A stretch of 64,000 nt of DNA from Blasia pusilla (Eukaryota). Made by a program: the position numbers and the translations under genes. The stretch is taken from contig CM114271.1 in the NCBI GenBank assembly GCA_050084515.1, positions 38,564,001 to 38,628,000 on the forward strand, written 5' to 3'. Of this stretch, positions 1-64,000 are shown one piece after another. Under the pieces are notes generated by a model. It ran no database searches. It saw only the letters and a program-made list of their open reading frames with translations, and was not told where the DNA came from. Every line of letters begins with the position of its first letter. The first letter of the stretch is position 1.

Positions 1-3000
1 GGGGGCAAGAGAAACAGTGGTTCCCAAGAACTTGAAATCGTATCTGGTGTTGGGGATAATCCCTAAAAAGGATCCATCATACAAAATATTACTCTTGGGA
101 CTCCTATGGTTACACCCGTCCTATTTAGATAGAGAAAACTTCTATGTAAGTCTATTTATGGGTTTCGAAGACGAGGAAAACCCGAGAATGATGTGTAGAG
201 AGCCATGGTCATTTATAAACTCTAGGATAGGGATAAGGTCATTTACAATTATTGAAAAATACTTCATATTTTAAAGAACCTTCCTTACGTGGAACAACAA
301 AAGAAAAAGGCTCACACAACTCCACTTTAGTATTTTAAGGAAAACCTCCTCCCTCTAAGATCATAACCCACTAAAATAGGTTGCTTAAGCATCGAAGTCA
401 CTTTGACTAAGAAAAAACAATTTACATTTTCTTAGGGCTTAGGAACTTTTTTATTGCCGAAGAGCTTTTGCACTAATAAGCAAAACATATTTCAGTTAAT
501 TTTTTGGCATATCTACAAAGTACTTTCCATGTCAATACAAATGTAATATAAATAAAAAGTATTTGGGATAGAGAAATGAGGATGACCACATCCATTTCCC
601 TTTTGTTTTCGACGTTGCCACTTCATTTTATTCCACCAATACTATTGAGGAAATTCCAAATATAGATATTCTTTCGTAGATGGATCATAATGATTTGTTG
701 CAAACCATTGAGTGAGAGTGGTCTCCCAATTTCTTTGCAAAATTTCTTATATTGATTCACCATCATTAAAATACACCATCTGTCCCTATGAAAGATGAAC
801 CACTAATCTGACAATATTTGGTTGTTTCGAATGCAAAAAAAACTTGAAAAATTGCCAACATGCTTCATATGCAGAAATATATCTATATAACATGAAAATA
901 TATATATAATTAGCTCATGAGTCTTACTCTTTAAATCACTCAAATTTTTTTGGAAAAAATATGATAATATATATTCTTACAACAAAATATTATATTGTTT
1001 CATAATAACTTGCAGGGTTTTTGAACTACTTGAGAGTCTTAAATGATGTACAATGGGTTCCATTCAACATATGGGACAAAGAAACACAATTAATGTAACA
1101 GTAGGAATTGCTCGTCCCACAATTCCCACATAATGTGATATAAAAGAAAAATTCAATGAAATTCTTCTCATTAATATTTTGTAACCATGTGGAGTACTAG
1201 TAAGTTATAATTGCGTAATAAATCTTCCACATAAATAATCCAAAATATAAGATTATAATATGATATTTTTATCACATACATAATAGACTATTATATTTTA
1301 ATTTAAATCATGGTAATAATACGCATAGAAGTGGGTTCACGGCATTCGAAAATCGTAACTTTTAGTCGAGCGAGTCCGTTACTATCGGGAACTCTTGGCC
1401 GTGAACTCGGGATTTACCTTCCCGGGTACAGAATTGACTTGATGTTATCCGGGCAGGGGACCTGGCTTCGGATGGATGGAACTTCTAGAAAAGGCCGTCC
1501 GCATGTTCCGGGAAAGTTCGTCCGGATACCTGCCCGGTCGTTTACTGCAGACCGGATTGCGGCGCGTTTCAAAGGACGTGAAGCATTCCCCTCTGCCACA
1601 GACAAGTCCCCCACTGTGCGAGCGTGTCAAACCTGAAATAGTCCACGTGGTACTGTAACCCGGGTCGAATGAGACGGCTGCATGAGTGGTACATACGGAC
1701 GGGAAAACGACAGTAAATAAAGTTTGACGGTGGGGTGAAACCCTCACCCGTTCTGATAATGTAGTAAAGAAAACAAATCTCTTAAAAAATGGTTTAGGAC
1801 AGATGAAAAGAAAGAAAATAACTGAATTCAAAACGCTCGCGATTTCTACAAATACCATTGACCCGTTTAAACATAATGGAAATAAGTTAATGTCACCTAT
1901 GTCCTAAATCATATTCATAAATATGACTACTTGGAAAATGAGTTTTAAGTGGTGATGTTTCTTGTTATTTGAGTGCGATTAAAAAATCCTCAGATTTGGA
2001 CATGTTACAACCAAATATATTAATAAGATATCCATGCAATGTATTAAGTATAAAAAATACTCAAAAATAATTTAAATGATTCAAATTGTATAGAATTAAA
2101 AAATTAAAATTTAAGATATTGTTCTTGCTGCCCATTTACCAAGTGTCTAGCATAAAATCACCCATTTTATTACATGCCATGCAATTACCAAAATATTCAA
2201 AAGTACAAATAAATCTTCTTTTAAAAGTTCATATAGAGGAAAGGAGGATTTTTAAGTAACGTGGTTCTTGATTTGAAAGCACATGGGAAACTCGTGGACT
2301 TGTTGATTTGAAAATCATTTGTATGCAACATAGTAATCCATACATAAAATATGATGGAGTCTATACTATTAGGTTTGTACTAATAAAGTGTTCTTTTCTT
2401 TTGAGACATGTTAAAAGACTTTAAAGGTTTTTTATTTTTTAAGCATATATTTTTATTATAATTAATTTTCCATAATTAATATCTTTATTATTAATAAAAT
2501 AAAAAGTGCTTAAAAATTCATCGTTGGATTTAATTTATTCATGTGGCTAAAATAAAGAAAGAGAGTTAAAACTGAATTTCAAATAAAAGAGGGGAATACA
2601 CAGAGTGATAAATTTTAACAAGGGAAATTCTCACAATATATTCATATTTTTTAGGGTATATTTTTTTATAGGGGAGGGACTAGTGATGAAGAACAAATTT
2701 GCAACAAGGGATCATAAGAGAGAGAAAAGAATAAGATTTTCTACACAAAGGGATTCCCAAAATAGAAATATGTGCTCAATTTATTTGAATAAGGGATGGG
2801 GAGGGGGGATTGTGGATATAAGAATTAAATGGGATGAGAAAGGAAAGGCATAAGAGTTAGATTGAAGGACCCTCCATTCTCTAGAGAGAGGAGGAAAACC
2901 TCCCTCACTCCTTAAGGGAAAAAAATCATATTTCCGTCTTTGGAAATTCTTGAAAGAAGTAACCTTTCCGACAAGTTTTCTCAGATCAGATTTTTCTTGT

Positions 3001-3409
3001 CGAAACTTCTATACTTTAAATTTCTATTGTGCATATTTTGTTCGATGTCATGTTGTCAAATGATATTTGGTGATCACCAACACTTCAAAATGCCACCACC
3101 ACTCATAAAAAAAAGCTTCATCAACTATCTTTGATCGTGGCAAAGTTACTCATCCTAAATCCCACTCCATACTCCCTATATGGTGTGGTGCACGAGGTGG
3201 TGGACAGGTCATACTCCCCCATATATAAAAGAAACCCCCATAAAAAATATAATTTCAATCCATCCCCTCTCGAGTCTTGACCTAAGTGCACATCAACCAC
3301 TCATCTTACACCCATAATTTATTTCCATACTTTTTTTTTCACCACTTACTTAGTTAACCCTCTAGTCACCATAAACATTATACGTACTCTTCTCACTCCA
3401 AATCCGCTC

Positions 3410-3620
3410 TCAAGGGAGGATGGGGCAAGAAGGAGGGACTCGGGGAGAGAGTGGAGGTGGGAGGATGAAGAAACGAGAAAGTTCGGGTCACAAAGGCAAG
3501 TGGGGGGATGAAAAAGAAGGGGGAGATTGGGCCGACATAGACAAGTCCTTCTATAAGACAGACGTAAGTCCACGGACATGGACTTGTCCGCGGACACAGA
3601 CTTTGTCCATATGCTACATA
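3410..3620. repeat. Dispersed purine/pyrimidine-skewed repeat (one arm of the foldback family)
   Basis: gagtggaggtgggagg..gaagaaacgagaaag...gatgaaaaagaaggggg...acaagtccttctata..aca matches 54205-54360 and is the reverse complement of 18050-18230 and 53890-54060. Confidence 0.75.
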
Positions 3621-3789
3621 CCTTGATTAGCCCCATGCTCATAAACTAGTCACCACACATTAAAGAAGGGTTAAGTCCCTTGAACTCCAAAATGCTCCAA
3701 GAACAAGCCTTGCAAAAAGTACTAGAAAATTTATGGGAACAATCAGTCCATCACTATAATGAAAGCGCATTTAGCATCCTTTGAAATGA

Positions 3790-4530
3790 GAGGAATTCTG
3801 ATCATGATACTTAGAGAGAGTTTTATAAGTATTATGTAAATTAGCTTAGAAAAAATAAATTTTTCATGTTTAAACTTCTTTATGGTGCCTCATTTGTGCG
3901 GGCGCAACTTTAGGAAAATAAGTAATAAATGAGACATGGAAGTATAAAAGTAAAGTAGTGGGTTGGTGTATTAATGATACTAAAGTTAAAGTAGTCTTGG
4001 TTGGTAGCTAGGGTAGTTTGGGTAGTTTGAAGGATATGAAATGAGTTCATGAGGATATTTTGGAAGAGATAATATATCATCTACTTATGTCAAAATGGGA
4101 TCGGCTAAGCCTTGAAAGGAAGCCATGTTGCACAAGATAAAATTAGCCATATTTTGTACTCTTGTGGATCCTTTGTTAGTATATACATAGAAAGGACTTT
4201 CAAAGGTTCATCACCTTCAACTTCATTTTTTGAGTCTCCCTTGTTACTCTTGAGTGGATGGAATTGGGCTGGCTTGCTCTTCCAACGAGAGTGGATTATC
4301 CCTCTTGGGAGAATGACTTGGGTAAGATCTATTTTTCAAGAGTTCCGAGATTCTGATGGATGTGGAGATGGTTACTTGGAGAGACTTGTCATCTTAGGGG
4401 AGTTATTTTCATACTAGGGATAGTGGATGGTTTTTTGACTTGTTACTTTTCCAATGAGAGTGAATTACCTCTCTTGGGAGAGCAACTCCGCCAAAACCCA
4501 GTCTTGAGAAGAATAGAGAATGTATGTCAA
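3790..4530. repeat. Unclassified dispersed repeat with internal subrepeats (gagtg.atta.c.ctcttgggaga)
   Basis: Its reverse complement recurs at ~32060-32745 and ~33751-33910. Confidence 0.7.
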
Positions 4531-4886
4531 TCATGGATAGAGATAGAGCACAAGTCGTACCTGATTTTTCTTTTCTCAATCCGTACCACGTAAAATTTCT
4601 CTTTGTAGATAGGTATTGGTTTACTCGTTATCTAGTCTACCATTTTGGAGAGGCATTCATAAACCAGGTCATGCAATCTCCAACTCCAATGATACTTCCT
4701 ATTTTCACGTACGGAAGGACGTGGGATTGTACTTTGTATGTCCTTATATAATGATCTATGGATGTTAATACATCTTTTGAGCAAGATTTACCACTAGTTG
4801 TGCCATTTTTCTTGTGTACAAGCGCAAAATAGTTTACATGGATTTCATAGTTACGAGTTTTGGGGTTGGATGTTATGAAGAAGTGA

Positions 4887-5627
4887 TGTCGTGCACATAC
4901 ATATCGCTACACAACATACATAGCTGGTCACATCTACACCACACAACATCGATCTTCCCCACACATGGGTCGATCCACACATGTAGAAAAATCAACTTAT
5001 ACATATACATGGAGATCACACAACAAAAATAAAGAGTAGTAAAAACGGCACATCCGGCCTAAAACTCCACTCCTCAATCTACATCGGCATATAGAGCCTC
5101 GTCCACCCTATGCTATCAAGGAATCCGGACGCTAGCACCCTAGTCCTATCTCACACACATACAAGGGAGGTGCTCCAACAACCCAACATGAGAAAGATGG
5201 CTTAGGAAAGCCACCTTCCTCTCTTATATAGGGTTTAGAAGAGCCAAAAGGCTCTTCCCCTAAAAATAGCCCTCCCCTTGGTAACTTGCGCGCACAGGTT
5301 ATCAAGGGCGGTGACCTGGTCAACAAGTCACCCGGTTGTGAAAGACCTCAACATAAAAGTTGTCAGAAACAACGTTCCTAACACAATGGATCTATCCTCA
5401 ACCTCATCCGACACTGTGGGACAAAGTTACACTCAAGATAGTCCGCTGGCTCCTACGCCCTATCCACGATAGATCTCGACCTATCGGCTACTCAGATGTG
5501 ACAGATGTCGTGCGCATACATATCGCTATACAACATACATCACTAGTCATATCTACACCACACAACACCGATCTTCCCCACACATGTACAAAAATCAACT
5601 CATACATATACATGGAGATCACACAAC
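4887..5627 (-). repeat. Split terminal repeat block of copy 1: B1 (5627-5506), 2-nt spacer, A2 (5503-5025), B2 (5024-4887)
   Basis: 4887-5024 and 5506-5627 are direct repeats (tgtcgtgc.catacatatcgcta...catggagatcacacaac). 5495-5513 reads gatgtgaca-ga-tgtcgtgc. A TATA-like motif (tatataag on the minus strand) lies at ~5223-5230. Confidence 0.9.
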
Positions 5628-5640
5628 CGCCCCCCTAACT
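5628..5640 (-). other. Polypurine-tract-like G-run (agttaggggggcg) immediately upstream of B1
   Basis: The plus strand reads cgccccccctaact-like C-run directly next to the start of the B1/B2 duplication. An equivalent (t)agggggcg tract precedes B in every copy. Confidence 0.7.
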
Positions 5641-5703
5641 GGCAGTTGGATCCCCCCAACTCCAAATAGAAAATATCACATCTCTCTGACATGACCTACT
5701 ACC

Positions 5704-5853
5704 CTATACACATCTTGGACACATCCATCGTCCCGTGGGAACCACATCAAGAGGGGGGGGGGTCAGACATGACATATGCCACCCTCGAGAATAACCATCA
5801 CATACCAATATGGTGGCTGCACCCCTCGCACATCCGCACAACATATACCTCAA
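5704..5853 (-). pseudogene. PHD finger at the integrase C-terminus (copy 1)
   Basis: LRYMLCGCARGAATILVCDGYSRGWHMSCLTPPPLDVVPTGRWMCPRCV*. This is a C4HC3 PHD pattern with two C>Y changes. Confidence 0.9.
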
Positions 5854-8830
5854 GTCTACAGGTATCACTGCCAAGCTCGGATCCACCATCCCATCTATGT
5901 TCGGAAGATAACATGGCGCATAATTGCGCACATGATCCTTCCAAACCATACCATCTTGTCCCTCCAACATTAGGACTCCGGTCGGTAATACCTCGCGCAC
6001 ACGTAGGATCGTGCGCCATGCAGTGACATCTAGCGTCGTGGGTGCCGCCTATTGTAAATACACGTAATCTCAAGGATGAAACCTCCTAATCCCTAGATGA
6101 TAACCTCCTCCACGAATGGTCGCGTACCTCAATGTATCTCTATGCTGGGCAATAGCTAAGTTCTCAAAGGCCATAGGCATAACTCTACGAAAAACCTCTG
6201 CCCTCTGAGAACATGCTTGTACCCACACATCTGGATCATCAAGATCTAACACCTCTGCCATGTCACGTCGAATCACTGCAAGTAAATCTGGCTCTCTCCC
6301 AAAGAGCAAAAAGTACGGTGAAAATGACGCCAAGGATGCCTGCCGACTAAAGCGATAACCCATAGCTAACCATGGAAACTATAGGTCCCACTCCCTCAAG
6401 TGTCCCCGCTGCAAGCCATACTTGCGTAATCCTCTCTTCACCGTCTGTACCACTCTCTCCGCCAACCCATCCGCCTCAGGATGATCTCTAGACGTGGTGC
6501 GGTGATCTATCAGCGCATGATCACACAAGGCTTGAAACTCTCCCCTGAACTCGATACCCTGGTCAGTCAACACCTCCGCCGGTGCACCAAAGTGACTAAG
6601 CACACGATCTAGAAACGCATAAGCTGTTCTCTTGCTCACCTTGTCTGGTAATGCCACCAACTCTATCCACTTGGAGAAATGCTCCACCATGACCAACACG
6701 TACCTATGATGACGCCCCGTCAATGGCAAAGGTCCCGCAAAGTCTTAACTCCACAGATAACCTAAACCCATAATCGGCAAAGGATGTAACTGCGGAGTGG
6801 GAGCATTGAAGGATGCTCGCACTCTGTCATATACCATACATCTGGCCATAAACTGTTGTACCCCAGTATGCATGCCGCGCCACCAATACTGAACCTGGAG
6901 TAAGCTGTAAGTACGCTTTACTCAAAAATGTCCCAACTCCTCATGGGCATGTCGCACTACACGTGCTTGCTGGGAAGGATGAGGTACCACTCGTATCCGA
7001 CCATCTTCCCATACCCGCAAAATGTAAGTCCCCTCCCACCTCAACCTCCTGGCTCTCTATAGGATCCAATCCCGCTCCCTAGTACTCAATGTACTCGCTA
7101 AGACGTCAATGCGCAAGAACTCCACAACCTCCACATCGTCATGGATATCACGACCACTGTTCGCCTCCTCACTAACCTCCAGATTGAAAGACTCATCATC
7201 CAACCCCACGGTCTGTTTTCATTTATGCGAGTTCAGAGTCTGCAAATGTGGAAGTACTTGGGAGGATAAATGCACGAGAGGATAGAGCAGAGCAAGACTC
7301 CAGAGTGCAGAGCTATTGAGCTATGGGTCAGCCACAGGTGATGATTGGAGTCATCACCTGTGGCTGACCTGCCATAGTCAACCAAAAAAGATAGGCAGAT
7401 GCATGCCAACCGGGCACCATCTCCTCATCACCCTCTCCGTGCCATCGAGCTCTTGTGTTGTCTCTCTGACTCGGACATGGGTTACGACTCAACCCATCTG
7501 CATCTTGGTTCAGCCGACCTGGCCTATGAACCACCTCAAACTCATACTCCTGTAGTAATAGAGCCCACTTGGCAAGCTTTCCCGTAAGCTTGTTGGACTC
7601 CATCAACCACCTCAACGGCTGATGATCAATGATAAGTGTGAAAGGGTTGCCGAATAAATAGCACCTGCAATGTGCCACGGCCCACACTGCAGCCAAGCAC
7701 TCCCCCTCATCGGAGCTATACTTTGCCTCTGCAATGTTGTTCGATCGGCTCGCGTGAGCCACAATGAACTTCCTCTCCTCGTCAACCCTCTGAGTAAGCA
7801 CTGCTCCTAGACCCAACATGCTCCAATCCGTATGTAATTGGAATGGGCGACCGCTAACCGGTCTCTGTAAAATGGTTGAGGACATCAACCTTTCCTTGAG
7901 CTCTTGAAATGCTCGCTCTTGATCATCTCCCCACAACCAAACCTGATCAAGTCTCGTCAACAAGGTCAAAGACTTTGCGATCGCACTAAAATCCTTGACA
8001 TACCGTCGATAGAAGTTCGCTAGTCCAAGAAAAGCTCGGACTCGACTCACATCTGTAGAGCGTGGAATCTGCGCAATAGCCTCTACCTTTGTCTGTTGAA
8101 CGCCTAACCCACTCGGGTATATGGTGTGTCCCAAGTACTCAATCTGCTCTTGAAAGAATCTGCACTTGCTTGGATGTAACTTCAGTCCATGTAACTGCAA
8201 TTTCCGAAACACCTCCTCCAAGTGTCGCTCATGCTCCTCAACAGTGGAACTGAAGATAAGAATATCATCTATGTAACATCGTACAAAATCCAAGCCAGCC
8301 AGAATCCTATCCATCACTATCTGAAACTCTGCAGGTGCGTTTTTCAACCCAAATGGTAAGAACCGCCACTGATACAAGCAATCTCTCCCGAACCAATCTA
8401 TCCCCCCGGAATGTTGTCTTCTCCTTGTCCTCCAACCTGATAGGAAGCTGATGATAGCCAGCACGGAGATCTAAAGTACTAAAGATCTTTGCATGCCCTA
8501 CCGCATCAAAGATCTCCTCAGGAGTAAGCATGGCGTATCGATCTGACCTTGTCTATCGGTTCATAGGACGGTAATCTCCACACATCCGCCTATCCGTCCA
8601 ATTGCAATACATATCCTTCTTTTCCGGCATGACTGTGGCAGATACATACTCCCCATGTGATAACTCCACAAGTCTTTCCTCCAACAAGTCCTGACTCCTG
8701 CTCTGAATCAAGGCTTGCTCCATATCAGAATACCTGTAGGGTCGACGAAAGATCGGCGTATCACTAGCCAAATCAATCCGTATCCCGGGACCCTTCAGCG
8801 TACCCAAGTCTCTCATACTGAAGGCAAAAC
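5854..8830 (-). pseudogene. RT-RNaseH-integrase of copy 1 (frameshifted, with stops)
   Basis: ORFs 8553..8816 (RPYRYS, RRMCGDYRPMN), 8307..8531 (FSTLDLRAGYHQ), 7328..8464 (LPFGLKNAPAEFQ, YIDD), 6379..6729 and 6070..6363 (integrase core). Confidence 0.93.
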
Positions 8831-9224
8831 AACTGATATGCCCTCTCAGAAACCTATGAACTCGCCGTCGCTCTCATGCTATCAACTTGAGACCTATCAC
8901 ACGCTCCCAAGTCTCCATTGTGACCTCACTCGGAGATGACGCAACCTCCGACTTTGGTTGCTATGTAGCAACCCTAGCCACCTTCGCAACAATCACTCCA
9001 CTTTGACCTCCTATACCATGCTCCGCATCCAAAAAATGAACATGTGCTACTCTAGCTGCCTTCACACTCTCTGCTCGAACGACGTCCCAGGAAGTCCATG
9101 GGTACCTATCTCTCCTCGTCTCGCCCCCAATCAATGCCTGTACAGACCCTATAGGAAATGGTCCAACTCATGGACGTGACGGCATGGATGACACTCGCAT
9201 CCGTCTCTGCTCAACCATACCTAG

Positions 9225-10175
9225 GCTGACTATCCATGTGAGATAGTTGAGGTCCATTGCCTGCCCCAACACCTGTCTCCGAGATGCCTCAGTCATCCTT
9301 GGCAGTGCCGTAGTACCGGTAGCGAACCCCATGGCGCGCTCGCGCTCATCTGCTATAGGCTCCTCCAATGCTCCGGTCACCTCATCCCAAATCATGCCTG
9401 GCCCTCCTTGACAAAAGGCATGGGATGTTGGGAAGCTCACCAACGTAGGTAAGGCTGCCCTCAACTCCCCCACCCTATTGGCCATGGCCAACGGTGGTCT
9501 ATCATCCCGTGTCACCACTTGAGATCGACGCCCTGAGCCCAAAATAGCATCCACTGTGAGATGTGGTGCTCTCTGGACTCCATCATATGCTCGACTCAGT
9601 ACCTCTGATGGTATCAGGTTCGTCCACCACAATCGTGGATGATGGGCACGTGATCCAACTCTCGCCGCATCTAATAACACAGCAGGTCCCAACCAGGACC
9701 TCATCTGATACACACTCGTCATTACACGTGCGCGAGTGTCTCCCAACAACGGCACGTTCTCCAAGATGTACGTTGGAGGACATGTCTGACTCTCCTGCAA
9801 GTGTCATACTACTCGCAGCATCTCCCAAAACATCCCTGACCTCGGATCCTGCAATCCAAATCCTCGGCCAGCTGATGAATGACCCTGACATGGCCATCCA
9901 GCAATCACCAAATGAATGGTGCTAACTCTATCCAGATCCTGCGCCCCCACCAAAGAGATGTCGGCGGGTAGTGTATGCTGATATCCCCCTACTATAGATA
10001 CTGGCACAACTCAGGATACCTCTGGACCAATCTCGCCACGTGACGTAATAATACTCGCCGCGTAGTCTCATCTCTCTCCACATAAAGGTACTGATGCACC
10101 TGTATGCCCTCCTGCAATACTGCAACCAATCCGGTGCTAATCCCTCCAAAGAGATCTAACACCCTAACACCCTCC
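9225..10175 (-). pseudogene. DNMT3-like DNA (cytosine-5) methyltransferase domain (copy 1)
   Basis: Motif I VLDLFGGISTG, motif II YLYVE, motif IV LVIAGWPCQG (catalytic PC intact), motif VI YILENVP, motif VIII DAARVGSRAHHPRLWWTNL, motif IX ERERAMGF, motif X RRQVLGQAM. Confidence 0.93.
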
Positions 10176-11509
10176 TCTGGGCAATGCCACACAACGGGTG
10201 TGGTATCTAGTGGGGTCAACGTCTCCACTCCAAGAGACCGATTGCCACGTGACTCTCGTTGCTCTGGGATAAAAGCATGACTCCACGCCTACCTCACGAG
10301 GTCGTCAACACTCCTCTGTAGCTCTCGAGTCGTACCCCACAATGGTGAAGAGGTCTCGCCAACATGGGAAGAGACACCCGCCATGGCCTGTCGCTCCGTG
10401 GGACTATCCACTACTGGGACATCCTCCGCATGTGCGTTCCCCTCCAACAACTCTCCAGGCTAGCTAACACTACCTGTGAAAGCCGCCAACGTGGTCACAG
10501 ACTCGCCTCGTGATCGACCACCTCGTCCCGCAAACTGCACGGATAATTGACTCATCCGGCCGTCACCTGACCGCCATCCTGGCCGATAAGCAACGGTCTC
10601 CTCCCAAAAGTCAAGGATGAATCCTAGGGGATATAACACTGTACTCCCCACCAACACATCGTACGACTCAGCTGGTGTCGTAATCGCACATGTGCGCACC
10701 ATAGCACTATCCGTCTCATGCTCTGGATAGACTCTGAAAACTATCTCCTATCGAGTCATATACTGCATGGGTGACATGCCCCCAATCGAGGTCTGTATCT
10801 GGAAGGGACAAGGCTCAATCTTGGCCTTCCGTAACCCCAACGCTAAACACGTCGCCTTCCCTAATATCAAGGGTTACGCTCCCGAATCAAGTAGGACGCG
10901 CTGCGGGTGGTATACTGTCCCCTTCAGACTAACCAAGCGATCCCTCCGATTTGTTGGTGGATTCCATTTTGGATCCAGGATGGCGGTAACAAGCAATGAG
11001 GCATGAGTTAATAGTTGTCAAGAGTATTGGCATGCCACGAGCAACCTTTCCCATATTTTTCTTCTTGCTTCCTATGCATATAAGGAGGTTGGTCTTGGCT
11101 TGGTATGGGATGAACAGGCTTGGTATGGCATCAATCTCTCCACATCGGTTGGTGGAGTCCAACATCAATGATTCAGAGCAAGCAATAGGTTTTCCTATAT
11201 GAGTGATGGAAGTACCAGCACTATCAAAGGCATATCGACGTCATGTCTTGGATGAGGAGATGAACTTGAATTGGTTGACATGGATTCTCATCTTAGGAGT
11301 AATTGAGTAGTGTTAGATGAGATTGGCCGCTCCTGATAAACCAAAATTTGATTACTGGGGTTCAGCGCTTCAAAGGCTCAATTGCGTCCCATGCTAGAGG
11401 TCCCAGACCTCCTCGCGGGGGTAGTTAATTCTTCTATTTTATGGGGGTTCACCAGAATTTTGGCATCATTACAGGATTTGGTATATCGTTTGCATGCGTG
11501 ATAATTAAC

Positions 11510-14500
11510 GCGACAGATCACTACTTTTGCACTTGTGAGCGCCATGCCTACCGAGATGGTTCATGTAGTGGTTGGGGGCAAGGTCCAAGGGGATTGACAT
11601 ATCACGGGTAATCAGGAGAGACACCCTTCGACTTCTTGGGATGTCTTGCAGGTACGCCAAGAGATGGTAGCCACAACATCGAGCCTAGTATATGGTCCTG
11701 CACAACAAGGAGAGAAGAGTGCAAAGTTGGTTACAAGAGACCAATCAAGTTTTGTTGTTCGAGATGGGGTTACACCATAGCAACCGTAAATACCTACGGG
11801 AGAGAGTCCTGTAATGGTCATGATGGAGACTTAGGAGCCAAATATGGGCCTTGATTTGATAGGAGGAAATCGAAATTATATACATTAGTTCCTTAGGAAT
11901 CATAGAACTTTTTTTACGTTTAGTATGCATGATTTTGGTACGTTGAAGGGTCCAGGGATCCACATTGATTTGTCAAGCAACACGCGGATCTTTCGATGAC
12001 ACTACAAGTATAGTGATATGGAGAGAGCTTTGATTTAGAGTAGGAGCCATGACTTGGTTGGACCAAGATAAGTGGAGATTTTGCATGGAGAGTATGCATC
12101 TACCACTATCATGTCTGCCAAGAAGGATGTTCATGGCAATTGGACAGATAGGCACATGTGTGGAGACTACCGACTTATCAATCGGTAAACGAAGTCCAAT
12201 AGGTGTGTTATGCATACTCCAGAGGAGATCTTTGATACTATTGGGCATGCAAAGATCTTTATTTTGTTGGTTCTTCAAGCCAGATATCATTAGGTGCCTA
12301 TCAGATTTGAGGACATGCAGAAGAAGACATTTGGGATATTGATCCTCACATGAAGGATTGTTTGTACTGCTAGTGGTTTTTACCATTTGGGTTGAAGAAC
12401 GTCCTGGGAGAGCTTCAAAGGGTCATGGATAGGATCTTGGCACGTATGGATCTCGCGAGATATTACATCAATGACATCGTAGTCCTTAACGCCATGGTTG
12501 AGGAGCACGAGCGATATTTGGAGGAGGTGTTTTGACGATTGCAATAACAAGGGCTAAATCTAGGAAATTGCAAGTTCTTCTAAGATTACATTGAGTACTT
12601 GGGTCATATAATATACCCAGGTGGTCTCTATCTATCTCACACTCTACGCCCTACAAATGTGGGTCGAGTTTGTGCATTTATGGGATTGACAATATTCTAT
12701 CGATGGTACGTCAAGGGTTTCAGCTTGATTGCAAAGCCACTAACCTTGCTGACCAAGGTGGATCACAAGTGGCACTAGGAGGATGAACAGTGGATATCAT
12801 TTCATTTGCTTAAGGATAGGCTGACGTCCACACCCATACTGAGGAGACCTATAAGGGGGCGTTCTTTCCAATTGCATACAGATTGGAGTATGTTGGAGCT
12901 TGGAGCAGTGCTGACCTAGCATGACGATGAGGTTAGAGAGTTTGTGGTGGCTTATCCTAGTCACTCAAACAACATTACAAAGGCAAAGTATAGCTTGTAT
13001 GAGGGTGAGTACTTAGCTACAATGTAGACTGTCGCGCATTTCAGGTGTTACTTATCCGAAAACCCCTTTACCATCTTCACTAATCACCAACCACTTAAAT
13101 GGTTAATGAAGTTCGATAAGCTTAGATGGTAGCTTGCAAGGTGGGCTCTATTATTGTAAGAGTATGATTTTCAGGTGGTTCATTCACCTGGGACACCCAA
13201 CCAAGATGCGGATGGTTTGAGCCATAATCTATGCCCAAGTCAGTGAGATGCGACTTGAGCTCGTTGGCATTGAGAGAGTGATGAGGAGATGGTGTCTGGA
13301 TGGCACGCGTCAGCATATTTGGGCTTGTTTGCTACAGAGAGCTAGAGTGTTGAGACTTTGATGGCGAGGTTTGATGGAGAGCCCTTAGATCCAAAGGGTG
13401 GTGAGAAGGCGACAGGTGACCGAGATATCCATGAGGATGAAGTAGTCTTAGAATACTTGCATATTGGCAACGTCATGAGCATGGTAGATGCTAGAGAGCA
13501 CAATGGGATTTTACATCGAGCCAGACGATTTTGATGGGAGGGGACACATGTATTGCGAGTCAGCGAGGATGGTAGAGTACACGTAGTGCCTCATCCTTCA
13601 CACAGAGCAAGTTTGGTGCATCACGCCCACGAGGATTTTGGACACTTTGGAGTGAAGCATACGTACAACTTGCTCTAGATATGTATTTGTGGCAAGGCAT
13701 GTAGAGTGACGTTCAATAGTTTGTTTCCAAATACATGGTATGTGATTGGGTCATGGCATCGTTCAATGCTCCAACTCCACAATTATATCCAATGTTCATC
13801 ATGGGTTTAGCTTATAGATGGAGCTTGGATTTTGTATAACCTTTATCTTTGACAGAATGCCACAGTTATTATATGTCGGTGTTGGTCAAACACTTCTCAA
13901 AGTGGATAGAGTTGGTTGCATTGCTTGACAAAGTGAGTGAGGGAGTAGCGTTTTCCTTCTTCAATCGAGTGTTAAGTCATTATGGCGCATCAGCTGAGGT
14001 ATTGACAGACTACGATACGGAGTTTTGCATGGACTTTCAAGCCTTGTGTGATCAGGCACTAATTGATCATGGCACTACTTCACGAGATCATCCTAAGGCG
14101 GATGGACTAGTGGAGAGAATTTTGCATATGGTGAAGATAGGGTTACATAAGTATAGCTTGCAGAGAGGTCACTTAGGAGATTGGGACCTACAACTGCCGT
14201 GGTTGGCGATGGGATATAGATTCAACACGTAGGCATCCTTAACGTCGTTCTCACTGTATTTTTTGCTTTATGGCCGAGAGCCTGATTTACCTGTGGCCAT
14301 TTTTCATAATGCGAGTGAGGTGTTGAATCTTGATGATCTTAATGTATGGATGCGAGCAGTTCTTTGAGGGCTGAGTTATTTTGAAGAGTTATGCCCATGG
14401 CGTTTGAGAACTTGGAAATTGCGCAACATCGGGATAATTTGAGGTATGGGACTATCGAGGGAGGTGGTGATCGACTTACAATACGAAGGTTTCATCAAGG

Positions 14501-15167
14501 AGACTTTGTTTACTTGCAACAGACAACACCAACAACATTGGATATAATCGTAGGGCTCACCATCTTGAGAGTGCAAGATATTTTGCCATCTCGTATTCTC
14601 TTATTGGAGGGACGTAATGGTACGGTTTGGAAGGACCAAGTGCGTAACTGTGCGCCATGTCACCTTCATAACATTGAGGGTATAGTTGATCCGAGCTTAG
14701 CAATAGTTCCTACATACTTACGTTGTATGTTGTGTGGTTCTACCCGTGGTGCAGCCACAATATATGCTAGTCTGTGATGGTTGTTTGAGAGGGTGGCGCA
14801 TGGCATGTTCGACTTCACCTCTCACTAGGGTTACTCGGGGACGATGGATGTGCCCCATATATACATAGAAAAGATATTAGGTAATCATAGATCCATGGTT
14901 TTATATCTGATATGGAGGACAAGAATTTGACTAACAGTAGGGCCACATGAGCACTCGGCCTTTTTGCTCTTAGTGTCCTAGTGATAGGGATAGATGGTTA
15001 TCTGGAGTTAGAGGGACCTAACCACCAGCTAGGGGGACGATAGGAGATATTTTTGTACTCGATAGTCTCGATGTTTAGATCCATGGTTTAGCCTGGTATC
15101 TTGTGTATTTGTGTATATATTTGGTGATATTGTTGTATGTATTATAGCGATGTGTATGAGCACGACA
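11510..15167 (+). mobile_element. DNMT/PHD gypsy-like family, copy 2: 5'-truncated (starts just after the MTase), heavily decayed RT-RH-IN-PHD, ends at B
   Basis: Colinear with 27690-31349. Integrase fragments are ORFs 13849..14232 and 14391..14777. G-tract at ~15031-15039, B at 15040-15167 ending gagcacgaca. Confidence 0.9.
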
Positions 15168-18029
15168 CAGCTATCAAGTAAGAACCCCTCCTTGTGGCCA
15201 ATTTGAGCCCCACCTATAATCAAAGTTATCATATGTTATCAAAAACTTTACTCTCCAACTTGTTGATTCCTTGAAGATCCACATTAAGACATTGGTTCAC
15301 CTCTTTCCATGTTCTTAGAGATAGGCCCAAAATTTCCACTACTTTGCAAATATTTCCAATGTGTGCCACTCATCTCAACAATCCATTCTTGATATAAACC
15401 GATTGATTATCTTCTCTTCCCAATCCATACCTCTTTGATTGAATATGCTAATTCCAATATCAATGCCTTAAAATGTAATCTCTGAAGATTTAGACCACCT
15501 TCCACATTCTCTGCATTCATCTGAATAACAACTAAGTCAAACCCACCCTTAACATGAGAAAATATAGGTCTAGTACATCATAGGCAATACCTACCCTATC
15601 ATGTGTTTGGAAGGCTAAATTCTAGAAATATGAGAATATGCGACCCTCCCTTATTTTGGATATTTTATCTTTTTAACTGTTAAATTCCATCTCGTAAAAA
15701 AATTACAGAAATTATTTTTAATTTTTAAAAATATTTTAGATGATTATTTCATTTTATTTGTAAATTAGTGATTTTAAATTAGCCCTAAAATAGAAAACAA
15801 GATACACACGATATCCACGAAAATGATGGAGAAAACAATCTCAAATGTCACGGAGTGAATACGGTCACTGGCAAAGAGGTGACCGGTTACCACCTCACAC
15901 AGTTACCACTAGTGCTGGATCGATGATGGTCACAGTCAGTGGTACACAGGACAAACGGAGAGCTGTACAATGAACGCAAGCGGCAGCAGTCCGTCCGTCT
16001 AATCCAACCACACCAGCTTAGCAGTACTGACTTCCGGTAGCGTCGACAGTGGTCGACCGCCGGCCCCTGCCACCGTCCAGCGAAGTCGTAGGGACGGAGA
16101 GTTGTCGGGGGATGAAAGGTGCCCGGGCCGAGGGGGCGACGACCTTACTCACTCCCGAGTCCCGAGGCTTCTCCGTCGCTCGTGTACGGAGAGGAGAGCC
16201 TGTCTTCATCTTTTAGCGAGGGGTTTTTTCTCTTCTTTCCACAGGGCAGAAGGACGATTTTCTTCGCACGTCCGGGCAGATTCGATTGTGAGATTAGCGC
16301 ATCTTCCGGAAACCTAACTCCTCTTTAAGACAAAGCGACTGTCAATAAGAGCAGTAGATGCATGGCAGGTGGATCCACCAATTTTAAATAGGGATAAGAA
16401 AACTATGGCTAGTACAGCGTGTCAGCCTGTCAGGCACTCTCCCAGACTCATGCGTGAATGAAATGAAAAGGACCAAAACGCAATGATTAAAAGCATATTT
16501 TATTTGCTATATTATAATAGCTATTATATCATAAATCACGTCCCCACCTTAACCTTAACTGCGCTGTCTTACTAGTAGACTGGCGTACACCGCCATCTAC
16601 TCTCGCCGGCGAACGAACGAAAAAGTCCACCATAGCGGATGGATGTCAAACTTTCATAGCTTGTCGCCGGCTCAGACCCCTAATCTGCCGTTATCCTATC
16701 GCAGCGCTTAACGTTCCTCCTGAATCTGGCACTCTGCGTTGCGCTGTAAGATACTCAGACTGTGCCTACAACGCTTGGGGTACAAGAACATTCATGGGTG
16801 GACTTTACGATGACTTAATGCGTAAGCGCCAAGTAAAACGTATCAGGTTTGCTTCGACTTATGGTTAATTAATTGATTCAGTGTATATTTTAAGAGTGGA
16901 AATGTTGTCCAGGTCCGGGTATAATTAAAATATTCTTATTTGTTTCTTTTTATATTTACGAGACAAGTGAACCTCATTTGGATATGCTGCAACCATGAGA
17001 CAACAAAAACTCATGGTCAATTTTTCTGCAATTTACACAATATTTTAAACAAGTGTGGATTCCACGTGCTTTCAAGATGATGGAAACTACTCTAAAGTGG
17101 TGAATAATTTAATAAATCATAATTTTCAGGGCGTTAGTCATGGCTAAATTTTGGCACGTGTCAACTTTTATTTACTTATTTTTCTTGTACCCAGCCAAAT
17201 TTTAATAAAAAATGTTTCATTCATTTTACTATATTAAATATATTTTTTTAAAAATTTTAAAATCTTATGGAGAAATTTTGAATCATTATCATGTTCTAAT
17301 TTTCTGTCTAAATTTATCTTTTTTCGATATTTCACAAAATAAACCAATCTCCGTGCTGTGGAATGGAAGTAAGTGACATATACATCCATAAGAAACGTGG
17401 GTAGTTTTGGATGGACAAGAAAAAAAACGACGAGAATTTATAGAGGCCGTAAAAATTAATTTCAAGTAAATTTTGGAAGAGAAATTGAATACTATGAAAT
17501 AAAAGATAAAAGATAATTATATAATAGTAAAAAATTATATACTAAAAAAAATGAAAAGAATTTTACTTTTCTAAAATTCGCAAGCTTTCATTATGAAGGA
17601 TTTCTGAAAAACTATTTTGGATCCAAATGAATCACTTTCTTTTATTAATTGAGAGATTGGGGTTGAAAAATAAGAATAAATTTTTACTTTTTAATTAAAA
17701 ATATTTTATATTAATTTTAAATTAAAAATTACAATTATTCATAGATTTAAGCAAAAACTTATCTTTAATATTTACTCATCAACTCTATAATTTCAAATTT
17801 TCAACGTGTGTAATGTAACACTTCATAATATTCTCCATATGTGAAGTATTTTCATTTCCATTCATCCAGTTGAGTGTATCGCACGGGAAATGATATAGAA
17901 CAAAATTAGACATATGAAAATTATTTTGAAGGCATTGACAAATTGAAAGTCGTGGAAACTAACCTGTCTCTAATTGAGGAAATGTTTCCTAATAAACCCA
18001 ACCCTAAAACTACGATTACGATTGGAAAC

Positions 18030-18320
18030 ATGGTTGCATGTGGACAAAATTCATGTGTGTGGACTTACGTCCGTCCATCGTCCTACAGAAAGATTTTTCC
18101 ATGTGGGCCTCACCTTCCCTTCCTTTCTCATTCCCCCCACTTGCCTTTGTGTTCCACATTCTCTCGTTTCTTCCTCCCTCCACCTCTACTCCCTCCCTCC
18201 TTATTTCTCCATTCTCGCCCTTGCCTTGCCTTCCATCATGAACTATAAGTGTGGATCCCCACCTCTTGCAATCCATGCCCGTCCTAAGGACAAACTTATC
18301 TGTTTTTGTGCAAGCATGAT
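18030..18320. repeat. Dispersed repeat, same family as 3410-3620 and 53860-54370
   Basis: Shares ccatcatgaactataagtgtgg...ctcttgc.atcc.tg with 54070-54115, plus the pyrimidine arm. Confidence 0.75.
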
Positions 18321-18854
18321 TGGGAATTATGCTTAGAGTGACTCAACATCATAAGAACTGGTAAGACCACCCGTGTCATGCTCAAGCAATGTCAGACATA
18401 ACATGATCTTAGAATCATAATCATGTAGAGGTGCGCGCGCAAATTTAGGTGGGGGTGGGGGGAGACGAGAGACGAGAGGGATACATAAAGTGGAGTTGTC
18501 TCAAGCTTTCATGCCTTCTTTATTTACTTGCGGTGCTCTCATCCACGCTAGGATTATTTGGAATGATCTAGCGATGTTGATTTGTGGACGAAAGAAAGGC
18601 TCAAGCTCAAAGATACTGAAATAGTTGTCATGTGTATATCCTTTGGCATGAGTTTTGTGCTCAAAATGAACCTTTGCGTATCTACAACCTTTTAGTTGAC
18701 TCATGAGAAGCACCCAACTGCCTTCATATCTCGGCGTGAGTGAGTTTCAGTTATTGGGGTTGGTTTGTGGAAGAAGGATCATGCAAGAGCTAGTTGTGCA
18801 TTGTTATCGAGAGTTCTCTCATCGTTTTGACATGATGTCAAGCCACTGTTTACA

Positions 18855-20143
18855 AATAGTGAATGAAGTGTTAGGTTGCAGTCTTAGTAAGCTTATTTTG
18901 ATAGTTTAGATTGGTTCTGCAGGACTGGTCTAGACTTATTGAAGTGGAGAAGCTAATAAATCTAAGTGTTGGAGGCGACAACCTAGGACTTGAGCCAAAA
19001 AGAGGAATTGCGGATTAGCTATCAAAAAACGATTCAACGTTAAGGGGTTGGCTTCCCAGAACTTGACCTTAAAAAGGTTTGCGTTGATGAGGACATCAAC
19101 CTTCTAAGGGGGTGAGTGTCGCGGCCCTCTTAACAAGACAAACACCAAAGAGGCACCAAGCGGAACATCAGAACTCAAGTGGACTCACACTTTGATGATC
19201 ACGCTTTGGAAAGGCTTTTAGAAGGTCTCTTGGAAAAGTCCAAGAGACAAAACGCAGAATAGAGTTGTCTGTTTCATGCATTAGTGGTTGCGACTAGGAA
19301 ACCTAGACCAAACGCGAGCCAAGACTTGAGATGAGTTGAGTCTTGGAAGGTTGGTTGCCAAAGAGGTGAGAACTAGTTTTGGAACACAACTAGCGTTTGG
19401 GGAATTCAATTGTGTTTTGGACCATAACGTTTAGCCCCAAAATGATTTTGGTACAAGTAGGGATGCGTTGGAAAGCTTATCTTGAGAAACCTCCAATGCA
19501 TCAAAGATGTTAGCAAACGCACAAGTACAAATTGAGATATTGGCCAAAAACAATTGTGAGAGCAATTGGGTTGAGGGCCAATTGGAGAGGCCCGGGTATC
19601 TTTCCCTAAAATTAGGGAACCTCGGAGATCCCCGTTAATACTAGTAGGGGACGAGTCTCTCCAAGAAGTCTTGGAACACGAATCTCCACTTTGAGCACCA
19701 AACGGCATCTTAAAGGCACGAGATGGAACGGGAGTTTGGCGTTGGAACTCGAAGCCCAAACCTGATCCAAGGGAGTGGACTTTGTACATCACACTTGGAT
19801 TCTAGCCCCAGATTCACTTTGTGCGAGTCTTGGTTAGGGACTCATTGGATTTCCATCGGAGAGTTGGAACCTCCATGCGCGAAAGGCCTTTTGAGGTTCC
19901 TGAACCAACCAGAAAGTCTGTCCCAAGTCTTCTAAGACATGCCTGTGTTGTAAACCACGAAACTAGGAAGGTTGAGCTTGAGGAGAGACCGAGACGAGAA
20001 CTAGGAAAGTTAGCCCATTGATTGATCCAAGACTTGACTAACCAGATCATGTGTTTGGCTGCAGATCAAACTTGAGAGCGTGACCCATTGAACGCACGCT
20101 TCCGCAACAACAAAGATTAACGTTCAAGGAGAGTAGGCGTGAG
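18855..20143 (+). mobile_element. Chromovirus 3' fragment: 3' UTR, PPT (~19105-19116) and LTR (19117-~20143)
   Basis: Homologous to the reverse complement of 42329-43600. PPT ctaagggggtgag is followed by tgtcgcggccctc, and the LTR ends ...cgttcaaggagagtaggcgtga. Confidence 0.8.
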
Positions 20144-23100
20144 TGAGTTTGACTTATTGGGGTTGGCAAGATTGGTTTGTGGAAGAAGGATCCTGCAAGA
20201 GCTAGTTGTACATTGTTATCGAGTTCTCTCATCGTTTTGACGTGATGTCAAGCCACTGTTTTACAATTTTAGTGGTTTCAGTGCCATCACCGAAGAAAGA
20301 TCATGCTTTTCAATCATGAAAATATATATGCTCTCACTCTCTATAACCTTTCATGACTGACCTCCAATGGATCTGTGGCCGGATAATGGATTCCATCTTG
20401 GAGTTAAAAAATGTTCAAATCTTTCATCGTATGTTTGAAGCATATTCATTATTGACACTGCGGGAGTAATATGAGCTCTTCGTCTTCCATATCCGATGAA
20501 GGATAGCTCGTAAGGTGTAATGCATGATTCTCAATGGAGATTATGAGGTCCATTGTTAACTTGCTTGATAATACACAAATCAAGATTCCAAACTAGTTGC
20601 AAGCCTCTCTGACATGGAATCTAGATATCATTCAAATATATAGCTCATAATCCTCTCAGAACTCTCGGCACTAAACTCTTATGGATCCAATGCGCGTATT
20701 TGAGGATAGATAAGAAACAAAACACTTCAACTTATTGAGCTAATAATAAGACCCTCGGATTATTGAGCACAAAAAAATTGATACAACTAAGTTTGGCCAG
20801 GAGAAGTTTTAGTAAATCCTCAAGTGCCTATGGTGAAAAAAACCTCTATCAAATGAACACATGCAATACCCATGGTCCAACGCAAAACCTTGGTGCCAAA
20901 AAACACTAAAAGAAGAAGAATAAGGTTTAGAGCATGGGGGGAAAACTACATATGAAGTGTCCCTTTGGATACTTTGAAAATCGACATAATGTCCTTGATG
21001 CACCAAGTCCAATCGTTGTCGGTTGCTTGAGAATCTTCAAGAATTGTTTTCAATTACTTGAGAAGCTTATGCGACTCATCACCTCTTCTATTAGGAATGC
21101 ATACATGAAGATGTCAATCCCACGATGGTTTACTTGTTTCATCATTCTTCACGACCGGTATACTTGTTTTGTAGATCTGCTTGATGAAGTCATTGATCCA
21201 GATTGGATTAACAAGTTTCTCTGAGTTCAGTCTTATGATCATATCCCAAGCCATTACATGTGTTCGATGCCAACGAGTATCTTGGAATTCAAGGCACGAG
21301 AAAGTGCAATCTAGGTGCAATCAAACATGAAATTGATGCATAGTAGTTGTTGTAGTCACAAGTGCATTTGTTGCTTGTGTGGCAAGTACTTCAAAACTCT
21401 AAAAATTAGATTCATTGTTTCAAAAATGAATAATTGCATAACTAGTAAGGTTTTTCGAGTACTTCTCTGGGTCATCTGCCTCTAATTTCCTTTTTTCATA
21501 AGTTTTCATCATATAATTCCACAACCCACAACTAATGACAAGTGGAGGAACCTCTTTGATCGGCATAATTGCATAGTTGATGACCTTTAAAAGATTTTAA
21601 CTCACTTTACCATAGCATGGCAAAGACAATGCACACCTTGCAAACTTCATAGGTCCTATTTTTCATATATAAGAAGCTACATATGCTATTCATTGAATAC
21701 AATGTCTTTCCAATTCATTGATCCATATGTCATATGTCATGTCTTTTAGAATAAATTGGTGAGATCTAGTAGAGCGCCTTCGTGAGTAGTGGAGGATAGG
21801 CTTAATAGATTGAGGATGACGTGTTGAGGCCCCGAGAAACCTGAGAGAGCAGGTTTCCCCTTCGTTTCGGCTCATTTGGAACCATATTGAGGAACTTCTA
21901 TTTTAGGTAAGTACCATTTTGAATATATGATCAACTTTATATTTTTGGTAAGTGGCCCTTGACCTCTTACATCAGGTCAAGATCCAAGGAGGTGACTTCA
22001 GAGCATAGGCTACCATGGAGAGAGCTTGGGAGAGGGGAGGGATATACCTCAAGGAGAGAGAGCTGAAGAACTCATTCTCTCTTTGTTGAACCTCTTGGCA
22101 TGAGGCGACGGAGCTATGGTCTTGCTTGCCTTGTGTGTGTAACCCAAACCTCTCATTAGGAGAGTGGGTTTGGTTTGACATTGAGAGACACATGTGAGAA
22201 CTTTAGTGTTGTGAGAGAGATTTTATCGTATTTTACAAAGAGAGAATAAGTGAGTGAGGGAGCTTCATGGGGGAGCTCGTTGATCACTCTCTAGTTTTGC
22301 AGATTGGGGATCATATTCCCCATTCAGCGGTTCATGGGAGTGCTCACCGGAGCAAGAGCCGTTTACTTGTGATGTTTCCTATGACGATTTTTTGTGTGAA
22401 AGAGTGGCAGGCGGAAGCGCTGCCCAATTTTTGATAGGGATTGAGTATGGGGGCAGGTTGACCCATGCTGGTGCTCTTGGGAGCACCATGAAGCTTGCTG
22501 ATTTGTGTTCTCATATGTTTTATCGTTGGGAGAAATCAGTGCGGAAGCGCTGCCGAATTATGTGTAGGAGAAAGAGACATTTGGCTTTACGAAAGTCCTT
22601 GTCAGTTTTCACTGGAATGTTTGATTCCAAATATTTTTTTACATTCTTGTAGATTTTTAAGCTATGCAGGTTGTGCAACAAACGGTGTGCAATTTGGAGT
22701 TGCGAGCAAAAAGTTATAGTCAATCTTGCAAAATTGCCATTGCTAGGCGATTTTTAGGGTTAAATGGTTCAAACCCTAAACCAGCCGCCGCGTTGTCATA
22801 GTTGCCGTCAACGGTCACCGTCGATGGTCAACCATCAACCATCACCGTCAATGGTCTGCCATCACCATTAATGGTCCATGATCCACCATCGGCCGCTGCC
22901 CGCTGCTCAGAGTTGCGTTCGTCTGTTGTCCACTCGTTGGTTGCCATTGCCGTCACTAGGGAGTGGAGGGTCTTCCACGACCACCGTTGATTCTCTGACT
23001 TGCGCCGCCACCATGGACTTTGGTTTGGCCACCACCGTCATCACACTTTCGTCATCAACCAATGATGGGAGATAACCCCGGGTTATGGTGTTTGAGTTTT

Positions 23101-23933
23101 CATTTCATGCTGCTATATATGCTATATAGTCGCTTGACAATGATCGAGTACCGTGTCGTGACGCCCGTAGCCGCAACGTGCCGCCAATTGCCGCGTCAAA
23201 CTGCATGTGGTTGCACCGCACCGTCTCGACCGCGGAGCCGCTCCTTCACTAAGGTGCAGAGCATGTGAATTTCTGATTGAGGAGGGTATGCCGTCGAGTG
23301 TCGTGTCGTTTGTAGCCGTTCCGTGCCGCACCGGACTGTTGGACCTGCACCGCACATCGAGGAGATTTGAGCAGCGTCAGTACAAGAGGAGTAGGACTTG
23401 CTAATTGGAGGAGTTGTCTTCAAGACCGAGTTGGGGTCGAGATTTGTAGTTGCCGAGGAGCAATATCGACATTATTATCAAGTTACCTATTATGGTCTCT
23501 CTTACCCTACACGTGTGAGGGATTTTCGGATATTGGGAAGTTATTTGGGATATTGGGTTTTGTGTTGATGCTAGTAGCATCGATGATGTATGGGTTTAGG
23601 GGACATAGATCTGTGTGGGATGTCTAGAGTTGAGGATGGTTTGTCGATGAGACAATAGATCGGTTGATTTGCCGCACCACGCTCCTTGTTGCCGCACAAC
23701 ACACGTCTCAGTGAGAGAGTGTAGATTGAGTGCCGCATGTTTAGTTTAAGTGATTGAGGGATTACTCACGAAATTGAGAGTGATCGTGTGAGAGGGGCAC
23801 GAGGGCCATCACAGCGTCCTTTTGGGATTTTGAGAGGCGAGGTAGTGGACCTGAGAGTAGCTCTGGAGGGTTTACCCGGAGTGGTGCGAGGTTTCGAGGA
23901 TCTCCACGTGAGAGACCACCTCGATCTCCTTTT

Positions 23934-25454
23934 GTGTCATCTTCAGACGAGGGGGAGCGTATAGAGGAGTGTGTTAATGATCCATTGTACACATTGAGTG
24001 ATCCTACCATTTGGGCGTACAAGATGGACGACCAAGGTAGAGGACCGCGTAGGTTTTTGGGTGTTGTAGGCACTATAGAGCTACACGACTGCATTGTGGA
24101 GTTTTGGAGTTGGTGTGACTCATAGCGGGCTAGGAACTCTAGAGAGTTCAACCCGTTTACAGCATGGAACGGTTTGTTCTAGCATTTAGAGGGGGCGCCC
24201 ATGGACGATTACCATGAGTTCTCCCACAGATATGCCCAGAAGATTGAGGCATGGTGACTCTACTATGACCCACACTATATGTCATGGACGAAGTCGTTCC
24301 CTGCTGAGGAGGAGGAGTCAAGAGAGGCTACTTTCTTTTCCACTAGTGATGTTTTAGGAGGGGTCACTCTCACTGGAGCAGTTGCACCATCTAGTCGGGT
24401 TCGTCCCACGTTCAACCCCGTGGTTGAGTTCTTCGCTGAGTTGAGGGCCCAAGGGGTACGGACGGAGAAGTTGCGGAGCATCCATGACTTCCAGAGACGT
24501 CCGGGTGAGAGTTTGGGTGAGGCTTACACTCGCTTGCGCCGGTTGATCAACGTCACTCAAGGGGTGACGGAGGCTCATGCTATCCACTCATGGTACGCGA
24601 TGTTGGACCGGACCCTGCGGACACAGGTGCGGGAGGGGGTGCTTCTTATGGACACCTCCCATACTTTGAGAGATGTTTTTAGGACCGCCAAGAATATTGA
24701 GCGCAACATGGCGGAGGAGAGCGTAGCCACCATGGGTTATGGGCAAGAGCAGTCACGATTTTCTGCACCACCTGTGCAGCAACGTGGACTCCGAGATATG
24801 TCGATTGTGGCACCACGAGCTCAGGGAGGATGGAAGGGCGTGCCTTAGAGACTCGCGTCTTCATATACGGCTCAGGTGCAGCCGACTACTATTACTTGTT
24901 GGTCATGTGGTGGAGCCCATCATCAACACGATTGCACTCGTCAAGATCATGGACGTGTGCCTCAACATGGAAGAGGAGATGGTGCTGCACCAGGAGGTTA
25001 TCAGTGTAACTATTGTCAGAGGTATGGTCATACACGCGCTAGGTATTTCAATTTACATCCTGATTTACGTCCGGACCAAGGGCCAGAGAGGGCACCAGAG
25101 CGAGAAGTGGATCCGGATGGGGCTAGAGGTCGTGCACCAAGTGGTCCCGTTGGGGGACGAGGAGCTAGAGTTTCCCGACAGGATGGTGGAGCTGCCCATG
25201 GAGGAGGTAGAGTCCCACCACCTAGATACGTCGAGGGAGATGTTGGGCGTGAGGCTAGGATGGCTGCTAAGATACAACAGCTACAGGAGCAGATTGCCGC
25301 TATGGCATTGAGGTTACCCGATGTCGGATCCGTGGCATTGACATCATATGGAGCAGACAGAGACATGGAGGATCCTTGTTGGATGTGCGGGATTGCCCAA
25401 ATGGAGGCTGCCGCAATTGTGACACATGGAGCAGCTGTAGAGTGGGATCCATAA
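23934..25454 (+). pseudogene. Gag of copy 3 with two Zn knuckles
   Basis: MHR-like FQRRPGESLGEAYTRLRRL (ORF 24279..24848). Knuckles CWSCGGAHHQHDC and CNYCQRYGHTRARY (ORF 24876..25454). Internal stops are present. Confidence 0.85.
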
Positions 25455-25957
25455 TGAGGGAAAGCCAGGAAACATACTAGGCTTCCTCAGTCTTTCACGT
25501 TGTCTGAGGTGGTGAGGACCCCATCGATGGGTCCTGATCAGAGTTGGTGATGTTGTTGGTGTGCAGGCATGGAGGGCGATGGAAGAAGCAAGTGCGACGA
25601 CTCCTATTGCTGATGCTCAAGAGGGGCATGTGTTGAGCACGTTGTTGGGGGCGGCCATCGTTGTATACCGCGCTCTTTTATTTTCTGCTTCCGATGTTAT
25701 GACGTTGGGAGGTACGCCCGCCAAGGTTTTTTGGCTGGCCGCTACGCTATGTGAGCGTGGAGTTGGAGTTCTTGCATCACGTTTGGAGGTGATTGTAGAG
25801 GAGGTGATGGATCTGCCCTTGGAGCGGATGCTCGGGCCGTCCACGTCAGATTCATGGCAGATTTAGGATGGCAGACATGCCTGCTAGACCCGCGATAGAG
25901 CGTGCCATGGTTTCTCCTGGTGTTGTGTTGCTAGATAACCAGGGAGAGGTCTTCTAG

Positions 25958-26310
25958 TTGGTGACTCCCGGAGGTAGAGCTTTTAGTCCGCAGTGTGTCT
26001 TGGTGGATTCAGGAGCGCAACCCCTAATGTTGGGGAAAGTGTCATTCAAAGGATTGGGCTTGACGAGAGCCGATATGGAGCGTTGTCCATTTCAGATACA
26101 GACATCCTTGGGTGGAGCGAGTACCACAAAGTATATCACCTGATAGGAGGTCGTGGTGAGGATTTTCCCGGGACATCCTACATATGAGTTCGTGGTGCGA
26201 GCCAAGGCGATAGTGATTGATGCAGAGTCCTACGACGTCTTGGTTGGTGGAGCAGTGTTATACTCGATGGGGTTTTCCCTAGATTAGTGGGAGGAGTCAA
26301 CGTCCTACAG
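25958..26310 (+). pseudogene. Aspartic protease (retropepsin) of copy 3
   Basis: VLVDSGAQPLMLG active-site motif, followed by a YDVLVGG C-terminal motif at ~26230. Confidence 0.85.
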
Positions 26311-26714
26311 ACCAGGATGGAAGTCAGGTGATGGGCGCCTTAGCTCATTACCTATTTGATTCACAGGTGCAGTGATCGAGCAACGTCCAGGAGAGATGGC
26401 GACCTTAGCAGCATTTAGTAGTGCCATCACTTGGCTTAGTGATTTGATTGAGGGACATGTCCATGCAGAGGATACTCCTGTTCTTGACATTTCTATGGAG
26501 AGGAGTGTCATGGTAGCCGCATCAGTTCGTGGAGGAGAGGTGCCGCTTTGGGTTTTGACTGAGGGGCTTCGACGCTTTGCCACTGAGCATGTGCAGATTG
26601 CGTGGAGCGAGACATTTGCACTAGAGTGTGACGGGTCAGAGGAACCCTAGGTAGGCAAGAGTGATGCTATGATCCCTTTGGACACCACCCCAATTGTGTG
26701 GTGCACCACATAAG

Positions 26715-27660
26715 GGTATTCGGGTGTTGGATCTCTTTGGAGGGATCAACATTGGGTTAGCTGTTGTTTTGGAGTGCGCGTGCAACAGTACCTGTATGTG
26801 GAGATTGATGATGTTACGAGGCGCGCTTCACTTCACCATGTGGCACTGTTATGCCTCAATTTTCCCGACTTGTTGTCTACGTCCGCCATTCAGGGTTACC
26901 AGAGTTCCCTACCGAGGGACATTTCATTGTTGGGGGTGTAGGACTTTGAGCAGGTAGGGACCATAGACTTGGTCATTGCTGGTTGGTCGTGTCAGGGCCA
27001 ATCGAGTGCTGGACGAGGTAGCGGGTTAGCTGACACTCGTTCTAGGTTGTTTTGGGAGATGATGCGGATCTTGCGACATTTACAAGAGGATCAATCTCGT
27101 TCTCCAACATACATTTTGGAGAATGTGCCAATTTTGGGCAATTCGAGGTTCCGCGTGGTGACGAGTGCACATCAAGTGCGCGCATGGGTCGGCCCGGCAG
27201 TGTTGTTAGATGCAGCGAATGTGGGTTCACGAGCATATCGCCAACATCTTTGGTGGACCAACTTGGTACCACATGAGGTATTGCGGAGGGCTTATGCGAG
27301 AGTGGAGCGTCCCTCTAATTTTTGGGTGGATTCTATATTGGATCCGGGCGGTCAATCACAGGCAGTGAGGAACGATGATCGACCGCCATTGACTTTGGTC
27401 AATAGGATTGGCATGCCACTAGCCGCCTTTCCCACATTGGTGAGTTTCCCGCTTCCTATACATTCAAGGAGGCCGAACCTGGCTTGGTTTGGGATGACCA
27501 CGTACAGAGGTTGGTGGAGCCCAAGGTCGATGAGCGAGAGCGAGCGATGGGATTCCCCCCAGGAGTGACAGAAGTACCGTCACTATTGGAGGCATCACGA
27601 TGTCATGTCTTGGGTCAGGCGATGGACCTGAATTGCTTGACATGGATTTTCAGCTTAGGA
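26715..27660 (+). pseudogene. DNMT3-like C5 methyltransferase domain (copy 3)
   Basis: RVLDLFGGINIG, VIAGWSCQGQ (P>S), SRLFWEMMR, YILENVP, DAANVGSRAYRQHLWWTNL, ERERAMGFPPG, HVLGQAMDL. Frameshifted. Confidence 0.92.
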
Positions 27661-28079
27661 GTAGTTGAGCAGCGTCGTTTGAGGATACGACAAATCACAG
27701 TTGTTGTGTTGGTGAGCCCCATGCCTACCGAGATGGTTGAGGCAGTGGCTGGGGGCAAGACTCGAGGAGATCGACACACGAGGGGTGATCAGGAGAGACA
27801 CCCTTGGACTTCTTGGGATGTTTTGCAAGTACGCAAGGAGATGATAGCCACAACATCGAGCGTGGTTTCAGAAATTGCACGTGGAGATGGGAGTTCTTTT
27901 GTGCAAGACGGGGTTGCACCATAACAACCACCAACATCCGCGCTGGAGAGTCCTATCGTAGTCACAATGGAGACTTGGGAGCCAAATATGGACCCTAAGT
28001 TGACAGGAGGAGAGCGACGTCAAATACACCGGTTCCTTAGGAGTTATAGGAGTTGTTTTGCATTTAGTATGCATGATTT

Positions 28080-29400
28080 GGGTACGCTGAAGGGTCCAGG
28101 GATCCGCATTGAGTTGTCGAGTGACACGTCGATCTTCTGACGACCCTATAGATACAGTGACATGGAGAGGGCTCTCATTCACAGTAGGATCCAGGACTTG
28201 GTTGGAGTAGGACTAGTGGAGATGTCGCATGGAGAGTATGCATCTGCCATTGTCATGCTCGCCAAGAAGGATGTGCATGGCAACTGAACGGATAGGCGAA
28301 TGTGTGGAGATTACTGACCTATCAATCGGCAGACAAAGGCCGATAGGTATGCCATGCCCACCCCTGAGGAGATCTTTGATGCGATTGGGCATGCAAAGGT
28401 CTTCAATTCATTGGATTTGCGATTCGGATACCATGACCTGCATATCAGATTGGAGGACGGGCAGAAGACGACATTTTGGGGCATCGATCCTCACGGGAAG
28501 GATTGTTTGTACTAGTGGCGGTTCTTACCATTCGGGTTAAAGAATGCTCCGGCTGAGTTTCAGAGGGTCATGGATAGGATCTTGGCACGTCTGGATTTTG
28601 CTAGGTGTTATATTGATGACATCGTAGTCTTTAGCGCAACGGTTGAGGAACATGAGCGACATCTACAGGAGGTGTTTCAACAATTGCAGTTACATGGGCT
28701 GAAGCTACATCCAGGCAAGTGCAAGTTCTTCTACGACCAGATTGAGTACTTGGATCATACAATATACCCTGGGGGCCTTGGTGTGCAATAGACAAAGGTA
28801 GAGGCTATTTCACGCATTCCACGCCTACAGATGTGAGTCGAGTTCGTGCATTCATGGGATTGGTGAACTTCTATCGACGGTACGTCAAGGGTTTCAGTTT
28901 GATTGCGAAGTTGCTAACCTTGATGACCAAGGTGGACTAGGAGTGAAACTGGGAGGATGAGCAAGAGAGAGCATTTCACATGCTCAAGGACAGATTGACA
29001 TCCGCGCCCATATTGAGGAGACCGATCAGGGGTCGTCCTTTCCAGTTGCATATTGATTGGAGTATGTTGGGGCTTGGAGCTGTGCTCACCCAACATGAAA
29101 ATGATGGTAGAGAGTCTGTGGTGGCTTATGCTAATCACTCAAACAACGCTGCAGAGGCAAAGTATAGCTTGTATGAGGGTGAGTGCTTGGCTGCAGTGTG
29201 GATTATCGCACATTTCAGATTTTATCTATTTGGCAATCCCTTTACTATCTTTACTGATCATCAGCAACTTAAGTGGTTGATGGAGTCCGACAAGCTTATA
29301 GGGAAGCTTGGGGGTGGGCTCTTTTGTTGCAGGAATATGACTTCCAGGTGGTGCATAGACCTGGGACGCTCAACCAAGATGTAGATGGTTTGAGCCGTAA
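28080..29400 (+). pseudogene. Reverse transcriptase and RNase H of copy 3
   Basis: YIDD at 28609-28620, LKLHPGKCKF, LHIDWSMLGLGAVL, YEGECLAAVW, FTDHQQL. Confidence 0.92.
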
Positions 29401-29779
29401 CACATGCCTGAGTCAGCGAGATGCGACTCGAGCTCGTTGGCATGGTGAGAGTGATGAGGAGTTGGTGCTAGGATGGCATGCGTCAGCCTATTTAGGCTTG
29501 TTTGCTATGGAGAGCCAGATTACGGAGACTTCGATGGCGAGGTCTGATGGAGAGTCCTTAGATCCAGAGGTTGGTGAGGATACGATAGGTGGCCAAGACA
29601 TTCACGACGATGGAGTGATCTTGGAGTACCTACGTAGTGGCAGCGTCGCGAGCACAGTGGGTTCTAGAGAGCGGGATCAGATCCTACAATGAACCAGATG
29701 GTTCCGGTGGGAGGGCACACATGTGTTGCGAGTGTGGGAGGATGGTAGAGTGCGTGTAGTGCCTCATCCTTCGTAGAGA

Positions 29780-31039
29780 GCACGTTTGGTGCGTCATGCC
29801 CACGAGGAGTTAGCTCATTTTGGAGTGAAGTGGACGTACAACTTGCTCCAGATTCAGTAATGGTGGCGAGGCATGCAGACTGACGTTCAACAGTTTGTTT
29901 CCAGATGCATGGTGTGTGATCGAGTCTAAGCATCGTTCAATGCTCCAACTCCACAGTTGCATCCACTTCCAATCATGGGTTTAGGTTATAGATGGAGTTT
30001 GGATTTTGCAGGACCTTTGCCTTTGACGGAGCGCCATAGTCGTTATATGTTGGTGATGGTCGAGCACTTCTCAAAGTGGATAGAGTTGGTTGCATTGCCT
30101 GACAAAGTGAGTGAGGAAGTTGTGTATGCCTTCCTAGATTGAGTGTTGAGTCATTAAGGCATACTAGTTGAGGTGTTGACAGACCAGGGTATAGAGTTCC
30201 GCAGGAAGTTTGAGGCCTTGTGTGATCAAGCACTGATCGACCACCGCACTACTTTGCGAGATCATCCTGAGGCAAATGGACTAGCGGAGCGGGTTGTGCA
30301 GACGATGAAGAGAGGACTATGCAAGTATGGCTTGCAGAGAGGTCACCTTAGAGATTGGGACCTTCACTTGCCCTGGTTGGCGATGGGATACAGATTCAGC
30401 ATGCAAGCATCCATAGCGTCTTTCTTACCGTACTTTTTGCTTTATGGCCGTGAGCTAGATTTACCAATGGCCATTCATCGAGATATTCATGAGGTGTTGA
30501 ACCTTGATGATCCTGATGTATGGATACGAGCATGTTCTAAGAGGGCTGATTTATTTCGGAGAGTGATGCCCATGGCGTTTGAGAACTTGGCGATTGCGCA
30601 ACATCGGGATACGTTGAGGTATGCGACTATTCGGGGAGGTGATGATCGACATACTATCTGGAGGTTTCATCAGGGAGACTATGTCTACTTGCAGCAGACA
30701 ATACCCACGACGTTGGATGTGACTGCAGGGCGCACCATCTTAAGAGTGCGTAAGTTTTTTCCATCCGGTGTTCTCTTATTGGAGGGACGCGATGGTATGG
30801 TTTGGAAGGACCATGTGCGTAACTGTGCGTCATGTCATCTTCCAAACATTGACAGTAGAGTTGATCCGAGCTTAGCAATAGTTCATGCAGGCTTGCGGTG
30901 TATGTTGTTTGGTTTCGCCCGTGGTGCAGCCACTATGCTAGTCTATGATAGTTGTTCGAGAGGATGGCATATGGCATGTTTGACGCCACCTCTCACTAGG
31001 GTTCCTCAAGGACAATGGATGTGTCCCAGATGTACATAG
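29780..31039 (+). pseudogene. DDE integrase with C-terminal PHD finger (copy 3)
   Basis: HAHEELAHFG/CMVCD zinc motif, WSLDFAGP, LTDQG, GLAERVVQT, RFHQGDYVYL and a PHD at ~30892-31039. Confidence 0.92.
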
Positions 31040-32059
31040 AGTAGGTAGTTTTATATTTTGACTTGTGTCTGTGACATGGATGAGAAGAAGGCGACTAGCG
31101 ATGGGGCCACGTGAGCACCCGACCTTCTTGCTCTTAGCGTTCAAGAGATGTATGTCATGGTAGGTAGGAATAGATGGCTATCTAGAATTAGAGGGACCTA
31201 ACCCCCAGCTAGGGGGGCGATTGGAGATATTTTGGTACTTCTTGACTCGTTGTTTGGATGCCATGAGTTAGCATGGGATCGTGCGTGTTTGTGTGTGTGT
31301 GTTCGGTGACAGCGGGGTATGTTGTGTAGCGATGTGTATGCGCACGACACATACGTAGAAGACAAAACCCAAAATTGTCATTAGCTGCCACATCCTAACT
31401 CTGATTAGCTTCCAAAAAACAAGAATATTTGCTCACACAAATTATAATTAGCCTCTAGTATGAAGTGAAATTAGTTGCCAAAAAAATTATGAATAGCCAT
31501 TGTTTCTCAACTTGGTCAACTATTCTCAATTATAAATAGTAGTAAAAAGTAGCCATCGTCTATACACAAATGACTATTGTCAAGTATCAAGGCATTCTCT
31601 AACAATAGGGATCACAAATGGTTGTGTTGAGGAAATCACTTCTTCATAGCATCTAATTCTGGAATCTCAAAAATCTCTATAAACTACTTTGCATTTTTAT
31701 ACTAGGAAAATATCACAATTGTTATTGAACCTTACTTGAGGATATCTATTTACATCTATAAGTTGTTAAATGAGGACATACAATGTAGAATCCCAAGTCC
31801 TTCCATAAATAATAATTGGAAGTATCACTAGATTTGGTGATTGCATGATTTAGTTATAAACGTCTCTCCAAAATGCTAGACCAAATAGCTAATAAACCAA
31901 TGCTTATCTACAAAGAGGCTAGGACATTTATACGGTTTGGGTTAAGAAAAGAAAAATCAGATACCACTCGTGCTCCATCTCTATCCATGTTTGATAAACA
32001 TCCTCTATCTTACTCTCTCTTCCTATAAAGTTTAAGATTACTGATGATTGTTATAATTA

Positions 32060-32745
32060 TTCCCTCAAACTCATGAATTAGTGACAAGACTCATCAATCG
32101 CTAAACCCCTTCGGAAAGGCTCGTGGCCAAGTCATTATCCCAAGAGTGGTAATCCACTCTCATTGAAAGAGTAACCAAGTCCAATACCATAATTTCAAGA
32201 ATGACCAACACAACTCTTCTAAGATAAGATGTCTCTCCAAAGTAGTTGACTCCACACTCCTCAAACTCCTCAAGAATGGATCATGGCCAAGCTATTCTCC
32301 TAAGAGGGGTAATCCACTCTTATTCGAAGAGCAACCAAATTCGATATCATTATTTTAAGAATTCCAAAGACAACTCGAGAAAAATGGAATTCAAGATAAT
32401 GAATCTTTGAAGGTCCTTCCTCTTTGTATATTCATGAAGGATCTATAACAGTATAAAATAATGACAATCTTATCTTGTGCCACATGGGCTTCTCTCAAAG
32501 CTTAGCCAATCCCATTTGGATATAGATAGATTTCTTTTTATTTCTTCCTAAACGATCATCATAAAACCACTCCATATCCTTCCAACCATCCTAACTACCC
32601 TAGTCTGAACTTATTTATCAACTATGATTATTTTATTTTTTTATCATTAATAGGTCAAGTCACTACTTTACTTTTATGCTTCTTATGCCTCATTTCTGAC
32701 CTATTTTCCTAGAGTTACACCCAAATAAATGAGATATAAAACAAT
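32060..32745. repeat. Inverted-orientation copy of the 3790-4530 repeat
   Basis: For example cttagccaatcccattt and tttgaaggtccttcct mirror aaaatgggatcggctaag and aaaggactttcaaagg at 4090-4210. Subrepeats ccaag..att.tcc.aagag.ggtaatccactct occur at ~32127 and ~32287. Confidence 0.7.
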
Positions 32746-33750
32746 TGTCACGAACCTCATAACCAAACGAGTGCCGATACGAATCATCAGAACTCTAGTG
32801 GGCTCATACTAGGATGACTCCGCGTTGGAGAGGTCTCTTGAAGGAGACATGAGATGTGAGAGGCGTGAAAGTTATGAGTTTCATGCATTTATGGTTATAA
32901 CTCAGGAAACTTGGATCAAACATAAACCAAGACTTGAAAGAAGTCCAGTCTAGGAAGAGTGATTACCAAACAGGTTGAAAATCGGATTAAGAACGTAACT
33001 AGCGTTTGGGTTTGATTGTATTTGGACCATAGATTTTAGATCTAAAATATAATTTTGATGAATAAGAGGGCTTGAAAAGCTTATGCAAAGCCGATTCCAA
33101 CACACCAAAGATCCATACAAACGCATAAGCAGACGTTGAGAAAGTGCCCAAAAACTATTGTACGGGGAGTTGGGTCAAGGGCCAAAAGGAGCAGCCCGAT
33201 AATCCTTTTCCAATGATAGGAGGAGGGCAGAGAACTCCATAATAACTTATAAGGGGAAGAGTATCGAAGGGTGCTTGGGATCTTAACTCCACTTTAGGGA
33301 GCCACGGGGCGAAGCAAGGGTATAGAATGGATCAAGAGGTTGGCATTGGGATGTGAACCCCTAGCCAAGTCCAAGGAGTGAATTTCGGAGATCACTCTTG
33401 GATTCCAACCCGCGTCTCATTTTTTGGATCTTGGTTAGGGACTCATGCGAGGTCCATTGGATAGTTGGGATCATTAAGTGTGCGAGCGTTGTTTAAGTTG
33501 CTTTGACTATTCATAAAGTGTATTCCAAATCTAGGAAGACTAGCTTGCTTGTACTAGGAAATGGTGAACTAGGAGGGTTGAGCTTGATGAATGGATCGAA
33601 AGGAGAACTTGGGGAGATAAAAGGCTAATTGACCCAAACCAAACTAACGTGAATGTGTTTGGGTGCAGATCAGCAATATGAGCGTCTCATACTAAACGTA
33701 CGCTTTTGCAAAACTTGAGATTGGCGTTCAAGAGGAGTATATACATGACA
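32746..33750 (+). mobile_element. Solo LTR of the chromovirus family (diverged)
   Basis: Termini tgtcacgaacctcataaccaaacgagtgcc and ...ggcgttcaagaggagtatatacatgaca. Colinear with the reverse complement of LTR 48652-49645. About 1005 bp, with no matching TSD (acaat / ttgac). Confidence 0.8.
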
Positions 33751-36700
33751 TTGACTCACTACTTTTTTCTCTCTTTTTTTGTCTCCTTTATGACCTTCTT
33801 TTCTTAGAATTGGGCCCACATGAATAAGGTGCCATCAAGATATTTAAACATAAAATTTTATTTTCCTAAGCTAATCACTCAATATATGAACTCTCTCTAA
33901 CATTGATAAGAGTGAAATGTACATGATAGATCACTTTACTATAAGACAATAGTGGCAAGGGTGTTGGCTTCCTTCACCCCCTCTGTGAACGAAGGAATCA
34001 AAGAGAAACCTACCTGTTTGTTCTAATACATCTAATCTCGGAAAATTTCCTTGCATATCCAACAAGGAAGTGAGTGGTTTGCTTTTTGTATATTTGTGCA
34101 AGGACTTGTATAAGGCTATCTATGAGAATTCTTGGTTTATTTATAACCCTATCTATTAATACCATTGATAGCCACTTTTCCTTGTGGATAGAAACCCTCC
34201 ATGTATGAATGTGCCCTAGGCATGTTTGCTCCAAGTTACACACAATTATCTCACATTGATGTGAAATTTTAAGTGGTTGACAAAGAACCCTCCATTCACA
34301 AATTTTATCTTAACAAGATGCACCCTTCCCCTTAATTATTGATGTATACCTAGACAATGGACCACATGCCCCATTCTTTGTCATGATAACTTTGGTTCTA
34401 TCATGCGATGTTTAGTCTTGCTTTTTCCTTTTCTCCATGCGAACGCCCGAGCTTACCATTTCTTATATGAAAGAATTTTTAAATTATGGATCGTGGGGCC
34501 TCTTAGTATGTTATGGGCACTATAAGACTTCCATTTCACAAGGAAACCACAATATTTTTGGGTCTTGAAAATCTTTACATTTCCCCAAAATATCTCCAAT
34601 CAAAATTTTAATAGAGTATTGGCGGAAACTATTGTCCCTTTCTCTCCAATATGATGTAGGCAATATTAGAGGTTGAGTGGTTTTAGTCACATCCTTATAA
34701 TTAGCAAAAATTGGCTCCTTAAGTTTAGCCGCCAATATTCCACACACATTATTCGCTATTGGTTTTGTATATATTAGTTATCCTAGCATAATTAACATTA
34801 ACTGCCATTGACCCAATAACATCCTCTGCCTTTTTTGGACTTACTACGATTAGCCACTGTTTTTGCACAAAGATTAGTTGTTGTTGCTACACTTAGATTA
34901 TCTACCATTGAGCAACTCTTATCCGCCATCTAGGCTACTGGTCATGTCAAGTAAAGGTAAGGGGCGTATGAAACCAAATTTCTTTCTCAATTTATCCTTG
35001 CAATATACTATCTGAGGATCCTCGAGCAACTCTCCATTTGTTGTAGTCTTCTAATCCCTACCAGGATTCTCCCCACATCTTTTTGGGAGACCTTTCTCTC
35101 TAATTTTCATGCCAAATTTGCATATTCAAAGTCTATACCATTTCTTGCTTGGTGAACAATGCTTCATTCTATAATTCAGCGAGCACCAACAATCTAGTGC
35201 AGACTCAAATTCATCCAACTTTCAAAACAAAAGCTTTAATTATATCTATTGTCCATGCCTTCTAATTGGACATGAAAATCTCAATGTTGATAATTGATTG
35301 CATTTCATTTACTTCAAAATAACAGTCAAGGTGGCTATTTCTCTAGCTTCCATTCTATTGATACAATATCTGCCATGGCGTATACTTTGGTGGTTGTATC
35401 TACATAATGTTAAGTCTATTACATATTCACTCAACAATTCATCCACCATGGGGTCTCTATTTGGTTTACCATTTATCCGCCATGGCGGTTGATATAGTGG
35501 TTAATTATATACACTGGGTAGGGCGCCAATGCAAGTAGACCTCATAGATACAATCTTACATTCTTTCGATCCTATATCTACCACGACGGTTATTTTGATG
35601 GCTATTTTTAGACTATGTTAGGGCATAGCGCCTACAAAAATATAAAATTTTCAAGTAGCAAATGACCCTTATAGACATAATCCTCCGCTGAAATAAACCC
35701 TATCCTACATTTTTTTCTATCAAACATCCACCTCGATGGCTACTTGTACACCATGCTTTGGACCCTACACACCTACTAATGCAACCCCTTTACCCACAAA
35801 CCGCACACGTGTTTATCTTCTTCCAAAGTAAAGCCTTCGAGACTGGAATCAATCTTAGATATGGATGCCCTCCATATCTCAAAAGCATCCCAAGACTCTC
35901 TTGCTAATTGGCTTCGTTTTTGTTTCTCCTCTTGGAAATTACTACCAAATAATCCCTTTTGATCCATGGGAAAATGATGTCTACTCATGTCAAGACAATT
36001 ATCAACCATAGATAAGACCGGAGGATCTCTAGGTAGCTCAATACCATCAATTCTAGACCAAGGGATGGTCAAAAAACGATGAATAACCAAAGAATGTCAT
36101 ACTTAAGTTAGGATGACTCTTGAAGATCATTTTCCAAGCAACAGGCCAAAATGCCACCAAGTCATAGTAAGCCTAACTATCGATTGCTCCTCTATCCTAC
36201 CATTTCTCTCTACATTAGCAACATAGAAGAATATTAGAAGCAATAAGTTCAAAATGTGACGTGGCACTCCCAAGGGGCCACTCAAGCAATAAATTTGGGG
36301 AGAGGGCTTCTTAGGCAAGGAAAGTATGCCAAGGGACCACTTAACCAAATATTTGCAATAGGAATGGACCATATGAAGAATATCCACTCAAATAATTATA
36401 TTTCATCTTGTTCATCAAATTTCATGTTATGGTCCATGGGTTATTTCAATTAAAATAGTGAGTCCACATTCTTGAGTCTAGTTATGCTGATGCAACTATA
36501 TTTGTGAAAATTGCACACTTTGTCATGATGTAATGAGTTGTTTCTATTCATCTATATAACTATTTGCGCACCTTTACCTACAAGCTAGAAAATTTAGGAC
36601 TCAAAAGGTGTTGCCACGTATTCAAACTTGTTAGCTTCAATCTATCTTGATCGTACTATAACTAAAAGAAATGGATTTTGGTTTAAAATATATCCTAATT

Positions 36701-37445
36701 ATGCTAGATTTTCAAAACATAAGATTTTTTGGGATAATCCTTTTTCTTTTCATACTCAATCACATCACTACACAATATATACTTATCATCATCCGACAAG
36801 ATAAAAAATCCTAAAAATTGAACTTAAATCATGGAATACATATCCATACAATCATATACTAATAGGTCTCCAATAAAAATTAGTGTGCAACCATACTCTC
36901 CCATCAAAAAACTCTCTTCTACGTAAAATCAAACCTACATACTCATTCCCACCTCATCAATAGATTATGGTTAACCTATCGAGATGAACACTCATTGTGA
37001 GAATGCCAAGCATATACTATTTATTCCCATGTAAGGATCAAGGTTGCACACGAAAAAAGTCTGTGTCCACAAACATGTCTATGCGGGCCTAGGTACGCGT
37101 GGCTCCCATATGAGCCCGCGGCCTTAGGTTGCGGGCTTGCCGTGGGCAAGTGCAAGATGTACGCGGGCCAAAAGAGGGTGTGGACTCAGCTAGCCCACAT
37201 GTAGGCAATGGGATCAAGGGCGGCCTTGGATGTAGGCCGTGGGTACCCAGGTGGCATGTCCATCCCATATATGAACCGTCTTGTTCGTTTATGTGCAACC
37301 TTGGTGAGGATTTGAGGGTGAGCACGCGTTTGGTGATATTTTGATTGTGATGGAACTGATGATGCTTGATGTGTATAGAATGCTATATCATGTCATGTAG
37401 ATGTGACGTGTACTATCTAGCATTAGGCAGACCCAATTTCCAATT

Positions 37446-38181
37446 AGGGGGACAATTTCCTGGTCTTGGTGTACATTTGTAAGTATATTTTGTTTGTGTG
37501 TGAATCTACCCATATGTTGGGAAGATCAATGTTGTGTTTTGTGTAGATATGAACAGAAACATGAATTGTGTATGCGCATAACATTTGTCACATCTTCCTA
37601 AGCTAACATGGAGAGTTATACCGTGTCGGAAATATAGAGGGTTAGTAGGTTGTTTGGGTGTAACTTGATCATGAGGTGTCAGATGAGGCTGACAAATTTT
37701 AAGAGTCTTATCTTTTGTTATTCTCAGCCAAGTGACCATATGATCAAGTCAAGGGTCATTAGGTTACTTGTGCATGCAAGTTATCGTTTGGATGGTTCTT
37801 TTTTGGGGAAGAGATTTTGCCTCTTGCGAAGGGTATAAGAGAAGGAGAGAGGGCTTTCCCAAGCCATCTTTCTCATGTTGAGCCTTAGGAGCACCTCTCT
37901 TGTTTAGTTTTTAGTTGGAACTAAGGTGCTAAAGTTTAGATACCCTTATGGCGAAGGATGGATGTGGCTTGCTATCATATACAAATTTGAGAGTGAAGTT
38001 TTCCGTATGAGTTGTTTTTACTTGGATTTTACAATTGTGTGGTCTTAGTATGCATGCATAGATGATCTTAGAAAATTTTGTTTCTGTGTGTATCTACCCG
38101 TGTGTTGGGAAGATTTATATTATATGTTGTATAGATATGACTAACGATGTGAATTGTGTAGTAATGTGTATGCGCACCACA
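37446..38181 (+). mobile_element. 3'-terminal remnant of the DNMT/PHD family: PPT, B1 (37452-37583), TT, A2 (37586-38030), B2 (38031-38181)
   Basis: The tagggg(g) tract is followed by B1 ending gcgcataaca, then tt and tgtcacatc (same start as A of copy 1). The A segment shares ccaagccatctttctcatgttg...ggagcacctc with the copy 1 A. B2 ends gcgcaccaca. Confidence 0.82.
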
Positions 38182-41100
38182 TAGAGCATATCTTTAGATA
38201 TTTTAAGAAACTATATAAAATTTCCCACATTTATCCTAAATGATTGTCTTTTTTTTCATCTCACATTTCTCATACCAAAATTTTCCAAAAGATACAATAT
38301 ATGTATTATATAAATAAAGTATTGCAACATACTACAAAAATTATTTTCTATCCTACAAGATGAAATAAATGGAAGAGAATAGATGTATTTCAAAAATTTA
38401 GAATGAAGCTTAATATTACTTAAAACCTTTAATTCTGAGAAAATAATGAAGTATGAGTACGGTAATTTTTTTAAAAATTAGGCTTTTTGGATAAAAGCAA
38501 TGAGAAGATGTGTAATGAATCAAAGAAAACAAAACATAAAGCAAGAATCTTTCATGATTGCGAGTGCTACTAGTAGTATTAATAATCCAAAATAAAATAG
38601 CATCTTGTATGTTTCCCATGAGTTATAATATCAAACCCACTCCTGAAAAAATTTCAAGAAAGTTTGGCATATAAATATTAGGACATCAAAATCCCATTTT
38701 GGACTTTACTTCTATAGTCTTTGTCAAGATCCGCCATTATATTTAGAATTAACCCCAAAATAGGCACTTAGTTTTTAGACCATTATCTCACATATATGTG
38801 TATAGAGTAAAAAGAATTTACATGAATAGTATTGACTACTACTAAAGTCTTTACATCAAATAGAACAAAGTCTAATATTAATCTAAAGATATGAACAACA
38901 AACTATGATGATACAAGGTCATATTTAAGTACGAAATATCTTATACTATAGAAAAATAAAATCATTTGCAAGTGTGTATGGATTGAAATATATATTAATT
39001 TATAGAACCATTAAGTTATTTATAATAATTTATATTTTCATATATAATTGGATTATTTTTATTTAAGAATATATCTTGATGTACCCAAGTATATAGGGTA
39101 TTAAATTAAACATTTTTTATGACTGGAAATATATGTGACATAATTAAGAAAAAAATTATAAGATTTCTTATTTAAATGATTTTTATCAACTCTGATTGTA
39201 ATAAATTCTTTATGGAGATCCCAAAAATCAAATAGATGAGTACACATGAAATATCTTCATCAAACGCATCAACATAAAAAAAATATTAGCACATGGCTTT
39301 GATGGATTACAATAAATAATCAAAGATAAAGAACCTTAATCAAAGATAAGAATGAATCAAAAATATTATTACCATTAATTACACTCTAATGAAGCCTACA
39401 TTTGAAGGAAAAATGAACTTACTCATTTTTTGCAAATCATCTAGAAAACCCACTCCTAAAATTTATAATTACAAGTTTTCCTAATGCACATTATTATACA
39501 TAACTCTTAAGATATCTTAGAGAAGTTCCATCTACTAAACTTCTCTTTATTATATTATAAATTTCCCTTCTATGCAAATATTTGACCTTCTTCATGCAAT
39601 CATGTCAATGAGAGAATGTGGAATAGTCATCAAAGTATATGAATACATTTAAAATCCAGAAATATTGAAATCTAGCAGGACATGCATATGATCATGATGA
39701 TTGCAAAAGCATTTGTAATAATCTTCAAAGGAAATGAACAACTCCAATATAAATTAAAATAGGTGTAGAAGGTTTCTTTTTTTTAATTCTCATTTGCAAG
39801 ATAAAGAAAATGTATCATGATCATGAAGTTATAAGGAAACTTTTTAAAAATATCCAAACATTGTAAATTAATATGAAAGTTCTAATTTTTCACAACTCTT
39901 ATTCAAGGGGCCACTTTTAAGACTATGTATGCCACAAGTTTCTCTTTTGTCCAAAGTCTCATCTAGATTATACATGAACGTTTACATCTAGTGGCTATTA
40001 TCTTTCTACGAAACGATATTATATGGCATGTAAATGGAGGTTGGTATACATACTCCAACATCATACCAATTTTATACCACAATATTTTCACCGAAAATCT
40101 AAGGATTTTTAATAGTTTTGGATGTTTCATCAAAGATTGTTTTGTGATGCCTTTGTCACGACTGTTAGGATAGATCGGTGGGATCTAGCAAAGCATCTGC
40201 AAGAGTAGTGGAGGATAGGCCCAAGAGGTCGAGGATGACTTTTTGAGGCCCTAGGAAATCTAAGAGAGCAGGTTTCCCCTTCGTTTTGGCTCATTTGGAG
40301 CCATATAGAAAAACTTACTATTTCAGGTAAGTTTCCATGTTAGGGATAGTTGAATTTCCACTTTGGGAAGTGGCCCTTGACCCGCTACAGCAGGTCAAGA
40401 GCCAAGGAGGTGACCTACGAGCATAGGTTACCATTGAGAGGGTTTGGGAGAGGGAAGCGGGTATACCTCCAAGAGAGAGCTTGAGACCTCAATGTCTCTT
40501 TGTTCAACCTCTTGGCATAAGCCAACGGAGCTATGGTCCCTTGCTTTGTGAGTGTAACCCAAGCCTCTCATTAGGAGAGTGGGTTTGGTTTGACATGAGA
40601 AAGAGTGCACACCTTTGAGAGCTATGGTGTGAGATGGTGTAGAGAGAGATTGGATCTTACTTTACAAAGAGAGAATGAGAGAGCTCCATGGGGGAGCTCG
40701 CTGGTCACTCGTTGTTTTTGCACGCTGGAGACCGTGTTCCCCGTTCAGAGGCTCATGGGAGTGCTCACCGGAGCAAGGGTTTCTTTGATTGTTCTTTGCA
40801 TTTGTCGATTTTTGGTGTGGAAGAGTGGCCCGCAGAAGCGCTACCCAGTTTCTGATAGGGATTGATTATGGGAACGGGTTGCCCCATGTTGGCGTCTCGA
40901 AAGCACCATGTATCCAATTGATTTGTATTTCTACATGTTTTACATTTTCTTTGGAAGAAATCAGCCTGGAAGCGCTGCCAAATTTTATGTAGGAGAAAGA
41001 GATATTGGGCTTTACAACAGTCCCTGTCAATTTTTACTGGAATGTCAAATTATAAATATTTTTTGATGCTATTGCAGATCATAAAGCTATGCACATTGTG

Positions 41101-42328
41101 CAAGAAACAATGGGAAATTTGGAGTTGCGAGCAAAAAGTTATGGTTAATCTTGCAAAATTTCCATTGCTAGGCAATTTTAAGGATGAAATTGTTCAAACC
41201 CTAAACCAGTCGCCACGCCGGCGACGGCCGTCACCGTCATAGTCACCATCAATGGTCCGCCCTCAAAGGTCAACTATCACCGTCAATAGTCCACCGTCTG
41301 TTTTCCACCCTTTGGTTTCCATTGCCTCCATTACGGAGTGGAGGGTCTTCCACGACGTTCGTTAATTCTCTGACTTGCGTCGCCACCATGTACTTTGTTT
41401 TGCCCGGCACCATCATCGCAGTTTCATCATCAACCAATGATGGCAGATGACCTCCGGTTATGGTGTTTAAGTTTTGATTTCATGCTGGTATGTTGTGATT
41501 GGTAGCCGCTCGACGACGATCGAGTACCGTGCTGTGACGCCCGTAGCCGCGACGCGTCGCTGATTGCTGCGCCGTGCCGCTCGTGGCCGCACCGCAACGT
41601 CTCGATTGTGGAACTGATCCTTCACTAAGGAGCAGAGCGTGTGAATTTCTGATTGAGGAGGGTATGCCACCGAGTGCCGCACCCCATTCGCGAGTGCCGT
41701 GTTGTTTGTAGCCGTTCCGTGCTGCCATTGTCGCACCGGACCGCTCGACCTGCACCGCACATCGAGGAGGTTGAGCAGCGTCAGTACGAGAGGAGCAAGA
41801 CTTGCTGATTGGAGGCGTTATATTCACAACCGAGTTGGGGTCGAGATTTGCAGTTGCTGAGGAGCGACATCGACATGTGTTCAGGTTACCCATTCTGGTC
41901 CTTTACCCTCCACGCGTGAGGGATTCTGGGATTTGGGTAGTTTATTTGGGGATATTGGGTTGTGTGGATGCTGAGAGCATCATTCATGTATGTGGTTTAG
42001 GGGACATAGACCTGTGCGGGATGTCTAGAGTTGAGGGTAGGTTGTCGATGAGATGATAGCCTGGTCGATTTACCGCACCACGCCGCATGTTGTTGCACGT
42101 TACACGTTTCCGGGAGGGAGAGTGTAGATCCAGTGCCGCATGTTTGGGATGAGTGATTGAGGGATTACTCATAAGGTTGAGAGTGATCAGGTGAGAGGGT
42201 CACGAGGGTCATCACGACGTCCGTTTGGGTCTTTGAGAGGCGAGGTGGTGAATATGAGAGTAGCTCTAGAGGTTTTACACGGAGTGGCGCGAGGTTCCAA
42301 GGGTCTCCACGTGAGGGACCACCTCGAC

Positions 42329-43330
42329 TGTTGCGCCCCTACTCTCCTTGAACGTCAATCTTTAGTGTTGCGGAAGCGTGCGTTCAGTAGGTCACGAACT
42401 CATCGCCGATCTGCACCCAAACACGCACTCTCGTTAGTCGGGTTTGGCCAACCGGCGTTCCAACCCACCGAGTCCTAAACTCGGCGTCTCCTCAAGCTCA
42501 GCCTTCCTTAGTTCCTAGCTCCCAACACATGGCAAGTCCTTCAAGACTTGGAACAGACTTCTTGGTTAGTCCAGGGATCTGAAACGGCACTTGCACGCCT
42601 AGCGATCCCAACTGTTCAACGATCCTCGTGTGAGTTCCGAACCGAGACCCAAGTAATTGAGTCGCGGCGTGAAATCCAAGAGGGATGTCTAAAATCGCCT
42701 CAATGGACTTGGTGCAGGATTTCCAACCCAACGCCCAAACTCGCGTTCCGTTCCATGCCCTCGAGCCGCCCCGCGGCGCCCAAAGTGGGGTTTGGGTTCC
42801 AAGCACTCTCGGAGACCTTCCCCCTTACTAGTACTTCTGGGTTCACCAATAACCCCTCCCCTTTGGGAAAAGAGGTTCGGGCCCTTCATTGTGGCCCTCA
42901 ACCCGACTCCACTTACAGTCGTTTTCGGGTCGTATCTCGGCCGCTGCTTATGCGTTTGCAGCGATCTTTGGTGTGTTTGAACCGGCTCTTTATAAGCTTT
43001 CCAAATCACTCTTATTTGCTCCAAACGCATCTCAGCGCTAAAAGTTATGGCCATAAATACAGTTGGAAGCTCTCAAACGCAAGTGGCGTTCCAAATCCGG
43101 ATCTTTCCTTTGGCAACCCACTTCCTAGACTCGACTTCTTTCAAGTCTCATTCCGCGTTTGGTCCAGGTTTCTGAGTCGCGACCATCACATCTGAAACGC
43201 GACTTCTCGCTCGCGTCTCGTCTCTTGTCTCCTCTTTGAGACAACTCCAACGCAAGCAAACCATCTTAGCGTGAGCCCGCTAATGTTCGATATTCCGCTT
43301 GGCACTTGTTTGGTCATGAGGGTCGCGACA
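42329..43330 (-). repeat. Chromovirus 3' LTR
   Basis: Direct repeat of 48652-49645. The adjacent 43331-43344 reads aaaagaggggtgag on the minus strand (PPT). Confidence 0.95.
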
Positions 43331-44049
43331 CTCACCCCTCTTTTAGAGGTTGATGCCCTCATCAATGCAAACCTTTATTATGTCAAGTCTCCTGGGGAGC
43401 CTACCCCTTGACATTGAATTGCGTTCTGGTGGCTAACCGGCAATTCCTCTTAGTCTCTAGTTGTCGCTTTGCCCCACTTAGAATTATTAGCCTCTTATCT
43501 TCGATAAGCCTGGACTAGTTCCAAGGAACTAACCTATCAAATAAGCTAACTAAGTGTGCAACCTTAGACTCTTTCGACTCATTCTCATCAGTAAACATCA
43601 CACCTGCTTACCTGGTCCACAAATCGCACTACTATTGGGTCGCTCTTGTATTCGACTTAGGCGCGTCACTAAGTTTACTTATGTGGCCACAAGTAAGATC
43701 ACCCCAAGCCCCAAGACAGACTTCAGCTGCCCCGCCGACGCTAGGGCGAGCCCGAGTGTAATCCACCACAAGGTCCTGTTCTAGGTGCTTATCCACATAC
43801 GAGCTCTCACCTCAAATACTTTTGTCTGGCCCTCTTGTCGTACATTCTAAGTATATGATGAACGACTCATAGCCATGCACTACCACATACAAATTGCAAT
43901 CAACACGGTATCGAATCTCCAAATCCATACACTCCTTTATTGCAACACTAGCATATTCTAGTTACAACGGCCTTCGCCCAAGATTCCACCGATTACAATT
44001 CATGTCTCTAGCTTCTCCTCGTACTAACGATGTGCTTCGCTTGTGTTCG

Positions 44050-45340
44050 CTTGAAGTCACGCAACAATTCTTGCACGTGTTCCAAATCCGCCTCCCGCAA
44101 TCCAAGTCGCCTCCTTCACATGGTAGCCCTTCCATTTTACCAAGTATTCATACTTGTTGGCCCGACGCTCGAACGTAAGATGGTCTCCACCTCGAACTCC
44201 GGCTCCTCCTTTACGATGACCGGGTGCGGTCTCACCACTGCTCTCCGCTCGAAACGCCCATTATCTTGAAGGTATTTCTTCAACAATGACACATGAAAGG
44301 TCGGGTGAATCTTGAACTCGTCCGGCGACCTCAACGTATACACATCCTCAAACGGGTTTGCCACAATCACATACGGTCCAAAGATACTTGGCAGGCACCT
44401 TGCAGACAACTCTTTCGGAAGAGTGAGATTCTTCACACTCAACCACACTTGTTCTCCAACTTGAATCGCATTTGGCGCCGACTCTTGTTAGCATGCTTAA
44501 CGTACCTCATTTGAGCCTTTGCAAGACTTCGTCTCGCGCTCTCTTCTCGTTTTGCATCTCTACCAACAAACTTTTCGCCGCCGCTTGTCGTGTTCGTGCC
44601 AATGTAGTACCCTTCGAAAGGGCTAGATCAAGAGGCCTTTCGGCTCTCGTCCATTTGCCATGAGAAACGGAGATTTCCCCTGTTGCGAGAATGCTTGGTC
44701 GAGTTGTAGCAAAGATTCCGCCATGCTCACCACTGACCCAATCGCGTTGATCAAAGACCGACATAATTCCTCAATCGATTCACGATAGAGTTTACCTTTT
44801 CAGTCTGTCCATCCATATGTGGGTGGAAAGCGTCGATCAAACTCAGCTTGGTCTTAAACCTTCAACAAGTGCTTCCGAAAGCACCGTAAACTTTGATCCC
44901 GATCTGAAACAATGCTCCTCGGCAAACCATGAGCACGCCACCAACTATCGAGGAATAGTTGCGCTGTCGATACGCCGTTCGCGGAATCCACCGTCGGCAC
45001 GAATCTCGCCAACTTGCTAAACCGATCAACAATCACAAGTATAGCGTTGTATCCCGCAGATTCGAAGACTCGTGATGAAATCCATACTCACACTTTGCAA
45101 GGGTCCTTCGGGATCGGCAAGGGATGCAAGCAAGCCTTGTTTCTTATCATAAGAGACTCTATTCGCTAAGGTGTCACACATGTCTTCACATATTGAGCAA
45201 CATCCTCCTTCATGTTGGGCCAAAAGAACCGCCGACTGTAACAACTAGCGAGATTTCTCTCCTTTATGTCCCGCCAAGGGTCCGTCGTGACATTCGGCCT
45301 AACACCTTGGTTCGCATTCCGCCTTGCCCTACATAGATCC
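44050..45340 (-). pseudogene. Chromovirus integrase with GPY/F motif and chromodomain
   Basis: SVSMDFITSL, IVDRFSK, SIVSDRD, FGPYVIV, IHPTFHVSLLK and EFEVETIL. The minus strand of 44101-44160 reads YEYLVKWKGYHVKEATW. Confidence 0.9.
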
Positions 45341-45559
45341 TACTGTTTGAACCTTAGTAAACCGTGCCTCAAACTTATGTTGGCCACCTTCTCACCCTAC
45401 TTCAACTTCCTCAGGTATTCCCCGCTTGAGCATCCTTCATATATCCTTCACTTAATCCTTCTCTCCAGATCTGTTTCCTTAGGGAACATTGCTCTCAAGA
45501 CTGTGTCGTCGATGGCATGTGTTCCTCCTTGCGACTTTAACACATCTGGAATCACATTA

Positions 45560-48508
45560 TCTTTACCTGGCTTGTGGATCAACTCTACATCCATCGCTAA
45601 GGTATCATGCCACCGCAGATTGTTTCGGTGTCACTCGATCCTGGGTCTCAAAATACTTGAGTGATATATTATCGGTGAATATTCGAGTCCTATGGAGCCC
45701 TAGATAATGCCGCCACTTCCTCAAGCAATGTACCACCGCGAACAACTCTTTCTCATGAGTAGGCCATCTCCTTTCAGTGTCGCTAAGCTTCTTGCTCTCA
45801 TATGCCACCGGTCTCCTTCTTGCACCAACATTCTCGCAATCGCAAATCACTAGCATCGGTATGCACTTGAACGGTTTGTCAAACTCCGGCACTTTAACAT
45901 TGGTTCCTGCGATAGAATCTGCTTCACTCGGTTGAATGCCTCATTAACTTCCTGGGTCCAAGTCGTGTTGGCAAACTTTGCCGTCCAATCCGTGAGAGGT
46001 CTCACAATTCCCGAGAAGTTTTTCACATAAGTACGATAAAATTGCACCGCACCTATGAACCTCCTCATCCCTTTACAAAGTGGATGGGGTTCCCACTGGA
46101 AATCGCTTTACCTTTTCCATGTTTGACCGACGCCATCTGCATTGACCACGTGACCCAAGAATTTGATCTTACTCAAACCAAATTCGCTCTTCTCTACATT
46201 CGATACAAATTGATTTGCCCTTAGCTTAGACAAGACCGCTCTCACATGTCGAACATGCTCCTCTAGTGACTTTGAATAGATAAGTATATCATCGATATAG
46301 ATGATAACATACTCATCCATTTCCTTGTGAAAAATGGAGTTCATCAATGTGGTGAACATCGGAGGCGTTACATAGACCGAAAGGCATCACTACAAACTCA
46401 AAGGAACCAGATCTCGCCCCGCACGCAGTCTTCTCCACATCCGCCTCGGCAATCCGAACCTGGTAATATCCTCACTTCAAGTGAATCCTACTGAAATATC
46501 TCGCTGCGCCGCCTATCAAAGAGATCATCTATCCTTGAAGAGGATAATTGTTCGAACCGTCACTTTGTTCAAGTGCACGGTAATCAACACACCTCATCTT
46601 TCCATCCTTCTTCTTTACAAAGAGAACAGTGCTCCATAAGGTGACTTGCTAGTCCTAATGTAACCCTTTTCCAAGAGCTCACTTAACTACTTTTTCAACT
46701 CAAGAAGTTCCTCCCTGATTCAACCTATATGGTGCTTTTGAAGGCGGTTGGGAACCGGTATGATCTCTATCTTATGATCTACGGCTCTATGCGGCGGCAA
46801 TTCAGTCGGAAGCTCATTTGTCAAGACATCCTCAAACTCCTGGACCACTTCCTAGAGTGGTTCTGGGATTCCCCTTGAGGCAACGTCCTGATCTCTGAGT
46901 ATACTGCTTGTAGCCTCCTCCACTTGTCTCATCAAGCAGAGAAATCCATCCTCCAACTCAGTCATGCTCCTCCTTGTGATAGAGTTCACCAACTCCATCT
47001 TCGCTGGAACCTCACGGACCAACCGCACTCAGAATCGTTTTCCTTTTAGCAAGACGCTCAACCTCAATGGTCGGCGTCTTAACTCCACCTCATACGCATC
47101 TAGGAATGTATTCCCCAAAACTCCGTCAATGCCGTCCATTTTGCATACAGTGAAATTCTCCTTCAACTCGAATACCCCGCATCCTACTGTCAAACCCAAG
47201 ACCAAATCAGAAGTCCGATGAGACTTGCCTCTTGCAAATCCCACTCGAATGGGCTCGTCCGCCTTAGAGGTAGACAGCCCTAGTTCCTTCACGATTCTCG
47301 GGCTTAGGAAGGAGTGCGAAGCACCTGTATCCACGAGCAACAACACATCGCGATCAGAAATCTTGGATCTTAGGTACACCAAATTGTGCGTCCTCTTGGT
47401 GACTTGAAGGGACGTCTCCATATCGCCCGCCAACAGATGCTTAGCAAAGAAAACGCAATCATACTCCCATTACTAACCTTCGGTTTTGAACACCCTTTCG
47501 ACAGTGTGCCCGGTTCGCCACAGCTTGTAGCATACGACCTTGCCGTTCCTCGTCTTCGAGTGTTGTCCTCCTTTCGGCCGCATGAAGTTCCACTCATTTT
47601 TGCCGGGCGCACGACTCTCCTGGTTCGTGGCCGCCCCCACTCCAGCCTCTTTTGAACGCCTCCTTATTTTTCGACTTCTTCAAAAAACTTTTGACTCGAA
47701 GGGTTTCGGTTTGGACCTCATCGTCCCCTAATCCGCTCCGCTAGCTTCGTAAGGTCCGCGTGTCTCCTGGCAACGTCGGCATTCGTAAAGGGCCTTCTCG
47801 CGCTCGGCTTGAGTCCACTAATGAAGATAGCCTTCTCCGTGTGCTCATCCATCTTCGGACTAGAAGTCGGGCCAGACTAAACTCCCTCACATACGCGCTT
47901 AAGGAACCACTCACAAGATCAGACGCATTCCACTGTGTCACGCAACCCTAGGTACTCCGGAGTGAACCGATCCCCAATCAACTCCTTGAACTCCTCCCAA
48001 CTCAGAGGTGACTCACCGAGATATTCCTCTCGTTGAGCGGTCCACCATTGTAGAGCATGATCCTTCAGAAAGTAACGGCTACCGTCACCTTGTCCTCGCG
48101 CAGCCCTTCTCGCGCTCTGGCATGGGATTCAGCCGTAAGGAAATCCTTCACTTTCGCGAGCGCCCACTCCAATAAATGGCGTGGCGGTTTTGTCTTGCAG
48201 AGCTTTTTGCCCGCACTCGGGTTTCGAGTGGCCTCTAACTCGGCAATCCGCTTGCTTTGTTGGGACATCTGCTCCACCAACACCTTCAACAAGTCCAACG
48301 TCTGGCTTGACTCCGTCCTTTCCCCTGAGTTTTGGCCCATTGGCCCCGCGGAAGGAGTCGCCACTGGGACGTCCTCACGACTGGCGTTCAGCTCTTCGGG
48401 AGTCTCCGACTCCTCTATAGCTTCACGGTCCGGCATTGGTTCCTCTCTCGGTTCACGTCGCTTGATTCGGCGCTTCTTGGGTTGTTCTCCCTCGATCGCC
48501 ATCTCCAA
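45560..48508 (-). pseudogene. Chromovirus gag-protease-RT-RNaseH (many 1-nt frameshifts)
   Basis: ORFs 48065..48508, 47029..47433 (VDTGASHSF), 46108..46359 (YIDDILIYS), 45850..46068 and 45605..45892 (PVAYESKKL, EKELFAVVH, FTDN). Confidence 0.9.
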
Positions 48509-48637
48509 GCCAACTCACTCTGATCTCCTCCTCGTTTCTTGCGTCCCTCCTCGAGCGTCCGAGTCTAGCCGCTACCTTGAAATTTCCCAAGCGTCCGGCT
48601 GATCCCACGACCCCAAGTTCTCGCTCACCAAGGATAA

Positions 48638-48649
48638 GCTCTAATACCA
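48638..48649 (-). other. Primer binding site (tRNA-iMet type)
   Basis: The minus strand reads tggtattagagc, 2 nt after the 5' LTR end. This is one mismatch to the canonical TGGTATCAGAGC. Confidence 0.88.
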
Positions 48650-48651
48650 CT

Positions 48652-49645
48652 TGTCGCGCCCCTACTCTCCTTGAACGTCAATCTTTAGTGTTGCGGAAGC
48701 GTGCGTTGATGAGGGTCATTTAACTCATCGCCGATCTGCACCCAAACACGCACTCGTTAGTCGGGTTTGGCCAACCGGCGTTCCAACCCACCGAGTCCTA
48801 AACTCGGCGTCTCCTCAAGCTCAGCCTTCCTTAGTTCCTAGCTCTAACACATGGCAAGTCCTTCAAGACTTGGAACAGACTTCTGGTTAGTCCAGGGATC
48901 TCAAACGGCACTTGCACGCCTAGCGATCCCAACTGCTCAACGGTCCTCGTGTGAGTTCGAACCAAGACCCAAGTAATTGAGTCGGCGTGAAATCCAAGAG
49001 GGATGTCTAAAATCGCCTCAATGGACTTGGTGCAGATTTCCAACCCAACGCCCAAACTCGCTGTTCCGTTCCATGCCCTTGAGCGCCCATGGCGCCCAAA
49101 GTAGGGTTTGGGTTCCAACCACTCTCGGAGACCTTCCCCTTACTAGTACTTCTGGGGTTCTCCAATAACCCCTCCCCTTTGGGAAAAGAGGTTCGGGCCC
49201 TTCATTGTGGCCCTCAACCCGACTCCACTTACAGTCGTTTTCGGGTTGTATCTCGGCCGCTGCTTATGCGTTTGCAGCGATCTTTGGTATGTTTGAACCG
49301 GCTCTTTATAAGCTTTCCAAATCACTCTTATTTGCTCCAAACGCATCTTGGCGCTAAAAGTTATGGCCATAAATACAGTTGGAAGCTCTCAAACGCAAGT
49401 GGCGTTCCAAATCCGGATCTTTCCTTTGGCAACCCACTTCCTAGACTCGACTTCTTTCAAGTCTCATTCCGCGTTTGGTCCAGGTTTCTGAGTCGCGACC
49501 ATCACATCTGAAATGCGACTTCTTGCTCGCGTCTCGTCTCTTGTCTCCTCTTTGAGACAACTCCAACGCGCAAACCATCTTAGCGTAAGCCCGCTAATGT
49601 TCCGATGTTCCGCTTGGCACTTGTTTGGTCATGAGGGTCGCGACA
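48652..49645 (-). repeat. Chromovirus 5' LTR
   Basis: tgtcgcgcccctactc...gagggtcgcgaca, adjacent to the PBS. Confidence 0.95.
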
Positions 49646-50986
49646 TCGACTTCCTTCTGTGTCATCGTTAGACAAGGGTGAGGGTGTAGAGGAGATGTGA
49701 GCACATCGCCACACATTGTGAGTGGTCCTCCCAGTTGGGCGTACCAGATGGACGACCGGGTAGAGGACCGTGTAGGTTTTCAGGTGCAGTAGGCATGATT
49801 GAGTTGCACGATTTCATTAGCAGAGTTTAGGAGTTGGTGAGACTCCCAGCAGGCCACAAACTCTAGAGAGTTCAACCCATTTACAACATGGAATGGTATG
49901 TTCTAGCATTTAGAGGGGGCGTCCATGGATGATTACCATGAGTTCTCCCATAGATATGCCCACGAGATTGAGGCATGGTGACTCTACTATGACCTACACT
50001 ATATGTCATGGACGGAGCCGTTCCCAGATGAGGAGGAGGAGTCAAGAGAGGCTTCTTCCTCTTCCACAAGTGATGTTTTAGGAGGGTTCTCTCGCATTGG
50101 AGCAGTTGCACCATCTAGTTGGGTTCGTCCTAGGTTCAACCCCGTGGTTGAGTTCTTCGCTGAGTTGAGGGCCAGCTACCAAGGGGTACGGACAGAGAAG
50201 TTGCGAAGAATCCATGATTTCCAGAGGCGCCTGGGTGGGAGTTAACGTGAGGTTTACACTTGCTTGCATCGGTTGATCAACATCACTCAGGGGGTGACGG
50301 AGGCTCGGGCTATCCAGTCATGATACGCGATGTTGGACCGGACCCTACGGACACGGGTGCGGTAGGGGATGCTTCTTATGAATACCTCTCCTACGTTGAG
50401 AGATGTTTTTAGGACGGCCGAGAACATTGAGTGCAATATGGCGGAGGAGAGCGAAGCCACCATGGGTTTTGGGCGAGAGCAGTCACGATTGGCTGCATCA
50501 CATGTGCAGCAACGTGGACTCCAAGATAGGTCGATTGCGGCACCACGAGCTCAGGGAGGATACCGGGAGGCTGTGCCACAGAGACCTGCGCCTTCAAATG
50601 CGGTTCAACAGCAGCTGCCTACTATTACTTGTTGGTCATGTGGTGGAGCCCATCATCAGCACGATTGCACTCGTTCGGGTCACGGATGTGTGCCTCAGCA
50701 TGGAGGAGGAGATGGTGCTGCACCAGGAGGTTATCAGTATGACTATTGTCTGAGGTATGGTCATACGATATACCGAGGGGGCCTTGGTGTTCAACAGACA
50801 AAGGTAGAGGCTATCTCACGCATTCCATGCCCCATAGATGTGAGCCGTGTTTGCGCATTCAGAGGATTTACGAACTTCTATCGACGGTACGTCAAGGGAT
50901 TCAGTTCGATTGCGAAGCCGCTAATCTTGTTGACCAAGGTGGACTACGAGTGGCACTGGGGGGATGAGCAAGAGCGAGCATTTTAG

Positions 50987-53047
50987 TTGCTAAAGGATAA
51001 GTTGACGTCCTCGCCCATCTTGAGGAAACCGATAAAGGGGCGTCCTTTCCAATTGCATACAGATTGGAGCGTGTTGGGGCTTGGAGCGGTGCTCGCCCAA
51101 CATGATGATGAGGGTAGAAAGTTTGTGGTGGCTTACGCTAGCCGCTCAAACAACGATGCAGAGGTGAAGTACAACTTGTATCAGGGTAAGTGCTTGGCTA
51201 CAGTGTGGGCTATCGCGCATTTCAGGTGTTACTTATTCGGCAATCCCTTTACCATCATCATTGATCATCAACCATTGAAGTGGTTGATGGAGTCTGACAA
51301 GCTTACAGGGAAGCTTGCGAGATGGGCTCTGTTGTTGCAAGAGTATGATTTTCAAGTGGTACATAGACCTGGGACACTCAAAAAGGATGTAGATGGGTTG
51401 AGTCGTAACCCATGCCCGAGTCAGCGAGATGCGACTCGAGCTCGATGGCATGGAGAGAGTGATGAGGAGTCAGTGCCAGGATGGCACACGTCAGCGTATT
51501 TAGGCATGTTGGCTATGGAGAGCGAGAGTGTCGAGACTTCGATGGCGAGGTCTGGTGGAGAGTCCTTGGATCCCGAGGCCTATGAGGAGACGACAAGTGG
51601 CCGAGATATTCATGATGATGGAGTAGTCTTGGAGTACCTTCGTATTGGCAGCATTGCGAGCACCGTGGGTGCTAGAGAGCGGGATCGGATCCTACAGTAG
51701 GCTAGACGGTTCCGTTGGGAGGGAACACATGTTTTGAGGGTTTGGGAGGATGGTAGAGTACACGTAGTGTCGGATCCTTTGCAAAGAGCACAACTAGTGC
51801 AACATGCCCACAAGGAGTTGGGTCACTTTGGGGTGCAGCGAACGTACAACTTGCTCGAGATTCAGTATTGGTGGCGAGGCATGCAAACTGACGTTTAGTA
51901 GTTTGTTGCCAGGTGTATGGTGTGTGATCGGGTCTGAGCATCATTCAATGCTCGGACTCCATCATTGCATCCATTGTCGATCATGGGCTTAGGGTATATA
52001 TGGAGTTTGGATTTTGCAGGACCTTTGCCTTTGACGGAGCATCACAATCGTTATGTGTTGGTGATGGTCGAGCACTTCTCGAAGTGGATCGATTTGGTTG
52101 CATTGCCTGACAAAGCGAGTGAGGGAGTAGCTTATGCCTTCCTTGATAGAATGTTGAGTCATTATGGCGCACCGGCTGAGGTGTTGACAGTCAAGGGTAC
52201 CAAGTTTCACGATGAGTTCCAGGCCTTGTGTGATTAGGCATTGATCGACCATCGCATGACTTCGCGAGATCATCGCGAGGCGGATGGATTAGCGGAGAGA
52301 GTTATGCAGACAGTGAAGAGGGGTTTACGCAAGTATGGCTTGCAGAGAGGTCACCTAGGAGATTGGGATCTCCAGTTGCAGTGGTTGGCAATGGGATACA
52401 GATTCAGTAGGCAGGCATCCTTAAAGTCTTTTTCACCGTACTTGCTACTTTATGGCCGAGAGCCAGATTTACATACGGAAATTCGTCGAGATGCTGGTGA
52501 GGTGCTGGACCTTGATGACCCACATGTATGGATGCGAGAATGTTCTCAGAGGGTTGAGTTGTTTTGGAGAGTGATGCCCATGGCGTTCGAGAACTTGACG
52601 ATTGTGCAGCATCGGGATACGTTGAGGTATTTGACTATTTGGGGTGGTGGTTATCGCCCAACTATCCGGAGGTTTCATCAGGGAGATTATGTCTACTTGC
52701 AAGAGACGGCACCGACGACGTTGGATATGACTACAGGGCGCACTATCCTGAGAGTGCGTGACGTTTTTCTATCATGTGTTCTCTTGCTGGAGGGACGCGA
52801 TGGTATGGTATGGAAGGACCAGGTGCGTAATTGTGCGCCATATCACCTTCCTAACCTTGATGGTACAGTAGATCCAAGCTCAATAGTAGTTCTTGCAGGC
52901 TTGCGTTGTATGTTGTGTGGTTCTGCTCGTGGTGCGGCCACGATGCTAGTATGTGATGGATGTTCGAGAGGTTGGCATATGGCATGTCTGACGCCATCTC
53001 TCACTAGAGTTCCTCGAGGACGATGGATGTGTCCTAGATGTATATAG
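50987..53047 (+). pseudogene. RNase H-integrase-PHD of copy 4, with the best-preserved PHD
   Basis: ORFs 50987..51700, 51965..52237 and 52241..53047. The last ends LRCMLCGSARGAATMLVCDGCSRGWHMACLTPSLTRVPRGRWMCPRCI (full C4HC3). Confidence 0.93.
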
Positions 53048-53859
53048 AGGAGATACTAGGTAGGTTTAGATTCCGAATTTTTCTTTGACATAGATGACAA
53101 GAAGGCGACTAACGATGGGGCCACATGAGCACCCCGGCCTTTCTACTCTTAGCGTCCTAGAGATGTATGTCGTGGTAGGTAGGGATAGATGGCTATGTGA
53201 AGTAAGAGGGACCTAACCATCAACTAGGGGGGCGATTGGAGATATGTTGGTACTTCTCGCCTTTGTGTATGGATGCCATGAGTTAGCATGGGATCGTGTG
53301 TGTTTGTGTGTGTGTTCGATGACAGCGATGTATGTTGTGTAGCGATGTGTATGCACACGACAATTGTCACGACTGTTAGGATAGATCAGTGGGATCTAGC
53401 AAAGCATCTGCACGAGTAGTGGAGGACATGCCCAAGAGGTTGAGGATGACTTGTTGAGGCCCCATAAAATCTAAGAGAGCAGTTTTTCCCTTCGTTTCGA
53501 CTCATTTGGAGCCATATAGAAAAACTTACTATTTTGAGTAAGTATCCATATTATGGATAGTTGACTTTCCACTTTGGGAAGTGGCCCTTTACCCGCTACA
53601 GTAGGTCAAGAGCCAAGGAGGTGACCTGCGAGCATAGGTTACCGTTGAGAGGGTTTGGGAGAGGGAAGCGGGAATACCTCCAAGAGAGAGAGCTTGAGAC
53701 CTCACTCTCTCTTTGTTCAACCTCTTGGCCTAAGGCAACGGAGCTATGGTCCCTTGCCTTGTGAGTGTAACCCAAGCTTCTCATTAGGAGAGTGGGTTTG
53801 GTTTAACATGAGTGCATCTACATAGCAAGGGACCACCATAAACTATAAGTGTGGATAAG

Positions 53860-54370
53860 ATTGCATGTAGGTAGAGTGTTTGTTTGTAGACATGTCCATA
53901 TCCGTAGACTTACGTACGTCCTATGGAAGGACTTATCTATGTAGGCCCCACCTTCCTCTTCTTTCTCATTCTGCTCACTTGTCTACATATTCCATGCTTC
54001 CCTGTTTCTTCCTCTTTCCACCCACACTCCCTCTCCCCCTTATTGCCCCACTTGGCCTTGCCCTACTTTCCATCATGAACTATAAGTGTGGGCCTCTCCT
54101 CTTGCGATCCGTGGGCATGTCCAAACTTCTATGTCAAAGGGAAAGACTTGTCCGTTTTTTTGCAACCATGGCAAGGGCGGGCGGAGCACTAAAGGGAAAG
54201 GATAATGGAGTGGAGGTGGGAGGAGGAAGAAACGAGAAAGTGCAGATCATGAAGGCAGATGGGGAGGATGAGAAAGAAGGGGGGGATGGGGCCCACATTA
54301 ACAAGTCCTTCTATAGGACAAATGTATGTTCATGTCTACAAATACTTGCTTTGTCCATATGCAAGATTGC
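53860..54370. repeat. Imperfect ~200-bp inverted repeat (foldback/MITE-like)
   Basis: The arm at ~53865-54065 (tttgtagacatg...gtcctatggaaggactt...) pairs with ~54168-54365 (...aagtccttctataggac...catgtctacaaa). Confidence 0.7.
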
Positions 54371-56014
54371 TAAGATATGCAAGTAGGAAAGCTGTTCTCT
54401 TTTAAGAAACCTTGCCCTCGTATATTGATACTTAGTTGGATTGAGAGTACATGTGTACTCCAAGGAATTTATGATTGGCTATGGATAAATATCCTATGCA
54501 CACATGTTACCAAATAGTTTCCTAGAGAGGGATATATTCTTGATGACGCTCATTTAGACCTCATACTATGAGAAATAATCACATTAGGATTTGTCATATG
54601 ATGTAATTATGATGTTGTATTAAACCAATATTCTCTTGAGTAAGTATGCTAAGATTGATTGAAAATCATATATTTATAATTTATTGCAACTTATTTCTTG
54701 TCTCTTGCTGCTATGATAATGTGTATCATTGAGTGAATGTTAAGTCTCCACATTAATGAGAATGAATGTTGTGCTAGCACATTTCAAATAAATTTTACAT
54801 CATCAAAGATCTTGCTGATTTATGTGTTTCTATGTGAATTCTAACTAATTTTATATTGGGGTTTGTTCGATCATTCATGTATAGATGTGTTAGGATTTAT
54901 AGTATAGATGGATCTTAGCCATTTGTCGAGGTCAACCAATGTTTGCTGATAACAATGTATAATACATGACATAAGGTATGAGCTAATAATTATTATCGAA
55001 ATCATTGAATGCATATCATTAGAAATTTATTTATTTTAATTTCAAAAATATGGATGGCATTGTTTCATATTCTCTCAACTAATCCCTTTTTTTTCAACTT
55101 CAAGTATTAAAAGTGCATATTTAGTACAAGAATCACATATTTTACAAAGATATTTCTTTCCCTTCTTTACTCTAATTGGTTTTTCTACAACATATTTCAT
55201 CTAAGGTTTTTTTAACCTCCCAACCTAAGTGATTAGTGACAAAATATCAACAATAACTAATAACCTTTTATTACATCCATAAAGTTCACTTTGTGACTAT
55301 GTTAGACAAGGGTTGACACACTAGATCATTTAATTCTAAAGTTCATGAATTAAGACCAAAATAATTCCCATAATCTCTCATATAATTATTCCAAAATACA
55401 AAAGGAAAATTTTAAAATATTGAATTTAAAATCATCAAGAGCATTTTTTTCTATACTTTCTACATTTACCTTTTTATAATGTTTATTTTATATGTTTATC
55501 AACCAATAGAATGATGACACATAGAAAAAATATATATTATGTCCCTTAAATGGAGGCTGCTGCTACTATCACTTGTGGAACATCTATAGTTCAACATCCT
55601 CTAGACCAAGATGGCAGTCATATGATGGATGACTTATCTCATTATCCGTTCGATTCACGAGTGGAATGGTCGAGCGACGACGAGGAAAGATACCGACTCT
55701 AGCAGCATTTCGTATGGCCATCATTTAGCTTGATGATTTGATTGAGTGGCATGTCCATGAAAGAAGCACACCCATGTCTGACACTTCTACGGAGAGGAGT
55801 GTTGTAAGAGCCGCATTATTCCATGGAGGAGAGGTGTTGTTGTGGGGCTTGAGTGAGGAGCTTAGACGCTTGGCTGATGCGCACCTGCAGATGGCGTGGA
55901 GCGAGACGTTTGCTCTAGAGCATGACAAGTTAGAGGAACCCAAGGTAGTTAGGAGTGTTATGATGATATATTTTGAAACCTCACCAATTGTGTGGCGCAT
56001 CCCAAAGGAGGGTA

Positions 56015-56955
56015 TTCAGATGTTGGATCTCTTTGGAGGGATCAACACTAGATTGGTTGTTATTTTGCAGGGGAGAATGCATGTGAAGCAATCTTTGTAT
56101 GTAGAGATTGATGAGATTACGAGGTATGTCTCACTTCAACATGTGGCGCAATTATGCCTTCGTTTGCTCAACTTGTTATCTGCGTCGACAATACAGGGGT
56201 ACTATGGTTCCCTATCGAGGGACATTTCTTTGTTGGGTATGCACAAATTGTAGTGGGTAGGGACCATTGATTTGGTTATTTTTGGTTTTCCATATCAAGG
56301 CTAGTCGAGTGTTAGACAAGGTAGCGGTTTAGCTAAAACTCGATCTAGATTAGTTTGGGAGATTATGAGAATCTTGCAACATTTGCAATAATATCAGTCT
56401 CATTCTCCAACATACATTTTAGAGAATGTGCCTATATGAGGTGATTCACAATCACGTGTGGTGATGAGCACACATCAAGTGTGTGCATGGACTGGCCCAT
56501 TAGTGTTTTTGGATGCAGCTAGTGTAGGTTTAGAAGCATATAGCTTGCGTCTATGGTGAACCAACTTGGTGCCATGCAAGGTATTGTGGAGGATGTGTGG
56601 GAGCGTGGAGTGTCCCTCCCATTCGTTAGTGGATTCTATTATGGATTCTCTCCTTCGATCACAGATAGTAAGGCACGATGATTGACCAACATTGACTGTG
56701 GTCGACAAGATTGGCATGCCACAGGTAGCCTTTCCCACTGTTTAGAGTTTTCCTGCTTCCTATACATATGAGGAGGCCACTTATGGCTTGGTTTGGGATG
56801 ACCATGCACATTGGTTGGTGGAGCCTAACGCCGAAAAGTGAGAGCGAGTGATGGGATTTCCCGTAGGGATGACAAAAGTATTGTCACTATCAGAGGCATC
56901 TCGACGTCATGTCTTGGTCAGAAAATGGACCTTAACTGCTTGACATGGATAATGA
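56015..56955 (+). pseudogene. DNMT3-like methyltransferase domain (copy 5, inactivated)
   Basis: MLDLFGGINT (ORF 55738..56253), IDLVIFGFPYQG (catalytic C>Y, ~56266-56301) and YILENVP (~56411-56432). Confidence 0.85.
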
Positions 56956-59900
56956 GCTCAAGGATAGTTGAGCAATGTTGCATGAGATTGTGATAGGTCA
57001 AAACTATTGCCTTGGCGAGCCCCATGCTTATCAAGACAATTCAGGCAGTGGATGGGGGCGAGATTTGAGGAGGTTGATACATGAGGGATGATCGAGAGAG
57101 AACCGTTGGTCTTCTTGGGATATTTTGCATGTACGTTGGGAGATGGTAACCACAATATCAAGCGTGGTTGAGGGTACTACATGTCAAGGAGATAATATTT
57201 TCAAGTTGGTTGGAGGGGAGCAGTCGGGTTCCGTAGTCCAAGTTGGGATTGCACCATAGCAACCATAGATATCCGCATCAAAGATTCCTACAGTAGGCAC
57301 GATGGAGACTCGGGAGCCAAAGATGGACCCTAAGTTGATAGGAGGAGAGCCGCGTTGGATACACCAGTTCCTTAGGAGTCATATGATCTATTTTTCATAG
57401 CATGCATAATTTGGGTATGCTGAATGGTCCAAGGATCCTCATTGAGTTGTCTAGCGACTTATTGATTTTTCGACGACCCTGCACATACAATGAGATGGAG
57501 AGTGTGCATTTGCCACTACCATGCTTTCCAAGAAGGATATGCATCCCAACTGGACGGATAGGCAGATGTGTGAAGATTACCAACCTATCAATTGGGAGAC
57601 GAAGTCTAATAGGTATGCCATGTCTACTCTTGAGGAGATCTTTGATGCTATTGGGCATGCAAAGGTCTTTAGTTTGCTGGATCTCTAAGCCGCATACCAT
57701 CAATTTCCTATCAGATTGGAGGGCAGGAAAAAGAGGGCATTTTGGGGCATTGATCCTCATGGAAAGGATTGTCTATACCACCTGCGGTTCTTACCATTTT
57801 GGTTTAAGAATGCCCAGGAAGAGTTTATAAGGGTCATAGATAAGATCTTGGCACGTTTGGATTTTGTGAGATGTTACATTAATGACATCCTAGTATTTAG
57901 CACCGAGGTGGAGGAGCATGAGCGACATTTGGAGGAGGTATTTTGACCATTGCAGTAACATGGGAAAAAGCTACATCCAGGTAAGTGCAAATTCTTCTAC
58001 AACTAGGTTGAGTACTTGGATCATACAATGTACCCATGAGCCTTTGGTATTCAACATATGAAGGTAGAGGTTGTCTCACGTATTCCACGCCCTATAAAGG
58101 TTAGTCGAGTTCATACATTTATGGGATTGGCAAACTTTTATTGGAGGTACGTCAAGGGTTTAGTTTGATTGCGAAGCCACTAACCTTGCTGATCAAGGTA
58201 GATCACGAGTGGCAGTGTAGGGATGAGTATGAGAGAGCATTTCAGATGCTTAAGGAGAGGTTGACGTCCGCGCCCATATTGAGGAGATCGGTCAGGGGGA
58301 TTCCTTTCCAGTTGCATATTAATTAGAGTATGTTGGGGCTTGGAGCGTTGCTTACCCAACAAGACAATGAGGGTAGAAAGGTCATGGTAGCTAACGCTAG
58401 TTGCTCGAACAACGTTGCAGAGGCAGAGTATAGCTTGTATGAGGGTGAGTGCTTCACATGGTTCATGTGTTACTTATTTGGCAATCCTTCTACCATTATT
58501 AGTGATCACCAACCACTTAAGTGGTTGATGGAGTCCAATAAGCTTACAAGGAAGCTTGTGAGGTAGGCTCTATTGTTGCAGGAGTTTGATTTCCATATGG
58601 TACACAAACATGAGATACTCGAGCAAGATATAGATGGGTTGAGTCATAATTCATGCTCAAGTTAGCAAGATGTGACTAGAGCTTATTGGGATGGAGAGAG
58701 TGATGGGAAGTTTGTGCCAAGATTACATGCCTCAGCCTATTTGGGCTTGTTGGCTATAGAGAGCCAAAGTGTCGAGACTTCGATGGCGAGGTCTGATGGA
58801 GTGTCCTTAGATCCAAAGGCCGGTGAGGATGCGACAGGTGCCCGAGATATTCTCCAGGATATAGTAGTCTTAGAGTGCTTACTTACTGGTAGCATTGTGA
58901 GCACAATGGGTACTAGAGAGCGGGCTCAAATCCCACAACAAGCTAGACGGTTCCGATGGGAGGGGACACATATGTTGTGAGTTTGGGAGGATGGTAGATT
59001 ACGCATAATGTCTCTTGCTTTGCTGAGAGCACGTTTCGTGCAGCATGCCTACAAGGAGTTTGATCACTTTGGAGTGAAGCGGACGTAGAACTTGCTTTAG
59101 ATACAATATTGATGGCGAGGCATGCAGACTTATGCATGTTCAACACTTTGTTACAAAGTGTATGGTATGTGATCAGGACTGGCATTGTTCAATGTTCTGA
59201 TTCCAAAATTGCATCCACTTCCAATCATAGATTTAGGTTATAGATGGAGTTTGGATTTTGTAGAACCTTTACCTTTGATGGAGTGCGATAGTCGTTATGT
59301 GTTGGTGATGGTTGAGCACTTCTCAAAATGGATAGAGTTGGTTGCATTGCTTTACGAAATAAGTGAGGGAGTAGTGTATACCTTCCTAGATCAAGAATTG
59401 AGTCATGATTCTAGTGAGATGTTGAACCTCGACAACCTTGATGTATGGATTCGAGCATGGTCTTAAAGGGTTGACTTGTTTCGGAGAGTGATGCCCATGG
59501 CGTTTGAGAACTTGGCAATCGCGCAACATCATGATACTTTGAGGTATGCAACTTTCCAAGGAGGTAGTTATCAACCAACTCTAAAGAGATTTCATCAAGG
59601 AGACTGTCTACCTGCAATAAACAGTACCCACGATGTTGGATGGGACCATATGGCACACTATTTTGAGAGTGCGAGATGTTTCGCAATCTGATGATCTCCT
59701 ATTGGAGGGATGCAAGGATATGGTTTGGAAGGACCATGTGTGTAATTGTATATCATGTCACCTTACTCATATTAATGGTACAATTGAGCCAAGCTTAGCA
59801 ATAGTTCCTATAGGCTTGCGTTGTATGTTGTCTAGTTCTATCCGTGGTGTAGCAACTATGCTACTCTGTCATGGGTGTTTGAGATGGTGGCATATGGTAT

Positions 59901-60651
59901 GTTTGATGTCATTTCTCACTAGGGTTCCTTGGGGATGACGGATGTGCCTTAGATATACATAGAATAGTCATACTAGATAGTTATATATTTGGACTTGTGT
60001 CCGAGATATGAATGACAAGAAGGCGACTAATGATGGACCAGCATGAGCACCTCACTTTTTTTCTCTTAGCGTCTTAGAGATGTATGTCATGGTAGGTAGA
60101 AATAGACAACTATCTGGTATTAAAGGGACCTAACCACCAACTAGGGGTGGGGGGCGATTGGAGATATTTTGGTACTCGATCGTCTCGATGCCATGAGTTA
60201 GCATGGGATCGTGTGTGTTTGTGTGTATATCCGATGACATCGATGTATGTTGTGTAGCATTGTGTATGTGCACAACAACTTTCACGACTGTTAGGATAGA
60301 TCGACGAGATCTTCTGATCTAGTAGAGCGCCTTGAAGGATATTGGAGGACAATCTCAAAAGGTTGATGATGATCTACTAAGGCTATGGGTAACATGAGAG
60401 AGCAGGTTTCTCGTTCGTCTCGGCTCATTTGAAGCCATATGGATAAACTTACTATTTATAGCCGGTTATTGTTTTGAGTACAGCTGTCTTTCCACTTAAG
60501 GAAGTTATCCTTGACCCCCTATAGTATGTCAAGAGCCAAGCAGGTGACCTGCAAGAATAGGCTACCGTAGAGAGAGCTTGAACCTCTTGGTATGAGGCGA
60601 CGGAGTTATGGTCCACCTTGCCTTTTGAGTAACCTATGCCAAGCCTCTCAT

Positions 60652-60735
<84 letters not shown>
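60652..60735 (+). repeat. Compound microsatellite (TG)n(GA)n inside A2 of copy 5
   Basis: Read directly from the sequence. Confidence 0.98.
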
Positions 60736-60740
<5 letters not shown>

Positions 60741-61897
60741 CAATGCAAGAGCTTGCTAGTGTCTCGCTGTTTGTGTAAGATGGGGACCTTGTTCCGCATA
60801 TAGCAGTTCATGGGAATGCTCATAGGAGCAAGAGCCGCTCGTTTTATGCTTTGTCATACCAATTTTTATACGGGAGAGTGGCGCGCACAAGCGCTACCCA
60901 ATTTTTGGAAGGAATTGAGTATGGAGCGGAATGCTCCATGCAAGTGCTCTCAAGAGCACCCCATAGCTTGCTAGTTTGTATTTTGACACGTTTGCAAATT
61001 TATGTGGAAGAGATCAGCGCAAAAGCGGTGCCAAAAATTACATAGGAATGGAGGACTTTGGGCTCTACAACAATCGCTAATCCATTTTTTATGAAAGGCC
61101 AAATGAAGAAACCAATTCAACAACATTGTAGATCGGGAAGTTATGCACGTTTTCAAAGAAATTATGCGCAAGTTCAACGTCTGAGCATGAGTTGTGATCA
61201 TTTTTATGGGGCTACCACAACCAACTTGTGAAGGAAGGAGCCATTTTCAAAAAGATTTGGTAAAATCCTTAGATGAAAGGTAGAATAATAAAACATCATT
61301 TTCTATCTTAATGGATAGGACGAGGAGAAATTGTGATTGAGGGTGAATGGCAAGTGAAAGGTGGTTTTTGGTTCACTTGGCCCACATTTGAAGGGCCATG
61401 TTTGTAGAGAGCCAAATCTGGGCTAATTTTGGTGGGAAGACCAAAGCTACATTTTCAAGGGTTTATTACAGTTTGAAAAAGAAATAGGAGAGTCGAGGAA
61501 ACTTTAGCTAGCATCTGGAGGAAAATGGCGAGATCTACGATGAGGAGGTGAACTGGGAGGAGATGTTATGGCTGTATGAGGGCGTGTAAAACCAGATAAG
61601 CGAGTAGATGGAGAATCCAACTCCATCTCTGATGACATAGAAGCAAAGGTAGGCAAGTCATCGAAGACAAGGGAACCGTGTTTGCAAGATTAAAAATAAG
61701 GAAAAAAATTAATAGAAAAATTTCAAAGTATTTTATATTATAAGGATAACAAAATTCAGTAGAAGATCCCCCCGGCGCGCCCTCCCAAAAAAAACCCATA
61801 TATAGAATTTCAAATTCAAAAATAGATTATTCTATTATAGGTAGAAAAAAACAATAAAAGATTTTTAGAATCAAGAAATTTACTAGATGGGGGAAAA

Positions 61898-61930
<33 letters not shown>
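61898..61930 (+). repeat. (CT)n(TA)n microsatellite flanked by the 13-bp direct repeat tactagatggggg
   Basis: Repeat copies at 61881-61893 and 61929-61941. Confidence 0.9.
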
Positions 61931-64000
61931 CTAGATGGGGGTTTACTGAGATAGTAAACCCACATCCTCAATCAATAGTATAGATTGTACATGTTAGTTG
62001 ACATAATCTATGCACTTGTCATTTTGTTGGGCGTTAGAATAGAGAGATGGCTATACTTAAGGTAAGACTTGAAGGGGCTTATCCTTTTGTAGTTGGACCT
62101 TCCATGTATAAATAGGCTAGGGCACAATTGTGTGGAATTTATCTTTAACTTTGATAACGTGAAGTAGAGGGTAGATTTGGCTCCATTGATTGATTTGATC
62201 AAAAAAAATTTCTAGGTGATTTCATAATTGAAATATTTCTTCTATATATTGATGTATATTCATGGTATATGTTGTGTTTATAGTTATTAATATACGTGCG
62301 TATAGGTTGCAACCTTGCAAGATACATATCTTGTGTATATAAAGCATAAAATTAACAATACTAGTCACTGCATGTACCATTCACAAGTTAAGGAAGAGAC
62401 CTCCTTCTTCTATGTAGGTTGAAAATAATTAAATTATTATAGGGGATATGTGTTACAACAAGAGGCCTTGAGAAAGGATAGGTGTCAAATAGGGAGATGT
62501 TTGTTATTGAGACCCAATTGCTAATATAGTCTTCTTCCGTACAATGCACAGGTTTAAAAAACCTCCCAAAATGATAATTATCTCTCAAAATTATGAAGTG
62601 CCATATTACATCAATTTCGATCTTGTTGGCTCAAAAGGAAAACGATCTTATTAGCCGAAAGTGCCAATTATCAAGAGGAGAAGTGTTCGAAAAATGAAAG
62701 GGGACTCTCTAATAGTAATATAGACATGTAAAAGATCTTTTGTCGTGCGCAATATGAATATAATTAAAGATTACGTGGGCACTGACCATTTGGATATAGT
62801 TTTGAGAGTAAATACATAAGGTTTATTTGAGATTTATGGAAATGCTCTAAAAATATTAAAGTGCTTGAATATTAATCCTAAATTAATTTATTTTTAGATT
62901 GGAGAATAATCCATAGGATAAGTGAAGGAATAGGAATGATTAAACGTGGAATGTATGCATGTCTAAACTAAATTAAATTTTTTCTCAAAAGAAAAGAGAG
63001 AATTTGTTTCCCTTTTATATCATAAAAAAAATAAAAATAAGATATAGAGGTGTAGACTTTTATAAGAACAAATAAATATCTATAACACTTAAAAACCCAC
63101 TTTTTTTCAATGGGATGATACCACATTAGAATCCTTGCTATTAAAGAGAAAACTATAAGAACGGAAAGAGTTCTCTCAAATTGACTTATCTTGGTTGTAA
63201 ATTCTCATTTACAACCTTCATTTATAAAAACAAATTTGAAGAAAATTCCATGGAATTTCTTCAAGAAACACTAGAATGATTTTTACAAGAAGAGTTTGAT
63301 CAATAATTGGAAAAGAAATCCATAACTCTTGCAACCAACTAAACCATAATCTATTTGTCTTGCTTTTGTCTAGCTAGTTAATTAAAGTGATCTTCGATGC
63401 ATGGAAAATGGAATGGTCCTTGCAATGTGTATGTGAATTTGCGTAGAGCTTTATTTTGGTGCTCTCTTCATATCTTAATTTTGGTCATTCATTTTGGATT
63501 TTTAGTTTCTCTTGCGCTAAGAAAACTTGGCAAAATGGTTGAGGTAACTATAGATAGTCCCATGAAACCAAGACCTTATTCCACTTAGCAATAGGAAACC
63601 TCACCAAATCTTTATTTTATTATTATTTAGAAAATTATAGATAATGAAATATCTCACATAAGTCCCATTTACATTTATTAATTTTCCTCATGGTCAGCTT
63701 TAATCTCCATTTTATCTCTATTAATATTTCTTGGGACTAATGACTTTGAAATTTGTTTAGAAAATAATTCTCATAATAGAAAAAAAAGCAAGCTTGATAT
63801 TTGGAATGTTAACCAAAGAAACCTATTTTTCTCTCAATAGACCTATTTTTTTAGTAGTGAGTCACACTTCCCTCCATTATCTAAATAATTAAAAGTCTTC
63901 AAAATGGAGATTCTCTAGTTCCCTCAAACCAATTGCACATTTTTAGGGCTTTCATCTATAGTATTTCTATTATTAGAATTATTTGCTTGTCTACCTTCCC

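Follow-up and report, generated by a model that had tools for sequence, protein, structure and literature searches.

A Ty3/gypsy retrotransposon family of the liverwort Blasia pusilla with a Dnmt3-like domain and split direct repeats in place of two terminal LTRs

Split direct repeats are usually taken as a hallmark of tyrosine-recombinase retroelements, and in PAT-like and Ngaro elements they are classically read as the trace of a 2-LTR circle that was opened inside the LTR. Retroviral-type integrases normally work on DNA ends, and work on foamy virus and HIV has described integrases able to cut inside a circle junction. As described in PMC4157794, PAT-like and Ngaro elements encode a tyrosine recombinase and carry split direct repeats in the order A1-B1-A2-B2, of which the internal pair lies 3' of the coding region. 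KnitGypsy-Dnmt3 of Klebsormidium nitens combines, according to the legend of Fig. 4c in its description, the repeat structure of a DIRS element with Gypsy domains (de Mendoza et al., 2018; PMC5890265), and a 2026 preprint names the group 'streptophyte Gypsy-DNMT3' (10.64898/2026.05.21.726589). Self-priming of reverse transcription is reported in PMC6317226 for Tf1/Sushi and predicted there for Tcn1 of non-seed plants.

Here we describe a family from the liverwort Blasia pusilla that joins several of these features. The window, by which we mean the whole stretch of 64,000 nucleotides that was analysed (contig CM114271.1, positions 38,564,001 to 38,628,000, assembly GCA_050084515.1), holds six degenerate copies (A to F) with 65-86% mutual identity in self-BLAST. 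The sequence-only reading had proposed that the 3' end of the element at 4887-5640 consists of a polypurine tract followed by B1, two nucleotides, A2 and B2. This is borne out by self-BLAST and by the sequence: the minus-strand order is G-run tract, B1, 2 nt (TC), A, B2 and then unrelated flank, and B1 and B2 are 82.1% identical over 140 columns (4885-5024 versus 5504-5627, E 1.6e-32, self-BLAST of the window). The features of copy A are as follows:

4887-10218, minus strand: whole extent of copy A
5704-10218, minus strand: internal coding remnant, 5'-truncated (Pfam matches and homology to copy C)
9168-9803, minus strand: Dnmt3-like part; its own ORF has no Pfam match, and its homologues carry PF00145
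7328-8470, minus strand: reverse transcriptase and RNase H (Pfam RVT_1, RT_RNaseH)
6379-6744, minus strand: integrase core (Pfam rve)
5704-6048, minus strand: PHD finger, with the ORF end at 5704 (Pfam PHD)
5628-5636, minus strand: G-run polypurine-like tract, immediately before B1 (sequence)
5506-5627, minus strand: B1, last bases CGACA (self-BLAST and sequence)
5504-5505, minus strand: TC, the two bases separating CA of the B end from TG of the A start in a CA-NN-TG junction
5025-5503, minus strand: A2, a diverged 'type I' A that begins TGTCAC and has a T-run at its end (multiple alignment)
5230-5224, minus strand: TATA box within A2
5198-5186, minus strand: predicted RNA start block within A2
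4887-5024, minus strand: B2, the 3' terminus of the element, ending CGACA (self-BLAST and sequence)

B1 and B2 of copy A share their starting nucleotide, the first base past the G-run tract. The same 3' end had been claimed for about 37446-38181 and is found there as well, in copy D (B1 to B2, 37452-38181), where self-BLAST aligns 37487-37572 with 38075-38160 at 79% over 86 positions. Copies A and D are ~70% identical to one another and show the same order and homologous junctions within different flanks, which argues that the block was inherited and is not a local accident. In both of them A is a strongly diverged variant: BLASTN gives no link to the A of the 5' ends, and common blocks, the same start and the same end become visible only by multiple alignment.

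The coding content identifies the family. Along copies A and C, Pfam matches follow the order RVT_1, RT_RNaseH with RT_RNaseH_2 (Ty3-type RNase H) and rve; the rve match (E 3.9e-14) denotes a DDE integrase, which is accompanied by a C-terminal PHD finger and, upstream, by a zinc-knuckle gag. A match to the C5 methyltransferase family PF00145 is present in copy C, and the intact homologue P0121 has DNMT3A, 3B and 3C as its closest relatives of solved structure (E 8e-11), with DRM2 and bacterial enzymes ranking behind them. The nearest proteins among the matches listed come from liverworts (Calypogeia 75%, Riccia 76%, Marchantia 58%), and the methyltransferase has homologues in many Marchantia and some Sphagnum gene models among those matches. 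The element is a Ty3/gypsy retrotransposon of a liverwort with a Dnmt3-like methyltransferase. Its Pol order of reverse transcriptase, RNase H and integrase is that of Ty3/gypsy elements; the two complete, identical terminal LTRs that also define them are not found, the 5' end being A only and the 3' end B-NN-A-B or a single B. That the element carries a DDE integrase and not a tyrosine recombinase, as had been claimed, agrees with the presence of rve and with the absence of PF00589 from the Pfam domains listed for 120 and 57 homologues.

Measured against the described systems, the family shares with KnitGypsy-Dnmt3, as that element is depicted in its 2018 description, a Gypsy-type polyprotein, a Dnmt3-related domain inside Pol, the order A-coding-B-A-B and a streptophyte host; it differs in belonging to a liverwort and in its C-terminal PHD finger. 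Both marks of the Gypsy-DNMT3 group are present, namely a Dnmt3-related C5 methyltransferase within the polyprotein and the A-coding-B-A-B order (as a composite of copies). On these shared features (repeat order, Gypsy Pol, Dnmt3-like domain) we file the Blasia family as a liverwort member of the KnitGypsy-Dnmt3 kind; none of the named hits among the 120 and 57 listed homologues is from Klebsormidium. The likeness to PAT-like (Pat1, TOC, Kangaroo) and Ngaro elements lies in the split direct repeats A1-B1-A2-B2. Those elements, however, have a tyrosine recombinase, no DDE integrase and no target duplication, whereas the Blasia family has rve, TG...CA ends and, in one case, a 4-bp duplication. 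As regards the DIRS order, split direct repeats are present, and a tyrosine recombinase in place of the DDE integrase is not among the domains listed for the homologues.

The remaining copies in the window supply the 5' ends and further variants of the 3' end:

10936-15167, plus strand: copy B, 5'-truncated, with its tract at 15031-15039 and a single B (15040-15167) before unrelated flank
21735-31349, plus strand: copy C, whole element
21735-22234, plus strand: A1 of copy C, 500 bp, with a TATA-like motif at 22043-22046; the A end at 22234 is set by read joints
22235-22247, plus strand: putative self-priming primer-binding site of copy C, adjoining A1; perfect 13-nt complement of 22074-22086
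22248-31219, plus strand: internal part of copy C, with leader, gag with zinc knuckles, Dnmt3-like domain, reverse transcriptase, RNase H, integrase and PHD finger
31211-31219, plus strand: G-run tract of copy C
31220-31349, plus strand: single B of copy C, its 3' terminus; both B limits are fixed by read joints
37444-37451, plus strand: G-run tract of copy D (sequence)
37452-38181, plus strand: copy D, 3' fragment; B1 37452-37583, TT, A 37586-38030, B2 38031-38181
40154-53812, plus strand: copy E, whole extent, interrupted by an unrelated nested LTR element (42329-49645) and internally deleted
40154-40663, plus strand: A1 of copy E, then a putative primer site at 40664-40676 (sequence and read joints)
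53235-53812, plus strand: 3' part of copy E; B1 53235-53362, AT, A2 53365-53812, without B2
55591-61104, plus strand: copy F, 5'-truncated; B 60157-60277, AC, A from 60280 into ~450 bp of leader

Copies C and E begin with the same first base of A (21735, 40154) next to unrelated upstream DNA. Local alignment to B, run over the 300 bp before these 5' ends and over the first 1 kb of the two copies, gave scores at the level of shuffled sequence in seven of eight tests. The remaining test was marginal (22 versus a shuffle maximum of 20, positive controls 41-87), probably owing to a GT-rich stretch. The claim that both 5' ends start with A and contain no B therefore stands. Copies B (15167) and C (31349) finish at one single B. 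In copy E, A1, B1-NN and A2 occur together in one copy, and A1 and A2 are 92% identical. Truncated 3' ends of the form tract-B1-NN-A2 had been assigned to copies E and F: at 53235-53812 this holds, with the cut inside A, and at 60280-61104 it does not, as A there runs into ~450 bp of leader. No single copy combines A1 with B2, so the earlier caveat persists and the full layout is a composite across copies. 5' truncation is seen in 4 of the 6 window copies. In copy F a (GT)n(GA)n microsatellite at 60650-60735 takes the place of the A end and the primer site, and in copy E the internal deletion (50366-50986) fuses a gag zinc knuckle to the end of the reverse transcriptase, the equivalent of 25033-28755 in copy C being absent.

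A metagenome scan with the IN-PHD protein returned six loci, without a usable 5' end of the close family, and no further copies were found in viral and prokaryote-genome collections. One locus, the young copy L001, reads tract, B1, GT, A, B2, its B1 and B2 being 98% identical. It is near-identical to L002 and L003 (few alignment mismatches, B 98-99%) as far as the terminal CGACA, and the three diverge beyond it: L001 continues with NN-A-B, L002 and L003 with unrelated DNA. At L003:484-500, B is followed by 2 nt and then by 7 nt equal to the A start (TGTCATG) before unrelated sequence sets in, which may be a remnant of the junction or may be chance. The other loci belong to a sister family (L004-L006, 53% amino acid identity), of which L005 and L006 seem to be one locus. 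L005 has the order tract, B1, 9 nt, A2 (1.45 kb), B2 and a damaged 5' end; its A1 matches just the last ~250 bp of the 1.45-kb A2, at 70%, and the stretch after A1 is weakly B-like. A primer-site complement of at least 9 nt was not found in the sister family. L005 is not a clean fit to the model set out below, and we leave it as ambiguous.

Copies A and D and L001 can each be followed without a break from the PHD ORF across tract, B1, NN, A and B2 to unrelated flank, and copies C and E from unrelated flank across A, the putative primer site, leader and genes as far as the tract and B. Window copies and metagenome loci were tallied together for their junctions. A B end passes into unrelated flank eight times (copies A, B, C and D, and L001, L002, L003 and L005), each time into a different one; B-NN-A junctions number six, A-B junctions four and passages from flank into an A start two. 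The 14 B starts are preceded by the tract in 10 cases, by an A end in 4 and by unrelated flank in none (0/14), and all 10 B copies that lie 3' of a coding region have the G-run tract before them (10/10). The spacers in the copies are TC, TT, AT, AC and GT, and AC and GC predominate in reads. The insertion ends are TGTCAY at the A start and CGACA at the B end in all copies, which amounts to TG...CA with an imperfect inverted repeat of ~7 bp, and inside the element these two ends occur again, facing each other with 2 nt between them. This arrangement resembles a retroviral 2-LTR circle junction, in which two integrase-type ends face each other as CA-NN-TG; the retroviral junction is an episomal by-product, whereas in the Blasia family it is constantly present within the integrated element. 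Ty3/gypsy elements are marked by TG...CA ends and a target duplication of 4-6 bp. Copy C, the only copy with both ends, is flanked by CATA on either side (21731-21734 and 31350-31353), a 4/4 match with a chance of ~1/256 at fixed positions; this is one duplication, with two 5' ends available in all. At copy E, whose 3' end is truncated, no target duplication is seen.

Reads of the same species, from one raw WGS run (X13, ~2 Gb sampled) and three contig sets, were compared with 21500-40700 where at least 80% alike. In the raw run, the B end at 31349 is joined to the A start at 21735 in 266 split reads, with AC between, and to the A start of copy E (40153/40154/40156) in 270, with AC or GC between. 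The A end of copy C (22233/22234) continues directly into the B start at 31220 in 225 split reads and the A end of copy E (40663/40664) does so in 767, giving ~536 split reads for B-NN-A and ~992 for A-B. As these A-B joints lie at the A ends of copies C and E, the subfamily with visible 5' ends also has the A-B junction. The read joints further define a true A unit of 500-510 bp, ~55-65 bp beyond the 447-bp match between A1 and A2 of copy E, so that A2 of copy E is truncated inside A, ~60 bp short of its natural end. A simpler LTR consisting of A alone, with B as a 3' UTR, had been suggested by copy E (447 bp, A1 and A2 92% identical, both apparently TG...CA) and was rejected: judging by the reads, A2 is truncated, and four window copies end at B.

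Read depth is ~5200 for A, ~5000 for B and ~3100 for the 3' coding part, or a B:A ratio of ~1, as rough estimates in which A is split across two reference copies and bins are 641 bp wide. Unique bins have a depth of ~1-3, and given ~3100 in the 3' coding bins of the element, the family comprises on the order of a thousand copies. Behind 31349, 2468 reads have loose ends, whose consensus is NN plus the A start at only 0.4 agreement; this would fit a mixture of A starts at internal junctions and unrelated flanks at true termini. Taken together, these data make the split layout A...B-NN-A-B, as the sequence-only reading had it, a real and inherited arrangement that extends beyond the window: it is found in copies A and D, in L001 (B1 and B2 98% identical), as a variant in L005 and in the reads.

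Several observations on the reads stand apart from the layout. Depth climbs along 22141-31114, from ~900 in the leader to ~2100 in gag and ~3100 in the part from reverse transcriptase to integrase; the cause is either frequent 5' truncation, something unusual in LTR elements, or greater divergence of the 5' part. Mismatches between raw reads and window copies (21500-40700) comprise 1302 C>T and 1426 G>A and between 104 and 625 of each other change, an excess that would be the signature expected of deamination of methylated cytosine, in a family that encodes a Dnmt3-like domain. A contig of run X1 (299 letters) equals the 5' flank of copy C without mismatch and breaks exactly at the A start with 57 letters over, which could reflect a different allele or a graph artefact.

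Landmarks of reverse transcription are found at both edges of B-NN-A. Directly behind A1 of copy C, 22235-22247 is a perfect 13-nt complement of 22074-22086, a length that 1 in 20000 shuffles reaches, and the complementary block lies 28-31 nt past the TATA-like motif inside A. The primer site is GA-rich, and in copy E the complement extends to only 9 nt with its own A1 and 11 nt with its own A2. The 13-nt site has the pattern of Tf1-type self-priming and is a putative primer site, the RNA start being predicted from the TATA-like motif. A self-priming site right after U5, complementary to the RNA start, is described for Tf1/Sushi and predicted for the Tcn1 clade; those elements differ in having two complete LTRs and a chromodomain. 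Given that the tract adjoins the B start and the primer site adjoins the A end, B-NN-A is the unit that reverse transcription would copy to both ends, and these independent landmarks match the circularly permuted LTR that had been proposed. At the A-B junction, no nucleotide intervenes between the last base of A and the base that elsewhere follows the G-run tract; judged by its sequence, it would look like a precise LTR-LTR circle junction, with the last base of U5 followed by the first base past the tract. At its outer left end the B-NN-A unit reads AT, then TGGAG, which would likewise resemble a processable LTR end.

Layout, junctions, landmarks and abundance can be read directly from the copies and reads, and from them we infer a route of integration. 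At a probability of roughly 0.6, we favour an integrated form A1 - primer site - genes - purine tract - B1 - NN - A2 - B2 whose integrase uses the internal CA-NN-TG site. Reverse transcription would proceed as in an ordinary LTR element, primed in the manner of Tf1 by the 5' end of the RNA itself, and would yield DNA with an LTR of the form B-NN-A at each end. The integrase would then bypass the outer LTR ends and act at CA-NN-TG within the LTR, a site resembling the junction of a retroviral 2-LTR circle. Opening of a 2-LTR circle at this site would give A-int-B-NN-A-B, which could replicate because two R regions are kept; opening of a 1-LTR circle, or nicking of both LTRs of linear DNA, would give A-int-B, a dead end for want of a second R. 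Insertion would then generate a short target duplication, and copy C, with CATA on both sides, would be of the A-int-B kind. Regarding the earlier proposal of a gypsy lineage with non-standard replication and integration, the gypsy Pol and the permuted layout are supported, and the integration route would be as outlined here.

Other accounts of the same repeats have to be weighed against integration at the internal site. The family might be an ordinary LTR retrotransposon with B-NN-A as its LTR and integration by the outer ends, in which case 5' ends at A, 3' ends at B and A-B joints would be later truncations, tandem LTRs and recombination products. The purine tract and the primer site do bracket exactly B-NN-A, the expected product of reverse transcription, copy F has B-NN-A followed by the primer-site leader, and the equal depth of A and B fits too. 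We nevertheless regard this account as unlikely, as an unrelated flank precedes none of the 14 B starts, the sole A with unrelated DNA downstream (copy E) ends inside A, two independent 5' ends begin at the same A base, eight 3' ends with different flanks finish at the same B base, and CATA is duplicated around copy C. It also predicts no A-B joints, which are as common in the reads as B-NN-A. Very unlikely, in our view, is an LTR made of the whole B-NN-A-B block at both ends, with the 5' end of the type I subfamily simply missing from the window, as it indeed is. Although the tract adjoins B1, the block begins with TG and finishes with CA, and the stretch past A1 of L005 is weakly B-like, copies C, E and F run from A straight into the primer site or leader without B, and the subfamily with visible 5' ends has these A-B and B-NN-A joints as well. 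The B:A read depth, roughly 1 and not 2, speaks for excluding such a B-A-B LTR at both ends.

PAT and Ngaro elements are defined in PMC4157794 by this very repeat order, which would suggest the DIRS/PAT/Ngaro-type route, with a closed circle inserted by a tyrosine recombinase acting in trans or overlooked and with rve not being the inserting enzyme; degenerate stretches of the window do lie outside the domain scan. PF00589 is, however, carried by no listed homologue, the rve core is present in the copies, and the TG...CA ends with their inverted repeat are of the integrase type. A 4-bp duplication flanks copy C, and tyrosine recombinases, to our knowledge, make no target duplication; we hold this route to be highly improbable. 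As for chance, degenerate repeats are densely nested in the window and copy E contains an unrelated LTR element, and nested or adjacent insertions or assembly artefacts could in principle mimic a common layout. This explanation, which the sequence-only reading had named as a possible source of the B-NN-A junctions, can very nearly be dismissed: in six copies drawn from two sources of data the junctions occupy homologous positions, if with varying spacers, and their recurrence in hundreds of raw reads already contradicts it.

Papers found by searching the literature for split direct repeats in gypsy or integrase-bearing elements concern, by their titles and abstracts, tyrosine-recombinase elements or TEs in general; the one earlier mention that we found is a sentence in the 2018 legend. 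The fact that this legend already notes the layout weakens a claim of novelty. Section 9 of that paper and its Fig. 4 legend do not describe termini, primer sites, target duplications or a mechanism; as far as our literature search reaches, the mechanistic reading and the abundance in a bryophyte are new. Landmarks such as the tract by B, the primer site by A, the junction sequence and the single-B dead-end copies turn a one-sentence mention in a legend into a testable model. A family on the order of a thousand copies that combines split repeats with a DDE integrase and TG...CA ends further implies that the layout is independent of the recombinase, and it offers a natural system in which to ask if a retroviral-type integrase can use an internal site resembling a circle junction. 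More tentatively, and at somewhat less than even odds, we propose that in a DDE lineage the attachment site has shifted from the ends of the LTR to an internal palindromic CA-NN-TG, with integration from circular cDNA, that this is an ancient streptophyte trait common to Klebsormidium, liverworts and mosses and coupled to a self-encoded Dnmt3 and PHD reader, and that a different enzyme would thus have led to the life cycle that has been put forward for DIRS, PAT and Ngaro. LTR finders that seek two terminal repeats are likely to mis-delimit or miss such elements, which would distort repeat annotation and the dating of insertions in bryophytes.

The surroundings of the copies hold further repeats. 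A ~1.1-kb repeat (3889-4890) adjoins B2 of copy A directly. Copy C has a counterpart (31632-32733) 282 bp beyond its B, with 71-74% identity and unchanged relative orientation; with a read depth of ~150 the repeat is moderately repeated, and a shared target preference or coincidence are both possible. The element nested in copy E (42329-49645, minus strand) is an ordinary LTR retrotransposon with ~1-kb LTRs that are 95.6% identical, an aspartyl protease ORF (47029-47469) and ~5-7 bp of the host element duplicated at its edges, and it provides a useful contrast to the permuted family. Short MITE-like repeats occur at 53917-54319, 18042-18277 and 3443-3589, with internal inverted arms (53918-54030 versus 54319-54207), and one of them lies ~100 bp past the truncated end of copy E.

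Follow-up and report, generated by a model that had tools for sequence, protein, structure and literature searches.

How can a retrotransposon copy with TG...CA ends and a target-site duplication carry no terminal repeats? The question is raised by an element of ~9.6 kb at 21735-31349 in a stretch of 64,000 nucleotides of the Blasia pusilla genome, which we analysed as a whole and call the window. Judging from its sequence, it is a decayed, dead Ty3/gypsy copy. It starts with TG (TGTCATG, from 21735 onward), it ends with CA (terminal letters GCACGACA, last base 31349), and the word CATA flanks it on the left (21731-21734) and on the right (31350-31353). A preliminary description had reported these ends and this 4-bp duplication, and both are there, although the span it gave, 21731..31353, includes the two duplications. 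A BLAST comparison of the element with the window revealed no similarity between the two ends and no identical direct long terminal repeats (LTRs) at them, in agreement with the reported absence of a terminal direct repeat. The term "LTR-less" used at the time fits this copy but not its family, which carries split repeats, and "full-length" describes its extent but not its open reading frames (ORFs), every one of which is disrupted according to their translations.

A duplication of 5 bp is not seen at these flanks (TCATA versus CATAC), and the difference noted earlier from the neighbouring chromovirus at 42328-49642, which has a 5-bp duplication (TCGAC), is real. By simple arithmetic, a 4-bp match would arise by chance with a frequency of ~1/180 at the local GC content of about 38-43%; the remark that AT-rich DNA raises this chance was right, whereas the accompanying figure of 1/256 holds for equal base frequencies. 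The same ends recur in other copies of the window. The start is common to copy c3 (at 40154), and also to c3b and c4b, and the end recurs in c3 (53362), c4 (60277), ca (5506 and 4887, minus strand), c5 (37583 and 38181), and c2 (15167), the copy whose exact stop at this point had already been pointed out. Hence, independent copies have the identical two terminal nucleotides. In addition, the metagenome contig L009 contains a complete split-repeat relative with a perfect 4-bp CATA on both sides, which makes a chance origin of the CATA duplication unlikely; TG...CA ends and a 4-bp duplication are found in both complete copies with intact ends (2/2). Such a duplication was also sought in other copies: it is present in L009 but not in the complete-looking L035, whose A1 start has diverged and whose flanks do not match (ATCA versus AGAT). 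Both perfect duplications consist of the same word, CATA. The single flanks of further copies read CCTT, CAGC, TCAC, and GGTT.

All domains are on the plus strand, in the order gag, protease, Dnmt3-like methyltransferase, reverse transcriptase (RT), RNase H, DDE integrase, and PHD finger. A leader or unassigned region of 2 kb (22248..24257) had no Pfam domain in the 12 ORFs tested, nor in 9 ORFs of the corresponding part of c3. The gag-like region that follows (24258..25454) has broken frames and CCHC-type knuckles in the ORF translations, with a weak zinc-finger match. The aspartic protease remnant (25958..26287) is recognized by a DSGA motif in translation; it gave no Pfam match in this element, and the corresponding ORF of a near-intact relative, L002, matches Asp_protease_2 (Pfam). 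The broken Dnmt3-like C5 cytosine methyltransferase domain (26673..27672, extent from similarity to ca) matches PF00145 (E 4.8e-10, on 26942-27568), and its best solved relatives are DNMT3A/3B/3C, a weak match (E 3e-4). Both here and in L002, PF00145 sits between the protease and RT. Further downstream are a broken RT (27925..28800; RVT_1, E 1e-21 on 28516-28791), an RNase H (28947..29384; RT_RNaseH_2, E 2.4e-30), and a broken DDE integrase core with its C-terminal region (29930..30928), where the fragment 29930-30142 reaches 24.9 bits for rve, under the Pfam cut-off. L002 has RVT_1, RT_RNaseH, Integrase_H2C2, and rve in this order, all above the cut-off. At its C terminus the integrase carries a PHD finger, after which comes the stop codon (30929..31039; PF00628, E 4.3e-7 here and 4.2e-11 in c3). 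This finger takes the place of the chromodomain in the element, c3, and L002, and no chromodomain was present at the integrase C terminus of any of the three. The protein relatives that carry names (12 matches) are from the liverworts Marchantia and Calypogeia.

The element begins with a segment A (500 bp, 21735..22234, plus strand), whose end is set by reads joining 22234 to 31220, and it finishes with a segment B (130 bp, 31220..31349, plus strand), whose start is the invariable right side of these joints. A polypurine tract (PPT; TAGGGGGGCG, 31210..31219, plus strand) lies directly 5' of B. The PPT adjoins the start of B in 5/5 aligned window copies (21735-31349, c2, c3, c4, and ca), and it also abuts B in related loci. 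Directly after the end of A there is a putative primer binding site of the self-priming type (22235..22247, plus strand), the perfect 13-nt complement of a stretch ~160 nt upstream, 22074-22086. A complement of 13 nt was reached in 0/2000 shuffles, and the predicted centroid fold pairs the two stretches. The upstream stretch would be the 5' end of the RNA, as predicted solely from a TATA-like motif (GATATACC, 22041-22048) ~30 nt before it. The primer-site region of this copy is GA/CT-rich. L009 has a similar arrangement with a different sequence (complement scored at 13 nt, 0/2000 shuffles; 16 nt when read by eye), c3 has a partial complement of 9 nt, which 22/2000 shuffles reach, and the complement is missing at 2/5 5' ends, those of L035 and L040, both decayed. 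A tRNA-Met-type primer motif was found only in the nested chromovirus and not in the copies of the A/B family.

Since the PPT stands directly before B and the putative primer site directly after A, the LTR expected from reverse transcription should be B-NN-A (130 + 2 + 500 bp here). In the sense of reverse transcription, B would be the 5' part of U3, and A would comprise the 3' part of U3, R, and U5. Only with the repeat taken as B-NN-A do the PPT and the primer site lie where they are expected in Ty3/gypsy elements. The genomic copies run from the TG of A to the CA of B, i.e., their ends lie at an ACA-NN-TGT palindrome inside B-NN-A. In its inserted form this lineage would be circularly permuted relative to what reverse transcription produces, and the 4-bp duplication of L009 points to an integrase-mediated insertion of such a permuted molecule. 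The B-NN-A junction proposed in the preliminary description is real, with the start of A and the end of B as the inserted ends. Its suggestion of a circle or a doubly cut cDNA requires an LTR that maps to B-NN-A, as the PPT and the primer site indicate.

To establish the usual form of the family we used the window copies, genomic reads, and 66 related metagenome loci; the loci were picked by an internal gene and the read figures come from family-wide tables. The usual inserted form is A1-internal-PPT-B1-NN-A2-B2, and the family is not LTR-less. In the window, ca (4887..10906, minus strand) is 5'-truncated and has a split-repeat 3' end (PPT 5638-5628, B1 5627-5506, TC, A2 5503-5025, B2 5024-4887). 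Copy c5 is a 3' end only (37368..38181, plus strand), with the end of pol, the PPT, B1 to 37583, TT, A2 from 37586, and B2 to 38181. Copy c3 (40154..53812, plus strand) has A1 from 40154, the chromovirus nested at 42328-49642, B1 to 53362, AT, and A2 at 53365-53812, without ~50 bp of the end of A2 and without B2; its A1 and A2 are 92.4% alike. In the 5'-truncated c4 (55591..61104, plus strand), B ends at 60277 and is followed by AC and then, in tandem, by a further A continuing into internal sequence (60280-61104); the pol regions of c3 and c4 are 77-78% alike. Finally, c2 (10936..15167, plus strand) is 5'-truncated and has a single B, then unrelated DNA. Family-wide read depth is about 5300 in B versus 2510-2768 just upstream of it, and about 4500-4900 in A versus 2200-3500 in the internal part. 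The joints from the A region to the start of B are present in 695 reads, and 461 reads join the end of B to the start of A, with the spacers AC (135), GT (65), GC (64), and AT (46). Among the related loci, B is followed by NN-A in 12/19 informative flank groups, with B2 seen in 10 of the 12, and by an unrelated flank in 7/19.

Copy 21735-31349 is a fairly common repeat-less form of this split-repeat family. Single-B 3' ends account for 9/25 informative ends in the window and related loci, so the coexistence of A...BAB and A...B claimed earlier is confirmed, with A...BAB as the usual form and A...B at about a third of the 3' ends. The reads give a share of about a quarter, a rough reading of the agreement at loose ends (0.42 at 31349). 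This share does not rise with age: it is 2/6 in the window, 5/16 in other, mostly old, groups, and 2/3 in one young lineage, which comprises only three copies (L001, with B1 and B2 98.1% alike, and L016 and L039, which are 96.7-98.1% alike to L001 and mutually). The permutation A.B-NN-A...B was found at 0/4 informative 5' ends (21735-31349, c3, L009, and L040).

We propose that the integrase would cut each strand of the palindrome directly 3' of its CA. The cut across the 2-bp spacer would leave two ends resembling 3'-processed retroviral ends. A head-to-tail substrate with two LTRs, like a 2-LTR circle, would then give the split-repeat form, the A2/B2 boundary being the LTR-LTR joint. Cutting such a circle at a single site should produce A.B-NN-A...B as often as the usual form, and the lack of this permutation at the 5' ends counts against the proposal. 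A substrate with one LTR would give A...B; it could be a 1-LTR circle that was opened at the palindrome, or else a linear cDNA in which both internal sites were cut. We see about an even chance that copy 21735-31349 was formed in this way at insertion. The substrate, circular or linear, is deduced from the permutation alone. A copy formed so would lack the 3' R (A2) and be unable to give rise to an RNA with terminal redundancy, i.e., it would be dead on arrival.

A serious competitor, to which we give rather less than an even chance, is that a split-repeat insertion later lost NN-A2-B2 (~630 bp), with B1 and B2 as the partners in an unequal recombination or a single-strand annealing event. Such a loss would keep the target-site duplication, as seen. 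Split-repeat copies predominate among both the reads and the loci, deletions do occur (c3 lacks B2 and the end of A2), and the copy is old, with all its ORFs broken and most family reads <90% alike to it. On the other hand, B measures only 107-138 bp, many copies still have their split repeats with B1 and B2 no more than 77-88% alike (12-22% divergence), and the A repeats, being longer (280-500 bp), would be expected to yield solo A.B units no less frequently. No such unit was found in the window or loci, a count biased by the choice of loci through an internal gene; the read depths permit some. The age of the single-B copies bears on the same point. Young A...B copies had been proposed as a sign of direct integration, and their presence in 2/3 of a lineage at about 2-3% divergence favours direct formation. 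Still, recombination is fastest while repeats are identical, and a B1xB2 loss soon after insertion could look like direct formation.

The other explanations are far less probable. If A2-B2 were really present after 31349 and the assembly had collapsed the two copies of B, which are short and near each other, the family-wide read tables, which are not specific to the locus, could miss it. At 21700-21701 no read agrees with the window, which indicates that the assembly does not exactly match the plants that were sequenced. We regard a collapse as very improbable, because c2 and 7 independent flank groups drawn from other assemblies have this single-B end as well, the assembly resolved a split-repeat end correctly at three places in the window (ca, c5, and c3), and the right flank opens with the 4 bp of the left one. 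It is just as hard to accept that a tyrosine recombinase inserted a circular intermediate in the manner of DIRS, Ngaro, and PAT, with CATA as a shared recombination core and not a duplication. The repeat layout is like that described for these elements (PMC4157794, PMC7192593), and the recurrence of CATA at both perfect flank repeats would fit. Yet no tyrosine recombinase domain was found in 27 ORFs or ORF pieces of element 21735-31349, in 12 ORFs of c3 (9 from the 5' region and 3 from the pol region), in 2 of ca, or in 3 of L002, and the latter encodes a full Integrase_H2C2 + rve integrase. Furthermore, CATA lies outside the joint, since both the end of B (ACA) and the start of A (TGT) are present in full between the two CATA words, and the other single flanks differ. 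Hardly credible at all is an ordinary LTR element (LTR of A.B, ~630 bp, or of B alone) that lost its repeats by chance deletions. Here, A2.B2 does resemble a TG...CA unit of usual LTR size, the PPT precedes B, and two bases and then A follow it. However, an LTR of A.B should have the PPT before A and the primer site after B, the opposite of what is observed. An LTR of B alone should precede A1, which it does at 0/4 informative 5' ends, and would leave the A1/A2 duplication of c3 without a source. Independent copies also terminate at exactly the same two nucleotides. This reading is contradicted by the PPT and primer-site positions, the 5' ends, and the exact shared termini.

Beyond the single copy, we suggest tentatively, and with less than even confidence, that in a Ty3/gypsy lineage bearing an integrase the attachment site has shifted away from the tips of the LTR to an internal palindrome, and that this lineage therefore inserts from head-to-tail or circular cDNA. 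The 2-LTR circles would give A...BAB copies and the 1-LTR circles repeat-less A...B copies. If true, this shift would provide a natural example of the old model of the circle junction as attachment site, and the lineage would have arrived independently at a counterpart of the DIRS/Ngaro layout that uses a DDE integrase.

Elements of the DIRS order are not known to make a target-site duplication, whereas 21735-31349 and L009 have one. In published descriptions, PAT-like, Ngaro, and VIPER elements of that order share the arrangement A1-internal-B1-A2-B2, with an internal B1-A2 joint that equals the joint of the two ends; they encode a tyrosine recombinase, whereas the present family has a DDE integrase, TG...CA ends, and a 4-bp duplication. 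Solo LTRs form by the same kind of unequal recombination, which here would take out NN-A2-B2 between B1 and B2 without loss of the duplication, but the product would retain the whole internal region and the repeats are only about 110-140 bp. The palindrome at retroviral LTR-LTR junctions has a spacer of 4 bp, and that of the present family one of 2 bp. Retroviral integrases are described as cutting this palindromic junction in 2-LTR circles (PMC1905944). Such an internal cut at a CA...TG palindrome is the activity that our proposal requires, but in retroviruses it is a side reaction on a by-product, whereas here a palindrome within the LTR would be the normal attachment site. Self-priming has been described for the Tf1/sushi and Tcn1 chromoviruses, Tcn1 being found in non-seed plants: they have no tRNA-type primer site, and the predicted RNA 5' end has its complement immediately downstream of U5 (PMC6317226). 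The present family resembles them in its lack of a tRNA-type primer site and may resemble them in its putative primer site, whose complement to a predicted RNA 5' end is perfect in two copies (21735-31349 and L009), only partial in c3, and missing from L035 and L040. By features rather than by a tree, it differs in having permuted repeats and a PHD finger, where they have ordinary LTRs and a chromodomain. The closest likeness in layout has been noted once before, for KnitGypsy-Dnmt3 of Klebsormidium nitens (de Mendoza et al. 2018, PMC5890265), whose repeats are given "as in DIRS", A-coding-B-A-B, in a figure legend only (Fig. 4c); the passages on this element mention no ends, duplication, PPT or primer mapping, or single-B copies. 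Like the present family, it is described as having a gypsy-type domain set with a Dnmt3-like methyltransferase within Pol, a likeness in architecture taken from the published description. The present family is set apart by its named protein relatives, which are from liverworts, and by the PHD finger that ends its integrase. It matches the A-coding-B-A-B layout as a family, whereas copy 21735-31349 is A-coding-B.

The element at 21735-31349 (el), a decayed Ty3/gypsy copy, starts with TGTCATG at 21735, ends with GCACGACA at 31349, and is flanked by CATA at 21731-21734 and 31350-31353. This bears out the TG...CA ends and the 4-bp duplication claimed in the preliminary description. The flank match breaks down at 5 bp, and a 4-bp match would arise by chance about once in 180, by arithmetic from the composition of the DNA here. 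No terminal direct repeat had been seen in el, and BLAST of 21735-31349 against the window indeed found no similarity between its two ends. The start position is common to another copy of the family, c3 (at 40154), and the end position is common to c3 (53362), c4 (60277), and c2 (15167), the last as previously claimed for this copy; it also occurs in ca (5506 and 4887, minus strand) and c5 (37583 and 38181). Since other copies begin and end at these nucleotides as well, the two points are true ends, not chance breakpoints. The contrast drawn earlier with the 5-bp duplication of the neighbouring chromovirus also holds: this element, nested in c3 (42328-49642, minus strand), has LTRs 98% alike, TG...CA ends, and the duplication TCGAC. 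The homologous site of el, at about 23918-23925, corresponds to the empty site of this chromovirus.

The family is organized around two repeat segments, A and B, and its split-repeat form reads A1-internal-PPT-B1-NN-A2-B2, where NN is a two-base spacer. Copies ca and c5 end in PPT-B1-TC-A2-B2 and PPT-B1-TT-A2-B2, respectively, followed by flank. Copy c3 has A1...B1-AT-A2, lacking B2 as well as ~50 bp at the end of A2, and in c4 the 3' end continues with AC and a further A running into internal sequence, a tandem form. In el and c2, B lies directly against unrelated DNA. The term "LTR-less" used earlier is thus correct for el itself but not for the family, in which other copies are of the split-repeat form. 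The A1 and A2 of c3 are 92.4% alike over 448 bp, whereas the pol regions of c3 and c4 are only 77-78% alike, which indicates that A2 and A1 were made together at one insertion. We rejected 31350-31640 as a decayed A2-B2 of el, because, when aligned locally to the A and B segments from el, c3, ca, and c5, it scored within the range of shuffled sequence. We also observed that ca (minus) and c2 (plus), both 5'-truncated near one and the same position in the methyltransferase region, lie head to head within ~30 bp (10906-10936), suggesting that an inverted duplication or a break occurred here. Behind c4, the A end and primer site of the tandem copy are replaced by a (GT)n(GA)n microsatellite (60653-60735).

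Two raw whole-genome runs (X13 and X14, ~1.97 billion letters each) and two contig sets were aligned to 21600-31500 at 80% likeness. The resulting tables are family-wide, not specific to the el locus; we give the figures of X13, and X14 presents the same picture. Depth is about 5300 in B, 2510-2768 just before B, and about 4500-4900 in A. The family is abundant here, with an internal depth of about 2200-3500 against about 10 in the adjacent flank. On average, these depths correspond to about two copies each of A and B for every internal region. Joints from the A region to B were found in 695 reads, with the right side invariably at 31220, directly after the PPT, and the left side at 22234/22235 in 281, at 22223 or 22233 in 10, and at 22181 or 22199 in 404. 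From these joints, A is 21735-22234 and B is 31220-31349. A loose end at 22181 (1660 reads) makes it appear that el is without letters present in the family at 22181-22199. Flank directly follows B1 in about a quarter of cases, a rough and weak figure obtained by reading an agreement of 0.42 among 2634 loose ends behind 31349. Joints from the B end to the A start were found in 461 reads, with the spacer letters AC (135), GT (65), GC (64), and AT (46). Over half of the about 5500 variable places between el and the family reads are C>T (1390) or G>A (1663), as expected for the decay of methylated cytosines. Because these changes dominate the read differences, the spacers AC, GT, and AT could be transition derivatives of a self-complementary GC, and we rejected as unnecessary the idea that NN is freshly made at each insertion. 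In the flank, at 21700-21701, every read has T and G, not C and A (10 and 11 reads, both raw runs); either the sequenced plants differ from the assembly or these reads come from a paralogue.

To see the family beyond the window, we scanned metagenome contigs with the integrase-PHD ORF, which gave 66 loci in 27 groups by common flank. Six groups were left out of the count of 3' ends: the distant lineages of L022 and L052, L037 (too short), L040 and L047/55/56 (3' end missing), and L044/45 (ambiguous). Two others were merged on common flanks (L013-15 with L005/6, and L049 with L009), leaving 19 groups. B is followed by NN-A in 12 of the 19, with B2 visible in 10 of these 12, and by unrelated DNA in the other 7, among which L024/41 is counted tentatively owing to an interruption in its B. 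Including the six copies of the window, 9 of 25 3' ends have a single B. The 4-bp duplication, sought in other copies, recurs in the complete split-repeat element L009 (1989-7157), where CATA flanks the A1 start (1985-1988) and the B2 end (7158-7161). Hence, the whole A1...B2 unit was inserted in one piece, with a 4-bp staggered cut. This second duplication comes from L009 only: no A1 partners of L012, L020, or L049 were found within 9-10 kb upstream, and the complete-looking L035 (452-8294), with a diverged A1 start and unlike flanks, was set aside as uninformative. Neither a paralogous empty site for el nor a solo A.B unit was seen in the window or the 66 loci, which were picked by an internal gene and are therefore biased against solo units.

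How are such copies made? The PPT, (C)TAGGGGGGCG, immediately precedes B in each of the five aligned copies of the window and also in related loci. In el, the 13 nt directly after A are the perfect complement of 22074-22086, a match length that 0 of 2000 shuffles reached; that stretch lies 160 nt upstream and ~30 nt after a TATA-like GATATACC, and the centroid fold pairs the two. A like arrangement with other sequence occurs in L009, where the complement lies 136 nt upstream (0/2000 shuffles) and spans 13 nt as scored, or 16 nt by reading of the sequence. The complement of c3 has 9 nt (22/2000 shuffles), and none was found in L035 or L040, both decayed. In el and L009, this putative primer site resembles the self-priming layout that is known from Tf1/sushi and that has been predicted in non-seed plants for the Tcn1 clade (PMC6317226). 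A tRNA-Met-type primer motif is not found in the el family; its only match is in the nested chromovirus (48638-48649). In the standard model of LTR synthesis, the plus strand starts behind the PPT, here at B, and the minus strand at the primer site, here just after A. The LTR built should therefore be B-NN-A. We rejected an LTR of the form A.B, since the PPT adjoins B and the primer site adjoins the A end, the reverse of what this would require. An LTR made of B alone was also rejected, since B precedes A1 at none of four informative 5' ends and the A1/A2 duplication would be left without a source.

The inserted copies begin with the TG of A and finish with the CA of B, both located at an ACA-NN-TGT palindrome within the B-NN-A LTR, and the A2|B2 joint is an LTR end joined to an LTR start. 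For the insertion itself, we infer transcription start, cDNA forms, and integrase activity. The integrase could cut each strand of the palindrome behind its CA, and the 2-bp spacer would then produce two recessed CA-3'OH ends, each with a 2-nt 5' overhang, similar in shape to retroviral ends after processing. Retroviral integrases are known to cleave the palindromic junction between two LTRs (PMC1905944, PMC1180852). With two LTRs joined head to tail, as in a 2-LTR circle, an opening within the LTR that lies upstream of the primer site would yield A1-internal-B1-NN-A2-B2. The form of el, A-internal-B, would come from a one-LTR circle or from a linear cDNA cleaved at its two internal sites. Such a single-B copy, without a 3' R, should be unable to make terminally redundant RNA. 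Among the weak points of the model are that the mirror permutation A.B-NN-A...B occurs at none of the four informative 5' ends, and that both perfect duplications (el and L009) are CATA. The flanks can also resemble the element's own tip: the TGTCATG start of el is immediately preceded by TGTCAT (21728-21741), and in L039 (484-492) the B end is followed by CA and then by TGTCATG, 7 nt of the A start. Tip-like flanks and the repeated CATA may reflect a target preference.

Did el arise directly as a single-B copy? We give this about an even chance. Young A...B copies had been proposed as a sign of direct formation, and one young lineage leans this way: L001 has B1 and B2 98.1% alike, L016 and L039 are 96.7-98.1% alike to L001 and to each other, all with different flanks, and two of these three copies are single-B, against 5 of 16 other, mostly old, groups and 2 of 6 copies in the window. 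These numbers are small and give a lean only. A later loss of NN-A2-B2 by recombination between B1 and B2 is somewhat less probable for el. Split-repeat copies persist with B1 and B2 only 77-88% alike, and the share of single-B copies does not seem to rise with age, again on small numbers. Recombination proceeds fastest between repeats that are still identical, and an early loss could look like direct formation. Assembly collapse or other causes for the single B of el are clearly less probable than either of these routes.

The coding content places the family among elements with an integrase. Every frame of el is broken. It has, in order, a gag-like region with CCHC knuckles, a DSGA protease motif, a C5 DNA methyltransferase between protease and RT (26673-27672; PF00145, E 4.8e-10), RT (RVT_1), RNase H, an integrase core (rve, a 70-residue piece under the Pfam cut-off), and a PHD finger C-terminal of the integrase (30929-31039). 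This order is confirmed above cut-off in the near-intact L002 (2477-7775, on a metagenome contig), with ORFs for protease and DNA_methylase, then RVT_1, RT_RNaseH, Integrase_H2C2, rve, and PHD. The 2-kb leaders of el and c3 yielded neither a tyrosine recombinase nor any other domain. The methyltransferase piece of el has 12 long protein relatives, 49-67% identical, the named ones from the liverworts Marchantia polymorpha and Calypogeia fissa. Its closest solved relatives are DNMT3A/B/C, a weak match, and the protein atlas returned generic DNA methylase clusters only. A distant lineage (L022, L023, L038, L051-L054, L057, L060-L063, and L065) has an integrase-PHD region 35-40% identical, with a Pol extending ~100 codons past the PHD finger, and a 396-bp tandem repeat lies downstream in L060-62.

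Other repeats accompany the family in the window. The sequence at 31632-33900 (+), from 286 bp downstream of the el 3' end, is 71-76% alike to 3811-4890 (-), directly after the ca 3' end; with respect to the element the two point the same way, and they are members of another repeat family, which could reflect a shared target or chance. At the el locus this repeat is interrupted by a chromovirus LTR (32746-33739). A short, miniature inverted-repeat-like element (53889-54332, with inverted arms 53918-54030 and 54207-54319) directly follows the truncated A2 of c3, and has copies at 18042-18277 and 3421-3589.

LTR retrotransposons are defined, found, and dated by two identical terminal repeats. 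The lineage of el breaks this rule, yet its reverse-transcription layout and its DDE integrase are normal. This has practical consequences, as LTR-based finders will miss or misjoin its copies, and dating by LTR divergence is impossible for the single-B ones. If the attachment site truly lies inside the LTR, the family would be a natural system for how integrases choose ends and would test circular cDNA as a productive substrate. It also relates the split repeats seen in tyrosine-recombinase elements to a simple logic of permutation. The Dnmt3-like enzyme and the PHD finger give el a bearing on how transposons interact with host chromatin marks.

The comparison with known elements shows both likeness and difference. 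Chromoviruses have a chromodomain at the place where the el family has its PHD finger. DIRS, PAT, and Ngaro have the layout in common with the el family but use a tyrosine recombinase (PMC4157794, PMC7192593). Within the literature searched, we found no paper on split repeats combined with an integrase and a duplication, nor one on a methyltransferase-bearing Gypsy element in liverworts. The closest precedent is KnitGypsy-Dnmt3 of Klebsormidium nitens (PMC5890265), a name not found in other papers of the literature searched; a 2026 preprint mentions "streptophytes (Gypsy-DNMT3)" in passing (10.64898/2026.05.21.726589). With this precedent, el is a variant form of a kind known before but barely described. 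Four points are new here: the PPT and the primer site have been mapped relative to the split repeats, the split unit as a whole has TG...CA ends and is enclosed by a 4-bp duplication, the frequency of copies without repeats has been estimated, and a PHD finger is present.

Follow-up and report, generated by a model that had tools for sequence, protein, structure and literature searches.

Copies A, B, C, E, and F in the window, by which we mean the whole 64,000-nt stretch of Blasia pusilla DNA that was analyzed, are relics of one green-lineage family of Ty3/gypsy LTR retrotransposons. The coding order of this family is gag, protease (PR), DNMT3-type domain, in-frame stop, RT, RNase H (RH), integrase (INT), and PHD finger. 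From its motifs, profile matches, and modeled fold, we identify the DNMT3-type domain as a non-permuted, DNMT3-like C5 cytosine methyltransferase whose catalytic activity is predicted, and we are highly confident of this identity together with the anatomy of the gypsy element. Our best overall explanation blends identity and anatomy with readthrough of the stop and with the idea that the element methylates its own cDNA or the site of insertion; we give it a probability of roughly 0.55.

In the family, matches to PF00078, PF17917/PF17919, and PF00665 follow one another in the order given, and direct LTRs of about 445 bp end in TGTCA...TGACA (Table 1). In every window copy that covers the region (four copies, both strands), the DNMT domain lies at the same position, and this arrangement is collinear with Marchantia proteins. 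The protease of the window copies gave no Pfam match even at E<=5 and was assigned by its DSG motif and by homology to two relatives, P0156 and P0139, which match PF13650. A preliminary description of this DNA had placed the methyltransferase in a polyprotein between protease and RT. The position stands, with DSG upstream and the start of RT ~290 nt 3' of the DNMT domain, whereas a single polyprotein would be made only with readthrough, since the conserved in-frame stop splits DNMT from RT.

Table 1. Features of the retrotransposon copies, in positions of the 64,000-nt window.
Feature	Position	Strand	Evidence or remark
Copy A, whole	5025-10939	-	Internal region 5506-10939; 3' LTR about 5025-5505
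Copy A, protease region	10290-10939	-	LDSGA 10877-10891; element 5'-truncated here
Copy A, DNMT3-like domain, best preserved	9204-10177	-	Translation, PF00145 8.3e-11, tblastn
Copy A, motif IV	9882-9902	-	PCQ intact
Copy A, ENV	within 9750-9767	-	ILENVP
Copy A, homologous stop	8961-8963	-	TAG CAA CCA
Copy A, RT and RNase H	7331-8924	-	380-aa open frame 7331-8470; PF17917 1.4e-30, PF00078 1.8e-25
Copy A, integrase, then PHD finger (5710-5838)	5710-7149	-	PF00665 3.9e-14
Copy B, whole	21735-31349	+	5' LTR 21735-22181 (TGTCA...TGACA), then internal region to 31349
Copy B, gag-like region	24039-25535	+	tblastn with Marchantia P0124, aa 9-490, 41% identity
Copy B, retropepsin-like protease region	25865-26300	+	DSG 26006-26014; homology to P0156, P0139
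Copy B, DNMT3-like domain, pseudogene	26715-27675	+	Translation, PF00145 1.4e-10, tblastn
Copy B, motif I	26727-26750	+	DLFGGIN
Copy B, motif IV	26978-26998	+	AGWSCQG (SCQ, Pro-Cys lost)
Copy B, ENV	within 27113-27130	+	ILENVP
Copy B, motifs VIII, IX, X	27245-27265, 27529-27555, 27607-27627	+	
Copy B, candidate leaky stop	27922-27924	+	TAA CAA CCA
Copy B, RT and RNase H	27961-29381	+	PF00078 1e-21, PF17919 2.4e-30
Copy B, integrase, then PHD finger (about 30929-31033)	29930-31036	+	PF00665; PF00628 4.3e-7
Copy C, whole	55546-61104	+	Internal region to 60277; 3' LTR-like 60282-61104
Copy C, DNMT3-like domain, heavily decayed	56005-56975	+	Translation, PF00145 2.9e-6, tblastn
Copy C, motif IV	56281-56301	+	PYQ
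Copy C, homologous stop	57234-57236	+	TAG; next codon decayed
Copy E, whole	40153-53812	+	LTRs 40153-40599 and 53364-53812, 92.4% identical
Copy F, whole, 5'-truncated, RT-RH-INT-PHD	10936-15169	+	Head-to-head with copy A
Copy F, DNMT remnant, C-terminal third only (motifs IX-X)	10957-11307	+	tblastn
Copy F, homologous stop	11778-11780	+	Then Gln-Pro

Copy E is split by an unrelated gypsy element (42579-49645) and bears an internal deletion, equivalent to 25033-28755 of copy B, by which protease, DNMT, and the start of RT are gone. Since copy E has no DNMT domain, the domain is not needed in cis; since protease and part of RT are also missing, this copy could have moved only in trans. A target-site duplication of copy E was not found. 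All inverted repeat pairs in the window lie between copies in opposite orientation. No similarity could be detected between the 5' LTR of copy B and what lies beyond that copy's internal end; instead, the sequence after copy B (31632-32733) matches 3889-4890, on the side of copy A.

Six-frame translation, together with a tblastn search that used the intact relative P0003 as query, showed copies A, B, and C to hold motifs I (DLFGG), IV, VI (ENV), VIII (RLWWTNL), IX (DERERAMGF), and X (VLGQAMD) in canonical order, as had been described at the same place in three copies, with coordinates that agree within about 50 nt. Motif I reads DLFGGIS in copy A and DLFGGIN in B and C, and motif VI reads ILENVP in all three. 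The wording previously quoted, VLDLFGGISTG and RRQVLGQAM, is DNMT3-like as claimed; it belongs to copy A, however, and not to copy B, under whose coordinates it was given. PF00145, the profile proposed at that time as a check, was significant in all three copies: their read-through translations (X at stops) scored 42.3 bits (A), 41.6 bits (B), and 27.4 bits (C), each above the Pfam gathering cut-off of 22 bits. Among the 230 stop-to-stop ORFs of at least 70 aa in the window, one matched PF00145 (26942-27565; E = 4.8e-10).

To the domain's class, several lines of evidence speak together. Searched against the PDB, the family profile matched DNMT3A (9.4e-19), DNMT3B (2.7e-17), and DNMT3C (3.3e-17), followed by DRM (6e-8, with a range to 7e-7), M.HaeIII (9.6e-7), and DNMT2 (1.2e-3), while neither DNMT1 nor CMT appeared at E<=1. 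In the same search, profile positions 2-183 and 272-301 were collinear with DNMT3A, and DRM aligned with the family only through DRM's C-terminal half. An AF2 model of P0003, which is a close intact relative and not a window copy, had a pLDDT of 80.1 and a pTM of 0.84, and its Foldseek matches, among those listed, were all DNMT3A/B/C (E 3.4e-16 to 4e-14; target TM-score up to 0.79; identity about 20-24%). The domain is thus DNMT3-like and not permuted in the manner of DRM, on both of which points the preliminary description was right.

These same comparisons bear on the possibility of an RNA m5C methyltransferase, which would act on the element's genomic RNA or tRNA primer, as DNMT2 does on tRNA, and not on DNA. 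For LINE-borne DNMTs, de Mendoza et al. (PMC5890265) consider RNA methylation a possibility, and an RNA substrate would suit an output at the level of Gag, beside an RNA-packaging protein. We nevertheless consider it improbable, given that the profile favors DNMT3A (9.4e-19) over DNMT2 (1.2e-3), that the matches by fold are to DNMT3 bound to DNA, and that SymbioDIRS, according to the same source, methylates DNA through its DNMT3-type domain.

The window copies are all pseudogenes, and none is able to make the enzyme. The domain of copy A carries a single frameshift, near 9986-10007, and a single TGA inside it, that of copy B has two frameshifts and stops, and that of copy C has eight stops and one frameshift; Pro-Cys of motif IV is kept in copy A alone of these three (SCQ in B, PYQ in C). 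The broken state of the copies, the partial copy F, and the domain-less copy E are absent from the preliminary description. In the family at large, every catalytic motif is retained. Across 20 members (46-76% identity), W-P of AGWPCQG and both E and N of ENV are invariant, and the Cys is present in at least 90%; hence PC/ENV, the retention of which had also been proposed as a check, is kept in the family, though Pro-Cys is lost in window copies B and C.

Selection on the domain was assessed from dN/dS, likewise suggested earlier. Between window copies, the ratios were 0.13 (A-B), 0.21 (A-C), and 0.46 (B-C) for DNMT and 0.11, 0.16, and 0.36, respectively, for RT-RH, where dS of the A-B pair is saturated (2.6) and decay after insertion also distorts the values. 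In intact relatives, dN/dS of DNMT was 0.15-0.23, including an unsaturated pair with a dS of 0.22, and that of ORF2 was 0.06. These ratios indicate that the DNMT domain evolved under purifying selection.

One might suppose that, in the manner of DNMT3L, the domain has no catalysis of its own and serves as a scaffold, which recruits or stimulates host DNMT3/DRM or just binds chromatin. Consistent with such a role, the domain from K. nitens showed no activity in yeast (PMC5890265), and DNMT3 enzymes act as oligomers with inactive partners, as the titles of DNMT3A-DNMT3L structures indicate. An idle scaffold could, however, dispense with the catalytic residues that are kept across the 20 members (FxGxG, Pro-Cys, ENV, and an RxR-like motif VIII), and dN/dS in the intact relatives also argues against it; we therefore judge this role to be quite unlikely.

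Outside the window, relatives were found in Marchantia (many gene models), Calypogeia, Riccia, Sphagnum, and chlorophytes; no protein named Klebsormidium was among the relatives listed. A quick IQ-TREE analysis (SH-aLRT support, no outgroup) grouped the window copy with liverwort and moss sequences. The gypsy-DNMT3 kind thus extends beyond a single charophyte, being frequent in liverworts and mosses and present in chlorophytes as well. Intact elements exist among these relatives, e.g., L047, within whose 9.3-kb contig no LTRs were found. A Pfam scan of 38 related polyproteins and ORFs revealed no PWWP or ADD reader domains, with a PHD finger after the integrase instead.

This distribution also bears on whether a piece of a host DNMT3 gene lies beside, or was captured by, one element copy, or whether an assembly or annotation chimera is at hand. 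Nothing more than the general frequency of chimeras speaks for such an origin. Against it stand 467 related clusters at E<=1e-30, many in polyproteins of 1000-3456 aa, and the unrelated gypsy element inside copy E, which has no DNMT domain. A one-off capture or chimera was rejected, as the domain occupies the same position in four window copies on both strands and in proteins or contigs of several other organisms. We regard its probability as negligible, and the earlier view of a fixed family domain, not a one-off capture, holds.

The stop between DNMT and RT is conserved well beyond the window and is a detail new to this analysis. Among 41 DNMT-RT junctions examined, 39 have a stop (TAG in 27, TAA in 12), and CAA or CAG follows the stop position in 40; in one relative, P0162, the viewed stretch from DNMT to RT is free of such a stop. 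In the intact relative L047, ORF1 (1369 aa, PR and DNMT; 51.1 bits against PF00145) ends at a TAG that is followed in the same frame by ORF2 (1047 aa, RT-RH-INT-PHD), and Marchantia gene models P0124 and P0126 end exactly at this stop. The type I readthrough motif is UAG-CAR-YYA (PMC3542737). As in the leaky stop of tobamovirus replicase and in gammaretrovirus gag-pol readthrough, an in-frame TAG/TAA and then CAA/CAG directly precede the RT part. Unlike in gammaretroviruses, the family stop comes after protease and DNMT and not after gag, and readthrough here is predicted.

The fit to the viral motif is incomplete. A full stop-CAR-YYA match is present in six of the 41 junctions, window copies A and B included, whereas 33 read CAA CCC, in which the last base departs from YYA; these 33 are not independent, since they come from closely related copies. 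This departure from CAR YYA in most junctions speaks for the alternative of no readthrough at all, in which RT-RH-INT-PHD would come from a transcript of its own or from reinitiation, or the stop would divide two functionally separate genes. Such an arrangement appears rather unlikely to us: in L047 and L045, ORF2 runs on in frame directly past the stop, where no start codon requirement is satisfied close by, CAA/CAG comes next at nearly all junctions, and the layout matches that of leaky stops before gammaretrovirus RT and plant virus replicases (PMC3542737). On the strength of these sequence features, we somewhat favor readthrough of the DNMT-RT stop as the source of pol, by which DNMT would end a Gag-PR-DNMT product. 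The enzyme seems to be made together with Gag, before the conserved stop.

A gypsy-borne DNMT3 of this kind was already published in 2018 as KnitGypsy-Dnmt3 of Klebsormidium nitens, a charophyte alga (de Mendoza et al., 2018; PMC5890265). In that paper, Ka/Ks of its domain is <0.2, and the domain produced no methylation in yeast, a result that the authors call inconclusive. Like KnitGypsy-Dnmt3 as described there, the window family is an LTR gypsy with a non-permuted DNMT3-type domain in the coding region, catalytic residues kept, and purifying selection. In contrast to KnitGypsy-Dnmt3, for which the legend of Fig. 4c gives repeats arranged as in DIRS, the window family has ordinary direct LTRs. 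The K. nitens domain is located "in the Pol polyprotein ORF," and the paper, in the sections consulted, is silent on a stop and on readthrough, whereas the window family has a conserved DNMT-RT stop. The hosts also differ, with a charophyte on the one side and a window copy that groups with liverwort and moss sequences on the other. No description of land-plant members or of the DNMT-RT stop was found in the searched literature, the supplementary genome list of the 2018 paper being outside its scope.

SymbioDIRS-Dnmt3 of Symbiodinium is likewise a retrotransposon-borne DNMT3-type domain. According to the same paper, it methylates CG de novo in yeast, is the sole such domain for which de novo CG methylation has been shown, and represents, in the authors' view, an independent acquisition (PMC5890265). 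Its backbone is DIRS, with a tyrosine recombinase, and its host is a dinoflagellate, whereas the window family is gypsy. Cellular DNMT3A/3B/3C, the closest solved structures by profile and fold, share with the family the motif order, the short VIII-IX region, and the wording of motifs VIII, IX, and X; the family domain differs in having no PWWP/ADD and in lying inside a retroelement polyprotein. Plant DRM2, a DNMT3-derived plant de novo methyltransferase, belongs to the second-best PDB group (6e-8 to 7e-7), yet it is circularly permuted, its C-terminal half corresponding to the family's N-terminal half. Chromoviruses, in which a chromodomain follows the integrase of a gypsy element, resemble the window family in that the integrase bears at its C-terminus a module that reads histone tails; in the window family, this reader is instead a PHD finger (PF00628), with a putative role in targeting.

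We propose that, in active members, the main translation product would be Gag-PR-DNMT and that RT-RH-INT-PHD would arise from occasional readthrough of the stop. If pol were made by readthrough only, the methyltransferase would be present at Gag, not Pol, amounts and would be packed into the particle. The protease would then free the methyltransferase, which may use S-adenosylmethionine for de novo cytosine methylation of the newly made cDNA or of the insertion site. Through its PHD finger, the integrase might be tethered to chromatin in which the histone H3 tail is in a particular state, and new copies would carry from the outset the mark of ordinary methylated repeats. That the element methylates its own cDNA or the site of insertion, as the preliminary description had also suggested, is a tentative part of this proposal, conceivable but short of what we would call probable.

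Hosts fight transposons chiefly by cytosine methylation, and a transposon with its own de novo methyltransferase is therefore a paradox. What transposon-borne DNMTs are for has been a question ever since the 2018 report, the gypsy type being one whose activity is so far predicted. The window itself added no living copy; it was the outward search that led to the wide spread, the intact elements, and the stop. A broader and more doubtful picture, which we offer as speculation, is that of a very old gypsy lineage across green plants with a "write and read" chromatin kit, i.e., a DNMT3-type methyltransferase and a PHD finger, to which some members would add G-patch, Tudor, or chromo domains. Along the coding region, the methyltransferase would have two different positions; the bryophyte-type branch would make it at Gag amounts before a leaky stop, and some liverwort, moss, and green algal members might still be active and methylate their own new copies. 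If such active bryophyte or algal members do exist, the purpose of transposon-borne DNMTs would become testable in Marchantia, a tractable land plant.

Self-comparison showed the window to be a nest of retrotransposons, holding five copies of one Ty3/gypsy family (A, B, C, E, and F; see table) and an unrelated gypsy element. The latter is inserted in copy E, lacks a DNMT domain, and has fragmented ORFs despite LTRs that are 98% identical. Copy E is a deletion derivative in which PR, DNMT, and the beginning of RT are missing, the lost segment being equivalent to 25033-28755 of copy B. Since A and F are both truncated where they meet head-to-head (10930-10960), with A cut in the protease region and F inside the DNMT domain, the junction suggests a rearrangement and not two clean insertions. 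GC content is 32-38% in the flanks between elements vs. about 50% inside them, and the 2 kb immediately upstream of the 5' LTR of copy E (38001-40000) are very AT-rich (GC 0.26).

Coordinates of retrotransposon copies and domain features (positions in the window unless stated)
Feature	Position	Strand	Remarks
Copy A, internal part	5506-10939	minus	5'-truncated
Copy F	10936-15169	plus	5'-truncated
Copy B	21735-31349	plus	
Copy E	40153-42327 + 49643-53812	plus	split by unrelated gypsy
Copy C	55546-60277	plus	followed by LTR-like sequence
Unrelated gypsy element	42579-49645		own LTRs
Retropepsin-region DSG motif, copy A	within 10877-10891		upstream of DNMT
Retropepsin-region DSG motif, copy B	26006-26014		upstream of DNMT
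DNMT/RT stop, copy A	8961-8963		TAG; context TAG CAA CCA
DNMT/RT stop, copy B	27922-27924		TAA; context TAA CAA CCA
DNMT/RT stop, copy C	57234-57236		TAG
DNMT/RT stop, copy F	11778-11780		
PHD finger (PF00628), copy A	5710-5838	minus	after integrase
PHD finger (PF00628), copy B	30929-31033	plus	after integrase
PHD finger (PF00628)	52907-53041	plus	after integrase
PHD finger (PF00628), locus L047	ORF2 aa 990-1034		after integrase

Family LTRs are about 445 bp long with ends TGTCA...TGACA, and the pair of copy E is 92.4% identical. Several 3' ends are odd (3889-5627 and 31350-32733). The LTR of copy A (about 5025-5505) gives way to a repeat of the internal tail (4887-5024), after which comes about 1 kb starting TCACTTCTTCATA; the same ~1 kb recurs past the internal end of copy B, after a 282-bp AT-rich insert. 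Copy B has no recognizable 3' LTR matching the type of its 5' LTR, and copy F stops exactly at the internal/LTR boundary, without an LTR.

The preliminary description had proposed a C5 methyltransferase at three sites, and translations together with tblastn using an intact relative recovered motifs I, IV, VI, VIII, IX, and X there in canonical order. Among all 230 stop-to-stop ORFs of at least 70 aa in the window, a single one matched PF00145 (26942-27565, E 4.8e-10). When stops in the decayed copies were read through as X, the anticipated PF00145 match was obtained for A (42.3 bits), B (41.6 bits), and C (27.4 bits), all above the 22-bit cut-off; in copy F, all but the final third of the domain is gone. 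None of the window copies is intact, and all are dead. In copy A the domain carries a single frameshift and a single internal stop but retains PCQ and ENV; that of B has two frameshifts and SCQ as motif IV, and that of C has eight stops and PYQ as motif IV. The motif IV substitutions, Pro to Ser in B and Cys to Tyr in C, both correspond to C-to-T type transitions. CpG observed/expected was 0.54-0.76 in the five family copies, with a TpG+CpA excess of 1.23-1.28; the values for the young unrelated gypsy were 0.97 and 1.04. CpG depletion and the motif IV transitions in the old copies fit long-term methylation and deamination, and do not indicate the methylating agent.

The best solved relative of copy A alone was DNMT3A (E 4.4e-4). 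A family profile built from 20 members (alignment A1) matched DNMT3A (9.4e-19), DNMT3B (2.7e-17), and DNMT3C (3.3e-17) best, followed by permuted plant DRM (6e-8), M.HaeIII (9.6e-7), M.HhaI (2.6e-6), and DNMT2 (1.2e-3), with no DNMT1 or CMT among solved structures at E<=1. The profile aligned collinearly with DNMT3A, whereas only the C-terminal half of DRM aligned, as its permutation would predict. For P0003, a close intact relative from outside the window, an AlphaFold2 model (pLDDT 80.1, pTM 0.84) had solely DNMT3A/B/C among the Foldseek matches listed (E from 3.4e-16, target TM-score up to 0.79). Profile ranking, collinear alignment, and the DNMT3-type fold of this model therefore bear out the description "DNMT3-like, not permuted". 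Unlike cellular DNMT3, the related polyproteins and ORFs lack PWWP and ADD domains in Pfam scans.

Domain order in the family is gag, PR, DNMT, RT, RH, INT, PHD, and the window copies are collinear with Marchantia and environmental relatives, in line with the proposed position of DNMT between protease and RT. Pfam placed RT, gypsy-type RNase H, integrase, and PHD finger in that order in ORFs of the family copies. The protease region of the window copies gave no Pfam match; it is homologous to that of relatives whose protease matches PF13650. The PHD finger, retained in nearly all long relatives, occupies the post-integrase place where chromoviruses have a chromodomain; one protein, P0403, has both according to a precomputed Pfam list.

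With stop codons dropped, dN/dS was 0.13 for DNMT and 0.11 for RT-RH between A and B (dS 2.6, saturated), 0.21 and 0.16 between A and C, and 0.46 and 0.36 between B and C, ratios that post-insertion decay raises. Among intact relatives, one pair of which is unsaturated (dS 0.22), it was 0.15-0.23 for the DNMT-bearing end of ORF1 and 0.06 for ORF2. The DNMT domain was retained by selection, somewhat more loosely than pol, in agreement with the Ka/Ks<0.2 reported for Klebsormidium nitens elements (PMC5890265).

Word-based searches found 174 near-length and 77 longer related proteins, with named bryophyte hosts Marchantia polymorpha (many), M. paleacea, Riccia sorocarpa, Calypogeia fissa, Sphagnum troendelagicum, and S. 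fallax. In an exhaustive profile search, 11853 proteins passed E<=1e-3, with 2129 left at 1e-10 and 467 at 1e-30; polyproteins of 1000-3456 aa are frequent among them, and one is a "pol" of the chlorophyte Scenedesmus sp. Two family members labelled as bacterial MAG proteins (P0033, Candidatus Obscuribacterales, and P0399, Minisyncoccia) most likely come from mis-binned eukaryotic contigs, since both are pieces of gypsy polyproteins. Most copies outside the window are also decayed, as merely 9 of 80 metagenome loci have any ORF of at least 400 aa on the matching strand.

Besides the PR-DNMT-RT-RH-INT-PHD architecture of the window and bryophyte proteins, a second occurs, RT-RH-DNMT-(G-patch)-INT-PHD(-Tudor), with DNMT between RNase H and integrase (P0175-P0189, P0194, and P0197, among others; Tudor in one protein). 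The named proteins that match its DNMT part best are those of the chlorophytes Monoraphidium neglectum (44% identity) and Cymbomonas tetramitiformis (39%). When 118 DNMT domains were placed on a quick, unrooted tree, the two architectures lay on opposite sides of one branch (SH-aLRT 99), with copy A inside a 41-row group (SH-aLRT 99) containing every named bryophyte row. Judged by this tree, the window elements probably belong to a land plant. P0136, labelled as second type, falls within the first-type group and is probably a faulty model. The two positions point to either a relocation of the domain inside the element or two separate captures.

All four window copies covering the site have an in-frame stop, followed by Gln, in the DNMT frame about 36-43 codons ahead of the first conserved RT motif. 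Across 41 junctions with the RT motif kept, of which 39 come from metagenome loci and two from window copies A and B, the codon was TAG in 27, TAA in 12, and TAC in two, and the next was CAA or CAG in 40, counts that overstate independence because most loci are closely related. No fewer than four distinct lines share the stop: copies A and B of the window; the large set of "KVFA*QPM" loci; L045, L047, and L050 (about 49% identical); and Marchantia gene models, which end precisely at it. Locus L047 is intact, with an ORF1 of 1369 aa (PR + DNMT), TAG, and a same-frame ORF2 of 1047 aa (RT-RH-INT-PHD). In the related protein P0162, DNMT and RT are not separated by a stop within the stretch examined. 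The contexts in A and B match the stop-CAR-YYA motif of leaky plant-virus stops, and readthrough ahead of reverse transcriptase is known in gammaretroviruses (PMC3542737, section 14). We infer from these sequences that Gag-PR-DNMT would be the main translation product and that pol would be produced by readthrough.

KnitGypsy-Dnmt3 of K. nitens, described by de Mendoza et al. (2018), is an LTR gypsy with a non-permuted DNMT3-type domain "in the Pol polyprotein ORF"; it is under purifying selection, and a yeast assay saw no activity and was inconclusive, while a DIRS-borne DNMT3 of Symbiodinium methylated CG de novo (PMC5890265). The text of that paper contains neither "readthrough" nor "frameshift", and two later texts mention "streptophytes" generally (PMC12344493; 2026 preprint 10.64898/2026.05.21.726589). 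In the literature searched, neither the stop nor the second architecture was described, nor were any members from bryophytes or chlorophytes, although the 2018 figures and supplements may list more. Both the observation and the interpretation of the preliminary description stand, though the window copies are dead and the gypsy-DNMT3 kind, to which they add members, was already known. It is the relatives that gave the most useful results, showing how widely the family is spread, that intact copies exist, and that a conserved stop would place the methyltransferase with Gag.
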